64,000 nt of DNA from Bacteroidota bacterium (GCA_038746525.1 JBCDKO010000002.1:1733-65732); one strand, 5' to 3'; numbered from the stretch's first letter, positions 1 to 64,000 are shown. Translations and numbers: made by a program. Notes: a model not told the origin generated them from the letters alone.

Positions 1-2295
1 TATCTTCTCAAGATCATATTCCTCACGCTCTCGATTTTGATCCAATTCCCTTTCCCAGTGATATCCTATATTCGGTATAATATCTCTTGCATTCATAAAA
101 AGCCCATTAAAAGTCAAATCTGGTTGTGCCTCACTTTGAGTAAATCCAACGTACTGCTTTTCAGCGGTAATAGTCAATGAGCCGGTAGCCGCAGAATCCA
201 GACTGATTGGAAGCGCAAGTTGGTTAAACTCGTCATCTTTCCATGCTATTTTTATTTGCTGATCGTTCCATTTGATTTCTTTGAATTGAATGAAGTCATC
301 GTGATGTAAGTATAATTTGTCAATAGTGATTAAATATGGATTAGATAGCTGCATGGCCACTTTATACGAAGCTTTTCGCGCATCTGGAAAAAGGTCTAGG
401 TTAAGGTCTAAGCCTGTCAATTTAGGTTGAAGCTCATCTTCTATCCATTTATACTTTTTCTCATAATTAGCATTATCAATCATTTCTTGTGTTTCTGTTT
501 CGAAATTGCCTTTGTCATTTACTTCCCTGACAATAAATGATTGTAAAAAGAAAAACGCAACCAAACACAGAATCACTAATGCCTTACCAGAGAGGTTCAG
601 CTGAGAAGTACGAAATGTTAGTTTTCGAATGAAATTCAAGGAAATACCACGCCTCCAAAAGTGAATCCCGAGCAAAACAAAAACGAAGGCCAAAGCAGAC
701 CATAATAGGAAATACCACCATGAGGCAATCGTCCAGATTCCGTAACCATTTATATCTGAAAAGTCTTCTACACCGGGGGTTAGGGCATATCCAAACCGAA
801 CCTCTTCCATAATACCCATATCAAAACTGATAATATTAAAGAAGTAATAGCCTATTCCTAAAATATGTGTTAGGAATCGATTTCCAGTGAGTCCTGCCAA
901 AAAGAAGACAAGAGCTATATTTTGAAGGTAAGTCAACCACCCCCATTTGTATCCCAATACATCATCAGCATATCTCAAGAGGTCAATTTCTTGCCACCCA
1001 CCCATGAGTATTTGTGCTACGATGCCACAGGAAATTATCACTAAAGCCGTCATAAAGGCTACTCCGCTCATAGCAACAAACTTAGACAAGTTGGTCACCC
1101 AAACCGGAACGGGAAGCGAATCAGTAATCTGCCAGATGTTAGAAATACGGTCTTTGAAGAATAACTCCCCTGCCCAGATCATCAACAGCATCATGATGAA
1201 GAACCCCATAGGTAACCTTACAAATGTCATTGAAGAAGTAAGCGGCTGTGATGGTCCAAGGTAGTAAGTAGCATTCCACATTACATTTTGGAGAAAAAAC
1301 ATCAGTGCCAGAATCCCCATAATAATTTTAAAATTGATGGGCCTCACCACATTTTTAAACTCGAGGGTAGCCAATCGCCAAAACTTGCGGACGAACTCCG
1401 CTGAGGAGAACGTTTGCACCACTTTTGGGATCGTGAGTTTTCCAAACTTAGTTGGTTTCAGATCCTCAAAGATTTTGTTTTTGGATTTACCGGAAGTATT
1501 AACAAACTCCTTGAAAGAGAATTTTCTATAAGCAAAAAAGAAAAGCAAAAGTGTACCCCCTACCCAAAATAGACGGTTCAAATAGAAGGTCGAATTAAAA
1601 GTCAGGAAACCGGTGTTCTTCTGATCTGCGGGAAGTGCATCCATCATCGTGTCGGTATATACATAGGTAAAAGGATCGAGCAATTCGTAAGCCGTTCTGT
1701 TTTCTGCGTTCGCATTAGTACTCTCCGCTACCAAAAAGCACATTACCAAAACGAAAATGCTCAAATAGCCAGCTGCCATTTTTTTAAAGAAAACAATGAC
1801 GGAAAAGCACACCATCGTCAAGATCAGTAGATTCAACATAGTAAGCGTCAAAAACCCATGAAACATCTGTGCCCATGGCATTGGTCCAAACTTGTCCGGA
1901 GTGCCTATACCCGAATAAGGAGTAAGAGCCATTCCTACAAGAATCCCAAACCCGATGATAACATTGATAAGATAGGCAGATAAGAATCTTCCCAGGAAAA
2001 ACTGTTTTTCGTTGATAGGCGTAGCATACATAATTCCTGAAGTTTGATACTGTATATCTTTATATAAAACAGTACCTGTTATCAGTGCAATAACGATGAC
2101 CAAAAGCATTCCTCCCCCGGCAAAATTTTTATAAAATAATGCTGCTCCATTCATGAGGGTTGCATCATTCACGTAGTATTCATAGCTCCCTTGCGTATAC
2201 CAGATCCCTTGAAAAACCAGCATTAGAAAAAAAAGGAGTGTCATTGGCTGCTTAAAGCGTGCCCGGAGTTCGAATCGTAAAATTTTTGCAATCAT
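1..2295 (-). CDS. ABC-2 type permease / M1 aminopeptidase-like fusion, paralog 2 (C-terminus runs off the window start; not in ORF track)
   Basis: Manual translation from ATG at 2295 (MIAKILRFELRARFKQPMTLLFF...YKNFAGGG...LYKDIQY...FFLGRFLSAY) stays open to base 1 (...EYDLEKI) and aligns co-linearly with 3248..6526. Confidence 0.9.
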   Translation of the reverse strand, partial: MIAKILRFELRARFKQPMTLLFFLMLVFQGIWYTQGSYEYYVNDATLMNGAALFYKNFAGGGMLLVIVIALITGTVLYKDIQYQTSGIMYATPINEKQFFLGRFLSAYLINVIIGFGILVGMALTPYSGIGTPDKFGPMPWAQMFHGFLTLTMLNLLILTMVCFSVIVFFKKMAAGYLSIFVLVMCFLVAESTNANAENRTAYELLDPFTYVYTDTMMDALPADQKNTGFLTFNSTFYLNRLFWVGGTLLLFFFAYRKFSFKEFVNTSGKSKNKIFEDLKPTKFGKLTIPKVVQTFSSAEFVRKFWRLATLEFKNVVRPINFKIIMGILALMFFLQNVMWNATYYLGPSQPLTSSMTFVRLPMGFFIMMLLMIWAGELFFKDRISNIWQITDSLPVPVWVTNLSKFVAMSGVAFMTALVIISCGIVAQILMGGWQEIDLLRYADDVLGYKWGWLTYLQNIALVFFLAGLTGNRFLTHILGIGYYFFNIISFDMGIMEEVRFGYALTPGVEDFSDINGYGIWTIASWWYFLLWSALAFVFVLLGIHFWRRGISLNFIRKLTFRTSQLNLSGKALVILCLVAFFFLQSFIVREVNDKGNFETETQEMIDNANYEKKYKWIEDELQPKLTGLDLNLDLFPDARKASYKVAMQLSNPYLITIDKLYLHHDDFIQFKEIKWNDQQIKIAWKDDEFNQLALPISLDSAATGSLTITAEKQYVGFTQSEAQPDLTFNGLFMNARDIIPNIGYHWERELDQNREREEYDLEKI

Positions 2296-2306
2296 AAGTG
2301 TAGTGT

Positions 2307-3194
2307 TTAGGCTTCGACAAGTAGTTTCTGCTTTGAAAGCTCATAGAAATACGCATCTTCCAACATCGGAGATTTAGCCCAGAACTCCCCATCTGGCAAG
2401 TCGTCGGAGATAACCGTAATCAACAGTTTACCCAAATGAAATCGACTTGAAATTACATTCAAGGTATCCTCATAAGTAGATAAATCTTCTTTATCTATTT
2501 GTTTTTCCCAGATTTTTCCAGCCAGCGCTTTTTCTACCTCTTCGGGTGACCCGGTCAATAAAACCTCACCCTTTCCGATAATGGCCATCTGATTACAAAG
2601 AGTGCTGACATCTTCCACAATATGCGTGGATAAAATAACCACTGTGTTTTCACCGATTTCTGATAATAAGTTATAAAAGCGATTACGCTCCATGGGATCA
2701 AGACCAGCAGTGGGCTCATCTACAATGATCAATTTCGGATCTCCAAGTAGTGCCTGCGCTATTCCAAATCGCTGCTTCATTCCACCGGAGTATCCCCCTA
2801 ATTTTTTATTTCGCACATCCCAAAGATTCACTTTTTTAAGCAGTGCATCCACCTGTTCTTTTCGCTCCGAAGGATTGATGATCCCTTTCATATCAGCGAT
2901 ATGGGTGAGCAATTCCGTTGCGGTAGCTGCGGGATAGACACCAAACTCCTGAGGCAAATACCCTAAAACTTGCCTCAGTTTATCGGGTTCTTTTATCACA
3001 TCAACATCATCAAAATGGATGCTTCCACTGTCCGCATCCTGCAATGTGGCAATAGTTCGCATCAGTGTGGATTTGCCTGCGCCATTCTGACCCAGAAGAC
3101 CGAACATTCCTTTGCTAATGTTCAGACTTACATTCTTGAGCGCTTGCACACCATTAGGGTATGTTTTTGATAGATTATTTATTTCTAGTTGCAT
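2307..3194 (-). CDS. ABC transporter ATP-binding protein (CcmA/ABC-2 type)
   Basis: Walker A GQNGAGKST, signature YSGGMKQ, Walker B IIVDEPTAGLD, H-loop STHIVED. Confidence 0.95.
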   Translation of the reverse strand: MQLEINNLSKTYPNGVQALKNVSLNISKGMFGLLGQNGAGKSTLMRTIATLQDADSGSIHFDDVDVIKEPDKLRQVLGYLPQEFGVYPAATATELLTHIADMKGIINPSERKEQVDALLKKVNLWDVRNKKLGGYSGGMKQRFGIAQALLGDPKLIIVDEPTAGLDPMERNRFYNLLSEIGENTVVILSTHIVEDVSTLCNQMAIIGKGEVLLTGSPEEVEKALAGKIWEKQIDKEDLSTYEDTLNVISSRFHLGKLLITVISDDLPDGEFWAKSPMLEDAYFYELSKQKLLVEA

Positions 3195-3247
3195 GATATG
3201 ATTGATTTAAGTAATGGTCACTTTAAATTTTTCCGGTACTGTTACAA

Positions 3248-6200
3248 TTACTGAATAACTTCTTCGAATCCGGTTTTTATAGCCTCAACATCCTCCTCCG
3301 ATAGCTGAGCTATCGCGCTACTTCTCAGAAGTGTTAAATACAAATCGTAAAAAGTACCCTTTTCTTCCAGACCTTCTGCCCAGGTTTTGACAATATGGTT
3401 GAATTGATCGATACCTACTACATCATTCAGTTGATAAAGCTCAATCGTACCTTTGTTTCTTTCAAGGTACTCAATACCATCTGCATTTATCAATGGTTGC
3501 TCTACATTTGGTTCATTGCCGCGTTCTCGAACATATAACCCTCTTTTCTTTGTAAGCAACCAGTCAATTCCTTCTTGGCCGTGTAGCTCATTGATGAGCT
3601 GCATGGCCAGGCATTCAGGAAGTGCATAGCGAAGCATATCTGCGCCTTGAACGTTGGCAATCGCAACATTTTGCATCACCCAATGTGAAATCAAATTAGC
3701 GGCAATGGTGAAGTTCATGTAAACCCGATTGTCAAAAGAGGTGGAATCAGCAAACCATCCTTCTTTTTCTGAAATCGCAATGGTATTCGGAAATGTGTAG
3801 TGTGGCTCCTGATAGAAAGGAATTTCAATCAGCTTCACTTCACCGTATGGATAATCACCTAGCCTGGCCTCTATAAAATCCAGTGCCACAGAAAATGAAT
3901 TTTTGAAAAATGGTATGTTATAGGCATGCTCAGGTTTATGGTAAATGTGGCATTTTGTCTTTCCATAATTGAAAGAAAACTTTTTGTAATCAGCCGATCC
4001 AAAATACCATTCATAAGGTGCAGGGGCTTCAAGTGAGTACTTAAAATGGTTCCTTCCATCTTCCTGCCATGAATTGATCAGCGCTCCCGGACCAACAGCC
4101 ACTTGATCAACTGTCGTGCTCAACTCTACGGAACCCTTTAGCCACAAAGCATCTGGCGAGTATGCATCTTCTTGTAGAGCAATCGAATCCGTCACCGCAG
4201 ACATACGAGGGCCGAGCTTTTCCATTCCCCAATCTCTGCGGTACCGGTTCTCCATCAACTCACGATCGTCTTTGTAACCTATACTCGGAAGCAGATCCTG
4301 AGCCCTAAGAAAAGACCCATTGTAAGTCAACTCCGGCTGTTGCGTCTTCTTATCTTGTGTAAACCCAATGTGCGCCCTTGAACCTTTGATTTGCAATGAA
4401 CCCACTGAATCACTAAGCATTCCAATACCAAGAGCCATCATATTAAGTTCCAAATCAACCCATGCTGGTTGTAATTTTTCTCCATTCCAGATCAAATCCT
4501 TATACTGAGTAAAATCCGGAAAATTGAGATATAGCGTATCAATATCGCTTTTCTGAGGGTTACTAAGGCTGTAAGTAGCCTCAAAACGCGCAGACCTATT
4601 TTGAGGACTAAAATCTAGCTTTACGTCAACCTGAGTAATTTTGGGCTGTGGGTAAGATGATAATTTTTTATATTTTTTTTCGTATTCTGCATCTTTTTGC
4701 TGTGTTTGAAGTTTCGATTCAAAATTCCCTTTTGCATGAACATTATTGAGAATAAAAAACTGTAAATAAATGAAGGATGCCAGCGAAACACCAACAACAG
4801 TTTTACCAAACCAATTAAGTTGATTTCCTCTAAAGGAAAGTTTTTGAGGGAATTTATGACTTATGCCTCGCTTCCAGAAATAGATGCCCAGTGCCAAAAA
4901 AGCAATAGCAAGGGTAGTCCATAAAAGAAAAAACCATGGAATTGATGTTTGCCAAATGCCGTATCCATTCATCTCCGAGTAGTCATCCACTCCGGGTACG
5001 AACATGTAGATGAAGCGGAGTTCTTCAATAATCTCTAAGTCAAAGCTGACCAGGTTGAAGAAGTAGATCCCAACAGATAGGATATGTGTAGCGAACCTAT
5101 GAGCCGTTAATCCCGCTATTAGGCAAACAAGTGCCAGCATTTGCAGGTAATTCAACCACCCCCAATTGTACCCCAGTAAATCAGTAAAATAGAGTGTGAA
5201 ATTAATTTCGTCTGAGGCTCCTTTAATTACTTGTGCTGTGATTCCAAATACAATAAACATACTGGAGATCAAAAGCGTCACTACGCTCATTGCGAGAAAC
5301 TTGGAGAGTACGGTTATCCACACCGGAACCGGGAGAGCGTCCTTCACCTGCCAAAGCCCAATCACTCTGTCTTTGAATAACAATTCGGTGGTCCAAATCA
5401 TAAGAATGAGCGAGACCCAGGTGCCCGTTGAAATACGCGTCAACGTCATCGTAGAAGTGAGTGGATAACTGGAGCCTACATAGAAAGAAGAGTTCCAAAG
5501 TAAGTTGCTTAAGAAAAAAACAATGCTTAAGATGAATATGAGTACTCTAAAACCCGGAGTGCGGACAACATTCTTCATCTCCAATAAAGAGAACCTCAAA
5601 AGTTTTCTAAAAAAATCGGTAAACTGATAGCTAAGATGTACTTTGGGAATCAAAATGCCCGTATTTGCCCCGGAAAGAGGCAGTGGTTTCTTATTAATGG
5701 GTTTTCTTTTCACAGAATTTACATTTCCAGCTACAAACCCTTTGAAAGTAAAAGATCTGTAACCAATCCATAGCATGATAAGGGAAAATCCCAGCCAAAC
5801 CACCCTGTTCAGTAAAAACATGTGATTTAGTGGTAAGTAGGCCTCATTCCTTTGAGCTACAGGAATGGTATCAATGGTTGTGGTAGTATATACAAAGGAG
5901 GAAGGGTCAAGGATCTGTAATAATTCAAGGTGAGAGGAATCCGGCCGGAGTGTTTCACAAACAAAAAACAGGAGTGTGATAAAGAATATACTCAAATAGC
6001 TGGAAGCAATTCGCTTCGTCAATACCAGACAAGAAATGCTAACAGCAGTGTACACAAATAAGTTAGTAGCAGTAAATACAAAAAAACCATAAAACATCTG
6101 GCTCCATGGAGTGGGGCCAAACTGATCCGCATCACCTATCCCTGAGTAAGGGACGAGAACCATCCCAACAAACATCCCGAATCCAAGAATTAGGTTGATG

Positions 6201-6526
6201 ACGTATGCTGATAAGAACCTTCCGAGAAAGAAAGTTTTGTCATTAACTGAGGTGGTATAAATAATTCCCGCAGATTTATACTGTATATCCTTATACAGAA
6301 GTGAACCGGTGACTAGCGCAATAATTATCGTCATGACGATGCCACCACCTGCGAAACTTCTGTAGAATAAGACCGCTCCATTCATTTTGGTAGTATCATT
6401 GACATAAATGTCGTATGAACCCTGTAAAAACCATATGGATTGAAAGGCCATCAAAGCAAAAAACAGGAAGAAAAGCGGTTGCTTTAAACGGCTTAGAAGC
6501 TCGAATTGCAAAATTTTCTTAATCAT
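3248..6526 (-). CDS. ABC-2 type permease / M1 aminopeptidase-like fusion, paralog 1 (M1 site degenerate)
   Basis: Two multi-TM blocks then a soluble M1-like region (EIPFYQ..FPNTIAISE, ANVQGADML, NKGTIELY); HExxH absent. Confidence 0.85.
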   Translation of the reverse strand: MIKKILQFELLSRLKQPLFFLFFALMAFQSIWFLQGSYDIYVNDTTKMNGAVLFYRSFAGGGIVMTIIIALVTGSLLYKDIQYKSAGIIYTTSVNDKTFFLGRFLSAYVINLILGFGMFVGMVLVPYSGIGDADQFGPTPWSQMFYGFFVFTATNLFVYTAVSISCLVLTKRIASSYLSIFFITLLFFVCETLRPDSSHLELLQILDPSSFVYTTTTIDTIPVAQRNEAYLPLNHMFLLNRVVWLGFSLIMLWIGYRSFTFKGFVAGNVNSVKRKPINKKPLPLSGANTGILIPKVHLSYQFTDFFRKLLRFSLLEMKNVVRTPGFRVLIFILSIVFFLSNLLWNSSFYVGSSYPLTSTMTLTRISTGTWVSLILMIWTTELLFKDRVIGLWQVKDALPVPVWITVLSKFLAMSVVTLLISSMFIVFGITAQVIKGASDEINFTLYFTDLLGYNWGWLNYLQMLALVCLIAGLTAHRFATHILSVGIYFFNLVSFDLEIIEELRFIYMFVPGVDDYSEMNGYGIWQTSIPWFFLLWTTLAIAFLALGIYFWKRGISHKFPQKLSFRGNQLNWFGKTVVGVSLASFIYLQFFILNNVHAKGNFESKLQTQQKDAEYEKKYKKLSSYPQPKITQVDVKLDFSPQNRSARFEATYSLSNPQKSDIDTLYLNFPDFTQYKDLIWNGEKLQPAWVDLELNMMALGIGMLSDSVGSLQIKGSRAHIGFTQDKKTQQPELTYNGSFLRAQDLLPSIGYKDDRELMENRYRRDWGMEKLGPRMSAVTDSIALQEDAYSPDALWLKGSVELSTTVDQVAVGPGALINSWQEDGRNHFKYSLEAPAPYEWYFGSADYKKFSFNYGKTKCHIYHKPEHAYNIPFFKNSFSVALDFIEARLGDYPYGEVKLIEIPFYQEPHYTFPNTIAISEKEGWFADSTSFDNRVYMNFTIAANLISHWVMQNVAIANVQGADMLRYALPECLAMQLINELHGQEGIDWLLTKKRGLYVRERGNEPNVEQPLINADGIEYLERNKGTIELYQLNDVVGIDQFNHIVKTWAEGLEEKGTFYDLYLTLLRSSAIAQLSEEDVEAIKTGFEEVIQ

Positions 6527-6595
6527 ATCACGTAAACATTTAGTTTTTTATTATTATATCTCTGCTAGAACATTTCACTGTGCAATCATCTATTT

Positions 6596-7981
6596 TCATC
6601 CGGTTACGGCCGCATTTGTACCTTCAATGATTGGAGCTTGAGACAATGCTTTAAATAGTTTCATCACCACAAGTAGCATCCAGATTGTAATAACCACATC
6701 AATAAGTGTAGAGCCATAATACACCCATTCCACCCCAAAAAACCGTGGAAGCAGTAACATCACTGGTACATAAAGCAGGATCTGACGCGCCATACCAATG
6801 ATACTACCAGACTTTGCTTCGTTGATCGCCGGAAGAAAGGTCATTGTCATGAAGACAAGTGGTAAAAGCGGAAGTACAAGCATGTAAATTCGGAAACTTA
6901 AAATATCCTGCTTGGTAAAGAGCATGTCCGGTAATACCAGCTGCATGCATAGAGTTGGAAACACTGTGAGTAGGATCCAGAAAGGTACGATCAACAAAAC
7001 GCCCGTTTTTGAGAACAAAACAAAACTCTCTTTGACTCTTTCATAAAGTTTCGCTCCAAAATTGATCCCAATCACCGGCTGTAAGGCACGCATTAAACCA
7101 ATAAGGGGCATCATTAAAAAGAAATGCAACCGATTAGCTGCTGCGAAAAAGGCCAAATCGTGTTCAGTGCCGGTATTGACAATGGCATTGAAAACAATAA
7201 TGGCCTGAATCAGATAGGTTAGCGCCATCATAAATCCCGGAAATCCCATTTTCATAATCAACTGAAAAACCTCTTTATTATATCTTAGGGATTTTATCTC
7301 TGAAGTGAAGGATGCCCTCCCCTTTAGAAAATATACATAACCAACAATCGAATAAATCAACATGCCGATATTCGTGCCCCATGCTGCACCTGCCACTCCC
7401 ATATCCAGTACACTTATGAAAACTGGTGTGACTACGAGATTAACCGTGAGTCCATAACTCATCATACGCGCAGCAGTTGCCATCCTTCCCTCTCCACGGA
7501 TAATCATATTGAGCGTAAGCCCATATACCCAAAATGGAGATGCCAGCATAGTAATTTTGAAATAGGTAACTCCCTCGGATAATATAGCTCCATAGCCCCC
7601 CATCATGCGAATCAAAGGCTCTGCAAAAAAATACGCAGGTAGAGCTATAAAAAATGTACAGGCAATTGCGAATAAGGTGGCATTAGGAAGGATGTTCACT
7701 TGTGTCTTCTCATCTTCATCTCCAATAGCGATACTCAATAGATTAGCTGCGCCCGTTCCTGCCCAGGCACCTAATCCAAGCAAGATAGAGGTTAAAGGGT
7801 AAGCCAACGCCACTCCAGAAAGGGCGGTTTCATTCATTAATTGACCAATATAAACAGTGTCCATGAAGGTATTCAATCCATAAAGCACCATAGCAGCTAT
7901 GGCAGGAAGAGAGAGCCTCCACATTATCTTTAGTAAAGATTCGTTTAGAATGAATTTTTTTTGCTTATCCTTTAAATCCAA
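6596..7981 (-). CDS. MATE family efflux transporter
   Basis: About 12 TM segments; MWRLSLPAI, DTVYIGQL..ALSGVALAYP, IIRGEG, QPVIGINFGAK motifs. Confidence 0.92.
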   Translation of the reverse strand: MDLKDKQKKFILNESLLKIMWRLSLPAIAAMVLYGLNTFMDTVYIGQLMNETALSGVALAYPLTSILLGLGAWAGTGAANLLSIAIGDEDEKTQVNILPNATLFAIACTFFIALPAYFFAEPLIRMMGGYGAILSEGVTYFKITMLASPFWVYGLTLNMIIRGEGRMATAARMMSYGLTVNLVVTPVFISVLDMGVAGAAWGTNIGMLIYSIVGYVYFLKGRASFTSEIKSLRYNKEVFQLIMKMGFPGFMMALTYLIQAIIVFNAIVNTGTEHDLAFFAAANRLHFFLMMPLIGLMRALQPVIGINFGAKLYERVKESFVLFSKTGVLLIVPFWILLTVFPTLCMQLVLPDMLFTKQDILSFRIYMLVLPLLPLVFMTMTFLPAINEAKSGSIIGMARQILLYVPVMLLLPRFFGVEWVYYGSTLIDVVITIWMLLVVMKLFKALSQAPIIEGTNAAVTG

Positions 7982-7993
7982 TTTATCTGAAGT

Positions 7994-8437
7994 TTAGTTT
8001 ATAACAAAGTGTTTTAAATGACCGCTTTCACTGATAATTAGGATAAAAGTGGAAAGTGATACAAACATCCCCATACCAAAGAAAAAAGGGTCCGCAAAGG
8101 GAATATCATGAAAAAGGTGGATGAGGAAAATATTGAAAGCGATCGGAAGATGTATCAATAATCCTATGAACCAATACTTTTTCGTAAAAAGTAATATACC
8201 AATCAGAACATGAAAAAAACGGACGCTAATTCCTAGGTAAGTATCCATCATGGCGTTAAAAAAAACTCTAAACTTATCGCCAAAAAGCAAAATACCTTCA
8301 TTTTGAGGGTTATACCCTACAGTGAAAAACTCAACTATTCCCATGATAGCAATGAATAGCAGAACTGCCCCAAGTAACCATCTGATTATTTTCTTTATCG
8401 GTTTCAATTGAAAGTGTATTAGGTTGGTTTTAGTCAT
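7994..8437 (-). CDS. DoxX-like membrane protein
   Basis: Four hydrophobic segments; RWLLGAVLL..G, GILLFTKKY..GLLIHLPIAFNIFLIH pattern. Confidence 0.6.
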   Translation of the reverse strand: MTKTNLIHFQLKPIKKIIRWLLGAVLLFIAIMGIVEFFTVGYNPQNEGILLFGDKFRVFFNAMMDTYLGISVRFFHVLIGILLFTKKYWFIGLLIHLPIAFNIFLIHLFHDIPFADPFFFGMGMFVSLSTFILIISESGHLKHFVIN

Positions 8438-8471
8438 TGGACGAACCGGTTAGTTTTGGAAGTAAGAGTCA

Positions 8472-9377
8472 TTAGATAGAAAATGTACCATCTGTGATTG
8501 AATAAATAACCTCGCCATTTTGATACGCCTTTAGACTAAATCTTCCTCTTGTTATCGAAGAAAAATCGACGACTTGTTCCTCAATGACAAATTCACCGTC
8601 ATATTGAAAGTCTTTCCATTCACCATTTCGTTCCTTGAGCACGATAGCTTCGTAAGCTCCCTCATACTTTCTAACTGTTACAAGATCAATAGAATCATTT
8701 TCATTAAAGGAATAGACACCAACATCCATATCTTTCAACTCATCGCTGGTTACAATTGCAATGCTGAAACCATCATCTGAAATACCATTCCATACGCTTT
8801 TAAATGAAGTAATTGAATTCTGATTGTTTCTTGTCTGTGAGGTAAATCCTATAATATCCACCACATTAAAGGCTTCCTGATTAATGTGAGCGTTTATTTC
8901 CCTTTGACTTGCCGTGCAATCAATACTTTTTAGATTTTCTATTTTCACTTTACCTGCTATTGACTTTGTATTTTGACTTTCATCAATTTCATATAAAGTC
9001 CCATCAAACTCAAAACTTAAGGTCCTATCAAGTGGAGAAAAGGCATAATTTTCAATGAAAAAAACTTCTGAAGAAAGATAGTCTGCTGTTTTGAATTGCC
9101 TTCCTATCACGTCAGAAAAATCCAAATAGGTAATCTCTTTTATTCGTCCATCTGTTGTAATAGCTATTTCTAATCGAACCCTTGAACTATCTACGATAAA
9201 ATAAGAAGTGTTTAGGAAAATATTTTCACAATTCTCATTAGCGAATGATTCATCTTCTGCGAACGTAAATGTTTGATCGTTTAGTTGAATTTCCATTAGC
9301 TGTTTAATGGCCGGTAATTCTTCCGAACTACATCCAAAAATTAAAGCCAGAACCAATAGAATTAGATGTTTCCTCAT
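8472..9377 (-). CDS. Hypothetical lipoprotein, probably two beta-rich domains
   Basis: Likely start ATG 9377 (MRKHLILLVLALIFGC, lipobox); ORF track start 9434 overlaps the upstream gene; beta-strand-rich, ends YSITDGTFSI. Confidence 0.7.
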   Translation of the reverse strand: MRKHLILLVLALIFGCSSEELPAIKQLMEIQLNDQTFTFAEDESFANENCENIFLNTSYFIVDSSRVRLEIAITTDGRIKEITYLDFSDVIGRQFKTADYLSSEVFFIENYAFSPLDRTLSFEFDGTLYEIDESQNTKSIAGKVKIENLKSIDCTASQREINAHINQEAFNVVDIIGFTSQTRNNQNSITSFKSVWNGISDDGFSIAIVTSDELKDMDVGVYSFNENDSIDLVTVRKYEGAYEAIVLKERNGEWKDFQYDGEFVIEEQVVDFSSITRGRFSLKAYQNGEVIYSITDGTFSI

Positions 9378-9424
9378 AGCTGTTCCTATAGGACCTATAA
9401 ATATGAACTGCTTTTGTACATCCC

Positions 9425-9841
9425 TTATATCCATTTAAGCTGTGGTTTAAGAAAAACAGCCTTTAATTCTTTGAAATGGCTCAGCAGCAAAACACTATTG
9501 AGCAGAAAAATGACACTGTCAAAAATGATGAACCCCGTATATCTCGAAATAAATACTTGGGTCATTAGCAGACACAACATTAACGGTACCATCATTACTG
9601 CACCCAACAAATACGTCTTTTTGAAAACAAGTAACAGGCCATTAAGAAGTTGGAAAAACCCTACGAAGTAGAGATATCCCGTACCCATCAGAAAATCATA
9701 GAACTCGAAAAATTTCGGATCGGTCATCTCCACATCTGATTTGAAGACAGAAGGATTGTATGGCAGGAATAGCTTTTCTATTCCTGCATATACAAAAATC
9801 AATACCAAAAGAAACCGGATGATATATCGCGCTATTTCCAT
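9425..9841 (-). CDS. DoxX-like membrane protein
   Basis: RFLLVLIFVYAGIEKLF, GTGYLYFVGFFQLLNGLLL, LLGAVMMVP; four TM segments. Confidence 0.75.
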   Translation of the reverse strand: MEIARYIIRFLLVLIFVYAGIEKLFLPYNPSVFKSDVEMTDPKFFEFYDFLMGTGYLYFVGFFQLLNGLLLVFKKTYLLGAVMMVPLMLCLLMTQVFISRYTGFIIFDSVIFLLNSVLLLSHFKELKAVFLKPQLKWI

Positions 9842-9866
9842 AAGGCTGAACTTGCCTCAATCACTG

Positions 9867-11198
9867 TTAATCTAGGCTGTAAAGCTGAGGCAGTCCCACA
9901 GTTTCAAAGTGCCTGGATGCAGAAAGGTCATTGAGATCCACTTTCATGACAAAATTTTCTCCATTACTTTCGAATGGAACATAACCGAATCCATCTTCAA
10001 AATAAGAAACCGCGGCTAAAGCACCTCTTGTATATTCTTCGGTAACAATAGAAGCTGTTTGATTGTAAAGATCGAAACTCCACCACTGAAAGATAGGATC
10101 TACAAAATATGAATTGGGATTTTCAGGATCTATTGATTCAGGATCTTGCACGGCCGCAAGGAACTTCCCATTTCCGTAATATTCGAAGTTCATGACACCA
10201 TTGCCTGTACCTCTGGAAACACTCTCTACATCAAAATAATACTCCGGGTCAAAGTCGGTTTCTCCATCTGCAATCTTCAAAACACAGGCGGGGTTAAAAG
10301 CTGGTCGTAAAGATGGATTGGCCCAAAAATTATGGCAGAGAAAGTAGATATCATTGTTTTCGTCCATTTGCATAAAATAGTTTCCTCCCCCTGATCCCCA
10401 GGCACCTGTTGAGGACCCTCGCTCATCATAAATTCGCTTAACTACTGCATCTGTGTTGCCTGTCTCGTTGGTGTTGACTAAGTCCAAATCCACTACAATA
10501 ATGGAACATCCAATTTCAGCAGGGAGAAATCCTTCAATTCGTGAAAGAGGCATTAACGCAGCAAAAAGGTAATTGTCTCTAATAATAATTTCTGTGACCG
10601 CTTCTGCTTGATAAGTTCCTCCTTCGACAGAGAAATCAGTGGACTCTCCTACCTTAGAGAAAGCTCTGAAATCGATGTTTCCTGTTTTTGTCATGGTAGT
10701 AGGATTAAAAATGATGATGTCCGTACTTATGCCTCCTACAAATGCGGTTGATGCGTCTCTAAAAGCAGTATTTCCTTGAAATTGAAGTTCTGTGAGTGAC
10801 ATCTCCCCGGAGTTAGTGGCATTATTGGACTCATCAATGTCCCATTTCACCATTCGTCCGATAGCATAATCACTGAAATAAACGGTTCCATTAAAGGAAT
10901 GAACCATGGCACCTGTAGCCGGACTTAACTCGGTGGCATTTTCATTACCTACTGAACCGGTAGAATCTACAGACACCCGCTGTAAGAAGAATGCACGGGT
11001 TTGCCCGTCTGCATTCAAGGTAGAAGTAACCATAGCAAATTCATTGGCTATAACTTCCAGGGTATCTACCACATCGTCTTCCGGTAGATCGGGCACAACT
11101 TCTTGCTCATCGTCATCACAGCCTCCGAGCGCGACGAACATCAGAAGTACCCATACCAACGATATTTGTTTAGTGAATGAATAAAGATGATTTTTCAT
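9867..11198 (-). CDS. DUF4374-like (XusB-like) surface lipoprotein
   Basis: Lipobox ALGGC followed by acidic DDDE; DENNDIYF, VLKIADGETDFDPEYYFDV motifs; directly downstream of a TBDT. Confidence 0.7.
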   Translation of the reverse strand: MKNHLYSFTKQISLVWVLLMFVALGGCDDDEQEVVPDLPEDDVVDTLEVIANEFAMVTSTLNADGQTRAFFLQRVSVDSTGSVGNENATELSPATGAMVHSFNGTVYFSDYAIGRMVKWDIDESNNATNSGEMSLTELQFQGNTAFRDASTAFVGGISTDIIIFNPTTMTKTGNIDFRAFSKVGESTDFSVEGGTYQAEAVTEIIIRDNYLFAALMPLSRIEGFLPAEIGCSIIVVDLDLVNTNETGNTDAVVKRIYDERGSSTGAWGSGGGNYFMQMDENNDIYFLCHNFWANPSLRPAFNPACVLKIADGETDFDPEYYFDVESVSRGTGNGVMNFEYYGNGKFLAAVQDPESIDPENPNSYFVDPIFQWWSFDLYNQTASIVTEEYTRGALAAVSYFEDGFGYVPFESNGENFVMKVDLNDLSASRHFETVGLPQLYSLD

Positions 11199-11216
11199 AA
11201 TGTTAAATTGTGATTC

Positions 11217-13577
11217 TTATAGTTTTTCTAAAAAAAGTCTTGCTTTGACGTAAATGCTTCTTCCCGGCCTTTGGACATTAAAATTATCAAATGCACGTGC
11301 ATCAGAGAGGTTTCTACATTCTACACCCAGGCTCCACCGCTCTTCAGGAGCAAGCCACACTGCAGATAAGTTATGTATCTTTTGAGTGGGGGTATTGGCT
11401 TGTTGCTTGGCATCTTGATCCCAACTTGCTAAGAATGAATGCACATAATTAAAGCTGTAACGAAGTTTTATCTCGCCTCGGCTTATTGGCAACTGAGGTA
11501 TAGAATAATCTGTAATAAAATTAGCAAAAAGATAAGGTTCATTAGGTATCCTCTCACCAATAGATGAGGCAGAAAAACCTTCATTTGTATCTAAGTCTCT
11601 AGCAATCGCATTTTGGTAGGTTCCATTAAAAAAGATTTTCAAGCCATCAATCAATTGATAATCCGCATTAATCTCAATTCCATTTGTTTCTACCTGAGAA
11701 ATATTTTTATATTGGGAACTCGCACGGTTTGCAACCACAAGAAACACTTTATTCGAAGTATTACGATAGAAAAACGAGGCGCCAGCATTAAATTTTCCTT
11801 CTGCATCTTTCCATTCTAACCCTGCATTGATATTGTGGCTTTCCTCAGCTTGTAAATCCGGATTGGGAATTATTCGGATGAAATCTCCGAACAATTCATC
11901 ACTATCAGGTTGACGTATGGTAAATTCATAACCCAGATTGGCGACGATATTTGTTGTGATCTGATAACGGATCACATCCCCATATCCAAAGAGGGAATAC
12001 GTGTTTTCCTCGAGTGGACCCACTTCATCAAATTCAAAACTAATAGCTTTGGATCGTTGATAGAAGTGCTTAACAGAAACAATATTGGTAAGTCTTGAAC
12101 CTAACATTCTACTCTCCAGAGCCAAACCGGTATAATTTTTTATGAGGTCTTGAGGCTCTCCCAGGCCTTCCTGATCTTCTTGAGAAAATGCAGGATTGGA
12201 AGCCGAAAGGGCATCCTTTGAATACAGTAAAGTCAGATTCAAATTGTGCTGCTTACTAACGGCATAATTGAAATTTTGCCTGGCAAAATAGGTGTCTGTA
12301 TTAACCTCAGGAGTAGTGCCGTTGCCGAAAATACCTGATTCTCCTGCAAGCGTTTTAGGTACAAAATTCTGATCCCAGAAATAGATTTTCCGAGCCGTAT
12401 CCACAAAGTTTAATTTATTAACAATGTATCCTGCCGAAAGACTGATATCCCATTTATCATTTCCTGCAAACTTTTTCCACGAAAAAGCGGTGCTCCAGGA
12501 ATCTTCCTCAGAGTCAGGTTCTCCCCAAGGAGTTTCAGCTGTAATACCATGTTGCCACTCTCTGTCAACACTTGATAGTGATGAGAAAACTTGTATTTCA
12601 TCTGCCCAGGAAAGATTGCGTGCACCCAGAGTGATCCTCCCCAACTTAGAATCAAATGCATCATTAAATCTTCGTGCACGTCCTTTTTCGGTATTGTTAA
12701 GATCATCTATTACAATATCCACATCATCCATCCAATAATCATTATCAGCATAGGTTTGAAATCCCTCAACACCTATGCTGAATCGCTGATTTTTCCCAAA
12801 GCGTTTGTTTACACTCAACGTGGTTTGGTGCGTATTCCAAGAACCATATGAATAGCTTAAATCTAGGTAGTCTGAGTTCTTTTGTCGGGTTTTGATGTTG
12901 ATAACACCGCCCAGGGCATCTGAGCCAAATTTTACCGGAATGGTTCCTTTATACACTTCAATGTTTTCAATGACTCCTTGCGAGATAGTATTTATAGCAT
13001 AACCAGCTCCAAGTAGATAGACTGGGATTTCATCAATAAAAACCTTCACGCCTTTTCCACCAATTCCATTAATAGAAATGTCGACTTCACTACCCGCGCC
13101 ACCATTCTGTCGAATACGCATACCTGGCATCTGGTTAATAATGCTTACTACTTCTACCGGCTGCGATCTGATGTTATCCAGGTTAAGGAATTCTGCTTTG
13201 TGAGGCTGGTTTAAAATTCGCTCTTCACTACTTTGTCCTTTTATAACAACTTCTTCCAACTCAGTGGTAGATTCATTCAGCTTAAATGAATAGCGATAGG
13301 ATTTGGAAAAAGGAATAGTAATGGATTGATTCAGGGTTTCAAAACCTACTGAATGTATATTGATTGTATAAACCTTTCCTTGATCAAGAAGAAAAGTTAC
13401 TTCTCCATTAATATCAGAGACGGCTTTTAACGCAATTGAAGAAACTTCTACATAAGCTCCTGTAAGTTCAGCGGCATCTTGATCAAGGATGGTAATTGTT
13501 ACGCTACATTGATCTGAATACGCAATAGACAAATGCGTAATCATACCTAAAAGTAAGCTAATTATGATCCTCTTCAT
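11217..13577 (-). CDS. TonB-dependent transporter, probably iron-chelate uptake
   Basis: Signal peptide, N-terminal carboxypeptidase-regulatory-like domain, LEEVVIKG, plug (PGMRIRQNGGAGS..IEVYKGTIPVKFGSDALGGVINI), R.P...ELFG..NPDLQAE, C-terminal RPGRSIYVKARL. Confidence 0.93.
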   Translation of the reverse strand: MKRIIISLLLGMITHLSIAYSDQCSVTITILDQDAAELTGAYVEVSSIALKAVSDINGEVTFLLDQGKVYTINIHSVGFETLNQSITIPFSKSYRYSFKLNESTTELEEVVIKGQSSEERILNQPHKAEFLNLDNIRSQPVEVVSIINQMPGMRIRQNGGAGSEVDISINGIGGKGVKVFIDEIPVYLLGAGYAINTISQGVIENIEVYKGTIPVKFGSDALGGVINIKTRQKNSDYLDLSYSYGSWNTHQTTLSVNKRFGKNQRFSIGVEGFQTYADNDYWMDDVDIVIDDLNNTEKGRARRFNDAFDSKLGRITLGARNLSWADEIQVFSSLSSVDREWQHGITAETPWGEPDSEEDSWSTAFSWKKFAGNDKWDISLSAGYIVNKLNFVDTARKIYFWDQNFVPKTLAGESGIFGNGTTPEVNTDTYFARQNFNYAVSKQHNLNLTLLYSKDALSASNPAFSQEDQEGLGEPQDLIKNYTGLALESRMLGSRLTNIVSVKHFYQRSKAISFEFDEVGPLEENTYSLFGYGDVIRYQITTNIVANLGYEFTIRQPDSDELFGDFIRIIPNPDLQAEESHNINAGLEWKDAEGKFNAGASFFYRNTSNKVFLVVANRASSQYKNISQVETNGIEINADYQLIDGLKIFFNGTYQNAIARDLDTNEGFSASSIGERIPNEPYLFANFITDYSIPQLPISRGEIKLRYSFNYVHSFLASWDQDAKQQANTPTQKIHNLSAVWLAPEERWSLGVECRNLSDARAFDNFNVQRPGRSIYVKARLFLEKL

Positions 13578-13588
13578 TTTCTGTCATT

Positions 13589-13618
13589 ATTTAGAATTAC
13601 TCTGTTAGAATTACTCTG
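13589..13618. promoter_or_regulatory. Putative tandem Fur-type operator containing an exact 14-bp direct repeat
   Basis: TTAGAATTACTCTG at 13591-13604 and 13605-13618; 13589-13607 matches 14/19 of the Bacteroidota Fur box as I recall it (ATTTAGAATTATTCTAAAT); lies between the -7 element and the TBDT start. Confidence 0.65.
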
Positions 13619-13628
13619 AGTGTTAAAG

Positions 13629-13636
13629 CAAACCTA
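13629..13636 (-). promoter_or_regulatory. Bacteroidota sigma-A -7 element for the TBDT operon
   Basis: TAGGTTTG on minus strand fits TAnnTTTG, 52 bp upstream of the ATG. Confidence 0.55.
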
Positions 13637-14109
13637 TAATTGAAAAAAAGGAGTGACATACGTCAAACGGAGAAAGACCTACGCTAGAGGGAGAAAGATT
13701 AAACTATTCAATAATTTTCAAAGTTCAATTAAATTTACTCCTTTACGAACACTTTCATAAAAGCGTGGGACAATTTAGCTGATTCCTCTTTTCACTAGAT
13801 CCGGGACTAGCGGTCCTTGCTTCCCTCTTTAAATATTTCTAATAGGATTGGCCTTTATAATGGCATTATATCCTCTCCGGTGAAAAGCAAATTTTTTAGC
13901 TTCCCAGCGATAATATGCCCTAAGAATAAAGCCAACAAAGAAACAAATGCAGTATTCAGGAATTCTGATTCTTTATAGGGTTAAGCGCTGAGCTTATGTA
14001 AAATGATCCAGAGAATAATAGTGGATTAGCCCAATAAATTTTGAAACATGACCAGGATTTATAAATTAAAAAAACTAAAAGATAAATAGTGTATTTTCTG
14101 TCGAATTTC

Positions 14110-14117
14110 TAGTTTTG
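14110..14117 (+). promoter_or_regulatory. Bacteroidota -7 element for the tRNA
   Basis: TAGTTTTG(C) fits TAnnTTTG, about 47 bp upstream of the tRNA. Confidence 0.5.
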
Positions 14118-14164
14118 CGATCCATTTAATAATTGGGGTAATTGATAAGCTAAGAGAGGTAGTT

Positions 14165-14239
14165 CGGGGCGTGGCTCAGTCCGGTTAGAGTACCTGGTTT
14201 GGGACCAGGGGGTCGCAGGTTCGAATCCTGCCGCCCCGA
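14165..14239 (+). tRNA. tRNA-Pro(TGG), CCA not encoded
   Basis: CGGGGCG acceptor stem pairing with CGCCCCG, anticodon arm CCTGG-TTTGGGA-CCAGG, T-loop GGTTCGAATCC. Confidence 0.97.
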
Positions 14240-14823
14240 CTTCTGCTAGTTTAAATCGAGTTAGAAAGATAGAAATAATTTCTTACAGGTTCTTTCTCAT
14301 CATTCTCACCACCTTGCGCTACGTAGTGTATTATATTGGGTGGTTTTATTTATTTTGAACCGTGGTATTATCTACCAATTGAGTTTTTTGGTATAGCCAA
14401 TGGTTTAGAAAACTAAAGCCGTTCCCAATTCAGGCCATTTATGTAGTGATTGGGCAAAATCTACGGCCAAATTAGCGTATCCATGGAATGATAGAGATAA
14501 ATCAGTCGTTAAGTTATCAAAACAGGTATCAGTTATATAAAATAGGATCTTAGATTAACTTCTCCTACACCCTCCGCAGTCCTTGTTTGTCCGTATCTCC
14601 CGTTCTGGCCCTGATAGCTTGTGGTTTGGGTGCTTATGCATCATCCCCAGAGACCAAAATGACTATTGGTACATCGAAATCTCAAAAAAACTCGCTCTAT
14701 GAGCTAAAAACATTGTTTTCTTTCAAAAGATACTGTTTTCTTAGAGACACTAACTACTGATCTTCAACTAAAATCTGAAAAAGCAAAAAATCGTGCAATA
14801 CAAGTCATGAAGAAAATTCTTTT

Positions 14824-17800
14824 TTAAAAAAAAGCAGTGACTTGTACGTTTCCTGTGTGAATGGCTTGCAGAGCTTCTGACTTTCGCCCATTATAAAACA
14901 AAGAAATCTGCATTCCTTTCGAAAGGCGTTGTTGCACATTGAGCTGCCAGGTCTGGTTGATGCCTGGTTGTAATCCATCTAAAAGGATATAGCCTAAGTA
15001 AGTCGAAGGATCACCTTCGAAATTAATCATTCGTACTGAGAAGGTTGCTCTTATAGATCCTCTGGCAGTTTGGTTCCAGGTTAACTCTCCTGTGTAGGAT
15101 TGTGTAATGGATGACTCTTGAGAGGTTTCCAGAAATTCATTCTTACTATGTTTTCTTTCATAGCTGCCAATCAACCTCAAATAGTTGCTGGGTTGCCAGA
15201 TCAATTGAGGTTTGAAGACATTTGAGTGGATGTCAAAATTTCTGGAATCCAAAAAATCAGACCTATTGAATTGACTTCCGAATGAGGATGTGAACCGAAA
15301 AGTGTATTCTGAGGAAAGACCCAATTTAAAATTTGATATCCACTCACTGCGCTCTCGCGTTTCAAATCCTTGTGTAAGTAGCTGCTTGCTGTCGTTGATT
15401 TGTCTTGTAAAGTCTGCTCCAAACCCTCTGCCATTCTGATTGAAAAATAAAGTATATCGTTTAGCGCTTTGTATAGAGATGATCTCCTCATCCTTAAGAT
15501 CGACAGATAATGGGTTCAAGCGATCTGAATAATCCGAGGAAGTAGTCTTATAGCTAACATTTAGATTTGCATTAGCAGAAAACCTATAAGCAAATGATTT
15601 CACTCCTCCTTGATTTCTCCAACTTGATGGTGCTCTGACATCAATGGTATGTAGGTAGAAGGTTTGAAAAGAGGTGATGTATTCGTCGGTAGGAGTGAAT
15701 AGTTTCACGTAGTTTCTTTCATCTGGATTGATTGCCTCAAAAAATTCATTTAAGTCCTGAACACCATCACCATTATTGTCTCTCCAGGTATGTGTCCCCT
15801 CTCCGGTATTGACGGGCAGGTAAACAAACTCCCTTCGCAACTCCCTGCTGTTTCCAGTACTGTACGAAAAAGTATGACGCAAAATGCTCTTCAAAAACTC
15901 CTGTGACCAGTTTAGTCTTCCATTGATTACCTCATCCCGCCCCTCATTCAAGTCGAGTTGATCATCCACATGGCGATAATTTACATCAAAAGATACCCTT
16001 CCTTTACGGCCATTTTTGACATATGACCCCCTGAAATTCCTGGAAAGCAAATAGTCTTGCAACTCTCCACTGACAGGAAGTCTATCTTCACGAATTTGAT
16101 ATGCAAAGCGAAAAGTTGACTCCGTAGAATCACCACTTGAAAGATAGAATTCAGAAGCCTTGAAATTCATTAAAGTACTGATCACACGGTCTTGGAACTG
16201 CATTTTGTTTTCATCTATTTCAAAAATGAAGCCTGGAACTATTTTCCATTTACGATAGCTCACATCTGATTTTGATCGAATCCATGACGTTGAAGTTTGA
16301 TTTTGATCATTATCTAAATGAAAATGAGTGGATTTTAGACGAAAGTTTCCAAACTCTTGATTTAGCACTAGTTGTTGTTGCCAACCATTAATTTGGTTTC
16401 CCCGTTCTCTTCTATTAAGGGAAAAAATCAACTTGTTTCCATCATTTCTAACCAAACCTATGTTTGTGAAAACGATGAGGTCTCTGGAATTTGTCCCACT
16501 ATTTTGATTAAAATTCCAGTTACGATCAAACAATGGAGGTCTATAACGATCAATAAAAGTAAAATCCTTCTGATCGTATTCTAATGACAAAGAAGCTTCC
16601 CATAAATAGCCGGGCAAAAAAGCCTCCCTCCCATTTGATTTTATGGATACAAAGAGGGCCTGCCCATCGTTATCATCATCTTGAAGCTCTGAGTACAGGT
16701 TATTGTCCTGTTGGGAAAAAGCTCCCTCAACACTTACATTTTCATAGCCTGAGATCGTCACCTCTCCTCCTATTGTAATTAATTGCTTTTTATTTGGTAA
16801 AGGGATAAAAGATCCAGGTTCATAATTTCCTTTAGGTACGCCATTCTCCGGAGACACCCATTCATAAACCTTTCCATTGACCGTCGTCTCCTCAAGTATG
16901 TAATTGCCGTTTCCAAAACCAACCTCTGAAAAAGTAGGGCTGAAAAGCTCTTCGTTAAGGTCGGTAGAATATTGGAAAATCGTAGCAGAATGACCACTAC
17001 GATCAACCGTATCTACTTGCTTATACATCACCCTATTCTCATTGAACTCAACCGAGTCAAAGCCTGTAATGAACGCTTGATCCGCATTATCGCCAATGCG
17101 TTGAAGTTGAGCTAAGTCTGCTTCATTTAGCGAGAATCCAAGATTTCTATTCGGATTATCTTTTTCCCTGTAATAGTTAGCAAAGAGCCGCACATTGTTC
17201 TTTTCCAGTGATTGGAATGTGGAAATATTGGATCTATTGTAAAACTGTTCGGAATATTCATAATCCACGCGAATAATGGAAAATTGGGTGATGATTATGT
17301 GGTTGTTGAAAGTGATTTCACCAAGATTATAATCAATCACATAGTCTCGGTCAAACCCTCTTTTTAATCGCTCTCCATCCAAAAAAACTTTCTCCGAGTT
17401 GGCTAACACAATAATGAACCGCTCACCACGAGGACCTCTCAATTTATAGGGTCCTGAAAGTCCATCTATTGGTTCCACCAAAGCCGAATTGAATTTTCCT
17501 TTTGATACTGCTCCTGAAACCCTACTTACATACTCCCAATCCTGACCACCTCTCAAACTCGCTTGAAGTCCCTGGATGTTTTTATAGTATTTCAAAAAAT
17601 AGCCTGCATTTTGTGGTTCCTTTAGAACGATATCTCCTGCTGTGATGTCGAAGTCATCATTACATAGCTTGATGTATACATTGTCAAAATCACGAATCTG
17701 TTGCGTATTGCCTTCAGGTTGATAGGGAACATTTTGATCGGTGATTACTGCCGATAAATAAAGATCTTCATCCAACTTGCCTTGCATCTGCAGGTTTAAT

Positions 17801-18252
17801 GTGGAATTGACCAACAGGTTTTGCCTGTTACCGAATGTGATTCCACGTGTAATCGCACCATATTTCTGAATACCTCCAAAATCGAATAGTTGTTCTTTTT
17901 CTATCACATTCACCTTATTTGCCGCTATCACTTCCACATCACCTGACGTATCGTAATTAGCTATATCCCGATTCATAAAAGGTTGTGTTATGATGGACGA
18001 TAATACCCTGTAGCATACCTGAACAGAATCTTTGGTTGAATGAACACGAATTACTCTATTCTCAACGTCAAAGTCAAAAGAAGAACGGCTGGTGATAGAT
18101 CCTGGCTCAATGATGAGGGAATCCAGAACGAACGATTGATTGGTTGGAATTGACTTACACTTAAGATTCTGAGCATCAACAAAAAAAGTAATAGAAAAAA
18201 AACTAAGAACGAGTAACCAAGGGCATGGAAAGATAAAAGGTCGTCCCTTCAT
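14824..18252 (-). CDS. Large outer-membrane protein of unknown function with a SprA-like repeat motif
   Basis: Likely start ATG 18252 with signal peptide; NSEKVFLDGERLKRGFDRDYVIDYNLGEITF motif; amphipathic beta strands; DNNGDGVQDLNE Ca-loop; ends VQVTAFF. Confidence 0.7.
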   Translation of the reverse strand: MKGRPFIFPCPWLLVLSFFSITFFVDAQNLKCKSIPTNQSFVLDSLIIEPGSITSRSSFDFDVENRVIRVHSTKDSVQVCYRVLSSIITQPFMNRDIANYDTSGDVEVIAANKVNVIEKEQLFDFGGIQKYGAITRGITFGNRQNLLVNSTLNLQMQGKLDEDLYLSAVITDQNVPYQPEGNTQQIRDFDNVYIKLCNDDFDITAGDIVLKEPQNAGYFLKYYKNIQGLQASLRGGQDWEYVSRVSGAVSKGKFNSALVEPIDGLSGPYKLRGPRGERFIIVLANSEKVFLDGERLKRGFDRDYVIDYNLGEITFNNHIIITQFSIIRVDYEYSEQFYNRSNISTFQSLEKNNVRLFANYYREKDNPNRNLGFSLNEADLAQLQRIGDNADQAFITGFDSVEFNENRVMYKQVDTVDRSGHSATIFQYSTDLNEELFSPTFSEVGFGNGNYILEETTVNGKVYEWVSPENGVPKGNYEPGSFIPLPNKKQLITIGGEVTISGYENVSVEGAFSQQDNNLYSELQDDDNDGQALFVSIKSNGREAFLPGYLWEASLSLEYDQKDFTFIDRYRPPLFDRNWNFNQNSGTNSRDLIVFTNIGLVRNDGNKLIFSLNRRERGNQINGWQQQLVLNQEFGNFRLKSTHFHLDNDQNQTSTSWIRSKSDVSYRKWKIVPGFIFEIDENKMQFQDRVISTLMNFKASEFYLSSGDSTESTFRFAYQIREDRLPVSGELQDYLLSRNFRGSYVKNGRKGRVSFDVNYRHVDDQLDLNEGRDEVINGRLNWSQEFLKSILRHTFSYSTGNSRELRREFVYLPVNTGEGTHTWRDNNGDGVQDLNEFFEAINPDERNYVKLFTPTDEYITSFQTFYLHTIDVRAPSSWRNQGGVKSFAYRFSANANLNVSYKTTSSDYSDRLNPLSVDLKDEEIISIQSAKRYTLFFNQNGRGFGADFTRQINDSKQLLTQGFETRERSEWISNFKLGLSSEYTFRFTSSFGSQFNRSDFLDSRNFDIHSNVFKPQLIWQPSNYLRLIGSYERKHSKNEFLETSQESSITQSYTGELTWNQTARGSIRATFSVRMINFEGDPSTYLGYILLDGLQPGINQTWQLNVQQRLSKGMQISLFYNGRKSEALQAIHTGNVQVTAFF

Positions 18253-21200
18253 TTTGAACAGATTCAAACCATACGTTTCCTCCAGCATTTTCAATTCCTT
18301 TTTTGGCCAGAGCCAGGCCAATTCCGCTTCCTGTGGATTTAGTACTAAAGTAATTCAAGAAAATCTTATCTTTTAAGTTATCTGGTATCCCCTTGCCATT
18401 GTCTTTTACAGACAATATCGATTTATCTGGTTTTCTATTTAGCTTAATTTCAATCTTTGGTTCACCATTTCGAACAGACTGTATAGCGTTTAACACAATA
18501 TTATTAAGAATTCTCCTAAAGATATCTTTGTCAGCCTCAATACTTACATTTTCTTCACAATCCACCTCAATAATGACTTTATCAGAACGGTATAATCGAG
18601 ACACTTCTTCCACGAGTTCGCCCCATTGAAAGATCTGATTATCCGGAGCTGGCATCTCGGCAAATGCAGAAAATGATTCCGCAATCTGGCTTAAGGTATC
18701 AACCTGAGTTAGCAAAGAAGATAAGGCATCATACTCTTTGGTGTCTTTATCATACCTTCTCAAGAGCTGTTGAATTTTAAGCTGCATGGGGGTAAGGGGG
18801 TTTTTGATCTCATGAGCCACCTGTTTGGCTATTTCCTTCCAGGCTGTTTCTTTTTGACTCCTTGCCAATGCCCGTTTACTATCTTCTAGTTTTATTAACA
18901 TTTGATTATAGTCCTTCACAAGAGAGCCAATTTCATCCGATGACTCATACTGAATGGGTTGGTTCACATCTTGCAGCGTGATTTGGCGAATTTTTCCTGC
19001 AACCATCCTCAAAGGATGTAAAAGATTATTCAATACTACATTGCCAACAAGTATAGCGAGAATAAATATGAAGCCGAAAATGATAATGAGGTTGCCAAAA
19101 ATGTCTATCTGTTGCTTTTGAAGGTGGCTCTTGGAATCAAAGAAAGGCATAGCAATAAAGCCCGCAATTTCATTACTTAGTGCATTTACTACCGCATAGC
19201 ATACTTTATACTCTAACGCACCAATAGATTCATCAGCGATCATACTTTGGTTTTCCTTAGCTACAAGCTTGTCAAATACGACAGGATTGATCAAGTTGCT
19301 TTGAAGTCCCAAGGAAAAAATATCAGGTTGACTGGTGCTGACAAGGTAGCCGGATGAATTGTAAAAACTGATATCTGATTGAGTAAAATCTCCTATTTCA
19401 GCAAGTAGCTCCGATCGTATGTGGTCTTCAGTTTCTTTCTCCAATTTTTCTGAAAGAATTTCTGAAATGTAAAGCGCCTGTTTCAAATAAGACCGATTGA
19501 TTTCCTCTTTGTAGGAAGTATTGAGGGTGGTAAGAAGAGCAAAACCCGTTGTGAGCAGAGGTGCAATAAATGTAATAGACAGGTATGTTTGGATTTTGCT
19601 GGTAAAATTCAACGTGTAGTTATGCGATAGGTAGACGGATAGTAGGCCACAGTAAAGGCTAAAAGAAAAAAGCAGCAAGAGGAAAAGAAAACAAAAATTG
19701 GCAAACATTGATCGGACTGGATATTTCTGAGAAATGATCAGGATAATCCTTCCATCATTCGTCTCTACGCCGTAGTAATGGCGACCATTTTTCTCAATTC
19801 CTTTATCATACAATTTTTTATTTTCAAAATCTTCTTCTTGAAGCCACTCTCCTTGTCCAAACTTACTTCGATGAAATAGAATTTCATTTCCTGCAAACAC
19901 GGCATAGTCAAAATCATCTGATGCAATGTTAAACTTACTATCAGTGAGTAGGGCAGGATAAACCGTAGTTGGGACCCGTTTCTTGATTCGAAAAATAACC
20001 AAAGCAACCAGATCTCCAATATTCAGCTTTGCAACATATTTGAAGCTAGTTCCCTCATCAATGAAATGAATATTCTCATAATCTGAAGCATTATCCGGTT
20101 TAAGCAAGCCATTTTCTCGTGTGAATCGAGTATTTACTTTGAGCCTTTGATAGTCCTGAAATAAGAGCTCAATGTTGTACTTCCCAAAATAAGAGCTTAC
20201 AAACTCGTCTAGAATCCTTTCTTCTAAATTTTCCCTACTACCTTCACTAGCAATAATCATTAAGTTAGCATCATTGGATAGCTCGGTAACACTTTGACTC
20301 AAATAATACTCTCCTAAAACATCACGTTTTAGCAAGAGATAATTTGCAAAGATTCTCTTAGCAAAAAGCTCGTCACGTTCGCCATGTTTGTAGATAAAGA
20401 AGGACAATATTCCACCAATGCTCACAGCCACTATAAGAATGAAAAGCAAATTGGAATAATTAAAATCCCCTAAAAAAATGCCCCAGGAAACCTTCAATGA
20501 GCTAAAGAACAAAGCTGCTATTACAAAAACAGGAAGCGCCAGTAGAGGATTGAAAACCAACACTAACAGGCTTGCAATTGTACTTATAGCACCCGCACTC
20601 TTTAAATAGTTAATAAACTTCAAGTAACTCAATAAATAAAATACAAACACAAAATAAGCGGTAGTAATGATGAGTATGCACGAGTAAGCGACAACTCGCA
20701 AAAACGTAAATTGGATTGATTCTCCTACATCCAAGGAAATTTGAGAATTATTGAGAATGCTCCATGGTACATGAAAAATCAGTAGTGATAGACCAATGCA
20801 AAGCCCTATAAGGCAAAACCTCCCGTAGCGTTTAGGGAATTGCATTCTGTATTTAGTCAAAAAAATAGTTAGTATGAGAATGAATATCGCATTGACAAGA
20901 AGGTCGCCTATGGTTGGATTAAAAAAAGAAGAGGTGAAATTGATCGGATCAAACAAAAAGAAGCGGAACAGCAAATCCAATGCCTCGAAATAAAGGCTAA
21001 TTATCCGCAAAAAGACAAAAACAAATGTAGCTATCAGGAATGAGACGAAACTGATTTTACTGAATCTAATATACTCAATGATTATAATAAGCAAAATCAA
21101 AAAACCCAAGATGCCATCGATCACGGGATTAGGCCGTGGTTTTATATTATATCTAAGCAACCCTTCAAATGAACAATCGGCACTTTTTGATATGCCTTTT

Positions 21201-21622
21201 ATATGATGCGTAAGCTTTCCACCACGTTTTTCTTTTAGGTATTGATTGCTGATCTCGTAAAATTGATACAATGGATACGCAGAGATATATTCACAATCAG
21301 CATCTTGAATGGTTTGGAAAAGAAATACTCCATGATCATTTTCAATCACCCCTATGGAATCAATAGAAAGGTTATAATCAAATGGATGATCATCACTCCA
21401 TATTTCTAGTCTACCTTGGCATAAGGTACGTTTACGATAAAGATTCTCCGTATTTTTTCCACTTCTCCATTTTTCCAGATCAGATCTTTGCTCTTTAATT
21501 ACTTGAAATAGATTGTCTTCTGCTCTCTTGATTGCATACCGTTCCCAATCGATCCAATAATGATTGCTTAGCAGCGACAAAACACAGCCTATCAATAGAA
21601 ATCCAGAAATTTGAAGCTTCAC
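18203..21622 (-). CDS. Multi-TM sensor histidine kinase (HAMP-HisKA-HATPase, NtrY-like)
   Basis: DEIGSLVKDYNQM HAMP, AKQVAHEIKNPLTP H-box, NIVLNAIQS N-box, DNGKGI G1, GSGIGLAL G2. Confidence 0.93.
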   Translation of the reverse strand: MKLQISGFLLIGCVLSLLSNHYWIDWERYAIKRAEDNLFQVIKEQRSDLEKWRSGKNTENLYRKRTLCQGRLEIWSDDHPFDYNLSIDSIGVIENDHGVFLFQTIQDADCEYISAYPLYQFYEISNQYLKEKRGGKLTHHIKGISKSADCSFEGLLRYNIKPRPNPVIDGILGFLILLIIIIEYIRFSKISFVSFLIATFVFVFLRIISLYFEALDLLFRFFLFDPINFTSSFFNPTIGDLLVNAIFILILTIFLTKYRMQFPKRYGRFCLIGLCIGLSLLIFHVPWSILNNSQISLDVGESIQFTFLRVVAYSCILIITTAYFVFVFYLLSYLKFINYLKSAGAISTIASLLVLVFNPLLALPVFVIAALFFSSLKVSWGIFLGDFNYSNLLFILIVAVSIGGILSFFIYKHGERDELFAKRIFANYLLLKRDVLGEYYLSQSVTELSNDANLMIIASEGSRENLEERILDEFVSSYFGKYNIELLFQDYQRLKVNTRFTRENGLLKPDNASDYENIHFIDEGTSFKYVAKLNIGDLVALVIFRIKKRVPTTVYPALLTDSKFNIASDDFDYAVFAGNEILFHRSKFGQGEWLQEEDFENKKLYDKGIEKNGRHYYGVETNDGRIILIISQKYPVRSMFANFCFLFLLLLFSFSLYCGLLSVYLSHNYTLNFTSKIQTYLSITFIAPLLTTGFALLTTLNTSYKEEINRSYLKQALYISEILSEKLEKETEDHIRSELLAEIGDFTQSDISFYNSSGYLVSTSQPDIFSLGLQSNLINPVVFDKLVAKENQSMIADESIGALEYKVCYAVVNALSNEIAGFIAMPFFDSKSHLQKQQIDIFGNLIIIFGFIFILAILVGNVVLNNLLHPLRMVAGKIRQITLQDVNQPIQYESSDEIGSLVKDYNQMLIKLEDSKRALARSQKETAWKEIAKQVAHEIKNPLTPMQLKIQQLLRRYDKDTKEYDALSSLLTQVDTLSQIAESFSAFAEMPAPDNQIFQWGELVEEVSRLYRSDKVIIEVDCEENVSIEADKDIFRRILNNIVLNAIQSVRNGEPKIEIKLNRKPDKSILSVKDNGKGIPDNLKDKIFLNYFSTKSTGSGIGLALAKKGIENAGGNVWFESVQNEGTTFYLSMPLVTRS

Positions 21623-21658
21623 GAGGAAAAGTTATACCAATCAAGCTTGAATCAACGA

Positions 21659-22018
21659 TCAACTCTTCCAAATTAAATAGAGGAAAAGCACGCGAGAGTA
21701 TCGAAAATTTAAAGGAAAAAGAAGTACCACCACAATCAAAGTTGTAATTAAATATACATTGAGAGGAGGATCTCCAAAAAAATAATACAACACAAAAGCA
21801 GTAATTAGAAAAATACCCGTTGAAAATGCATAGCTCACATACATGGCCCCATAAAAATTACCTGGTTCTTTTTCATATCTCAACTTACAAATTGGGCAGT
21901 TTTTATACATTGAAAACATCTTCTTAAGATGAAATATGGGGTGAGTAAATAGCTTTCCCTCACGGCACCTTGGGCACCTGGCCTCTAAGACGCTGGATAA
22001 GACTGATTTTTCCTTCAT
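21659..22018 (-). CDS. DUF983 domain protein
   Basis: Likely start 22018 (MKEKS); RCPRCREGKLF and CPICKLRYEKEPGNFYGAMYVSY, two TM segments. Confidence 0.85.
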   Translation of the reverse strand: MKEKSVLSSVLEARCPRCREGKLFTHPIFHLKKMFSMYKNCPICKLRYEKEPGNFYGAMYVSYAFSTGIFLITAFVLYYFFGDPPLNVYLITTLIVVVLLFPLNFRYSRVLFLYLIWKS

Positions 22019-22232
22019 TGACTTTACTGTATCTATACCAAAGAATAATAATAACGATAACAACAATATAGGGAGTGAAAAAAAGAAACATGATGCCATT
22101 GTTAAGACCTTCTGCGAGTGTAGTATCTCCGCTGCTTACGTTATTTTTAATCTGGGTTCTACACATAGCACATTGAGCCCAAGTGATGAATGGAATCAAG
22201 GCGCTTAAAAAAAGAAGAATAAATCTTTTCAT
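21960..22232 (-). CDS. Small membrane protein with AQCAMC motif (oxidase-operon associated)
   Basis: Signal-like N-terminus, CAMC, GLNNGIMFLFFTPY TM segment. Confidence 0.75.
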   Translation of the reverse strand: MKRFILLFLSALIPFITWAQCAMCRTQIKNNVSSGDTTLAEGLNNGIMFLFFTPYIVVIVIIILWYRYSKVNEGKISLIQRLRGQVPKVP

Positions 22233-22240
22233 AATGCTAT

Positions 22241-22822
22241 TTAAAAATAATAAGGCTTAATCATAAAATACACCACAACACCGGTTATCGACACGTAAAG
22301 CCAAACCGGATATGTGTACTTTACCATTTTTTTATGGCGAGCAATTTGGTCCGATAACGCGTAGTAAAATGCTAATAATACAAAAGGCACTACCAAAATA
22401 GATAATAGTATATGACTCGCAAGGATAACCAGATAAATCGTTCTACTCGCCCCGACATTAGTTAATTCAGCATCACTTACGACCCCATCATGATCCAGGT
22501 CTCCAAACTTCACAGAATCTACACTGGAATGATAGATGATATATGAAACAAGAAACAATGCTCCTAAGAACAACGAGACAAACATAAAAGTCCGATGCGC
22601 ATGGACGTTGTTTTTCTTGATTGCCACTAAGGCACCAATTAAAGTTAATACCGTTGTAGAGTTAATTAAAGCATGAAATCCAGGTAACATCTTAACCCAA
22701 CCTCCTGAAAGTGGTAGTTTCGAAGGAAACAAAATCAAGAATGCCACTACTACAGGAATAACAATGGAGACGAAATAAATGACACGTAGGTAAATCTTAT
22801 TATCTGTAAGTTCCTTTTCCAT
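22241..22822 (-). CDS. DUF420 (YozB-like) membrane protein
   Basis: LPGFHALINS, AHRTFM, FLVSYIIYH, ILASHILLS, ARHKKMVKYTYPVWLYVSITGVVVY. Confidence 0.9.
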   Translation of the reverse strand: MEKELTDNKIYLRVIYFVSIVIPVVVAFLILFPSKLPLSGGWVKMLPGFHALINSTTVLTLIGALVAIKKNNVHAHRTFMFVSLFLGALFLVSYIIYHSSVDSVKFGDLDHDGVVSDAELTNVGASRTIYLVILASHILLSILVVPFVLLAFYYALSDQIARHKKMVKYTYPVWLYVSITGVVVYFMIKPYYF

Positions 22823-23219
22823 AAGATTTTTGAAGTAAAAGGATATCTAGCTCTATTAATAATAAATCAACTCCTTCACGAGAGAGTTTATAGTTCCCCC
22901 ATAGCCCATTTTCATCAGTTAAAACTAAATCAGATGATGATTGATTGATGCAATCAAAAAAATCGATGTCTTTTTCAATAAATAAGACAGATCGCTCTTT
23001 TGCTGCATATGCTACTCTATCCATGTAATTCTTCTCGGCTAGGGAGACAGAATCAGGACGCTTAACAATTAATACTTGTGCTATTTCAGCACACTCATTG
23101 ATCGGGTATTTTAATTTTAATGAAAAATTATTGTCTCCAAAGAGTTGCAAAAAAAGGTACCATCCTACTGGAACTAAAAAAACGATCAAAAAAATAAGTC
23201 GGGCTAATCCCTTATTCAA
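22800..23219 (-). CDS. Short SCO-like membrane-anchored protein lacking CxxxC
   Basis: N-terminal anchor FLVPVGWYLFLQLFGDNNFSL and C-terminal LVLTDENG...GVDLLLIELDILL resemble the ends of Bacteroidota SCO; sits at the usual SCO position; only 139 aa. Confidence 0.5.
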   Translation of the reverse strand: MNKGLARLIFLIVFLVPVGWYLFLQLFGDNNFSLKLKYPINECAEIAQVLIVKRPDSVSLAEKNYMDRVAYAAKERSVLFIEKDIDFFDCINQSSSDLVLTDENGLWGNYKLSREGVDLLLIELDILLLQKSYGKGTYR

Positions 23220-23225
23220 CGATAA

Positions 23226-23552
23226 TTAACCATTAAGCATATCATAGATAGCACTGCCTTGATATATCATGATGAAAATAAGAAAAATCACAAAGAGCAG
23301 AGGCAACAAAATGGACATTTTCAAACTTCTTTTCTCATGACCCAGGTGCATAAACTCAGAGACAATGTAAAATGCTTTCCAAATGGTCAAAGCAATAAAC
23401 AAAAAGGTCTTAGCTGTTCCTGCACCAATAGTAAAAGCAATAATAAATTCGATAGCTGTGATTCCGCTTAGAATACCGGCCACTTTCCATATTTTTTGAA
23501 TTTTTTTCTTATCGGCCGGTTTAACCTGTATTTGTGAAGTTTGCTGTTCCAT
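23226..23552 (-). CDS. Cytochrome c oxidase subunit IV family protein
   Basis: ITAIEF, TIWKAFYIVSEFMHLGHEK motif, three TM segments. Confidence 0.88.
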   Translation of the reverse strand: MEQQTSQIQVKPADKKKIQKIWKVAGILSGITAIEFIIAFTIGAGTAKTFLFIALTIWKAFYIVSEFMHLGHEKRSLKMSILLPLLFVIFLIFIMIYQGSAIYDMLNG

Positions 23553-23569
23553 GATATGTTAGTTAATAG

Positions 23570-24325
23570 TTAAATAAGATAAAAAAAAGTAAACACAAAT
23601 ACCCACACTAAATCAACGAAATGCCAGTAAAGGCCCACTTTTTCTACCATTTCATAATGTCCCCTTTTATCAAAAATACCCACCATTGCCTGATAAAAGA
23701 TAATGAAATTTAACATAACGCCACTAAATACATGAAAGCCATGGAAACCTGTAATGAAGAAAAAAAGAGCGGCAAAATTAGGAGGGCCATACTGATTTTG
23801 TGAAAGGCCAGCGCCCGTTATTATATTTCCAACAGCGTTCATAGACATCTCTGATCCATGAATAAAGTGACTCCACTCCCATGCTTGGCAACCCAAAAAT
23901 GTAAAACCTCCCAAAATTGTCCAAAGCATCCATTTCTCCACCTCTTTTCTATCCATTCGGGCACCTGCTTCCACAGCTAAAACCATCGTAACACTACTTA
24001 AGATAAGAATGAAGGTCATGATACCTACAAAAACCAATGGCGCACTTTCGATACCTAAAGCATGCATTCCGGGAAAAGCTTCAAATACTTTATCAGGTAC
24101 CGGCCAATATTCTTGCGAAAACTTAAAATCTGCTATCGTTCCATCATAGGCCGGGTGACTAAAGCGAATAAGTCCATATGTAATCAATAAGGCAGAGAAA
24201 GTAAATGCATCGGAAAGCAAGAAAAACCACATCATGAGTTTTCCATAACTAGCTTTCATTGGAGCAATTCCACCGCTCCAAACATTTTGTTTACTCTTAT
24301 CTATAACTGCAGCGGTGTTTTCCAT
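23570..24325 (-). CDS. ctaE: Cytochrome c oxidase subunit III
   Basis: KLMMWFFLLSDAFTFSALL, FFFITGFHGFHV, GLYWHFVDLVWVFVFTFFYL. Confidence 0.92.
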   Translation of the reverse strand: MENTAAVIDKSKQNVWSGGIAPMKASYGKLMMWFFLLSDAFTFSALLITYGLIRFSHPAYDGTIADFKFSQEYWPVPDKVFEAFPGMHALGIESAPLVFVGIMTFILILSSVTMVLAVEAGARMDRKEVEKWMLWTILGGFTFLGCQAWEWSHFIHGSEMSMNAVGNIITGAGLSQNQYGPPNFAALFFFITGFHGFHVFSGVMLNFIIFYQAMVGIFDKRGHYEMVEKVGLYWHFVDLVWVFVFTFFYLI

Positions 24326-24343
24326 TCTGTTTGGTTTGCTATA

Positions 24344-24904
24344 CTAATTATTAAAAATTAAAAATAAATATAAATACAGCCAAAGTCCACCAAGGAAATG
24401 CCAGAAAGTAGTGCACATTTCTATTCGCACCATGCTCTTAGAATGAACCTGATAATGAAATGACTGTCCCAAGACAATAAATAAGAAAATGATAGCTCCA
24501 ATTAGGTGAGCAACATGCAATCCGGTAAAGACATAGATAAACGAACTCGAAGGATTTCCAACAAAATAATGTCCGGCATCTACCAACTGTCCCCAAGCCA
24601 TGTATTGACCTACAACAAAAGCAAATGCTAGAACCGATGTAATGATCAATCCGATTTTAATGTTTCTAATATTGTTTCTCTTAGCAGAGAGATACGCAAA
24701 ATGCATAGATACACTACTCAGAATAATTAAAACGGTTGTTGCTCTGAATAATGGAGGAAAATTAATGTACTCCCAATTACCTATTGACTTCTTGACAATG
24801 TAAGCACTTGATAATGAAATAAAAATCATAATCACAGAAACTAAAAAAAGCCACATGGCAAATTTCTGTGGATGCATTGATCTTACGTTACTTGTTGCTT
24901 CCAT
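24344..24904 (-). CDS. Cytochrome c oxidase subunit III-like (second paralog)
   Basis: KFAMWLFLVS, FTGLHVAHL, TFWHFLGGLWLYLYLFL. Confidence 0.9.
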   Translation of the reverse strand: MEATSNVRSMHPQKFAMWLFLVSVIMIFISLSSAYIVKKSIGNWEYINFPPLFRATTVLIILSSVSMHFAYLSAKRNNIRNIKIGLIITSVLAFAFVVGQYMAWGQLVDAGHYFVGNPSSSFIYVFTGLHVAHLIGAIIFLFIVLGQSFHYQVHSKSMVRIEMCTTFWHFLGGLWLYLYLFLIFNN

Positions 24905-24912
24905 TTTATTAA

Positions 24913-25803
24913 TTAAAGTTTATCCATCAAAAAAGTGATTTGGACGATGGGCAAATAAATAAAAGAACTAAACATGATAGTCTTTGCCCTCTCATTTGTA
25001 GTGTCTTTCATTAAACTAAAGGTAGTAGCGAGAAACAGTATCCCACAAGTTGTTGCAATTAGCGCACTAGTTAATCCAGTCAACCCAAATAAAGTAGGTA
25101 ATAGACCTAGAGGTAGTAAAAACAAAGTATATATCATTATGTTAATTGCAGTGTTCAAGTCTTTCCCTCCTCCTCCGGGAAGTAACTTGAACCCCGCTTT
25201 TTTATAATCTTCATCAGAAATCCAAGCAATGGCCCAAAAATGAGGAAACTGCCAAACAAACTGAATACTAAAGATAACCATTGATTCGTAGGAAATCACT
25301 CCTGATGCAGCGGTCCATCCTATAAGTGGAGGCAAAGCCCCTGGGATGGCGCCTACAAAGACAGCAATACTTCCTATCCTTTTTAAAGGAGTATAAATAA
25401 AAGCATATAATATCAAGGACAATATGGATAACCAAGCTGCTAATGGAGTAGTAAAATAATAGATCAAATAAGCCCCGGCTAAACCAGAAATTATACTGAA
25501 GAAAGACGCTTCTTCACTAGAAATTCTCCTGGTAGGAATGGGCCTGTTTTTTGTCCGTTTCATTACCGCATCGAACTCCTTCTCTACAATCTGATTTATC
25601 GTTACTGACGATCCTGAAACCAGAAAGCCTCCAATAAGAAAAACAATAAACGATAGCCAATTTTCAGAAAGAGGCGTGGCAAGTAAGTATCCAAATCCAG
25701 ATGAAAAAACGACTAAAAAAGAGAGCCTTGGCTTCATAAGCTCATAATAAGCTTTAAGCTTTTCTCGTCTTGATAATTCTATCTGGGAAACTATTGAATT
25801 CAA
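24913..25803 (-). CDS. ctaB: Protoheme IX farnesyltransferase (heme O synthase)
   Basis: ELMKPR, NQIVEKEFDAVMKRTKNRPIP, YTPLKR, GALPPLIGW, WQFPHFWAI. Confidence 0.96.
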   Translation of the reverse strand: MNSIVSQIELSRREKLKAYYELMKPRLSFLVVFSSGFGYLLATPLSENWLSFIVFLIGGFLVSGSSVTINQIVEKEFDAVMKRTKNRPIPTRRISSEEASFFSIISGLAGAYLIYYFTTPLAAWLSILSLILYAFIYTPLKRIGSIAVFVGAIPGALPPLIGWTAASGVISYESMVIFSIQFVWQFPHFWAIAWISDEDYKKAGFKLLPGGGGKDLNTAINIMIYTLFLLPLGLLPTLFGLTGLTSALIATTCGILFLATTFSLMKDTTNERAKTIMFSSFIYLPIVQITFLMDKL

Positions 25804-26813
25804 TTTGAAATTTTAAAACGTAAAACTAAGTAAAAAAGCAAGCCAAAAATCCCGGTGGCAATTATTAGATGCAGCGGCTGTAACCAAAAAGGAAAACCAA
25901 ATCTAACCATGCCGATACCGGCAAGCATAGCTAAAAAAACCAATGTCAAAAGTTGCAGGGAAGTGGGTATCATTCTATGATATCCCCCTCTCCTAATCAA
26001 ATAAAATATTATGATTGCACCGATCAATATGAGCCAGGAATAAGATCTGTGGATATAAAAAGAGGTCATAGAAAGGTACTTCCCCCAATTATCTCGCACC
26101 TTATTAGACACAATTAAATCATCAACTGCCCCTCTTACTTCAGTGCCTAATACTATCTGTGATATACATAGAATGAATAATAAAGTACATACCAAAAAAA
26201 TAGGTCTATCGGTAAATCTTTGCTGTTGTTTGATTTTGACATTCATCCATATCAATAGAGACAAAATAAGTAGAGCCAACAACATATGAAATGTGATGAA
26301 ACCGTGCAAAAGGTTAGTAGAAACAACTAGAGAACCTACCCATCCCTGAAATCCAGTAAGAATAAATATTACAACTCCTACTACTGGAATCCATCTATCT
26401 TTTTTACTAAGAGAAAAGGACAAAACCATATTGGCGAACACAAAAAATCCTATTAAGACCCCAACTAACCTGTTGATGTACTCGATCCAGGCTTTCGTCA
26501 CATCAAATTCCTGCTCGGCCAAGACAAAGGGATCATTGGTTATTTTATAAGCCAATTCTTGAAAACCCAATCTATTGAAAGTCCTTGCCAAACGTTCATT
26601 TTTCCTTAGCCTTTGGTCTTTAAAAATTTCTAAATAGTTGTCAGGAAGAGCCATGAGTGTGGTTGGAGGAACATACGAACCAAAACATTTTGGCCAATCC
26701 GGACAACCCATACCTGCACCTAAGCTCCTTACAATACTACCAATCAGAATAAGAACAAACACTGACCCTGTAGTAAGTGTGTTAATTTTCAATAACAACT
26801 TCCGGCTAAACAT
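25800..26813 (-). CDS. ctaA: Heme A synthase (COX15/CtaA)
   Basis: GAGMGCPDWPKCFG, WIEYINRLVG, FQGWVG, HMLLA, IHR, QPLHL. Confidence 0.92.
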   Translation of the reverse strand: MFSRKLLLKINTLTTGSVFVLILIGSIVRSLGAGMGCPDWPKCFGSYVPPTTLMALPDNYLEIFKDQRLRKNERLARTFNRLGFQELAYKITNDPFVLAEQEFDVTKAWIEYINRLVGVLIGFFVFANMVLSFSLSKKDRWIPVVGVVIFILTGFQGWVGSLVVSTNLLHGFITFHMLLALLILSLLIWMNVKIKQQQRFTDRPIFLVCTLLFILCISQIVLGTEVRGAVDDLIVSNKVRDNWGKYLSMTSFYIHRSYSWLILIGAIIIFYLIRRGGYHRMIPTSLQLLTLVFLAMLAGIGMVRFGFPFWLQPLHLIIATGIFGLLFYLVLRFKISN

Positions 26814-28674
26814 CCACCTTTTCTACCCCAGACGTACCCTCTCTCTCAGCAATTTCGTTTTCATGCTCAAGATTAGATTCTGGGGTTCGTGAATATGGAA
26901 CTGTTTGAGGAATATAATCGTCTTTTGAACCTGGCTTACTGTAATCGTAGGGCCATCTATATACATTGGGTATTGCTCCGGTCCAGTTTCCATGTTGGGG
27001 ATATCTTGGTGTAGTCCACTCAAGTGTATTTGATTTCCAAGGGTTTGCAGGAGCAAGCTTTCCTCTAAATATGCTATAGAAAAAATTAAATAAGAAAATA
27101 AATTGTGCAGCGAATGTCAAGATTGCAGCTACACTAACAAGCGCATTAAGGTCACCATATATATTGAAGGTCTCAAATGAAGTGAATGAATAATACCTTC
27201 GTGGAAACCCTGCAATACCAATATAATGTAATGGGAAAAAGACTAAATAAATGCCTATAAAAGACAGCCAAAAATGGAATTTACCTAACCGGTCGTCCAT
27301 CATTCTTCCAAACATTTTTGGGAACCAATGATACACTCCTGCAACCAATCCAAAAAACGCTGCACTTCCCATTACCAAATGAAAATGTGCTACAACGAAA
27401 TATGTATCATGAAGATTGATATCAAGGACGGAGTTGCCAAGAAATAGCCCGGTAAGTCCACCAGAAATGAAGAAAGACACCAATCCAATAGAAAAGAGCA
27501 TGGCAGGAGTAAACACAATATTTCCTTTCCATAAAGTGGTGATATAATTAAAAGCTTTAATAGCAGAAGGAACAGCTATCACCAGTGTAAGGATAGTAAA
27601 GACTGAACCTAAAAATGGATTCATACCTGTTACAAACATATGATGCGCCCAAACAATAAATGATAAAAAGCCAATACCTAGCATGGAGCCGATCATAGCT
27701 TTGTAACCAAAAATTGGTTTTCTTGCATTTGTAGCTATAATTTCTGAAGTAATACCTAATGCTGGAAGTATAATTATGTAAACCTCTGGATGTCCTAAAA
27801 ACCAAAATAAATGTTGGTACAAAATCGGGCTTCCTCCGATGTTTGGGAGTGCTTCACCAGCAATATAGATCTCAGATAGATAAAAACTTGTCCCAAATGA
27901 CCTATCAAAGATTAAAAGTAAAGCCGCGGATAACAGAACTGGAAATGAAAGCAAACCCAAAATAGCAGTAATAAAAAAGGCCCAAATGGTCAAAGGAAGC
28001 CTTGAAAAGGACATCCCATTAGTTCTTAAATTAATGACAGTAGTAATATAATTGATCCCTCCTAATAAAGTAGAGGCAATAAATAATGCCATAGAAACTA
28101 ACCAGAGGGTCATTCCCATACCGGAACCTTGTATAGCTTGAGGCAAAGCGCTGAGTGGCGGGTAGATGGTCCATCCTCCCCCTGCAGGTCCTGTTTCAAT
28201 AAATAAGGAAATAAACATCACTACACTGGAGGCGACGAAAAACCAATAAGAGAGCATATTCATAAAACCTGAAGCCATATCTCTCGCTCCGATCTGCAGC
28301 GGAATCAAAAAGTTAGAAAAAGTACCACTTAATCCTGCAGTCAATACAAAAAATACCATAATTGTCCCATGCATTGTTACCAGCGCCAGATAAAACTCAG
28401 CGTCTAATTTTCCTGCATCCGTTATCCATTTACCCAGGATTGGTCTAAGCCATTCTAAATCCATATCAGGAAAACCAAGCTGTAACCTAAATATCAGGGA
28501 CAAACCTCCACCTATCAATGCCCAAAAAATACCCGTAATCAAGAATTGCTTACCTATAGTTTTGTGATCTGTAGAGAATATGTACTTTGTCACAAAACTT
28601 TGTTCATGGTGCTCATCATGATGATCGTCGTGATGGGCTAAATCTTCTTGAAGTTCTATATCCGTTATTGACAT
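26806..28674 (-). CDS. ctaD: Cytochrome c oxidase subunit I (A1 type)
   Basis: TMHGTIMVFF, FWFLGHPEVY, VWAHHMF, VVAHFH, GFPRRY. Confidence 0.98.
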   Translation of the reverse strand: MSITDIELQEDLAHHDDHHDEHHEQSFVTKYIFSTDHKTIGKQFLITGIFWALIGGGLSLIFRLQLGFPDMDLEWLRPILGKWITDAGKLDAEFYLALVTMHGTIMVFFVLTAGLSGTFSNFLIPLQIGARDMASGFMNMLSYWFFVASSVVMFISLFIETGPAGGGWTIYPPLSALPQAIQGSGMGMTLWLVSMALFIASTLLGGINYITTVINLRTNGMSFSRLPLTIWAFFITAILGLLSFPVLLSAALLLIFDRSFGTSFYLSEIYIAGEALPNIGGSPILYQHLFWFLGHPEVYIIILPALGITSEIIATNARKPIFGYKAMIGSMLGIGFLSFIVWAHHMFVTGMNPFLGSVFTILTLVIAVPSAIKAFNYITTLWKGNIVFTPAMLFSIGLVSFFISGGLTGLFLGNSVLDINLHDTYFVVAHFHLVMGSAAFFGLVAGVYHWFPKMFGRMMDDRLGKFHFWLSFIGIYLVFFPLHYIGIAGFPRRYYSFTSFETFNIYGDLNALVSVAAILTFAAQFIFLFNFFYSIFRGKLAPANPWKSNTLEWTTPRYPQHGNWTGAIPNVYRWPYDYSKPGSKDDYIPQTVPYSRTPESNLEHENEIAEREGTSGVEKVDV

Positions 28675-28681
28675 AATTTTT

Positions 28682-29779
28682 TTATTTAAAACTGCTAGAC
28701 ATGGTCACAACCTTTTGTTCGTTTGATGTATTCTCAATTCCTGAAGCAATTTTCGCAGCCTCTTTGAGATTATCTGGCACTTTGCTTATATAAGTAGGGT
28801 TTTGCTTGAGAAAAGTATTTTTCTGATTCTCTTTATACCAATCATCATATTCTTTTTGATCTAAAACCGTAATAATTCCTTTCATGCTGTAGTGTCCTTT
28901 CCCACAAATTTTGTTACAGACTAGTTCGTAATTGAAATCCGGATTACCCGTCGTTTCTCGCATTTCGGCTGTGCTCACCGAAGGCGTAAACCAAAGTCGT
29001 GTTGGCATTCCCGGTACAGCATTCATTTGGATTCTAAAGTGTGGATTATAAACACTATGAATGACATCTCTCCCTCTTATCTGAAGATGAACAGGTTTAC
29101 CTTTAGGAATAACAAGTTGTGTAGCCAAAAAATCGTCATGACCGTTTTGGTCAGAAAGATCAATGCCCAAAGCATTAATTGCATCAATTTTCCTAAAATC
29201 ATAGTCACCAAGTTCTTTATCTTTTCCCGGATACCTAAAGCCCCATGCGTATTGATAACCAACCACTTCAACGATTTCTGAATTTTCGGGAGCAGGGCCG
29301 GTAATTACATTCCATTGCTTGAGCCCCGAAATAATCAACCATGCGAGGACAATTGCTGGAACAATAGTCCAAACTAGCTCTAATGTATTGTTATGTGGAT
29401 AATAAGAAGCTTTGTTCTCTTTTTTATATCGATATTTCCAACCAAATCCAAACAAGAAAATTTGCGTGGCAATAAAGACGAATACTGTTATAGCCATAGT
29501 AATCCAGAACAAACGTTCTGTAACTACAGCGTGTTCGGATGCAATAGGCAAACTGTAAGTGTCATATTCTTTAACAGAGAAATAGAAAAATGCAGCAATA
29601 CCGACTACTAAGAATAACACCAAATAAACACCTTGACGGCTATTACTTTTAGGAACATCTAATCCATCTCCACTTTTTTTCTCTTTCTTAATGATATCTA
29701 CCAGAGTGGTTACTCTGTAAGCGGTAAATACAACTGCTATTATCAGGATTACTGTTATTATAATAATTAAATTCAACAT
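28682..29779 (-). CDS. ctaC: Cytochrome c oxidase subunit II
   Basis: LELVWTIVP, DVIHS, CuA motif CNKICGKGHYSM. Confidence 0.96.
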   Translation of the reverse strand: MLNLIIIITVILIIAVVFTAYRVTTLVDIIKKEKKSGDGLDVPKSNSRQGVYLVLFLVVGIAAFFYFSVKEYDTYSLPIASEHAVVTERLFWITMAITVFVFIATQIFLFGFGWKYRYKKENKASYYPHNNTLELVWTIVPAIVLAWLIISGLKQWNVITGPAPENSEIVEVVGYQYAWGFRYPGKDKELGDYDFRKIDAINALGIDLSDQNGHDDFLATQLVIPKGKPVHLQIRGRDVIHSVYNPHFRIQMNAVPGMPTRLWFTPSVSTAEMRETTGNPDFNYELVCNKICGKGHYSMKGIITVLDQKEYDDWYKENQKNTFLKQNPTYISKVPDNLKEAAKIASGIENTSNEQKVVTMSSSFK

Positions 29780-29796
29780 AATCTCATCTGCTACTA

Positions 29797-31311
29797 TTAA
29801 ATATGATGTTGAAGACTTTCCTGTAACATTGGATGATTCCTGGCGAAAAGTGAAGCTTTGGCAAGTGCGTTAAACACCACGAATAAGAAAGCACTTAAAT
29901 AAACTAAAATAATACCCAACTCCATAAATCCAAATCCACCATTTTCCCCTACAGTTCCAGGGGATATCATTAAATAGAAATCAATCCAATGTCCAAAAAC
30001 TACGATAGCTGCTACTACTTTTAAAATACGTGAATGTCGTTTTGAATCTCTTGTCATTAATAACAAGAATGGAAGAAAGAAGTTTAAGATCAAATTGATA
30101 AAAAAAACAGGTGCATAATGATCATTTTTCCATCGCTCTACGAAATAAATAGTCTCCTCTGGAATATGTGCATAATAGATCAAAAGAAATTGTGAAAACC
30201 ATACATAAGTCCAAAATATAGAGAATGCAAAAACGAACTTACTCATATCATGAATATGGTTTTCATTTACCACAGAAAGCAGTCCTTTATCCTTTAAGAA
30301 TAGAACAAGGAAGAGCGATAGCGCAAGGCCAGAAACCCACCAACTGGCAAATACGTACCAACCAAACATGGTACTAAACCAGTGCGGATCTACAGACATC
30401 ACCCAGTCCCATGCCGCAATAGATGAAGATACAGCAAAAAAGACTAAAAATATGGCTGAGATAGATCTGAGCCGGTACCACTTTCGTGTTCCTCCTTCGA
30501 GGTCTTCAGAAAATGCAAGCGCCCTTAATTTTCGGAAGAACAAATACCACACTAAGAAAAATATTATTAATCTGGCTACCCAGAAAAGCGGAAAAGAACC
30601 AGCTTCCAATGGGAAGAAGAAATAAGATGCTTTTCCCTGCATGATTTTATCAGGCTCAGGACCTGTATAAAGATCTGCATGCGTCCAATGGAATAAATCA
30701 TGGCCTCCGTATAAGAAAACCCCCAGTAAAGTCAAAAAAGCTATGGGCAACCATGCGCCGAAAGCAAAGGGAATTCGCTTTAACCCTGCCGACCAACCCG
30801 CTTGAGCAGCATATTGGATTGAGAAAAAAAAGACGCCGATGATAGATAATCCACCAAAGAATATGCTATTGATCCATAAGTTTGATAAAAACCTCTTTTT
30901 ATTGGGGCTTGCTCCATGATGGCCTCCATCACCATGATGACCTTCACTATTCTGGCTGTGCTTCACTTCTCCATGTCCATGCTCATATGACTTTTCATGA
31001 TTCTCATCATGCGAAGGTTCTTTAGCGTTTTCATCACCATATGGCTCCTCATCATGGTGGTCTTTACTTTCTTGAGAAACATTGTCATTATTGTGAGAAG
31101 CAAGTTCATTGGATACCCCTGCATCAATCTGATCCGATTCACCATATGGTGTTGCACTATGCGTATCATGGCCAACTTCAGAATGGGACTCTCCATCGCC
31201 ACTTCCAATGGTAAAGAATCCAATAACTGTTAAGATGATCCCAACGATAAATAGTGTTATGAGCCTCTTTTTGGCAGTTGATGTAAAGTCATACCTTTCC
31301 TCTAATACCAT
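29797..31311 (-). CDS. actF: Alternative complex III membrane subunit ActF with long His/acid-rich loop
   Basis: WDWVMSVDPHWFSTMFGWY, HIHDMSKFVFAFSIFWTYVWFSQFLLIYYAHIPEET. Confidence 0.9.
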   Translation of the reverse strand: MVLEERYDFTSTAKKRLITLFIVGIILTVIGFFTIGSGDGESHSEVGHDTHSATPYGESDQIDAGVSNELASHNNDNVSQESKDHHDEEPYGDENAKEPSHDENHEKSYEHGHGEVKHSQNSEGHHGDGGHHGASPNKKRFLSNLWINSIFFGGLSIIGVFFFSIQYAAQAGWSAGLKRIPFAFGAWLPIAFLTLLGVFLYGGHDLFHWTHADLYTGPEPDKIMQGKASYFFFPLEAGSFPLFWVARLIIFFLVWYLFFRKLRALAFSEDLEGGTRKWYRLRSISAIFLVFFAVSSSIAAWDWVMSVDPHWFSTMFGWYVFASWWVSGLALSLFLVLFLKDKGLLSVVNENHIHDMSKFVFAFSIFWTYVWFSQFLLIYYAHIPEETIYFVERWKNDHYAPVFFINLILNFFLPFLLLMTRDSKRHSRILKVVAAIVVFGHWIDFYLMISPGTVGENGGFGFMELGIILVYLSAFLFVVFNALAKASLFARNHPMLQESLQHHI

Positions 31312-31319
31312 TCTTTGAC

Positions 31320-31949
31320 TTAGTTTGCGTTTTGCATTTCTTTAACATACTTTGCGATTCTCCATCTATCTTCTAAACTAATTTGAGACCCATGAGCACC
31401 CATGAGTCCTTTTCCGTAAGTAATGACATGTACAATGTGACCTTCCGTAATATTCAAATATGCGGCTCCATTTAAGTTTGCTACACCGGCATATTTTTCT
31501 GCAACTAAACCATCACCGGCTCCTTTGGCACCGTGACAATGCTCACAGAATCTGTCGTACAATACTTTACCCTCCTTAAGAACATCTTCATTTCGCAATG
31601 AGTCAAATGGGCTCACCCAATTTGTTGCTGCCATTTCAAGCTCTTTTTCATTGAAATCTTTTTGGAGTATCGTTCCGCGTTTTATCGTATTGGTAACAGG
31701 CCTTCTCATAGTCATACTATGAGGATTATACGGGTTAGAATTATAAAATTCACTATGACCATCTTCTTCATTGGAATCAAGCCAGGATCCAAAGTCCTTA
31801 TCGGTTATTTGTGTCAATGGCTCGTAGGGAGTAGTATGATACATCTGCGGTGCATATTCTATACCCGTATTATCGGGTCCTGCAGCGCAGGATGATAGTA
31901 AAATACCGATTGCCAATACAATAGAATATTTGAACAACCTATCAACCAT
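31320..31949 (-). CDS. actE: Alternative complex III monoheme cytochrome c lipoprotein ActE
   Basis: Lipobox LLSSC, YAPQMY, CEHCH, MGAHGSQ. Confidence 0.92.
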   Translation of the reverse strand: MVDRLFKYSIVLAIGILLSSCAAGPDNTGIEYAPQMYHTTPYEPLTQITDKDFGSWLDSNEEDGHSEFYNSNPYNPHSMTMRRPVTNTIKRGTILQKDFNEKELEMAATNWVSPFDSLRNEDVLKEGKVLYDRFCEHCHGAKGAGDGLVAEKYAGVANLNGAAYLNITEGHIVHVITYGKGLMGAHGSQISLEDRWRIAKYVKEMQNAN

Positions 31950-31951
31950 AG

Positions 31952-32479
31952 TTATCCAAATTTTTTGTAATTAACTTCTACTGCACCACTAATTTGCAAT
32001 GCTTTCTTAATATCAGTTTCTACAATATTGTTTTTATCCAAATCAATAGCCATTACATGTTTATCATCCGTGATTCGAATATCATAAATTCTTGGCTTCC
32101 CCCAGGGTTTCAGATTCGTAATTCCAAAAAAAGTGCCAACCATTCCAAAAGAGGCAAGTAAAACCGTCATTTCAAATGTTACCGGAACGAAAGATGGAAA
32201 CGGTAAATAATCTTTACCGCCAATGATCATAGGCCAGTCTACATACATCATTCCAATTTGCATAACGAGGGCTAGACTAGTACCTGTTATTCCAAAAAGG
32301 AATGCTGCGATAGAAAGCCAACTTCTCTTTATTCCCAATGCATCAGAAAGTCCATGAACAGGGAATGGAGAGTAAACTTCTTCTATTTTAACACCCTTTT
32401 CCCGAACTTTCTTAACAGCAGACAGTAAGACATCTTCATCGTCATAAACACCTAATACATAACTTGTTCCTTGCGCCAT
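31952..32479 (-). CDS. actD: Alternative complex III subunit ActD (DUF3341)
   Basis: EVYSPFPVHGL, DWPMIIGGK, FVPVTFEMTVL. Confidence 0.93.
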   Translation of the reverse strand: MAQGTSYVLGVYDDEDVLLSAVKKVREKGVKIEEVYSPFPVHGLSDALGIKRSWLSIAAFLFGITGTSLALVMQIGMMYVDWPMIIGGKDYLPFPSFVPVTFEMTVLLASFGMVGTFFGITNLKPWGKPRIYDIRITDDKHVMAIDLDKNNIVETDIKKALQISGAVEVNYKKFG

Positions 32480-32480
32480 A

Positions 32481-33920
32481 TTATTTTTCTGATTTTATCC
32501 GCTCACCTGTTGCTTTAACAATACTTTTTACCTCTGCCATGTTAATCACAGGGAAAAATTTTGCAAACAAGAAAAACGCAGTAAAAAACAAACCAAAAGT
32601 GAATACATAAACTCCTATATCATTCCATGTTGGGTAAAACATGGCCCAACTAGATGGTAAGAAGTCTCTGTGCAGTGAGGTAACAATGATAACAAATCGT
32701 TCAAACCACATTCCAATATTCACGATTATCGATATAATAAAAGTAGCTGCAAGATTTGTTCGTATCTTTTTGAACCAGAACAGTTGAGGCGAGATCACAT
32801 TACACGTCATCATTGACCAATAAGCCCACCAGTAAGGACCTGTCGCTCTATTTATGAACGCATACTGTTCTGCCTCCACCCCAGAGTACCATGCGATAAA
32901 AAATTCTGTTATATACGCTATACCAACGATTGAACCTGTTACAATTATCACAATATTCATCAGTTCAATATGCTGCATGGTAATATAATCTTCTAACTTA
33001 TACACCTTCCTGGTTACAATCAATAACGTTAATACCATCGCAAAACCTGAGAAGATCGCTCCTGCCACAAAATACGGTGGGAAAATAGTAGTATGCCATC
33101 CCGGTATCACTGATGTAGCAAAATCGAATGATACGATAGTATGCACAGAAAGTACAAGCGGAGTTGCCAAACCTGCAAGTATTAGTGCAACTGTTTCGTA
33201 GTGCTCCCACGCTCTGGCCGCTCCGGTCCATCCAAAACTCAGCGCTCCATAAATAATCTTTGATATCTTATTTTTTGCTCTATCTCTTATAGTAGCAAAA
33301 TCAGGTATTAATCCTATGAACCAAAAAACTAAAGAAACCGAAAAATAAGTAGAAATGGCAAATACATCCCATAATAGAGGCGAGTTAAAATTAACCCAGA
33401 GGGATCCATATGTATTAGGCAAAGGAAATACCCAAAGGATTCCAATCCATGGTCTACCCATGTGTAATAATGGATACTGAGCTGCACATATTACAGCAAA
33501 TATCGTCATCGCCTCAGCTGCTCTGTTGATAGACATTCTCCATCTCTGTCTAAAGAGTAATAAAACAGCAGATATTAGCGTTCCTGCGTGTCCGATACCT
33601 ACCCACCAAACAAAGTTGGTGATATCCCAAGCCCATCCAACAGTCTTATTTAATCCCCACGAACCAATTCCTTCCCATAAAAGAATAAACACCGCATAAA
33701 TACCTATTAATAACAAGCCTAATGAAACTGCCATTGCAAGCATCCAGGTAAGTGTAGGTTTTTGTTCTACTCTGGTTGCAATATCTTCTGTAACATCATG
33801 AACAGTCTTTCCTCCAGTTACCAGTGGAATACGAACTTTGGCCTCAGAATGGCCGGCCTCGTGGGGGATATCTACTTCTTTTTCTTTCTCTGGTGCTAAT
33901 GAAATTGTAGCTTCAGCCAT
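32481..33920 (-). CDS. actC: Alternative complex III NrfD-like subunit ActC
   Basis: [62 protein letters not shown]. Confidence 0.96.
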
Positions 33921-36900
33921 TATGCTTCTATTTTATCGTTTTCATCTTTATTTCTCACTTTGGTAAGGTACCAAATATTTGGCATTACTCTTAATTCCTC
34001 AAGTACATGATAGGCTCGCGGCTCTTGTGCCTCAACACCATTTTTCATTTCCTTTATTTTCAGCGCTTTGGAGATTCTGCTATCCGGATCTTTCATATCT
34101 CCAAAAATCATCGCATCTGAAGGACACGAATTTGTACAAGCCATTTCAAAATCGCCGTCTTTCGGACGCCTTCTTTCTAATTTGGCTTTAAGCTTGCCTG
34201 CTTGTATTCGCTGCACACAGAACGTACACTTCTCCATAACCCCTCTTGCTCTTACTGTCACATCTGGATTCAAAACCATCTTACCCAGATCATTGTTCAT
34301 GGCCAGGTTTTTATCGAATTTTTCGTTATCATGATATTTAAACCAGTTAAATCTTCGCACTTTGTATGGACAATTATTGGCACAATATCTTGTTCCTATA
34401 CATCTATTGTAAGTCATTTGGTTCAGACCTTCACTACTGTGTGTGGTAGCGGCTACCGGACACACTGTTTCACAAGGGGCACTGTTACACTGTTGACACA
34501 TCATCGGCTGAAAAACGACTTCAGGATTTTCTGCAGCAAGTTCTTTCTGCTTCACCGTCATCATCTTTTTATCTTCATCCGTCAATTCATCCTCAGGTCT
34601 TGAACTATAATATCGGTCAATGCGTATCCAATGCATTTCTCTGCGATTTAATACCTCCTCTTTTCCAACAACCGGGATATTATTCTCAACCTGGCAAGCG
34701 ACAATACAAGTACCGCATCCGGTGCAAGAATTGAGGTCTACCATCATTCCCCAATGATGATTGGCATATTCATGACCTTTCCAAAGTGAAACTGCATAGG
34801 GCTTTAGCTTGTCCCCTGAAGCAGCAGATATCTTAGGCGTATTTCTACCTGCCTGTGGGTCTTTTTGATATTCTTTTAATGTGGCTTCCTGTATCACATT
34901 TTCTCGTCCTGCAAAGGTTTGACTCGTTTGGGTTTGGGCTACCTTTTGTTGTTCATCAGATACCTCAAACTTAACATTTGAAACGGAATAGTCAAGACCC
35001 GTATTTGATGAAACGATTAAAGGATACGCATTTACTCCAATTTTATTCCCTACTTTCCCAGCTTTTGTTCGTCCATAACCTAGCGCCAGTCCAATCGTGT
35101 TGTACGCTTGACCAGGTTGTGATATGACAGGGGCAGAAACAGAAACTCCATTCGCCGTCAGAGTAGCAATTTTGAAGTCCATATCCCCATTTTTAACTTC
35201 CCAACCGTTTTCTCTAGCTTGACGAGGCGAAACAGTGAAATAATTATCCCAACAAGCTTTAGTGATAGGGTCGGGCATCTCTTGAAGCCAAGGATTGTTA
35301 GCCTGGACTCCATCACCAATAGAAGAATTTGCATATAAAACGAGATCCATTCCCGAGGATGGATTAAAGAGTGAGGTGTTATTACCCATAGAAACAACAT
35401 CAACAGATACTTGTAAGGGATTATCCTCCATTCCGGTTTCTAAAACTCCATCCATCAGGCTTTTCTTCCAAAACATTTCAAAATCTGAAGTGCTGTAACC
35501 TTTCCACTGTTCTTTTAAAAAGTCGTAATAACTCGTATTATTATCACTCCATCTTAAAAAAGATTCTTGAGCTTGTCTTGTATTGAAAATATTGCTGATA
35601 GCAGGTTGTGCGAGAGATAAATGCCCGGTAATTGGTTCGTAATCATTCCAGGACTCCAGGTAATGGTTATCTGGTGCAATATACTTAACAGAACTGGTTG
35701 TCTCATCCATCCGGTCTGAAGTGGAAATAGTAGTTTTTACTCGTCCAAGTGAGTTGATTAATTTAGAACCCAACACATGATCATAAGCTGGATTACAGTT
35801 ATAGAAGATTACTGTGTCTACCTGTCCTGCCTTAACATCATTGATAAATGCTTCAAAACGTCTATCGCTACCTTTTCTGGTATTAAATACCGTTGATAAA
35901 TCGATGGTATTTCCATAATTCCCTAAAAGGTCGTTTATTGCTATTACCAGAAGTTGAATGTTCACATCATTAGAACCGCTAACTACCAGAGATTTACCTC
36001 GTGATCTTAGTAAATCATTAGCGGCCTTTTGAAGCATTGCTGAATCATCAATTTTCTTTATTTTGATAAGATCGGCGTTTAGCTTCGATGCAAGTAAATT
36101 GTAAAGATTTGCAGCGTAAAGTGCTTCCTCAGAAGGCTTAATTGGCTGTCTATAATCTGCGTTAGATCCAGTTAAAGACAGGTTGGATTCGAATGCATAC
36201 AACCTGGACATGTCTTTTTTATCCGAACCTAGCTGTCTGGTCTGGACAAATTGCCCATTGGCAAGTTGATGACTCGGCCAACAGTTAAGAAAATCTGATG
36301 CCAGGGAAACAATGGTTTTTGCCTTCGAAAAGTCATGCATAGGGAATATACGCTGACTGGTTGCACGTTCATAAGCATCTAAAAGACCACTCACAGAAAC
36401 AGGATCATATTGAATATGCTCTACTTCACCGAATTTATTCCTTAATTCTTGAATCGCACGTGTGGTACTTGGACTACAATTAGAATAAGAAACGATCGAA
36501 ATTTTCTCTGTATTTGCTGCTAGTTCCGATTTTATTTGATTGTCAAGAGAATCCCAATCCGTATTCTCCCCATTTACTTTCGGGTTTTGTAATCTTTCGG
36601 CGTCGTACAGAGAAAGAATAGAGGCTTCAATTTGAGCAGATGTTCCGCATCCAGTCATTTTTGAGAGTAAGTTTCCCTCTATCTTAATGGGCCGACCCTC
36701 ACGTGTTCTAACAACTACGCTGGTGACGTCATTACCCATTGCATAAGTTGAAGCATATAAATTTGGTATACCAGGGTCAACTTCTTCAGGTTTGTTAACG
36801 TAAGGAATGGCTTTTCTTACCGGAGCTTCACAGGCTGCCATTGAAACTGCCGCAATACTAAAACCCATCATTTTTAAGAAATCTCTTCTAGATGGTTCTC

Positions 36901-37018
36901 CTTTATCGTTCCCATTAATTGGGAGATATTCAGGGAATTCTTTTAAGGCGCGTTCTTGGAACTCAGGTGAATTATCAAGTTCTTCTAATCCCTTCCAGTA
37001 TATTTTAGTTTCTCTCAT
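33920..37018 (-). CDS. actB: Alternative complex III subunit ActB (molybdopterin-oxidoreductase-like plus Fe-S)
   Basis: Tat motif SRRDFLK then lipobox MAAC; [41 protein letters not shown]. Confidence 0.96.
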
Positions 37019-37036
37019 CTTATCCTGTCCACTTCT

Positions 37037-38293
37037 TTAATAATGGCACTTAGCACATTCCAAACCTCCTATATCTTCTACTTTCATCGGATCCTTACTC
37101 TGTTCAGAATGTAATTTCACTAACTTATCGTAATATTCGTTACCCTTTGTGTTCAATTCAGTTTCTCTATGACAATTAATACACCATCCCATAGTTAGGG
37201 TAGAATATTGATAGACAACTTCCATTTCCTCTATGGGTCCATGACATGTCTGACATTCCAGCTCAGCCACATTCACGTGTTGAGAATGATTGAAATATGC
37301 CAGATCAGGTAAATTATGAACTCTTACCCATTCAATTGGCTTGGTATCTTCGCCGTATGTTTTCGAATTAGGATCATAGTCAATAGCAGCATATATTTTT
37401 TGAATCTCCTCTGATTCCGTCTTAATCTGCGTATGACAATTCATACAGATATTAGGAGAAGGAATATTTGCAGATTTTGATTTTCTTACTCCTGTGTGAC
37501 AATATTGACAATCTATTTCATATTGACCTGCATGTAACTTATGTGAAAAAGCGATTGGTTGAGTTGGCTGATAACCTTGCTGAACACCTATAGTAAAAGC
37601 TCCATCAATCAATGTTTTTAAAATAATGATGGTAACAATGAATACTACGGTTCCCAAGAAGGAGTTGCTTTTAACAAAATCACCAAACGAAAAACTTTGG
37701 CTTACTATCTCTTCTTGATCTTCATCAAGATCCTTCTCTTTTAAATAATTGATGAGCGTTCTTATAGCAACACTTAATGCTGCAAGAGCGAGAATTAAAA
37801 CAACAATCAGGATAACGATGATCGCTATTAAATAGGATGATGAGACTGAATCTCCGGATCCTTGTCCTCCACCACCTTCTGCAACTACAACTTCTTCTTT
37901 TGGTGGCCCTGCGTCTGTTTCTGCTTTTATGTAAGCAATCAATTCCATTACCTGCTCATCTGTAAATGGATAAGCGGGCATAACGGTTGGCTGGTATTCC
38001 TCCCAAAGAGCAACTGCCTGTTCGTCTCCAGACGCAATAAGTGCCTGAGAATTTTTAATCCAGGCATTCAACCACTCTATAGATCTTCTTTCATAAACTC
38101 CATTTAAGGCAGGACCTAGTTTAACTTCCCAAATCTGATGACATTGCGTACAGTTGGCTTTGTAATTAGCTTCACCTGCTGATATGATTGCTTGGTCAGT
38201 AGGTATTTCTTGCGCTGAAGAACTTAATAATACGGTATATACAAGAGTAATAGTGAAAAAGGCTCTCGCTGAAATCAGTGTTCTTTTTAGCAT
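37037..38293 (-). CDS. actA: Alternative complex III multiheme cytochrome c ActA (1+5 hemes)
   Basis: Six CxxCH: CTQCH, CQYCH, CMNCH, CQTCH, CINCH, CAKCH. Start set at 38293 (MLKRTL) because a -7 element lies inside the longer ORF-track extension. Confidence 0.93.
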   Translation of the reverse strand: MLKRTLISARAFFTITLVYTVLLSSSAQEIPTDQAIISAGEANYKANCTQCHQIWEVKLGPALNGVYERRSIEWLNAWIKNSQALIASGDEQAVALWEEYQPTVMPAYPFTDEQVMELIAYIKAETDAGPPKEEVVVAEGGGGQGSGDSVSSSYLIAIIVILIVVLILALAALSVAIRTLINYLKEKDLDEDQEEIVSQSFSFGDFVKSNSFLGTVVFIVTIIILKTLIDGAFTIGVQQGYQPTQPIAFSHKLHAGQYEIDCQYCHTGVRKSKSANIPSPNICMNCHTQIKTESEEIQKIYAAIDYDPNSKTYGEDTKPIEWVRVHNLPDLAYFNHSQHVNVAELECQTCHGPIEEMEVVYQYSTLTMGWCINCHRETELNTKGNEYYDKLVKLHSEQSKDPMKVEDIGGLECAKCHY

Positions 38294-38323
38294 GTATTTT
38301 GATGACTTGAAATCCATCGACGA

Positions 38324-38331
38324 CAAAAGTA
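38324..38331 (-). promoter_or_regulatory. Bacteroidota -7 element for the act-cox operon
   Basis: TACTTTTG on minus strand fits TAnnTTTG, 31 bp upstream of ATG 38293. Confidence 0.5.
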
Positions 38332-38451
38332 ATATGGGGGTGCTGTTTTTCATAAGATAGGTGAACTGAGTCCTCCTACCCCATGCAGTTTGGATACTTA
38401 ATCAACTAATAATCAATACTTTATACTGAAATAGAAAGGTTTATATGCTGC

Positions 38452-38472
38452 TATTTAGAATCATTTTAAATA
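38452..38472. promoter_or_regulatory. Near-palindromic Fur-box-like site upstream of actA
   Basis: TATTTAGAATCATTTTAAATA; central 19-mer matches ATTTAGAATTATTCTAAAT at 17/19. Confidence 0.65.
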
Positions 38473-38487
38473 AAAAATAGTGATTGC

Positions 38488-39804
38488 CTAATTCCCGATT
38501 AGAACAGGTAATGATTTTTTTATTTTTCTAGCCTCTAAGTAGTCATAAAGAATTTGGTGAATCATTGGTCTTACATTTAATTGGTAAAGTGCTTTGTTGT
38601 CTCTAGAAGGATAAACACGGTTGGAAAGAAAAATAAAAATAAGGTCGTTTTCGGGATCAGCCCAAGCCAAAGTCCCTGTATAACCAGTATGACCGAAACT
38701 TCGGAAACTCGTACTTTTTGCTACTGAACTTAGTAATGAATCGTAGGATAATAGTGGTTTATCAAACCCCAATCCTCTTCTGTTGCCTTGGCTAGAATAG
38801 TGGGAGCAAGTAAAAAGATTTATTGTTTGGGGAGACAGTAAACTAAGGGAATCCGTTTTTCCGTAATCCATAAGAAAAGCCATTACTGAAGCCAGATCTT
38901 CGGCATTACTGAAAAGACCTGCATTTCCCGAGACACCTCCCATCATAATGGCCCCTTCATCATGAACTTTTCCATGGATTGCTTCCATTCTAAAAAAAGT
39001 ATCAATTTCCGTTGGTGGAATTCGATTCAGACTAAATTCTTTTTTAGGATTAAACCCAAGGCTTTGAACCTCTAATGGAAAATAAAACTCAGTTTTGAGA
39101 TATTCTTCAAAACTAATGCCCGTAAGATTGAGTACGATTTCAGGTACTAAATAAAAAAACAGCCCTGAGTATTGATACAAAGGGTTCTTTTTGACCTTAC
39201 TTTTCTTAATCAATTCCTTGATTCGTCTTTTGTAAAACTGATTATTTAGGTATAGACTATCAGTAATCTCAAATGAATAGCCATCTTTACTTTCGGTAAT
39301 AATATCCTTTTGTCGAAAGTGTCCATTTCGCTTCCTTATTATCTTATGATAAGGTATCCACGGTTGCAGTCCCGCCTGATGCGCCAATGCTTCCCTCATT
39401 GTAATTTTTCCAACCCTACCCTCAAGTCCCTCAACATAGTTCTTAATCGGGTTGTCCAACATTATGAGTCCTTCTTCATATAATTTCATTAATGCTAGAG
39501 TAGCTCCTACAATTTTTGTGATAGAAGCTAAGTCGTAAATGTCATCTTTTTTCACAGGGATCAGGGAATCATAAGTATGATAGCCATAGGATTTAAAAAA
39601 CATTATACTGTCCCGGTGACTGGCATAAACAACACACCCGGGGAATGCTTGATGATGGATGGCATCGGACACCACATGGTAGATTTTCTTTTCTAATTTG
39701 TTGCTAGTAGTATCACCATACAATTCAGGTTTCTGCGCTAGTATTTTGATTTCAATACAAAAGCATAAACTAAATGATGAAAGATAAATATATAATTTAT
39801 GCAT
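38488..39804 (-). CDS. Serine hydrolase, beta-lactamase class C family
   Basis: Signal peptide, YDLASITK (SxxK), YQYS, GVSGNAGLFS, FGHTGYTG, FIFLSNRVYP. Confidence 0.9.
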   Translation of the reverse strand: MHKLYIYLSSFSLCFCIEIKILAQKPELYGDTTSNKLEKKIYHVVSDAIHHQAFPGCVVYASHRDSIMFFKSYGYHTYDSLIPVKKDDIYDLASITKIVGATLALMKLYEEGLIMLDNPIKNYVEGLEGRVGKITMREALAHQAGLQPWIPYHKIIRKRNGHFRQKDIITESKDGYSFEITDSLYLNNQFYKRRIKELIKKSKVKKNPLYQYSGLFFYLVPEIVLNLTGISFEEYLKTEFYFPLEVQSLGFNPKKEFSLNRIPPTEIDTFFRMEAIHGKVHDEGAIMMGGVSGNAGLFSNAEDLASVMAFLMDYGKTDSLSLLSPQTINLFTCSHYSSQGNRRGLGFDKPLLSYDSLLSSVAKSTSFRSFGHTGYTGTLAWADPENDLIFIFLSNRVYPSRDNKALYQLNVRPMIHQILYDYLEARKIKKSLPVLIGN

Positions 39805-39832
39805 AGTCTTTTTTGGGTTTTAGTTTCGCATT

Positions 39833-41725
39833 ATGAATAAGACCAAGTATTTCATCATTGATTTCGATAGCACATTCACTCGGGTTGAAGCGCTAGATAT
39901 TTTAGCTGAAATATCTCTCAAGAATAGTGAAAATCGGGATAAGGCTATTCAGGAAATAAAAAAAATCACCGATCAAGGCATGGAAGGAAGCATGTCTTTC
40001 AGAGAATCCCTTCAAAAAAGGTTAAACATTTTACAAGCAAAACGAATGCACCTACCCGAACTCATTGATCGTTTAAGCGGATACATTTCAAATTCCTTTG
40101 AAAGGAACACTGAATTTATTTCCAATAACAAAGAGCGAATCTTTATTGTATCTAATGGTTTTGTAGACTTTATTGTTCCCATTGTGTCTAAATACGGTAT
40201 TAACGAAAAAAATGTATTTGCCAATGAGTTTGTTTATGATCATGAAGGAAACATTACCGGTTTTAATGAAAATAATGTGCTATCTGAAAACAACGGAAAA
40301 CCCAAGCAAATAGAAAAGTTAAGACTGGAAGGCGAGGTATTCGTCTTAGGAGATGGTTTCACCGACTATGAAATCAAAAAGGCAGGTTTAGCTAATAAAT
40401 TCTACGCATTTACAGAAAACATCAGAAGAGAAAAAGTATTGAATGAGGCAGACCATGAAGCGCCCACATTGGAGGAATTTCTTTTTACGCAGAATCTGGA
40501 GCGCGCCCACTCCTATCCAAAAAACAGAATCAAGGTTTTATTACTCGAAAATATTCATAAAGATGCTATTGAAAAACTGAAAAAAGAAGGCTACCAGGTT
40601 GCTGTACATCCAACTGGTATGGATGAAAATGAACTATCGGATGCTATTAAAGATGTTAGTATTCTTGGTATTAGATCAAAAACACAAGTGACTGAAAAAG
40701 TAATCGTAAACGCAAAACGCCTGCATGCTGTGGGAGCTTTTTGCATAGGAACGAATCAAATAAATCTTGAAGCCTGCTTAAAAAAAGGAATAGCAGTATT
40801 TAATGCACCGTTTTCAAACACTCGATCGGTGGTTGAATTAGCATTGGCTGAAATTATTTTGCTTATGCGAAATCTTCCAGATAAAATAAATCAAATGCAT
40901 GAAGGAAAATGGAGAAAATCTGCTACCGGAAGCTTTGAAATACGGGGAAAAACTTTGGGAATAGTTGGGTATGGGAAAATTGGATCTCAATTATCCATAC
41001 TGGCAGAAGCAGTAGGTATGAATGTACAATATTATGATATAGAGGAGAAATTAGCGCTTGGTAATGCCACTAGACGCAAATCACTGAAAGAGCTTCTAGA
41101 AACATCAGATATTGTTAGTTTACACGTGGATGGCAGACCAGAAAATCATTTAATCATTGGTACCCAACAATTCGATCAAATGAAGAATGGAGTTGTTTTT
41201 GTGAATCTAAGCAGAGGTCACGTAGTAGATGTCGATGCACTTGCTAAAAATATCGAAAGCGGAAAAGTTCATGGAGCTAGCATAGATGTATTTCCTGAGG
41301 AACCACTAAGCAATGATTATCCATTCGAATCTCCTCTAATTGGCTTAAAAAATCTTATTCTGACACCTCATATTGGTGGAAGTACTTTAGAAGCACAGAA
41401 AAATATAGCCGATTTTGTTCCCAATAAAATCATGGAATACATAAATACAGGCTCAACAACTAATAGTGTCAACTTTCCAAATATTACTCTGCCGGAATTA
41501 AGAAAAGCACATCGATTTATTCACGTCCACAAAAATGAGCCCGGAATACTAGCAGAAATAAACAATATTTTAGCTGATCATGGGATCAATATTATTGGTC
41601 AATATTTGAAAACAAACGAAACAATTGGTTATGTAATTACAGATATTAATAAGAAGTATAAAGAGGATGTTGTTAAAGATTTAAGGAAGATAGATGGTAC
41701 AATCCGATTTAGAGTTTTGTACTAA
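39833..41725 (+). CDS. serA: HAD phosphoserine-phosphatase-like domain fused to D-3-phosphoglycerate dehydrogenase (with ACT)
   Basis: N-terminal DFDST and GDGFTD HAD motifs; GIRSKT, FCIGTNQ, GIVGYGKIG, TPHIGGST, HVHKNEPG. Confidence 0.93.
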   Translation: MNKTKYFIIDFDSTFTRVEALDILAEISLKNSENRDKAIQEIKKITDQGMEGSMSFRESLQKRLNILQAKRMHLPELIDRLSGYISNSFERNTEFISNNKERIFIVSNGFVDFIVPIVSKYGINEKNVFANEFVYDHEGNITGFNENNVLSENNGKPKQIEKLRLEGEVFVLGDGFTDYEIKKAGLANKFYAFTENIRREKVLNEADHEAPTLEEFLFTQNLERAHSYPKNRIKVLLLENIHKDAIEKLKKEGYQVAVHPTGMDENELSDAIKDVSILGIRSKTQVTEKVIVNAKRLHAVGAFCIGTNQINLEACLKKGIAVFNAPFSNTRSVVELALAEIILLMRNLPDKINQMHEGKWRKSATGSFEIRGKTLGIVGYGKIGSQLSILAEAVGMNVQYYDIEEKLALGNATRRKSLKELLETSDIVSLHVDGRPENHLIIGTQQFDQMKNGVVFVNLSRGHVVDVDALAKNIESGKVHGASIDVFPEEPLSNDYPFESPLIGLKNLILTPHIGGSTLEAQKNIADFVPNKIMEYINTGSTTNSVNFPNITLPELRKAHRFIHVHKNEPGILAEINNILADHGINIIGQYLKTNETIGYVITDINKKYKEDVVKDLRKIDGTIRFRVLY

Positions 41726-41823
41726 TAGTTTGTTCATTTACGTTACCTTCGTGATCATTAAGTCATCCACCATCTTAAGAGTTTATCCATAACTGTTAAC
41801 CAGATAAGCTAAAACTGACAAAC

Positions 41824-42210
41824 ATGAGCTACATGCTTACTTGGAAAAACTTAAACACGCTAGATCAATTAGAGAAGATCATCGCTGGTTCCCAGATGAA
41901 ACCTGTTTTACTTTTTAAGCACAGGTCTTCTTCTACCGAAAGTAATCAGGTAAAACGATTACTTGAAAATGAATGGGCTATTCCTCCTAATCAGCTTGAC
42001 TGCTATTTAGTTGATGCGATAAAAGATAAAGCGATAGCTTCAGAAGCAAGTGATTTTGCAGGGATTCCTAATGTATTTCCACAGGTCTTACTTTTTGCTG
42101 ACGAAGTGGCCATGTACGATGAATCTCATGAAATGATCAACGTGAAAAAAATCAAGATTGCTTTGAAAATAATTAACCGTACATTCAAGTGGATGGAAAC
42201 AAGGGCATAA
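41824..42210 (+). CDS. YtxJ / DUF2847-like thioredoxin-fold protein lacking the redox Cys
   Basis: WKNLNTLDQLEKI, PVLLFKH, PQVLLF, YDESH pattern; TxC/CxIS motif replaced by RSSSTES. Confidence 0.7.
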   Translation: MSYMLTWKNLNTLDQLEKIIAGSQMKPVLLFKHRSSSTESNQVKRLLENEWAIPPNQLDCYLVDAIKDKAIASEASDFAGIPNVFPQVLLFADEVAMYDESHEMINVKKIKIALKIINRTFKWMETRA

Positions 42211-42263
42211 TTAAATGAATCTATAACTGTTACTAATATTGCTCTTTTAACAAGGAGCTTTCT

Positions 42264-43334
42264 ATGTCTAACAAAATTTTTTTTACTCCCGGGCCCTCTC
42301 AGCTTTTTTACAGTTTTAAAGATCACCTGAAAAAAGCCATTGCAGAAGATATACCCAGCATTTCGCATCGAAGTAGTCAATTTATAAAAGTTGTTGAAGA
42401 AACAACCCATTCATTGAAATCTTTGCTTGAGATTCCAGATGATTACCATGTTTTTTTCTTGAATTCTGCTAATGAAGCTTGGGATAGAATCATTCAAAAC
42501 CTCGTGATAAATAGTTCACACCACTTCGCAAATGGATCCTTTAGCAAAAAGTTTTACGACTTTGCAATATTGCACGGTATGAAAAGCACCCTTAATAAAT
42601 GTGGAGATGGAGAGGCATTTAATTCATTAACAATTCCTGATTCCGCTGAGCTCATTGGACTTACCAAAAATGAAACGAGTGTTGGGTATACATTTACTGA
42701 AGATGAAATCAAAGCCATACGAACAGAAAATCCAGATAAGCTCATTGCCCTGGATATAGTAAGTGCCTCCCCGGCTTTAACAGTTGATTTTTCACAAGTA
42801 GATACCGCTTACCTCTCTGTACAAAAAGGATTTGGGATGCCGGCGGGTCTTGGGCTATGGATTGTAAATGAAAGATGTATCGAAAAAGCGGAAACGAAGC
42901 AAGCATCTGTTTCGTTAGGATCTTACAGAACACTTCATAATCTCAAAAAATTTGGTGTTAAACATCAAACACCAGAAACTCCGAATATGCTTTTTATTTA
43001 TATCATAGGAAAAATTGCCCAAGATCTTATGAATTATGGAGTGAAGCGATTGCAAAACGATATTATTTACAAAGCAACCTTGATTAATCAATTAATTGAG
43101 TCCCATGCTTCCCTAGCGCACTTTGTAAATTCTAGCCGGCATAGATCCAAATCTACCGTCGTTGCTAAAGCAAAAAATCAGGCCATACTTCTTGACGTGC
43201 TAAATAAAAAAGGACTGGTTCTTGGAAAAGGATACGGACCATACAAAGAAGAGCATATTCGTATTGCCAACTTCCCAACCCACTCGAGAGAATCCGTTGA
43301 ATTTTTAGTTGATATTATAAAAAAAATAGAATAA
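42264..43334 (+). CDS. serC: Phosphoserine aminotransferase-like class V aminotransferase
   Basis: FTPGPSQ, ISHRS, NETSVG, DIVS, SVQKGFG (PLP Lys), TPETPN; adjacent to serA. Confidence 0.8.
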   Translation: MSNKIFFTPGPSQLFYSFKDHLKKAIAEDIPSISHRSSQFIKVVEETTHSLKSLLEIPDDYHVFFLNSANEAWDRIIQNLVINSSHHFANGSFSKKFYDFAILHGMKSTLNKCGDGEAFNSLTIPDSAELIGLTKNETSVGYTFTEDEIKAIRTENPDKLIALDIVSASPALTVDFSQVDTAYLSVQKGFGMPAGLGLWIVNERCIEKAETKQASVSLGSYRTLHNLKKFGVKHQTPETPNMLFIYIIGKIAQDLMNYGVKRLQNDIIYKATLINQLIESHASLAHFVNSSRHRSKSTVVAKAKNQAILLDVLNKKGLVLGKGYGPYKEEHIRIANFPTHSRESVEFLVDIIKKIE

Positions 43335-43454
43335 AATTCTAAAAAATAAATTTTATCAAATACTTATAATATTTTCTTCTTTGAAAAAACTTAAAGCAAA
43401 AATATAAATCGTCGTTTCGTCTTTTATTTTAATTCGTATATCGATTAGTTAATT

Positions 43455-44396
43455 ATGGATACCATTAGCAAACCACAACCATTGACTACACCGCTAAGCA
43501 AAATAATTGTTTGCCTTGATTATTCAAGTAAGGATAAAGAAGTCATTGAAAATACTTGTACTATCAGTAAGATAGCGGGAGCTACTGAAATTATTTTTCT
43601 TAATGTAATTAAAGAATTTATTCTGCCAGAGGAAGTAAAAAAAGAATTTCCCTACTTAATAGATAAAGCGATCGAAGAAAGGAAATGTGAACTAAGTGAA
43701 ATTGTCAACGATAGTTTCTCTTCCAATATCACAAAAAGACTCATTGTAAAACAAGGAAATATCACAAAAGAAATCTTGAATGTAGCAACAGACGAAAAAT
43801 CGGACTTGATTATCATGGGGAGAAACAACGATGGTAATTCTGTGCTTAGCGCGAGAATAGCAAGAAGATCTCCGTGCAATCTTTTATTTCTACCTCAAAA
43901 CCGTAAAATCAAGTTTGATAAGATATTAATTCCAGTTGATTTTTCAGATTATTCTGAATTATCCTTAAAAATAGTTTTGCAATTAACTGAAAATATAACA
44001 TCTACTATCTATTTGGAAAATATAATAAGTGTACCTAGTAGTTATAGATATTCAGGAAAATCTTTTGAAGAATTTAGTGAAATACTTAAAGGGCATGTAC
44101 GAAAAGATTTAGATCTTTTATTAAACAAGTTTTCTTTAAATAAGCAAAAACTGGTTCCTCTTTTTACTCTTGAAAAAGGTGAAAAAATCATTGATTTAAT
44201 TTGGAAAGAATCCAAAAAGAAGAAAGTGGATATGATGGTAATGGGCGCTAAGGGAAGAACTCCTGCTTCTGCGCTTTTTATTGGAAGCAAAGCGGAAAGG
44301 ATGATTAGACTCAATGACGAAATACCTTTAATGATCATTCGTAAAAAAGGCGCCATGGCTGGAATCATAGAGACATTGAAAGAAACGCTAGATTGA
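43455..44396 (+). CDS. Universal stress protein, tandem UspA domains
   Basis: KIIVCLDYS..SDLIIMG, KILIPVDFS..DMMVMGAKGRT..FIGSKAERM. Confidence 0.92.
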   Translation: MDTISKPQPLTTPLSKIIVCLDYSSKDKEVIENTCTISKIAGATEIIFLNVIKEFILPEEVKKEFPYLIDKAIEERKCELSEIVNDSFSSNITKRLIVKQGNITKEILNVATDEKSDLIIMGRNNDGNSVLSARIARRSPCNLLFLPQNRKIKFDKILIPVDFSDYSELSLKIVLQLTENITSTIYLENIISVPSSYRYSGKSFEEFSEILKGHVRKDLDLLLNKFSLNKQKLVPLFTLEKGEKIIDLIWKESKKKKVDMMVMGAKGRTPASALFIGSKAERMIRLNDEIPLMIIRKKGAMAGIIETLKETLD

Positions 44397-44411
44397 ACCA
44401 GAGATGCGACG

Positions 44412-44935
44412 CTATTGAAGTAAAGACCCTCTGTCATTCATTATTTCATCCTTACATTGGTATAATTCTTCAAAAAAAATAGTGGGGAAACAGCTTTCCA
44501 TTAATTTTTCGATACAATCCCCTTGATGATTAAAAGCATAGCCTTGCATTTCTCCCTTTTTTGTGTTCACCTTTCACCATGCATAATGATCGTGATTTTC
44601 TTCACTCACCTGCATAATCAATTCATTTTTATAGACAGAATAATCTTCTACATCAGCTTATAATACCAATTCTCTCCCATAGCTTTTATTGCTAAGCACA
44701 TAAATCAGTCGATCATTGTAGTACGTGATTTTTTCAATTTCCAATCGGGGTTTACAAATACTTTATTTATAAAGTTTCTAATGGGCACAAGGTTAATACC
44801 ATCATTCAAAGAAGTAACAAGTGACAGCAACTTCCTCCAAATTGATAATTGCTTCTTGCAATGCAATGGTAAGTTGGTGAGGTAGTCCCTTTCGCGATCC
44901 GGATAACCATTTAATGAGTCCTGTATGTTGATCAT
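44412..44935 (-). pseudogene. Possible decayed gene of unknown family
   Basis: 76-aa ORF can join, via a 1-nt shift in the A6 run near 44729-44734, a frame open to TAG 44412 apart from TAA 44658 and TGA 44574. Confidence 0.3.
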
Positions 44936-44955
44936 TTAAGCAATGTTTCTAATTT

Positions 44956-46860
44956 TCACTGCAGATTCAATAACTCATGGAGTTCGTAGATCGATCGATA
45001 CGTTCCATGTTGCTGAACATAATCGATCATTTTATTAAAAAATGGGTCATTCCCTAATGTGGAAGAATCTCCAACCATTATTAATCTATGTTTGGCCCTG
45101 GTCATCGCAACATTAAGCCTACGATACTCTTTCAGGAAACCAATCTCCCCTTTGCTATTAGAACGAACCAACGAGATGTATATCATATCCCTCTCTTGCC
45201 CTTGAAAAGCATCAACACTGTTGATATTTATCTGGGACCTGAACTGTGCAAGCTTAGAGGATTGATTGACCAGTGTATCAAGTACTTCAATTTGTGCCTT
45301 ATAGGGTGCTATGATTCCGACATCAAGATCGGTAAGATCATCTTGTTCTATCCACTTGATAAGAAACACTGCTTCTTCTTCATTATAGGTACTTAAGGTT
45401 TCTTGCTTTACCTTTTCTTGAAAACCAGCTCCCGCGGTATCAATAAAAATCAGACATTCGTCAAATATCTTCTTTCGATTATGTATTGATTGAGCCGCTT
45501 TAAGTTTGCCATCATAAAATTGTTGACTTGAAAAACCCATGATGGCGGGATCCATTCGATATTGCTCTTCTAGCATAGTCACTGCCTGAGATTGATAATG
45601 CAGCCCTTTGGCAAAAAGTGTCTGTTCCAAGCCTCCTTTTGCTGCTTCCCCTGATTTGATGGTAGGAGGCAACTGATGATGATCCCCAGACATGATGACC
45701 CTTCGAGCTCTCAATATGGATATCCAGGCCGCTGCCTCCAATGCCTGCGAGGATTCATCAATAAATACCGTCTTAAAAATATGATCAGAAATAAGGCTGT
45801 TACTAACCCCTGTTAAAGTAGTCGCGATGACTTGGGCTCTATCAACTAAATACACTGTAATGTAGGATTCAAGTTTTTTGGATTCATTTTTCAATGCTTT
45901 AGCCTCTTTATACAAAAGGCTTCTCTGATTTCGCTCTTCCTTACCGAATTGCCGCTTGTATTTTCCAGCCAGCTTCTTAAGTTCTTCTGATTTTTTCCTA
46001 AGTTCTTTCAGCCGATGGAAGTCAGGGTGCTTACTAACTTTCACATCCAGGCTATTTTCGATTACATCATGGGTCAATCGAGCGGGATGGCCTATTCTTA
46101 AGACATTTATCTCTTCTTGAGTTAATCGTTCTACTAATAAATCCACTGCTGCATTGCTAGGAGCACACACTAAAACTTGCTTCTCTTGTCGGACAGTCTC
46201 TTTGATGCACTTTACCAATGTGGTTGTTTTACCTGTGCCAGGAGGCCCATGAACAAATGCAACATCAAGAGCCGCAGAGATTAATGAAAATGCTTCGTTC
46301 TGAATCTTATTTAAGGTTGGTAAATGGTAAGTGTACTGCTTGGTAAAGGAAGCTTTTTTCATTCCATAAATAATGTTTCTTAACTCAGCAATTCTATCAT
46401 TTTGAGCATGTATCACACAGTTGAGTGCTTTATTCATTTCGCGATAGGTGGCGTCATCAAACAGTAAATTAATCCCCAATTGATTTTGACTAACCCAGTC
46501 TGGAAGATAAGAATCATTCAATACCATTCGCATTAAATCTTCTTTCAAATAACTCACTACACCATTCACTATCTTATCTTTTTTCTCATCTTCAGAAAAT
46601 AGACAAGCTACTGCACCTACCTGAAAAGCATGTTTCTGTCCCCGATTTTTTTCTCTTTTTACCTGAATAGTTATTCTATCACCAGTACTTATGAATTCAC
46701 TCACAATATTGATTGGGTACCATGTCACTCCATTTTTAACGCGTTCTCTAATAGAGGTATTCATCATTCGTTCCTGATATTGTGCATAGTCGGCGGCCCT
46801 TTCCTTCTTAAGTAGGGAAAGTTGAAGTTCTAGGTTTTGAATTACCTCTTCATGATTCAT
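44956..46860 (-). CDS. Superfamily 1 helicase, UPF1/IGHMBP2-like (AAA_11/AAA_12)
   Basis: HGPPGTGKTT, CAPSNAAVD, IDESSQ, GDHHQLPPT, QYRM, VDAFQGQE, RRLNVAMTRA; likely start MNHEE at 46860. Confidence 0.93.
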   Translation of the reverse strand: MNHEEVIQNLELQLSLLKKERAADYAQYQERMMNTSIRERVKNGVTWYPINIVSEFISTGDRITIQVKREKNRGQKHAFQVGAVACLFSEDEKKDKIVNGVVSYLKEDLMRMVLNDSYLPDWVSQNQLGINLLFDDATYREMNKALNCVIHAQNDRIAELRNIIYGMKKASFTKQYTYHLPTLNKIQNEAFSLISAALDVAFVHGPPGTGKTTTLVKCIKETVRQEKQVLVCAPSNAAVDLLVERLTQEEINVLRIGHPARLTHDVIENSLDVKVSKHPDFHRLKELRKKSEELKKLAGKYKRQFGKEERNQRSLLYKEAKALKNESKKLESYITVYLVDRAQVIATTLTGVSNSLISDHIFKTVFIDESSQALEAAAWISILRARRVIMSGDHHQLPPTIKSGEAAKGGLEQTLFAKGLHYQSQAVTMLEEQYRMDPAIMGFSSQQFYDGKLKAAQSIHNRKKIFDECLIFIDTAGAGFQEKVKQETLSTYNEEEAVFLIKWIEQDDLTDLDVGIIAPYKAQIEVLDTLVNQSSKLAQFRSQININSVDAFQGQERDMIYISLVRSNSKGEIGFLKEYRRLNVAMTRAKHRLIMVGDSSTLGNDPFFNKMIDYVQQHGTYRSIYELHELLNLQ

Positions 46861-46888
46861 TAATAGCAATAAACACAAATTAAATTAC

Positions 46889-48166
46889 ATGGTTATGAAC
46901 ATTATGCATCAAAATTTTGAATCTAAACATGTGCATATTGTAGGGGCAGGAATAAGTGGTTTGATCGCTGCAATTAATCTGGAAAAAATGGGATTTTCCC
47001 CCGTTATTTGGGAAGAAAATGATCAAATTGGTGGTCGCGTTCAAACGGATTTTGTTGAGGGGTATCAGCTTGATAGAGGTTTTCAAGTGTTGCTAGAAGC
47101 CTATCCAATGGCTAAAAAATACTTAGACTTTGATGCACTGAATCTTCAACCATTAGATTCAGGGACATTGATTTTTTCCAACGGACAAGCTAATTTTTTT
47201 GGAGATCCTAGGCGAGATATTTCATTTTTATTCCCTACCATATTCTCATCTTTTGCAACATTATCAGATAAATTCAAAATATTTCAATTAAATCAGAAAC
47301 TAAATAAAGATGACGTAATTGAAATATTTAATCGAGAAGAACATTCAACTTCTTCTTATTTGAAAAAACTTGGATTTTCTTCTAAAGTCATCCATTCTTT
47401 TTTTATACCTTTTTTCAGTGGTATTTTTCTTGAACCCGATCTCAACACTTCCAGCAGGATGTTCGAATTCGTTTATAAAATGTTCAGTGAAGGGCGTGCA
47501 ATGATACCCAGGGCAGGTATTGGAGCCATTTCTCAACAACTAAAAAGAAGGCTTCAGAAGACAGAAATTAAACTGAATACCAAAGTTGCCCACATAAAGA
47601 ACAATAAAATCTTCCTACCTGGAAACGAAAGTGTTACTTCAGATTTTATCATAGTAGCGACTAATCCCGAAAACCTTATTAATAATTATACATCATCCCT
47701 TCAATGGAAAAGTTGTAATACCATTTATCTCACCACACCGAAAAGATCGTTTTACAAACCTATCATTGGGTTGAATGCAGCTAAAGATCGTTTTGCTAAC
47801 AATATTTTCTATCCTACAAGTATTGAAACGGAAGGAAAAGGAAGAGAAGAACTATTGTCCGTCACGGTGGTCAAAAATCACGAGTTGCCCATTGACCGTT
47901 TAGTTGAAGTAGTGAGACAAGAGCTTAAAAAAGATTTTAATATTGATCAGTCCGCTTATTTAAAGCATTATAACATTCCACATGCACTTCCTGACCTCAA
48001 AGACCTTCAATACGAAAGAGATGAAGGAGAGAGCTTGCTCACTGAAAATATTGCTATTGCGGGAGACTTTCAGTTAAATGGTTCTCTCAATGCGGCAATG
48101 ACTTCAGGCGAAAAAGCTGCTTTAATTACCAAAAGGGTTCTTTCAGGTAACTTGATAGCAGTTTAA
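46889..48166 (+). CDS. FAD-dependent oxidoreductase (amine oxidase / protoporphyrinogen oxidase-like family)
   Basis: VGAGISGL, GGRVQTD, LDRGFQVL, AGD..LNGSLNAAMTSG. Confidence 0.88.
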   Translation: MVMNIMHQNFESKHVHIVGAGISGLIAAINLEKMGFSPVIWEENDQIGGRVQTDFVEGYQLDRGFQVLLEAYPMAKKYLDFDALNLQPLDSGTLIFSNGQANFFGDPRRDISFLFPTIFSSFATLSDKFKIFQLNQKLNKDDVIEIFNREEHSTSSYLKKLGFSSKVIHSFFIPFFSGIFLEPDLNTSSRMFEFVYKMFSEGRAMIPRAGIGAISQQLKRRLQKTEIKLNTKVAHIKNNKIFLPGNESVTSDFIIVATNPENLINNYTSSLQWKSCNTIYLTTPKRSFYKPIIGLNAAKDRFANNIFYPTSIETEGKGREELLSVTVVKNHELPIDRLVEVVRQELKKDFNIDQSAYLKHYNIPHALPDLKDLQYERDEGESLLTENIAIAGDFQLNGSLNAAMTSGEKAALITKRVLSGNLIAV

Positions 48167-48178
48167 ATTTACACTCTA

Positions 48179-48490
48179 TTGAAAAAAATTCTGAATTACG
48201 TTGTTATTTGTGTTTTGGGATTCCTCATTCTAGGAAACCCTACGGAACATAAGTATTTAGTGAGGTTGCAAGAAGATTATGGAAGTATTCATCAAGGAAA
48301 TACATTAAGCATTCAAGATCTAAACCATATTGGAGAAAGCGCTTTTAGATCGTATTTATTATGGGGCTTCTACGATTATTCATTTGGAACCATCCAGGTC
48401 AAGTATTTTGGAATCGCTTTCATGACCTTTTACATTGGAAGTAATGCTCGATCAACTTCTAAAACAAACCCCAAAAAGATCATTGTATGA
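48179..48490 (+). CDS. Small secreted/membrane hypothetical protein (DUF4359-like)
   Basis: N-terminal hydrophobic stretch then NPTE..Y; co-oriented in a three-gene run. Confidence 0.55.
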   Translation: MKKILNYVVICVLGFLILGNPTEHKYLVRLQEDYGSIHQGNTLSIQDLNHIGESAFRSYLLWGFYDYSFGTIQVKYFGIAFMTFYIGSNARSTSKTNPKKIIV

Positions 48491-48984
48491 TTCAGCCTCA
48501 ACCTCCAGGATTCAAAGTCCATAATTACTCTTTTCATGTAGAAGTGATGGCTATGCCCCCTATTGTGTGGGACTGGTTAAACGATACAAAGACATTTACA
48601 GATACCCAAATTTGGCCATATAGCGTCGAGTTTTATAGCCCTAATCCAGAAAAAATCCCAAATGGATTCAATGAAGGTGTGCTAACTAATCATACCGGAC
48701 CATTGATCAATTTTGCAGGTGTGCTAACTGAGATAACAGAAGATTATCGGGATCTACAATACTACTATGGAAGTTATGCAATCAGTTTTAGCCTTGTGAG
48801 ACCTTTTAGGTTAGAATTTAAAACCAGAGATGACCAGGGTTCAACAACGATTACTTGCACCATTAGCTCCTACGTCAAACCTACCTTCTACAAAACATGG
48901 GACAGACTTAACAAACTCTTTTGGAAAAGATTTAAAAAATGGTCGAGAAAAAGTATCATGAAAAAGGTTAACAGCGCTTTGTAA
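48487..48984 (+). CDS. Hypothetical protein, possibly SRPBCC fold
   Basis: ATGA overlap with upstream gene; PPIVWDWLND..TF N-terminus, C-terminal helix. Confidence 0.6.
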   Translation: MIQPQPPGFKVHNYSFHVEVMAMPPIVWDWLNDTKTFTDTQIWPYSVEFYSPNPEKIPNGFNEGVLTNHTGPLINFAGVLTEITEDYRDLQYYYGSYAISFSLVRPFRLEFKTRDDQGSTTITCTISSYVKPTFYKTWDRLNKLFWKRFKKWSRKSIMKKVNSAL

Positions 48985-49012
48985 GCTTATCCATTTTCAC
49001 CTAAAATAAAGT

Positions 49013-49424
49013 CTATTTCAACAAGAAACTAAAAACATCCTTTGTGGTGTGATCTCTACCAACTTAGATCCTCTTACCACAGGTAATGCTTAGAAATTAT
49101 TTTGGCTAAATAAGTCTATAGCATCCCTTTAATCGACTTCTTCTCTTAGTATCATCAGGCATTTTGTCATTAGTTCTTTTATATCAACTACAGAAAATGA
49201 AGACTCGTGTGAGGTTTTACCACCAACAAAATCACTTAGATATTCTACTTTTTTTAAATCATTACGAAAAAGCATACCTACAATTTCATCATTCTGTGTG
49301 ACTGACAAGTGATTGATATTATTTTCATTCATCAATTCTTGGCTTTCAATAGCGGATCCGATACAGATACGGTAATAACCTGGCTCGCCACTAAATCCTG
49401 AATATTTGTATCTAAGATATTCAT
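49013..49424 (-). pseudogene. CBS-pair domain protein pseudogene
   Basis: MNILDTNIQDLVASQVITVSVSDPLLKAK / frameshift / ELMNENNINHLSV..IVGMLFRND...LMTK..EEVD* RDAIDLFSQNNF* ALPVV..KLV / frameshift / TTKDVFSFLLK; stops at 49129 and 49090. Confidence 0.8.
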
Positions 49425-49491
49425 GCGCTTTGTACGGTTTTAAAGACATATCGGCTCCCCGGCTTGGGAATGTTCTGACTTTTGTTTTGAC

Positions 49492-52089
49492 TCATTCAGA
49501 TCGTAACAGCTCAGCAGGGTTTACCTTAATGGCTTTTTTGATTTGTCCGGCTACTGTCATAATCAAGGTAATAACAATAATGACCATAGCGACAATGAAT
49601 GGAAGTGCAGTAACCTCTTTTGATTCCGGGAATACCTGTATTACCAAGTTCATCATCCCCATAGACCCCAAGGGAGCACCAATTAGGAAGGCAATCAAAA
49701 GAACCCATACATATTGTTTACTAACTACTGCAACTATGGCTTTAGGTTTAGCACCAAGAACCTTTCGAACGCTAAACTCTTTAAGCTTTCCTTCAATATT
49801 GAATGAGAGCAGACCATAAAGTCCCAAACAAACTAAAACAATAGCTATTCCTGTGATTAACAAAATGATCAAAATATTACTTCTATTTTCCTGATAAAAT
49901 TCATCAAAAACATCTTCCTGGAATATACGATCAAATGGATCATTTGGAGCAATCTCCTGCCAGGTTGTCCTGATAAATTGTTCCACGCTAGCCATCTGAT
50001 TTGGACGTGTTCTCACTGTTAGATAATGCACATTTTCATCTTCTAACCCTTTGAACATAACCGGACCAATCTCAGAGAAAAAATTGAAGTAATGAAAATT
50101 TTCAACTACTCCTACTACCGTCCTTCTCACATTATTAAACGTAAATGTTTTACCAATGGCATTTTCGTGCCACCCCATTATCTGAACAAACTTCTCATTG
50201 ATTACTACTCCAGATTGCCGATCTAATGTATGATCTGAAATAAATCTCCCTTCCTTTAATCTCAAACCGAATGCATTTTCATAGCCTTCACTTACGCCCA
50301 CATGTCTAATCGGCAATTGCCGGCCTTCCACTTCTAAAGAACTTACTCCTAGTCCTCGACCAATAAGATAATCCGATGCTGTTACATCTGTAATAGCAGG
50401 ATGATCGGAAACCTTGCTCTTCAGCAGTTCATATTGCGCATTATCAGTTACATAAATGGACATCGTATTCTTTGGATCGTAACCCCAGTCTTTATTTCCT
50501 AAATAGATGCTTTGATCCAAGAATACCAAGCAGCCCACTATGGTGATAACTGACAAGAAAAACTGAAGGCCCAACATAACTTTAGAAAACAGGTTCTTAG
50601 ACCCAAACTTTTGATGGCCTTTAAAAATAGTGATAGTATCGAACTTTGAAATATAAAATGACGGATAAGCGCCAGATACAAGTCCTACTCCTAGAAGTAG
50701 GCCTACAAGAAATAGGACCATTGTCAATGGGTTAGTCGTTCGGAATTGGATATCCATTTCAGGAACCATCATATTGAATAAAGGTAAAAGAAGGAAATAA
50801 GACAACAGTGCCCCAATGATTAAAGCAAAGAAGCATTGCAAGAGATTTTCAACCAAAAATTGTTCAATGATCTCTTTCCTGACCCCTCCCATCACTTTTC
50901 TCAATGCGATTTCTTTTAATCGCTTAGCAGCACTTACCACTGCAATATTCATAAAATTAAAACATGCCATCCCGAGAAGAAAGAGTGAAATCACTGTCAA
51001 CGCAATAAGTCCTACAGGATGACCTCCACCCGCAACCGGACTAACTATTTGCCAGGAGTTAGTAGAAACATCTTCCAAGGGAAAAGGATAGAATGAGGTG
51101 ACTTTCCACTCTGGGTCGCTTTCATTTTGCAAGGCCACATAATCGTTATATGTATCCTCCATAGCCGAGATAGATTTTTCATCTTTCATCAAAATGAAAG
51201 TGGCATCTGTCAGATATCCCCAGTCATTAATAGTGCCGGGTTCCAAATCAACAAAATTTTCAAAAGGAATAAAAAAATCATAAATAATGCTTGAATTATA
51301 GGGATATTCATCAAGTACTGCTCCCACAGTCATCTTCTTAATTTTTCCGTTCGAAAATTTGAAGGAAAGTACTTGACCTAAAGGTTCCTTATCACTAAAA
51401 TATTTAATGGCCATATTCTTGCTGATAACCACCTGATTTTTTTGATATAAAGCTTTCTTGTCTCCGCTTAGCAATGGAAAGTCAAAAATTTCGAAAAAGG
51501 ATGGGTCAACTAAAATGGTTAGCTCATCAAAGACATCATTTCCTGATTTAACACTTGCATTTCTGTAATCTACCCGTGTAAATGCTTCGACAGATGAATG
51601 ATCTTTTAGCAATGAAGGGCCTAAAGTTATTGGAGAATCACTCCACAATTCTTCACTACCATCTTGTTCTACGTAGTTAGTAATTTGGTAAATGCGGTCA
51701 CTTTTGGTGTGAAATGAATCCATATTAAGTTGCACATCTATAAAAATGAAAATAGAGATCGCAAAGCAGATGGCGATAGCTAAGCCAAAGATGTTTATTG
51801 AAGAGGGAACAAGATTTTTTTCAATGTTTCGAAAACCGAGTTTTAGATAATTTCGAAAAAGCATAAGTTGATTTATTGAGTTATAGTCTGAATTTATCCT
51901 ATTAATATTTGACCATCGAAAGAAGCGAAATACATCCCAGACAAATTTTATTTTTGCGAGGTTAGATCCTTTGGTTTCACTTCTTCTTTCAAACAATTCA
52001 TAAATGTCTCCTTCAATTTCTTCAAGGTATTTAGGATTGCAATACCATCGAAGAAATTGATCTGCCCATTTTGGCGGAGAAACATTCAT
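49492..52089 (-). CDS. MacB/FtsX-type duplicated ABC permease with N-terminal prefix domain
   Basis: PPKWADQFLRWYC..EEIEGD prefix, NYLKLGFRN, KEIALRKVMGG, KEFSVRKVLGA, NPAELLRSE. Confidence 0.93.
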   Translation of the reverse strand: MNVSPPKWADQFLRWYCNPKYLEEIEGDIYELFERRSETKGSNLAKIKFVWDVFRFFRWSNINRINSDYNSINQLMLFRNYLKLGFRNIEKNLVPSSINIFGLAIAICFAISIFIFIDVQLNMDSFHTKSDRIYQITNYVEQDGSEELWSDSPITLGPSLLKDHSSVEAFTRVDYRNASVKSGNDVFDELTILVDPSFFEIFDFPLLSGDKKALYQKNQVVISKNMAIKYFSDKEPLGQVLSFKFSNGKIKKMTVGAVLDEYPYNSSIIYDFFIPFENFVDLEPGTINDWGYLTDATFILMKDEKSISAMEDTYNDYVALQNESDPEWKVTSFYPFPLEDVSTNSWQIVSPVAGGGHPVGLIALTVISLFLLGMACFNFMNIAVVSAAKRLKEIALRKVMGGVRKEIIEQFLVENLLQCFFALIIGALLSYFLLLPLFNMMVPEMDIQFRTTNPLTMVLFLVGLLLGVGLVSGAYPSFYISKFDTITIFKGHQKFGSKNLFSKVMLGLQFFLSVITIVGCLVFLDQSIYLGNKDWGYDPKNTMSIYVTDNAQYELLKSKVSDHPAITDVTASDYLIGRGLGVSSLEVEGRQLPIRHVGVSEGYENAFGLRLKEGRFISDHTLDRQSGVVINEKFVQIMGWHENAIGKTFTFNNVRRTVVGVVENFHYFNFFSEIGPVMFKGLEDENVHYLTVRTRPNQMASVEQFIRTTWQEIAPNDPFDRIFQEDVFDEFYQENRSNILIILLITGIAIVLVCLGLYGLLSFNIEGKLKEFSVRKVLGAKPKAIVAVVSKQYVWVLLIAFLIGAPLGSMGMMNLVIQVFPESKEVTALPFIVAMVIIVITLIMTVAGQIKKAIKVNPAELLRSE

Positions 52090-52421
52090 GAAGAAAATGA
52101 GTAAGTGATATTTGGGATTTGTTTGTAGAGCGCTGTGCGAATTTTTATCACATGATCCAATGCCAGCTTCCCAGCTTTTGTAAGTGTGAAAAGTCGTTTT
52201 CGTCTTCCTCCCCTTGCGTTTGTAGAGCCTCCCATTCGGGAAGTCAACAATCCTTTATCTTCTAACCTTCTTAAAACCGCATGAATTGCACTGATATTTA
52301 AATCTCTACCGGTCCTATCCTTAATTTCATCCATTACAGCTACTCCATACGCTTCATCATACAACGAGCCAACAGTAAGAAGCACCAATTCTTCAAGCTC
52401 TCCTAAATGCTCTCCTTTCAT
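52086..52421 (-). CDS. PadR family transcriptional regulator
   Basis: LGELEELVLL, AYGVAV, HAVLRRLEDKG, GGRRKRLFTLT; overlaps the permease start. Confidence 0.95.
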   Translation of the reverse strand: MKGEHLGELEELVLLTVGSLYDEAYGVAVMDEIKDRTGRDLNISAIHAVLRRLEDKGLLTSRMGGSTNARGGRRKRLFTLTKAGKLALDHVIKIRTALYKQIPNITYSFSS

Positions 52422-52437
52422 ATTTGTTGTCTAATAC

Positions 52438-52477
52438 GTGAAAGTAATCGATTAGTTGTATAAAAAGTGAAAGTAAT
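52438..52477. repeat. 11-bp direct repeat upstream of padR
   Basis: GTGAAAGTAAT at 52438-52448 and 52467-52477. Confidence 0.45.
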
Positions 52478-53012
52478 AATAGATCGTAATTATTACTAAA
52501 AATTCACAGTGCCCGAAAGACATTTAACTGTTTTAAAATGTGGCTCCTGAATGTCAGAGTAATTGATTCAAACAGATACTAAACCTTCAACACAAATTAG
52601 AGGGACTTGAAATTGGTTTGATTACCTATCAATGCATAGAAAAAGAATCACCTACTTAAAATCAAATGTTATCTAAGAATCCTTTGCAAAACTGGATTTT
52701 TGGCTCAAATCGAGGCTTTCAGAATTTCAAAAACGTATTTTACTGGTCGTAAATGAGGCTTTTGAAATTTTGAGTAACGAAGAGTTGGGTCAAAAGGCGG
52801 GTTTTTCAAAGGATTCTCTAAATGAACTAATTCTATCCAGACCAGGCACTTAAGCTAAACCGAAATTCAGATAAAGATCATATTTAACTATTCAATTCAT
52901 AGGTTTTATGGCTAAGCTGACAAGTTAGCTCCTAAACATTGCACTGAATTTTTCAAAGTAAATGCAATGTCTTGAAATACGGGTTGAAAATTTCAAAATC
53001 CAGCAGCAAATT

Positions 53013-53936
53013 TTATTTCACTGGAAAATAAAGATCTGTAATCAGCTCATTTTCCGCAGTTTGTTGAGGGTCATTCACATAGAGTTCAAAAGGATCTACT
53101 TTTTTGTTATGCTTTATTTCTTTGTTTCGCATCATGGTATACAAGGTTGACCAGGCATTACCCAGATGTTGATACTTTCCAACATGTTTAAGTACATAGC
53201 ATTTTGTTGGTGGTATGCTACCCTTGACAAAATTTTTGGGCAAACCCGCTGGAATTTCCTTTGCAATTAATATGGCTGAGTAAGAAACCTTATTTTTAGG
53301 AATATCCCATTTATGATAGATCGTAGCGATTTGCAAGTCGTCTGTAAGGCCCTTTTCTTCAATAAAAGCGCTTATTTTGGCAAAATCGGCTTCCATTATA
53401 GGCCCTATATCATCAATACTACAATCAGTTTTTATCCCTAACCAAGAGCCTCCTCCAAAGTCTTTGGTTCCCTCAAATTCTAGCTTGGAAGGAACCACAC
53501 CTTCCTCTACATATGCTTTAAGCATGTCTAGCCCACGTTCATAGTCTGCACCAACATAGGCTTCCATCATTCCTTTCATAAAAAACATGAAAAACGGGAG
53601 GCTGCTATCCATCGTCCAGGTAACTTTTGTAGCATCTCCTTCCTCACTCAATTTGAAATTCGTTTTTGCGGTAGATTTCCAAGGTTTTAGAAAATTAAGA
53701 TCATAATTGATGAATTCATTTTCACGCTCTTCAATAATTTTCATGTTACCGCTTCCTGTCCGGTTTCCCTCCCATTTGTAAGATTTTGAATCTTCTGCTA
53801 CGGTTACTTTAACTCCAGGCTCCATTAATAACCAGGGAGACCATGGTTGCCAGTCATTAAAGTCACTAATCACCTTATAAATATTTTGGGATGGTGCGCT
53901 TATATTGATTGAACGTTCAATGTGCATTTTAGACAT
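53013..53936 (-). CDS. SRPBCC-GyrI-like fusion protein
   Basis: N-terminal HIERSINI..WQPWSPW SRPBCC; C-terminal HVGKYQHLGNAW..PFELYVNDP..TDLYFP. Confidence 0.88.
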   Translation of the reverse strand: MSKMHIERSINISAPSQNIYKVISDFNDWQPWSPWLLMEPGVKVTVAEDSKSYKWEGNRTGSGNMKIIEERENEFINYDLNFLKPWKSTAKTNFKLSEEGDATKVTWTMDSSLPFFMFFMKGMMEAYVGADYERGLDMLKAYVEEGVVPSKLEFEGTKDFGGGSWLGIKTDCSIDDIGPIMEADFAKISAFIEEKGLTDDLQIATIYHKWDIPKNKVSYSAILIAKEIPAGLPKNFVKGSIPPTKCYVLKHVGKYQHLGNAWSTLYTMMRNKEIKHNKKVDPFELYVNDPQQTAENELITDLYFPVK

Positions 53937-54308
53937 GATTGGTAAGGTTTAGATTAAACATTAAAACTATTTAAAATCTTAAACATTTGAGTAGTACAAA
54001 ACCATCATCTTTTTTCTTGACAATGAAGATTTTTAATCAGAGAATTAGTCTCTTAATCACTCTTTTCGCCTACTTATTCGTAATATGAAAATGTATAAAA
54101 GACTAATTATTAGCTGCTTTTATATAATTAATTAGTGTTTTAAGATTAGAGACGAGTGTAGAATTTTCATCTATTTGAACTTAGATTTCTCTTAAAATCT
54201 GATCTATAAACACAAGCAAATACTTTCGCTTAGTTGTATTCATTCCATCATTTCCGGCTGCTGAACATTCATAAGCCAGGAATAGTTGATCAAATTAAAA
54301 ATTACTAC

Positions 54309-55211
54309 ATGCTAAAAATTGCATGGTCTAAAATTTATAATCATCCCTTACCTGAAGGTCACAGGTTTCCTATGGAAAAGTATGATTTGCTTCCTAGACA
54401 GCTTATGCATGAAGGGATTGTCGAAAAAAAGAATTTCTTTAATCCCCGAAAATTGACCGATAACGAAATCATAGCAGTACATAAAACTTATTATTGGAAT
54501 AAACTCCAAAAACTTGGATTTACGAGGCAAGAAGAACGTAGAAGTGGTTTTCCTATCTCTAAACGGTTAGTAGAAAGAGAAATCACAATCAATGCCGGGA
54601 CAATTCAATGTGCAGAATATGCTCTGCAGTATGGAATTGCCATGAATATTGCAGGTGGCACGCATCATGCATTCAGTGATAGAGCAGAAGGTTTTTGTTT
54701 GCTTAATGACATAGCAATTGCCTCTCGATATTTACTTGACAATGGAAAAGCCAGACAAATTTTAGTGGTAGATCTAGACGTGCATCAAGGAAATGGTACT
54801 GCTGAAATATTTCAAAATGAACCAAATGTTTTCACCTTCAGTATGCATGGAGAAAATAATTATCCATTGCAAAAAGAAACTTCCGACTTGGATATTCCAC
54901 TGAAGGATGGCACGGATGATAAGACTTATTTGGATCTACTAGACACAGCCTTAAAAAGTCTGTTAGATCGAGTAGCACCCGATTTTATCTTTTTTCAATC
55001 TGGTGTAGATGTACTTGAAACAGATAAGCTCGGTAGATTAGGATTGAGCATTGGAGGATGTAAAAAAAGAGACCGATTGGTAGTTGGCGAAGCTAAAAAG
55101 GGGAAAATACCTATTGTAGCTTCTATGGGTGGTGGATATTCAAGAAAAATCAAAGACATTTTAGAAGCACATGCCAACACCTATAGAACTGCCCAGGATA
55201 TTTTTTTCTAA
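54309..55211 (+). CDS. Histone deacetylase family protein
   Basis: HRFPMEKY, GGTHHA, GFCLLND, DLDVHQGNGT, GGGY; ATG 54309 preferred over TTG 54234. Confidence 0.94.
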   Translation: MLKIAWSKIYNHPLPEGHRFPMEKYDLLPRQLMHEGIVEKKNFFNPRKLTDNEIIAVHKTYYWNKLQKLGFTRQEERRSGFPISKRLVEREITINAGTIQCAEYALQYGIAMNIAGGTHHAFSDRAEGFCLLNDIAIASRYLLDNGKARQILVVDLDVHQGNGTAEIFQNEPNVFTFSMHGENNYPLQKETSDLDIPLKDGTDDKTYLDLLDTALKSLLDRVAPDFIFFQSGVDVLETDKLGRLGLSIGGCKKRDRLVVGEAKKGKIPIVASMGGGYSRKIKDILEAHANTYRTAQDIFF

Positions 55212-55349
55212 CATCCCCTCTTTCACACAGTTATAGTAAAAAATGTTCGAAAGACTTATAAATAATCTTATTGCCTACAACAGATTAATAGATTGTTTAT
55301 CTGGCTTATGACTAATCTCACGTACACTATTAAAGATTAAGATAAGTAT

Positions 55350-55574
55350 ATGAAAAATATTCAATTCCCCATTGTCGTTTCTACCATCCTTGTATTTGGT
55401 TTTGCATTAGGAAGTGGATTAGAAATAAACTATGCAGTTTTAGGGATATTTTTCATTGTCGTCCATATAGCTTTTTTCTGGATGATCTATGCCATTTTGA
55501 AAAATGGAGAACCGTCTAACAAATCATTTGATGATTACTTCTATGAGGATCGTGAAGATATAAAAAGGTCTTAG
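55350..55574 (+). CDS. Small two-TM membrane protein
   Basis: Two hydrophobic helices, acidic tail FDDYFYED. Confidence 0.7.
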   Translation: MKNIQFPIVVSTILVFGFALGSGLEINYAVLGIFFIVVHIAFFWMIYAILKNGEPSNKSFDDYFYEDREDIKRS

Positions 55575-55578
55575 TTTG

Positions 55579-56781
55579 CTAATTATTTCTATGTTCTTCA
55601 ATAGAAACAAAAAGTACTTCAATAACTTTTTCTAAGTCTTCCCTGGGAATGTTTAGTGGAGGTACAATACGAATGACGTTTTCTGCAGTAGCATTAGTCA
55701 ATACATTATGTCGCATCATGGAAACAACAATCGGTTTGGTTGGCTTATTCAGTTCAATCCCGATCATTAACCCTTTTCCTCTTATTTCCCTTATTTCAGG
55801 ATATTTGGAAGAAACAGCGTGAACTTTTTCCTTGATCCACTCACCATCTTCGGTTGCTTTTTTCAATAACTTTTCTTCATCTATGACCTCTAAGGTTGCT
55901 AGTGCAGCAGCACAGGCCAGGGGATTACCGCCAAATGTGGTACCATGATCACCTCTATCTATGGCTGTACCTATTCTTTCACTTGCCAGTACCGCTCCAA
56001 TTGGGACGCCTCCACCAAGTCCTTTGGCTAAAGACATTACATCCGGCTTTAAATCAAAATGCTCAAAAGCAAACATTTTTCCGGTTCTTCCTATACCACA
56101 CTGAACTTCATCAAATACAAGAACGATATTTTCCTGGTCACAAAATGATCTAAGCTCACAGAGAAACTTTTTCTCAGCCGGAATAATACCTCCTTCTCCC
56201 TGTATTGGTTCCAACAAGATTGCAGCTGTATCATTATTGACTTTTTCTTTTATTAAATCAATATCATTGATAGGAATATGATAAAAACCAGTAGGTATCG
56301 GAGCAAAACCTTTCATCATCGATTCTTTACCTGATGCTGCAATTGAAGCCAGGGTTCTTCCGTGAAAGGCATTTTTCATGGCAATGATAGTCCCACCTCT
56401 TCCGATTTTGTTGGCATATTTCCTTGCAACTTTTATTGCCCCTTCCACAGCTTCTGTTCCACTATTCCCGAAGAATACACGTTCTAAGCCAGACATGCTA
56501 GTTAGCTTCTTCGCAAGTATCATTTGAGGCTCACTCAAGTAAAAATTAGAGATATGAATGAGTTTATGTGCTTGTGAGGCAATCGCATTTGCCACTTTTG
56601 GATGAGCGTGCCCTACATTGTTTACAGCAATTCCCGCTAAAGCATCAATATACTCATTTCCCTCTATATCCCACAAGCGAGAGCCTTTCCCTTTTTTGAA
56701 GGCAAGGGGATATCTTCTAAATGTTGGTAGATAATATTTATCATCCAGAGCATGTAATTCATCAGAGGTATAGGTATTCAT
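55579..56781 (-). CDS. argD: Acetylornithine aminotransferase (class III)
   Basis: NSGTEAVE, FHGRT, EPIQGEGG, DEVQCGIGRTG, AKGLGGG, HGTTFGGNP. Confidence 0.88.
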   Translation of the reverse strand: MNTYTSDELHALDDKYYLPTFRRYPLAFKKGKGSRLWDIEGNEYIDALAGIAVNNVGHAHPKVANAIASQAHKLIHISNFYLSEPQMILAKKLTSMSGLERVFFGNSGTEAVEGAIKVARKYANKIGRGGTIIAMKNAFHGRTLASIAASGKESMMKGFAPIPTGFYHIPINDIDLIKEKVNNDTAAILLEPIQGEGGIIPAEKKFLCELRSFCDQENIVLVFDEVQCGIGRTGKMFAFEHFDLKPDVMSLAKGLGGGVPIGAVLASERIGTAIDRGDHGTTFGGNPLACAAALATLEVIDEEKLLKKATEDGEWIKEKVHAVSSKYPEIREIRGKGLMIGIELNKPTKPIVVSMMRHNVLTNATAENVIRIVPPLNIPREDLEKVIEVLFVSIEEHRNN

Positions 56782-57344
56782 AGATGAGGGTCAGATTCCC
56801 AGTTTCCAAAAACCCAGTTTCCAGCATCTTCTTTATCATCTGAAGTAAAGAAATCTTCTATCGCATCCATTAAATCATAGCGATGAAGTTTAAAATTATC
56901 CTTGGAGACAAGTTTAGGAAAAGCCTCATCCAAGGCATTTTTATCAATATTAAAAATTCGGTAAAAATCTTCATACTCTTTTCGCGAGATATATCCATCT
57001 CTATTATGATCAAAGAAATCAAACATAAAATTGAATACAATCTCTTTGTATTCCACAATCATGTCTTCTCTTTTTTGTACCTCGTTGTCAAAAAAAGTTA
57101 CCCATTCCTTTTCAGATATTTGTAAAGGATCTACTGACTCAATATCCCTTACTAAAGAATTGAAAAATCGAATCGCTTTATTGGTTAAACGCTTTCGTTC
57201 ATTACCACCTTCTTCATAGTTCATAATTGCACAAACTTTGTCAACCATTTCCAAGAAATCTTCAAGTTGAATATATCCATTTTTATTAAGGTCTAAAATA
57301 TGGAAAAAATAGCTAAGCTTTTGCTTTTGAAATTCGGTAGCCAT
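56778..57344 (-). CDS. EF-hand calcium-binding protein (calerythrin / SCP-like)
   Basis: Canonical loops DLNKNGYIQLED and DHNRDGYISRKE; starts MATEFQKQK (alternative start 57362); ends DFFTSDD..GNWVFG. Confidence 0.88.
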   Translation of the reverse strand: MATEFQKQKLSYFFHILDLNKNGYIQLEDFLEMVDKVCAIMNYEEGGNERKRLTNKAIRFFNSLVRDIESVDPLQISEKEWVTFFDNEVQKREDMIVEYKEIVFNFMFDFFDHNRDGYISRKEYEDFYRIFNIDKNALDEAFPKLVSKDNFKLHRYDLMDAIEDFFTSDDKEDAGNWVFGNWESDPHL

Positions 57345-57814
57345 TGAAAACAGGTTTATCATTTAAATATATACAACCAATCAATTACTTATTAATATCG
57401 AACAGAAAAGTAATCTAATAAGAAATCAACCTTACAGCTATTGAGATAATAAAAGCTGATTCAGTTTTTAGATGTCCTTTATACACAGCGCTGGACATAG
57501 GATACTATAAGTCTTTGGCTGAAATTCTGTGTTCTCCTGGACGACATCATAGCACACATTCGCTTGGTTACAGAGCGTGCCTGTTGGATTTGAACATCAA
57601 ATAGATCCATCTTCTTCTTGTGGAAAATCGGTTAAATCCAAATATTTTTATTGAATTAGACACTTAGTAAATATGAAAAATAGGGGTTAGCATGCATATG
57701 AGCACATTTGGGTCTAGAAATCTGCTGATTTGTTGTGCTTTCTTTATCAGAATGAGCTATTTTCTTTGTTTGTAGCTTGCTAGAGCTATTTATTAAGTGC
57801 CTACTTCAATATTT

Positions 57815-58072
57815 TTATTTTAAATGTCGCTCCCAATAATTTGCTCTGCGTTCATTCTTTATCCTTAAGATCATCTCTTCATTATCAAAAATGCTATTGG
57901 GCTCACCCTTAGAAGTAAAATGCCAATTACCACAATCATGGCATTTATAAACATTAATTGGTCCTTCTCCTGTTTTATACTCATTAACAATATGGTGCTG
58001 AATAAGCGCCTCTTCTGCAATCTCAACAGTTTCATAAATCCTCTTTCCCGATACGCATTTATACGTTTTCAT
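57815..58072 (-). CDS. Small hypothetical protein with putative Zn-binding motif
   Basis: KCVSGKRIY...VYKCHDCGNWHFTS. Confidence 0.7.
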   Translation of the reverse strand: MKTYKCVSGKRIYETVEIAEEALIQHHIVNEYKTGEGPINVYKCHDCGNWHFTSKGEPNSIFDNEEMILRIKNERRANYWERHLK

Positions 58073-58554
58073 TGCTCAAATCGCTTTATCTGCCTTGGTA
58101 CAATCATTAACACCTAAAGCACTAAATGAAAATCAAAGTTCATGGCTTTAAGGATAAATGCCAATTTCCAAATTCTTATTTAACTCCAAAATAAAAAGCA
58201 CCTTTGGTCCAGCAGTATTAAAATATTGATTTTAATCACAAAGTCATCTCTTAGAAAATCAATGGTTGCATTTAACAACCGGAATATAACCTTTCTTGTG
58301 CTCTTTTTGGGTTCATAGATCAACATAGCAATATTCTGCTTTTGAAAGGCTGCTATTTTTTCCATGCCATAAACTCCGTCTAGGTTTACTTACGAGAAAA
58401 AAAGAACAATACCGAATGAAGAAAATAAAAATTATTAATCATCATGATAACTTTGTTACAGAGAATAAGATAATCCATGGTTATCAGATATTACTGCGAT
58501 TATTACTACAACTTAGAGATTTAGTCATTGAAGATCAGAAATTTATATCATCAC

Positions 58555-59097
58555 ATGCGAACTTATTTTTTTTATTCTTTTTTGTTATCCGTTTTTTTGA
58601 GTTTTGCTCAAACGTTGGAAGAAGTCAGATTGGATGAGAAGATTGATGAAATTACTTACAATTGGGATTTAGAAGCAGACAAGTTATCTTCATATGAAGG
58701 ATTATCGAACTTGTGTATTAATGCAAAATACCGACTTGAAATTTTTAACCTCCTAAAAGAAATCCACCACTATGATAGTGTACTTTATGACGTACTTATA
58801 AAGTTATCTGAGAGAAACAAAGACAAAGAAATCAATATTACACTTCGTGATATAAAGAAATTTGAAGAGGAATATAACATGAAGAAGTTCATTCATTTTA
58901 TGCAGAAAGAGTGCAATCTGCGATCGGAAATAGAAAGAAATGCAGATGAAACAAAAAGTGAAGTAGGCTATACCTCGTACTCTAGCCAAGTATATATGCT
59001 TGAAACAGAGCTTTATAAATACATAAAACAAACTACCAGAAGTGTGGATAATATTAGACGACACGTACATCATCTAAGTAGTCACTACCAAAATTAG
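58555..59097 (+). CDS. Secreted alpha-helical hypothetical protein
   Basis: Signal peptide MRTYFFYSFLLSVFLSFAQ, long open frame. Confidence 0.7.
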   Translation: MRTYFFYSFLLSVFLSFAQTLEEVRLDEKIDEITYNWDLEADKLSSYEGLSNLCINAKYRLEIFNLLKEIHHYDSVLYDVLIKLSERNKDKEINITLRDIKKFEEEYNMKKFIHFMQKECNLRSEIERNADETKSEVGYTSYSSQVYMLETELYKYIKQTTRSVDNIRRHVHHLSSHYQN

Positions 59098-59490
59098 AAG
59101 GTTAACATTTGCCAAAATATTCTAGTCCGTTTAGTGTTAAAATACTTTTCAAATTTAATTTGATTGAAATTAAGGCTTCCAGAATTTTAAAACTGTCATT
59201 CACGGTGCGTAAAATGAAGACTTTTTTGATGGGTAAAGAGGAATAAGACTTTCACCTTAGAAGCCTTGCCTACTCTGCCATGATCGCTTGTTTTATGTTG
59301 TTCAGGCAGCCGGAGACCGATTGAATCTTCCATCAGCACTCCGAGGTGGAATTGCTGAAATCTTTCAAAGAACATTAAAATAAAAGCAGACAGCGAGTCT
59401 TCTGCCAAAAATGCAAATTATATTCTACTAAGCCCCGCCCACACCGTAAATAGAAAATTCACCAATAGCTTATTGAATCCTACGAAAAGG

Positions 59491-59516
59491 TGTAACCTTT
59501 TGAATTTTTTGTATTT
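59491..59516 (+). promoter_or_regulatory. Putative ECF-type (autoregulatory) promoter
   Basis: TGTAACC-N13-GTATTT directly upstream of the ECF gene; AAC in -35 and GT in -10 as in ECF promoters. Confidence 0.45.
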
Positions 59517-59528
59517 AATGGTAGAGAG

Positions 59529-60098
59529 TTGAATCAATATTCCGATTTAATGGAGGTAGGAAGTTATTGCGAAACAGAAATTCTAAAAGAATGTAAGAAA
59601 GATCCTGAAGCTTTCGAAGCAGTATACAATTATTACTTTGATACTATATTTCTTTTCATTAAGAAACGAATTAATGATAAAGAAACCGCATTTGACATAA
59701 CCCAGCAAGTATTTTTCAATGCTTTGACAAATCTTAAAAATTATCAGCTGAAGGGGTTACCATTCTCATCTTATTTATTCAAGATTGCCATAAACGAGTG
59801 CAATCAACACTTTAGAAACAAGAATAAAATAAGGTATATATCTATCAATGAGAAATCAATAAATCTGTTATCGGAAGACCTCTTATGGGTTGACCATAAA
59901 GAAAAACTAATTGCAAGGCTAGAACAAGCTGTCCGAAGTCTCAAACACAAAGAGTTATTTCTAATAGAACTCCGATATTTCGAGCAAGAGAGTTTTAAGA
60001 AAATCTCTCAACTATTGGGAATAAGTGAGAATAATTGTAAGGTCAAAGTTCACAGAATAATTAAAAAGCTAAAAAAGCATTTCAAGCGTGAAGAATAG
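59529..60098 (+). CDS. ECF RNA polymerase sigma-70 factor
   Basis: AFEAVY..Y, AFDITQQVF, YLFKIAIN, region 4 ELRYFEQESFKKISQLLGISENNCKVKVHR; start may be ATG 59550. Confidence 0.93.
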   Translation: MNQYSDLMEVGSYCETEILKECKKDPEAFEAVYNYYFDTIFLFIKKRINDKETAFDITQQVFFNALTNLKNYQLKGLPFSSYLFKIAINECNQHFRNKNKIRYISINEKSINLLSEDLLWVDHKEKLIARLEQAVRSLKHKELFLIELRYFEQESFKKISQLLGISENNCKVKVHRIIKKLKKHFKREE

Positions 60099-60816
60099 GA
60101 TCAAGATACTAATTGAAAATCCACAAACCGGCGGTACGGAAAATGTAAAGAAAGACTTTAAAGGTGTTGTGAATCAATACAATGATTATAAGAAAGTCAT
60201 AAAGCAATATTACCTATTAAGAGTTTCTTATGGCTTATTGCTTATCGTACTTCTTTCAATTGTCTATTTGCAAAAAGGTTCTGATGCTGATACTCCGGAT
60301 CGCATTATGGTTTCACAAGGAATAACAGGACCCTTACCCCTCAAATCAAATTATCCGCCAAAAATTATTTTCTCTTATGATTCTACTAGTATGAAGAAGC
60401 CTAAATCTTTCAATAAAAAAAACAAAACACTGATTATTCCTCCTAATATCAAGCCTCAGACCGCAAAGAGCAATCCTCTTTCCAAGCCCCTTAAAAAAGA
60501 GATTAAACTAAACGCTCCTTGCGAACCAGTAGACGGTTACCCTCATCTTTATAGATTTTTTTCATCCAACTTTATCTATCCTCAGGAATTTGATTCTGAT
60601 TCCATTGAAGGAGTGGTTAAGGTTGGGTTTACAATAAATACGGATGGCTCTGTTTCTAATATACGTGTATTGAAATCGTTGGGGATAGCATTTGACAAAG
60701 AAGCCGTTCGGTTAGTGAAATGTATGCCAAAGTGGAGACCTGCCATAAAAAATGGCATTGTCATTCCATCAAATTTGATAATCCCTATAAGGTTTGAAGT
60801 TGGTAACCGTGAATAA
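60088..60816 (+). CDS. TonB C-terminal domain protein with N-terminal cytoplasmic segment and one TM
   Basis: TM at about aa 45-62, Pro/Lys-rich linker, YP..IEGVVKVGFTINTDGSVSNIRVLKSLG..DKEAVR..KWRPA..NG. Confidence 0.88.
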   Translation: MKNRIKILIENPQTGGTENVKKDFKGVVNQYNDYKKVIKQYYLLRVSYGLLLIVLLSIVYLQKGSDADTPDRIMVSQGITGPLPLKSNYPPKIIFSYDSTSMKKPKSFNKKNKTLIIPPNIKPQTAKSNPLSKPLKKEIKLNAPCEPVDGYPHLYRFFSSNFIYPQEFDSDSIEGVVKVGFTINTDGSVSNIRVLKSLGIAFDKEAVRLVKCMPKWRPAIKNGIVIPSNLIIPIRFEVGNRE

Positions 60817-63550
60817 TCAGCGTGTTTATCTGTTCTGGATATACATTATCCTGTTCGTTTTCCAAACTAGTGGTCAAAAGTTCGGTTCCTGTGGAGAGCT
60901 TTTACCCGGCCCAGAAGAAAGAAAAGCGATAAAAGAAAGCTTTCTAAAATGGAAAAATCGTTCTGTTGATATAAAAGATATTTCTCAAGAAGTAACTATT
61001 CCTGTGGTATTTCATTTTATGGATAATGATGCTCAGTTCTCAGTGACTACACTCGAAAGCCTGGTCAATCGAGTAAATCGAGCTTTTGCAAATCAGGGTG
61101 AATACGAGACCTACTATGGTATAGATTCTAAAATACGATTTTGCCTGTCCAACAGGACCCCTGATGGAGGAGTCTCCAATGGTGCAAATCTGATCAGCTC
61201 CAGATATGAGAATTTCGATTTCGATCTGGAATTAGAGGATTTTGTAGCGCATATTTCCTGGGATGTTACAAGGTACCTAAACATATGGGTTGCAAACTCT
61301 ATTCGTGCCGAACACTCTGTTCTGACTTTATACGATGGTAAAAATTGGTGGTCCAGACCAGGATTACCGGCTTTTGCTTTACCAGGACAAGGTGTTGTAC
61401 TTACGAGTTTAGATGCCAGTACCTTAATCCATGAACTTGGGCATTACCTGGGGCTTCTTCATCCATTTGAAGGATTTTTGACTGAGGAGCAATGCCGGAA
61501 CAATGACTGCCTGATAGACGGAGACATGGTTTGTGACACACCGCCTGACAAAAATGTATTCGGACCATGTGAAGTTAATTCTTGCAATACGGATACACTT
61601 TCCAACTACAGCAATCAGATCTTCTTCAAAGATACACTGGACATGGGGTCCAATTTCATGGATTATAATGGATGTCCTATAGAATTTAGCCATGGTCAAA
61701 TAGAGCGAATGCATTTTATTATTGAGGATAAATATCCAAACTTGCCTATTGAGAAAAATGAAGCCGCTCAATGTGAGAAGCCGTGCGATTTAGAAACTAT
61801 AGGCGTAAGAGTAGATACTGATTTACTTATCACAGGTCAACAGGTTACATTCACTAGCTCAGGAGGATCTTATGATAACTATGAATGGTTCCTTTCTCGA
61901 GGTATTAATAGTTGGAAATCTATGCCATTACCTTCTGATTTAGTGAACACGTCAAAATCCCTAAATTATACTTTTGATAATCCGGGATGGTATACTGTTT
62001 TTTTAAAAGCATGGAATGATATTGATGCATCATGCTACACTTCTTTTTATAGAAATGTGATGGTGACGTGTGGTGTGGATGCCAGATTCTCACCGAATAA
62101 ACGAAGAAATGCTTCCAAGCAACCTCATCTCTTATTTACAGATTCGGTAACCTTTACTAATTATTCAATTGGAGCAAATAGCTACGAATGGAGTGTAAAA
62201 TTTTCTGATAGGAACGGTGAGACTTCATTTCCTGAATTTAAACCTACAGATGAGCATCTTACCTATTTATTGTCAGAACCTGGGGAATATGAAATTCAAC
62301 TAACTGCAAGCAACTTTACATGTAAAGATACATCCAGTACACTTTTGCTATCCGTCATTGACCCAACGATGGATGGATCACCTGTTATTGACACAATTTT
62401 CTGTGTAAACGATGAGAGCATATTAGTCAAAGTCTCTTTGTTCAATTTTGGCTTTGACACGATTAATGCAGCAACACCTATCTCGTTTTATGATGGAGAC
62501 CCTAGAGAAAATAATGGAAGTAGACTTTTAGAAAGTCATGTGCTGCCTACAAGGATTTTTGGACTAAATGAACTCCTTGGTTACGCAAAAGATACTTTTG
62601 ATTTCTATGTAAAGGCCAACTATGACCTGCTAGATACTGTATTTGTTGTTTTTAATGACGCTGGGACTTCGAGCTTTCCGATACTATTTCCTCAAGATGA
62701 CAAAGATGTTTTAAGCACTAGTAGTCAATTTCCATCGAGTGGCCTTACAGAATTAACTTATACAAACAACTATGCATTTTACAATATAAAAATACCTGAT
62801 CCATACCAGGACATCTCAGCCTGCTTGGGAGAAGAGTTAATATTTAATCAGAATATATCATGCGTGCAGACAGTGTCATGGAGCTCGATGAATCAAGGTT
62901 TTTTAGGTGATAGTTTATCTATTTCCTATACTGTGACTGGGAATGATATTATTGAAACTAGTAGAGAATTGTCAACCGGTGAAGTTCAAAAAGACAGCTT
63001 CCGAATTATTGTTAGCTCCCCCAAAATCGAGATTCCTCAGGAAGTCTACCGAATCCAAAAAGGTGAAATAGTAAAACTTCAAGTCACAGCCAAACCAAGG
63101 GATAGTATTTCTTGGAGTCCAATTTCATCTCTTGACAATGCCTTCATCAGATCACCAAAAGCCAATCCATCCCAAACTACCATCTACACAGTACAAATTA
63201 TAGATTCTTTAGGATGTATCACTTCTGGTGAGATAACAGTATATGTATTGTCTGATGGGTATATACCCAATTTATTTACACCTAATGGAGATGGCAACAA
63301 CGACAAATTGTTTATCTACGGTCTGGATGGAGTAGAAATTTTCTCCTTTAAAATATTTAACCGAGTAGGTAATATAGTATACTACTCTACCAATGCTGAA
63401 GATATGATAATTAATGGCTGGGATGGTCACTGGAATTCCACGAAACAGCCTTCGGGCGTATTTTATTGGCAGATATCCGGTAGATATGTTGATGGAACAC
63501 CTCTGAGATTAAACAATGCAGAAACAGGAATTATACATCTGGTGAGATAA
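60794..63550 (+). CDS. M43 (pappalysin/ulilysin-like) zinc metalloprotease with PKD-like domains and T9SS type-B CTD
   Basis: HELGHYLGLLH, Met-turn NFMDY, N-terminal SCG (possible Cys switch), CTD YIPNLFTPNGDGNND..IFNRVG..WDG..SGVFYW..GIIHLVR. Confidence 0.92.
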   Translation: MKLVTVNNQRVYLFWIYIILFVFQTSGQKFGSCGELLPGPEERKAIKESFLKWKNRSVDIKDISQEVTIPVVFHFMDNDAQFSVTTLESLVNRVNRAFANQGEYETYYGIDSKIRFCLSNRTPDGGVSNGANLISSRYENFDFDLELEDFVAHISWDVTRYLNIWVANSIRAEHSVLTLYDGKNWWSRPGLPAFALPGQGVVLTSLDASTLIHELGHYLGLLHPFEGFLTEEQCRNNDCLIDGDMVCDTPPDKNVFGPCEVNSCNTDTLSNYSNQIFFKDTLDMGSNFMDYNGCPIEFSHGQIERMHFIIEDKYPNLPIEKNEAAQCEKPCDLETIGVRVDTDLLITGQQVTFTSSGGSYDNYEWFLSRGINSWKSMPLPSDLVNTSKSLNYTFDNPGWYTVFLKAWNDIDASCYTSFYRNVMVTCGVDARFSPNKRRNASKQPHLLFTDSVTFTNYSIGANSYEWSVKFSDRNGETSFPEFKPTDEHLTYLLSEPGEYEIQLTASNFTCKDTSSTLLLSVIDPTMDGSPVIDTIFCVNDESILVKVSLFNFGFDTINAATPISFYDGDPRENNGSRLLESHVLPTRIFGLNELLGYAKDTFDFYVKANYDLLDTVFVVFNDAGTSSFPILFPQDDKDVLSTSSQFPSSGLTELTYTNNYAFYNIKIPDPYQDISACLGEELIFNQNISCVQTVSWSSMNQGFLGDSLSISYTVTGNDIIETSRELSTGEVQKDSFRIIVSSPKIEIPQEVYRIQKGEIVKLQVTAKPRDSISWSPISSLDNAFIRSPKANPSQTTIYTVQIIDSLGCITSGEITVYVLSDGYIPNLFTPNGDGNNDKLFIYGLDGVEIFSFKIFNRVGNIVYYSTNAEDMIINGWDGHWNSTKQPSGVFYWQISGRYVDGTPLRLNNAETGIIHLVR

Positions 63551-64000
63551 TGAGAAAACTGCTACTTTCAATGTTGCTTTCCATCTTCTTGATAATTTAC
63601 AGTATGGGTCAAAGCCCCGTATACTCTCTATATTACTTTGCTAATTCGGCGATTAATCCAGCCAAAATCAACCAAAACAATAACATTGAAGCCAGTGGGG
63701 TTTTTAGATCTCAAAAAACCACATCGGATACTGACTTAAAAACGGCATTTTTGGATCTATCCTATCCATTTTTCAATGAAAAAAAACGCTGGTCCAGTTT
63801 AGGTCTTTCTTTCACTAGTGATAGATCTGGGATAGATGGAATATTTCAAACAGACGAAGTATATCTCAATTATGCAGTTACTGTAGTACTCAAACGTCCC
63901 AATATCATAAGTCTAGGTACATCTATTCGATATGTCAATTCTGGAATAAATACTGATCGGCTATTCACAGGAAGCCAGTTTGAAGAAGAGTTTGGCTTTA
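63550..64000 (+). CDS. PorP/SprF family T9SS membrane protein (partial, runs off window end)
   Basis: TAATG overlap; MRKLLLSM..QSPVYSLYY..AINPA..FRSQ..LGLSFTSDRSG; open frame to base 64000. Confidence 0.88.
   Translation, partial: MRKLLLSMLLSIFLIIYSMGQSPVYSLYYFANSAINPAKINQNNNIEASGVFRSQKTTSDTDLKTAFLDLSYPFFNEKKRWSSLGLSFTSDRSGIDGIFQTDEVYLNYAVTVVLKRPNIISLGTSIRYVNSGINTDRLFTGSQFEEEFGF

Follow-up and report, generated by a model that had tools for sequence, protein, structure and literature searches.

An iron-linked Xus-type operon of Bacteroidota with a DoxX-like and ABC-2/pseudo-M1 inner-membrane module

The window analyzed here is a 64,000-nucleotide stretch of DNA from a Bacteroidota bacterium (GCA_038746525.1, JBCDKO010000002.1:1733-65732). 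The operon that it carries is a genuine variant of the Xus system, linked to iron and equipped with a new inner-membrane module whose mechanism we infer. In the reading that we favor, to which we assign a probability of roughly 0.5, the operon belongs to a set of eight or more paralogous iron-chelate (xenosiderophore) cassettes under Fur and AraC control, in which an ABC transporter hands over or imports the chelate. The cassette is widely conserved in Bacteroidota and apparently undescribed, as literature searches for an ABC/M1 fusion or for a link between DoxX, TonB-dependent transporters (TBDTs), and siderophores yielded no description of it.

A nine-gene operon with an XusAB-type pair

Nine co-oriented open reading frames (ORFs) occupy the minus strand from position 13577 to 953 bp beyond base 1, separated by gaps of 11 to 69 bp. 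The content and order of these genes agree with a first-pass annotation of the same sequence, which gave the gaps as 11 to 70 bp. No terminator-like hairpin was found in any intergenic gap of the operon. That annotation also had the operon running on past base 1, possibly to biosynthetic genes. However, base 1 is crossed by the last permease gene alone, and the end of the operon lies 953 bp left of the window. Because only about 780 bp of ORF-free DNA without biosynthetic genes lies between this point and the contig end, the proposed continuation was rejected.

The first gene (11217..13577) encodes a TBDT of 786 amino acids with CarboxypepD_reg, Plug, and barrel regions (Pfam). Its best solved relative in a phmmer search of the PDB is XusA from Bacteroides thetaiotaomicron (9gbc_A, E = 3.4e-79, residues 67-782), and its NCBIfam match is MxcH-like at 407 bits, under the equivalog cutoff. 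The second gene (9867..11198) encodes a 443-amino-acid surface lipoprotein in which the lipobox Cys27 is followed by DDDE. Taken by itself, this protein scores 21.1 bits against PF14298 (DUF4374), for which the cutoff is 25, and a single-sequence phmmer search of the PDB gave no match. PF14298 is nevertheless carried by all eight of its orthologs and by all but one of 53 homologs, the exception being a partial sequence. Furthermore, the family profile matches XusB (9hqe, E = 2.6e-14), and an AF2 model of the protein (pLDDT 90) matches Bacteroides fragilis XusB (9hqk) with a Foldseek TM score of 0.78 and E = 3e-19. Thus, the lipoprotein is a DUF4374 protein, and the two genes encode a true XusAB homolog pair, as had been proposed. 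We likewise found no PepSY_TM match on the window contig (C2), consistent with the earlier remark that no PepSY-TM gene follows the pair. Copies are present on other contigs of the same genome, and none of the related cassettes has a PepSY_TM gene inside it.

Next in order is a DoxX/MauE-family inner-membrane protein (9425..9841) of 138 amino acids and four transmembrane (TM) helices, which scores 26.1 bits for DoxX (cutoff 23.6) and 27.1 bits for MauE (cutoff 27) in Pfam. Nearly all of its 201 homologs are also 138 amino acids long, and homologs are named DoxX or MauE/DoxX. Across the loci, the protein is 50-90% identical, and it shows no evident redox cofactor motif. The following ORF (8472..9434) encodes a lineage-specific lipoprotein of 320 amino acids with the lipobox LIFGC and then SSEE. 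It has no family match in Pfam or sequence searches, and among the loci fetched its only homolog (48% identity) is in L013. The ORF overlaps the preceding DoxX/MauE ORF by 10 nucleotides, an overlap that disappears if translation starts at Met20 (MRKHLILLVLALIFGC), and a start at this codon, at about position 9377, is probable. A four-TM membrane protein of 147 amino acids (7994..8437) has no Pfam match and is, by sequence comparison, a distant DoxX-like paralog of the 138-amino-acid protein (26% identity, E = 2e-7); it is present in 5 of 45 related loci. The sixth gene (6596..7981) encodes a 461-amino-acid MATE family transporter, a clear assignment by both Pfam and NCBIfam.

ABC-2 permeases with predicted pseudo-M1 domains

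The remaining genes encode an ABC ATPase (2307..3194; 295 amino acids) flanked by two large permeases. The ATPase matches ABC_tran at 111.6 bits, and its best NCBIfam matches are DrrA and GldA, both under their cutoffs. All of its motifs are intact: Walker A (GQNGAGKST), signature (YSGGM), Walker B (IIVDEP), and H-loop (STH). Permease A (3248..6526; 1,092 amino acids) consists of two ABC-2-type sets of six TM helices, a thirteenth TM helix (TM13), and an M1-fold domain at approximately residues 626-1092. It matched nothing in direct Pfam, NCBIfam, or PDB sequence searches, and its identity was drawn exclusively from homolog alignment and structure prediction. Permease B (1..2295, running on for 953 bp to the left of the window; 1,082 amino acids in full) gives a weak match to ABC2_membrane_4 (E = 0.0068), and homologs of the permeases carry PF12730 and PF12679.

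A permease AF2 model (pLDDT 87.7) matched the M1 peptidases ERAP1, IRAP, and LTA4H in Foldseek (E of about 1e-15), and comparison with the two-domain M1 structure 6kp0 gave a target-normalized TM score of 0.69. Judged from this model, the C-terminal domain has an M1 fold made up of an N-terminal beta domain and a thermolysin-like domain. The predicted topology is 6+6+1 TM helices, with the M1 domain placed in the periplasm by the positive-inside rule.

Alignment indicates that the M1 domains are catalytically dead, in line with their initial description as pseudo-peptidase ABC subunits. When permease A is compared with HExxH-bearing relatives, AHEVGH aligns with AANLIS, the distal Glu is replaced by Tyr, and the catalytic Tyr is replaced by Arg; permease B has the same losses. 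The HExxH motif is retained in none of 105 members of this clade, compared to 105 of 110 longer relatives. The pseudo-M1 clade and the true-M1 relatives share an invariant residue, E920 (in IAISEKEGW), which by its position may correspond to the GAMEN (GxMEN-type) Glu that anchors the substrate N-terminus. Conservation of the pseudo-M1 domain is strongest around the former active site, a pattern more in keeping with a ligand-independent role than with a ligand-specific pocket.

The two permeases differ in their distribution. Fulvivirga M361 and Agaribacillus BMA12 each have a single permease, to which permease B, the canonical cassette permease, is 64-65% identical, whereas permease A is an extra paralog peculiar to the lineage of the window. 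The family of ABC-2/M1 fusions as a whole comprises about 975 clusters at 50% identity.

Conservation of the cassette

Of the 78 loci that we fetched, our counts use the 45 from Bacteroidota whose upstream sequence was long enough. The ATPase-permease pair is preceded by a TBDT gene in 39 of these 45 loci, by an AraC gene in 33 (divergent in all 33), by a DoxX-like gene in 30, and by a MATE gene in 16. The genes originally annotated as exporters therefore do co-occur with TBDTs elsewhere, the ABC genes in 39/45 loci and the MATE gene in about a third, and the annotation thus withstands the refuting condition of missing co-occurrence that it had set itself. Most of the 78 loci share an order in which a divergent AraC gene is followed by genes for the TBDT, an optional XusB, the DoxX-like protein, optional ICMT, methyltransferase, and MATE proteins, the ATPase, and the permease. 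XusB is present in 7/45 loci, and most related cassettes have a TBDT of a type other than Xus. The cassette core is a TBDT, a DoxX-like protein, the ATPase, and a pseudo-M1 permease, with XusB and MATE as accessory components. Cassettes lacking the DoxX-like gene were found at loci L016, L021, and L063 and on contig C27 of the genome under study; those of L021 and C27 are minimal, consisting of AraC, TBDT, ATPase, and permease genes.

This gene order spans Fulvivirga, Algoriphagus, Microscillaceae, Saprospiraceae, and Flavobacteriaceae. TBDT-linked copies also occur in Chlorobi, and parts of the cassette are found in some Desulfobacterales. The genome that includes the window has at least eight permease copies in paralogous cassettes. 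Carboxyl (ICMT-type) and soluble SAM methyltransferases recur within cassettes, and FeoAB and PepSY-TBDT modules often adjoin them. FeoB is encoded in this genome as well as beside several cassettes.

Regulatory elements in the operon leader

The main regulatory element, as read from the sequence, is a putative AraC-type operator that the first-pass annotation overlooked. It consists of two direct repeats (CTTTCTCCCTCTAGCGTAGGT / CTTTCTCCGTTTGACGTATGT; 13656..13697, minus strand) whose period is 21 bp, and ends about 20 bp upstream of a candidate Bacteroidota-type -7 element, TAGGTTTG (TAnnTTTG; 13629..13636, minus strand). Related leaders carry TAnnTTTG elements (TACATTTG, TAGGTTTG) at the equivalent place. 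The repeat consensus, TTATTCCGTTTTGCGTAGGT in two copies, recurs in cassette leaders of many genomes, and a strict version of the pattern occurs in 24 of 43 cassette leaders compared to 1 of 712 control upstream regions. In this genome, the strict pattern was found at three sites (0.33 expected), all of which precede cassettes, and the repeats at its other cassette copies are more degenerate. No AraC gene adjoins the window operon or its closest relative, L004; an AraC candidate (68% identical) resides on contig C311 of the same genome. In six loci, a fur gene lies beside araC.

Downstream of the -7 element is an exact tandem 14-mer, CAGAGTAATTCTAA, with units at 13618-13605 and 13604-13591 (13591..13618, minus strand). 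The classical Escherichia coli Fur consensus does not fit this leader, whereas the flavobacterial box, ATTTAGAATTATTCTAAAT, taken from PMC5609570, does fit. Each 14-mer unit equals the 14-nucleotide core of this box, which agrees with the earlier description of the duplication as Fur-like. The resulting window boxes are two overlapping 19-mers with five mismatches each to ATTTAGAATnATTCTAAAT and are not significant alone. The orthologous leader of L004 has one copy with three mismatches and that of L005 also has three, which suggests that a three-mismatch box was split in the window into two five-mismatch copies. A conserved double operator was rejected because the duplication is missing in L004, and the duplication is thus specific to this strain. 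Across cassettes, Fur boxes with up to three mismatches are present in 32/43 leaders versus 38/712 control upstream regions, and sit just downstream of the -7 box. With up to two mismatches, this genome has 14 sites where 1.2 are expected. Promoter elements are located solely before the first gene of cassettes.

A proposed route for chelate uptake and its alternatives

In our preferred reading, the operon appears to be under dual control, being repressed by Fur and activated by a dedicated AraC-family regulator. By homology, the XusB-like lipoprotein would capture a ferric chelate at the surface of the cell and the XusA-type TBDT would carry it through the outer membrane. The stage at the inner membrane, which in Bacteroides involves the PepSY reductase XusC, may be taken over by the DoxX/MauE-like protein together with the ABC-2 ATPase-permease. 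The dead M1 domain could serve in the periplasm as a receptor for the incoming chelate, which the ABC transporter would then hand over or import, in a direction that we infer. MATE, along with methyltransferases where present, would dispose of the spent chelator.

Hand-over or import is favored because the AraC sensor, the SAM methyltransferase, the ICMT-type methyltransferase, and MATE all act in the cytoplasm or at the cytoplasmic face of the membrane, and because minimal cassettes hold no other inner-membrane protein. ABC-2/DrrA-type transporters are exporters or periplasmic mechanotransducers, and we know of no prokaryotic importer of this fold. That the fold otherwise belongs to exporters or mechanotransducers counts against our preferred reading, as do the weak Fur boxes of the window, the lack of an adjacent AraC gene, and the ligand-independent pattern of conservation around the former active site. 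More tentatively, the DoxX-like and ABC-2/pseudo-M1 proteins might constitute a previously unrecognized inner-membrane stage, in which a dead peptidase was recruited as a tethered periplasmic receptor and the ABC transporter takes the chelate or its iron.

The operon was originally proposed to recycle or detoxify chelators. In such a model, the DoxX-like protein would take the role of XusC and reduce and release the iron, which would enter as Fe2+ via FeoB, and the ABC-2 transporter and MATE would export the apo-chelator, methylated where methyltransferases are present. The ATPase is indeed closest to exporter ATPases of the DrrA/GldA type, MATE proteins are efflux carriers, and carboxyl and SAM methyltransferases recur here as they do in drug-modification sets. 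DoxX-like and PepSY proteins also never occur within one cassette, and FeoB is available in this genome and adjoins several cassettes. However, the cassette encodes no outer-membrane channel or adaptor to expel a periplasmic substrate. A chelator kept out of the cytoplasm would leave the AraC sensor, SAM methyltransferase, and MATE without a substrate, whereas one that enters would need an importer that the cassette lacks, and minimal cassettes would have none in the inner membrane. With the DoxX-like gene missing from the four cassettes named above and no redox cofactor motif evident in its product, we consider this proposal rather unlikely. Another option is a mechanotransducer like NosDFY or LolCDE that translocates nothing, in which an ATP-driven pseudo-M1 clamp pulls the chelate off its transporter or forces iron to be released or passed on to the DoxX-like protein and FeoB. 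The large periplasmic domain fused via TM13, the highly conserved, ligand-independent pseudo-active-site region, the strongly conserved DoxX-like partner, and the NosY-type name given to homologs in one source are all consistent with such a machine. Because it leaves the cytoplasm-facing accessory genes and AraC induction unexplained, we judge it improbable.

Two further possibilities concern the origin of the gene set. Were the window the transport half of a biosynthetic locus, the ABC transporter and MATE would export a self-made siderophore that the TBDT retrieves. The ATPase-permease pair of Aquimarina (L003/L012) is directly followed by FAAL and PKS-NRPS genes, and on contig C51 of this genome NRPS genes lie right next to a cassette-type ATPase. 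Yet when the 78 fetched loci were probed with the FAAL and PKS-NRPS sequences of Aquimarina, L012 alone gave a match, and no biosynthetic genes close the window operon. Eight or more copies in one genome, each having its own AraC and a divergent TBDT, also fit piracy of many foreign chelators better. This reading is therefore very unlikely. Finally, each gene type is common in Bacteroidota, and an ordinary Xus-type pair could by chance lie beside unrelated drug-efflux genes. This explanation is scarcely credible and was rejected given the synteny kept across several Bacteroidota families, the TBDT-linked copies in Chlorobi, and the TBDT upstream of most pairs. Promoter elements before the first gene only and the lack of terminators inside the operon also argue against it.

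How iron or siderophores move past the periplasm in Bacteroidota is largely unknown, and the cassette offers concrete, testable inner-membrane parts. A 2026 Xus structure paper notes that the inner-membrane ferrous carrier is still unknown. If correct, a DoxX-like plus ABC-2/pseudo-M1 stage would supply the step beyond the outer membrane that the Xus literature still lacks. It would also provide a first biological context, iron-chelate uptake, for the dead branch of a large uncharacterized ABC-2/M1 fusion family. In marine Cytophagales and Flavobacteriales the cassette is conserved, with a recognizable Fur/AraC control region, and several cultured strains carry it, Fulvivirga sp. M361 and Algoriphagus sp. 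4150 among them, so genetics and uptake assays are feasible.

Comparison with known systems

The closest described counterpart is XusABC of B. thetaiotaomicron (PMC13142918), which shares the XusA-type TBDT and a DUF4374/XusB lipoprotein in which an acidic stretch follows the lipid-anchor Cys. The structural match (TM 0.78) is to B. fragilis XusB bound to ferrichrome, and regulation linked to iron is common to both, presumably so for the window. Unlike XusABC, the window operon has an AraC-type operator and lacks the PepSY_TM protein XusC; it instead encodes a DoxX/MauE-like protein, MATE, and an ABC-2 ATPase accompanied by two permeases of the pseudo-M1 kind.

PchR/pyochelin with PchHI and YbtA/yersiniabactin with YbtPQ are siderophore systems controlled by AraC-family regulators and Fur. 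As predicted for the cassettes, a Fur box covers the promoter with a direct-repeat AraC site just upstream, and, as in the cassettes, a TBDT and an ABC transporter of a non-importer fold share one operon. However, PchHI and YbtPQ are type IV (ABCB-like) half-transporters, whereas the cassette has an ABC-2-type permease of 13 TM helices with a fused periplasmic pseudo-peptidase, and most cassette copies have no adjacent biosynthetic genes.

The Flavobacterium psychrophilum hfp operon (PMC9331221), which is induced by iron scarcity, encodes the TBDT HfpR, a DoxX-family protein, and HfpY. As in the cassette, a DoxX-family inner-membrane protein comes directly after a TBDT, a likeness at the level of the protein family. 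The hfp operon lacks ABC, MATE, and AraC components and, being a heme system, includes an HmuY-like hemophore.

Proteins of about 1,200 amino acids named "ABC transporter permease/M1 family aminopeptidase" have the same architecture as the cassette permeases, with full-length homology at about 25% identity and an ATPase gene immediately upstream in both. They differ in keeping HExxH...E (105/110) and an extra C-terminal domain, and in having no TBDT, AraC, or DoxX neighbors in the two contexts examined.

NosDFY and similar ABC machines drive periplasmic work, and permease homologs are named "multi-copper enzyme maturation permease subunit" (NosY-type) in one source. NosDFY and the cassette have in common a NosY-like ABC-2 membrane domain and a large periplasmic partner domain, but the periplasmic module of the cassette is fused to the permease, has an M1 fold, and lies within an iron-uptake operon.

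Operon layout and the outer-membrane pair

The source assembly of the window comprises 4.9 Mb in 371 contigs, with the window at C2:1733-65732 (C-numbers denote contigs of this genome). The first-pass annotation described at least nine co-oriented genes at its left end, and we found all nine on the minus strand, with intergenic gaps of 11-69 bp in which a search for terminator-like hairpins found none. In transcription order they encode a TBDT (13577-11217), an XusB-like lipoprotein (11198-9867), a 138-aa DoxX/MauE protein (9841-9425), a 320-aa lipoprotein (9434-8472), a 147-aa membrane protein (8437-7994), a MATE protein (7981-6596), permease A (1092 aa, 6526-3248), an ABC ATPase (3194-2307), and permease B (1082 aa, 2295 to beyond base 1). 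Reading the contig leftwards places the permease B stop codon 953 bp outside the window. The ~780 bp from there to the contig end hold no credible ORF, and therefore the operon ends after permease B. Nothing supports the earlier suggestion that it runs on into biosynthetic genes immediately downstream. Directly upstream of the operon lies a plus-strand tRNA-Pro(TGG) gene (14165-14240), where relatives have a divergent AraC gene. Farther upstream, the minus strand carries a 1165-aa ORF (14824-18321) with no Pfam or NCBIfam match.

The first two genes are a genuine XusAB homolog. The TBDT has CarboxypepD_reg, Plug, and barrel domains (Pfam), and its best solved relative, matching over its full length, is Bacteroides thetaiotaomicron XusA in the XusAB cryo-EM entry 9GBC (E=3.4e-79). 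By itself, the lipoprotein scores only 21.1 bits against Pfam DUF4374, which is under the 25-bit cutoff. Its proposed membership in this family was nevertheless borne out, because 52 of its 53 database homologs carry PF14298 (the remaining one is partial), an eight-ortholog profile finds Bacteroides fragilis XusB (E=2.6e-14), and its AF2 model (pLDDT 90) matches ferrichrome-bound BfXusB with a target-normalised TM score of 0.78. XusB homologs are reported to carry a surface-export signal (PMC13142918), and in this protein the lipobox Cys is followed by DDDE, an acidic stretch of the kind expected for such a signal. Further XusA/XusB-like pairs reside on C92 (64/70% identity) and C1 (43/45%) of the same genome.

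The 138-aa protein scores above the cutoff for both the DoxX and MauE models, and nearly all of its 201 homologs are exactly 138 aa long. The 147-aa protein has no family match but is a distant paralog of the DoxX-like protein (26% identity, E=2e-7). A homolog of the 320-aa lipoprotein occurs in one related locus only.

A conserved cassette across genomes

A pattern scan using one genome per species yielded 78 loci (L-numbers below), which we mapped with tblastn and whose ORFs we clustered de novo. The recurring order is a divergent AraC gene followed by genes for a TBDT, XusB or a 121-aa membrane protein (optional), a DoxX-like protein, an ICMT-type methyltransferase, a class I SAM methyltransferase and MATE (all three optional), the ATPase, and the permease. 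In 45 Bacteroidota loci, the sequence upstream of the ATPase-permease pair extends for 6 kb or more; there, a same-strand TBDT was counted in 39, AraC in 33, the DoxX-like protein in 30, the ICMT-type methyltransferase in 17, MATE in 16, and the class I SAM methyltransferase in 11, but XusB in only 7. Thus, the proposed linkage of uptake and export genes withstood comparison with other genomes, although XusB and MATE are accessory to a core consisting of the TBDT, DoxX-like protein, ATPase, and pseudo-M1 permease. The DoxX-like proteins are 50-90% identical among the loci compared. Minimal cassettes, such as L021 and the copy on C27, retain AraC, TBDT, ATPase, and permease. Cultured strains that carry the cassette include Fulvivirga sp. 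M361, Agaribacillus aureus BMA12, Algoriphagus sp. 4150, Aquimarina hainanensis KCTC 42423, and Maribacter antarcticus DSM 21422.

Permease copies in the source genome are found on C2 (two), C208, C177, C132, C220, C65, and C27; those outside C2 represent at least six further copies of the cassette, the majority of which have an AraC gene, a TBDT, and a Fur box of their own. Cassettes often have FeoAB and PepSY-TBDT modules as neighbors. In Chlorobi and other non-Bacteroidota versions, a TBDT often adjoins the ATPase-permease pair. Near the permease in L023, L029, L040, L053, and L064 (Chlorobi) and in L081 (an unclassified MAG), there are genes for an LCM-type carboxyl methyltransferase, MMPL, and/or an ABCB-type half-transporter pair whose architecture is YbtPQ-like. 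A separate subgroup from Flagellimonas, Maribacter, and Allomuricauda (L055, L056, L057, L066, and L078) has a permease apparently split into two ORFs, with no ATPase, TBDT, or AraC detected nearby and with different conserved neighbors that include a 1056-aa protein.

Promoter architecture

Alignment of cassette leaders revealed two conserved elements. One is a direct repeat (consensus TTATTCCGTTTTGCGTAGGT, twice, with a 21-bp period) that ends shortly upstream of a TAnnTTTG -7 box and is located at 13697-13677 and 13676-13656 in the window. This geometry is typical of AraC-family activators, and the repeat is a putative operator. The strict pattern is present in 24 of 43 cassette leaders versus 1 of 712 control upstream regions, and its three sites in the source genome (0.33 expected) all precede cassettes. 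No AraC gene adjoins the window operon; a candidate with 68% identity is encoded on C311.

The second element, a palindrome (e.g., TATTTAGAATCATTCTAAATA), closely follows the -7 box on its downstream side and is a candidate Fur site written as ATTTAGAATnATTCTAAAT. A study of Riemerella anatipestifer predicted an identical Fur box, ATTTAGAATTATTCTAAAT, and Fur protein shifted promoter fragments carrying it in EMSA experiments (PMC5609570). At three or fewer mismatches, the box is found in 32 of 43 cassette leaders versus 38 of 712 controls, and at two or fewer it has 14 sites in the source genome versus 1.2 expected. In addition, six flavobacterial loci (L022, L030, L039, L043, L046, and L047) carry a fur gene (PF01475, E=2e-28) beside the cassette araC. 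Together, these data strongly support a promoter architecture that is both iron-linked and AraC-linked. A one-mismatch Fur box (ATTTAGAATCATTTTAAAT, 38453-38471), among the four best in the genome, was placed by the first-pass annotation upstream of a respiratory (ACIII/aa3) operon.

The duplicated Fur-like box reported earlier for the window operon stands in part. Each of the two 14-mers holds the 14-nt Fur-box core, but each 19-mer has 5 mismatches versus 3 in the leader of the nearest relative (L004). Because that leader has a single copy of the 14-mer, the duplication is recent and strain-specific, turning one moderate Fur box into two weaker overlapping ones.

An ABC permease with a degenerate M1 domain

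The ATPase is DrrA/GldA-like (ABC-2 type) with intact motifs. Direct family and PDB sequence searches with permease A returned no match. Its full-length relatives number about 110 and come from Bacteroidota, Chlorobi, and a few further phyla; more distant relatives of ~1210 aa carry Peptidase_M1. The AF2 model of permease A (pLDDT 87.7, pTM 0.84) has 6+6 TM helices and a thirteenth at 572-596, followed from about residue 600 to 1092 by an M1-like domain for which Foldseek returns ERAP1, IRAP, LTA4H, and a bacterial M1 peptidase of two domains (E~1e-15). The odd number of helices, combined with the positive-inside rule, would place this domain in the periplasm.

Alignment with HExxH-bearing relatives shows that AHEVGH has become AANLIS, the distal Glu has become Tyr, and the catalytic Tyr has become Arg. 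HExxH occurs in 0 of 105 clade members, and HExxH...E is kept in 105 of 110 longer relatives. These substitutions strongly support a loss of peptidase chemistry. The Glu of ISEKEGW is invariant and is probably the GxMEN equivalent. In total, the ABC-2/M1 superfamily amounts to about 975 clusters when grouped at 50% identity (E<=1e-30). Catalytically intact fusions of ~1200 aa account for hundreds of clusters and appear entirely uncharacterized; the true-M1 relatives examined (L082 and L083/L084) occur as bare ATPase-permease pairs, accompanied by neither TBDT nor AraC. Permease B shares 64-65% identity with the lone permease of Fulvivirga and with that of Agaribacillus, and 48% with permease A. 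Thus, B is the canonical partner, and A is an additional copy specific to this lineage.

Possible mechanisms and comparison with known systems

Conservation of the association between the DoxX-like protein and the pseudo-M1 ABC is strongly supported, as is a role for the XusAB-type pair in outer-membrane import, where it would bring in a chelate. We favor a model in which the ABC acts between periplasm and inner membrane and its dead M1 domain serves as a tethered receptor. One reason is that the ABC is the sole inner-membrane component of minimal cassettes. The other is that the remaining recurrent parts, namely the AraC sensor, MATE, the ICMT-type enzyme, and the SAM-dependent methyltransferase, act on cytoplasmic substrates, which implies ligand entry into the cell. 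MATE, plus methyltransferases where present, would then dispose of spent chelator, and the re-export proposed by the first-pass annotation would survive in spirit for MATE only.

One argument against this model is that known ABC-2 transporters export substrates or act as mechanotransducers. Moreover, conservation in the M1-like domain is highest at residues clustered around the former active site, suggesting that its function does not depend on the ligand. Because of these precedents and this conservation, a pure exporter that recycles the chelator and a NosDFY-like periplasmic mechanotransducer are both live models for the ABC. Export of an endogenous siderophore fits only rare copies next to NRPS genes, namely those in Aquimarina (L003 and L012), where the ATPase-permease pair precedes PKS-NRPS genes, and one on C51 of the source genome. 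On C51 (~14300-22500), an ABC ATPase of the cassette type (68% identity) directly adjoins large NRPS genes and a fatty-acyl-AMP-ligase-like gene, an arrangement like that in Aquimarina; the region is a candidate cluster for an endogenous lipopeptide or siderophore.

The cassette probably works like Xus or a PchR/YbtA-type siderophore piracy locus. Unlike Xus, the window operon lacks the PepSY protein XusC and has other parts in its place, for which our literature search found no description. For the DoxX link, the closest parallel is the iron-induced hfpR-doxX-hfpY operon of Flavobacterium psychrophilum (PMC9331221).
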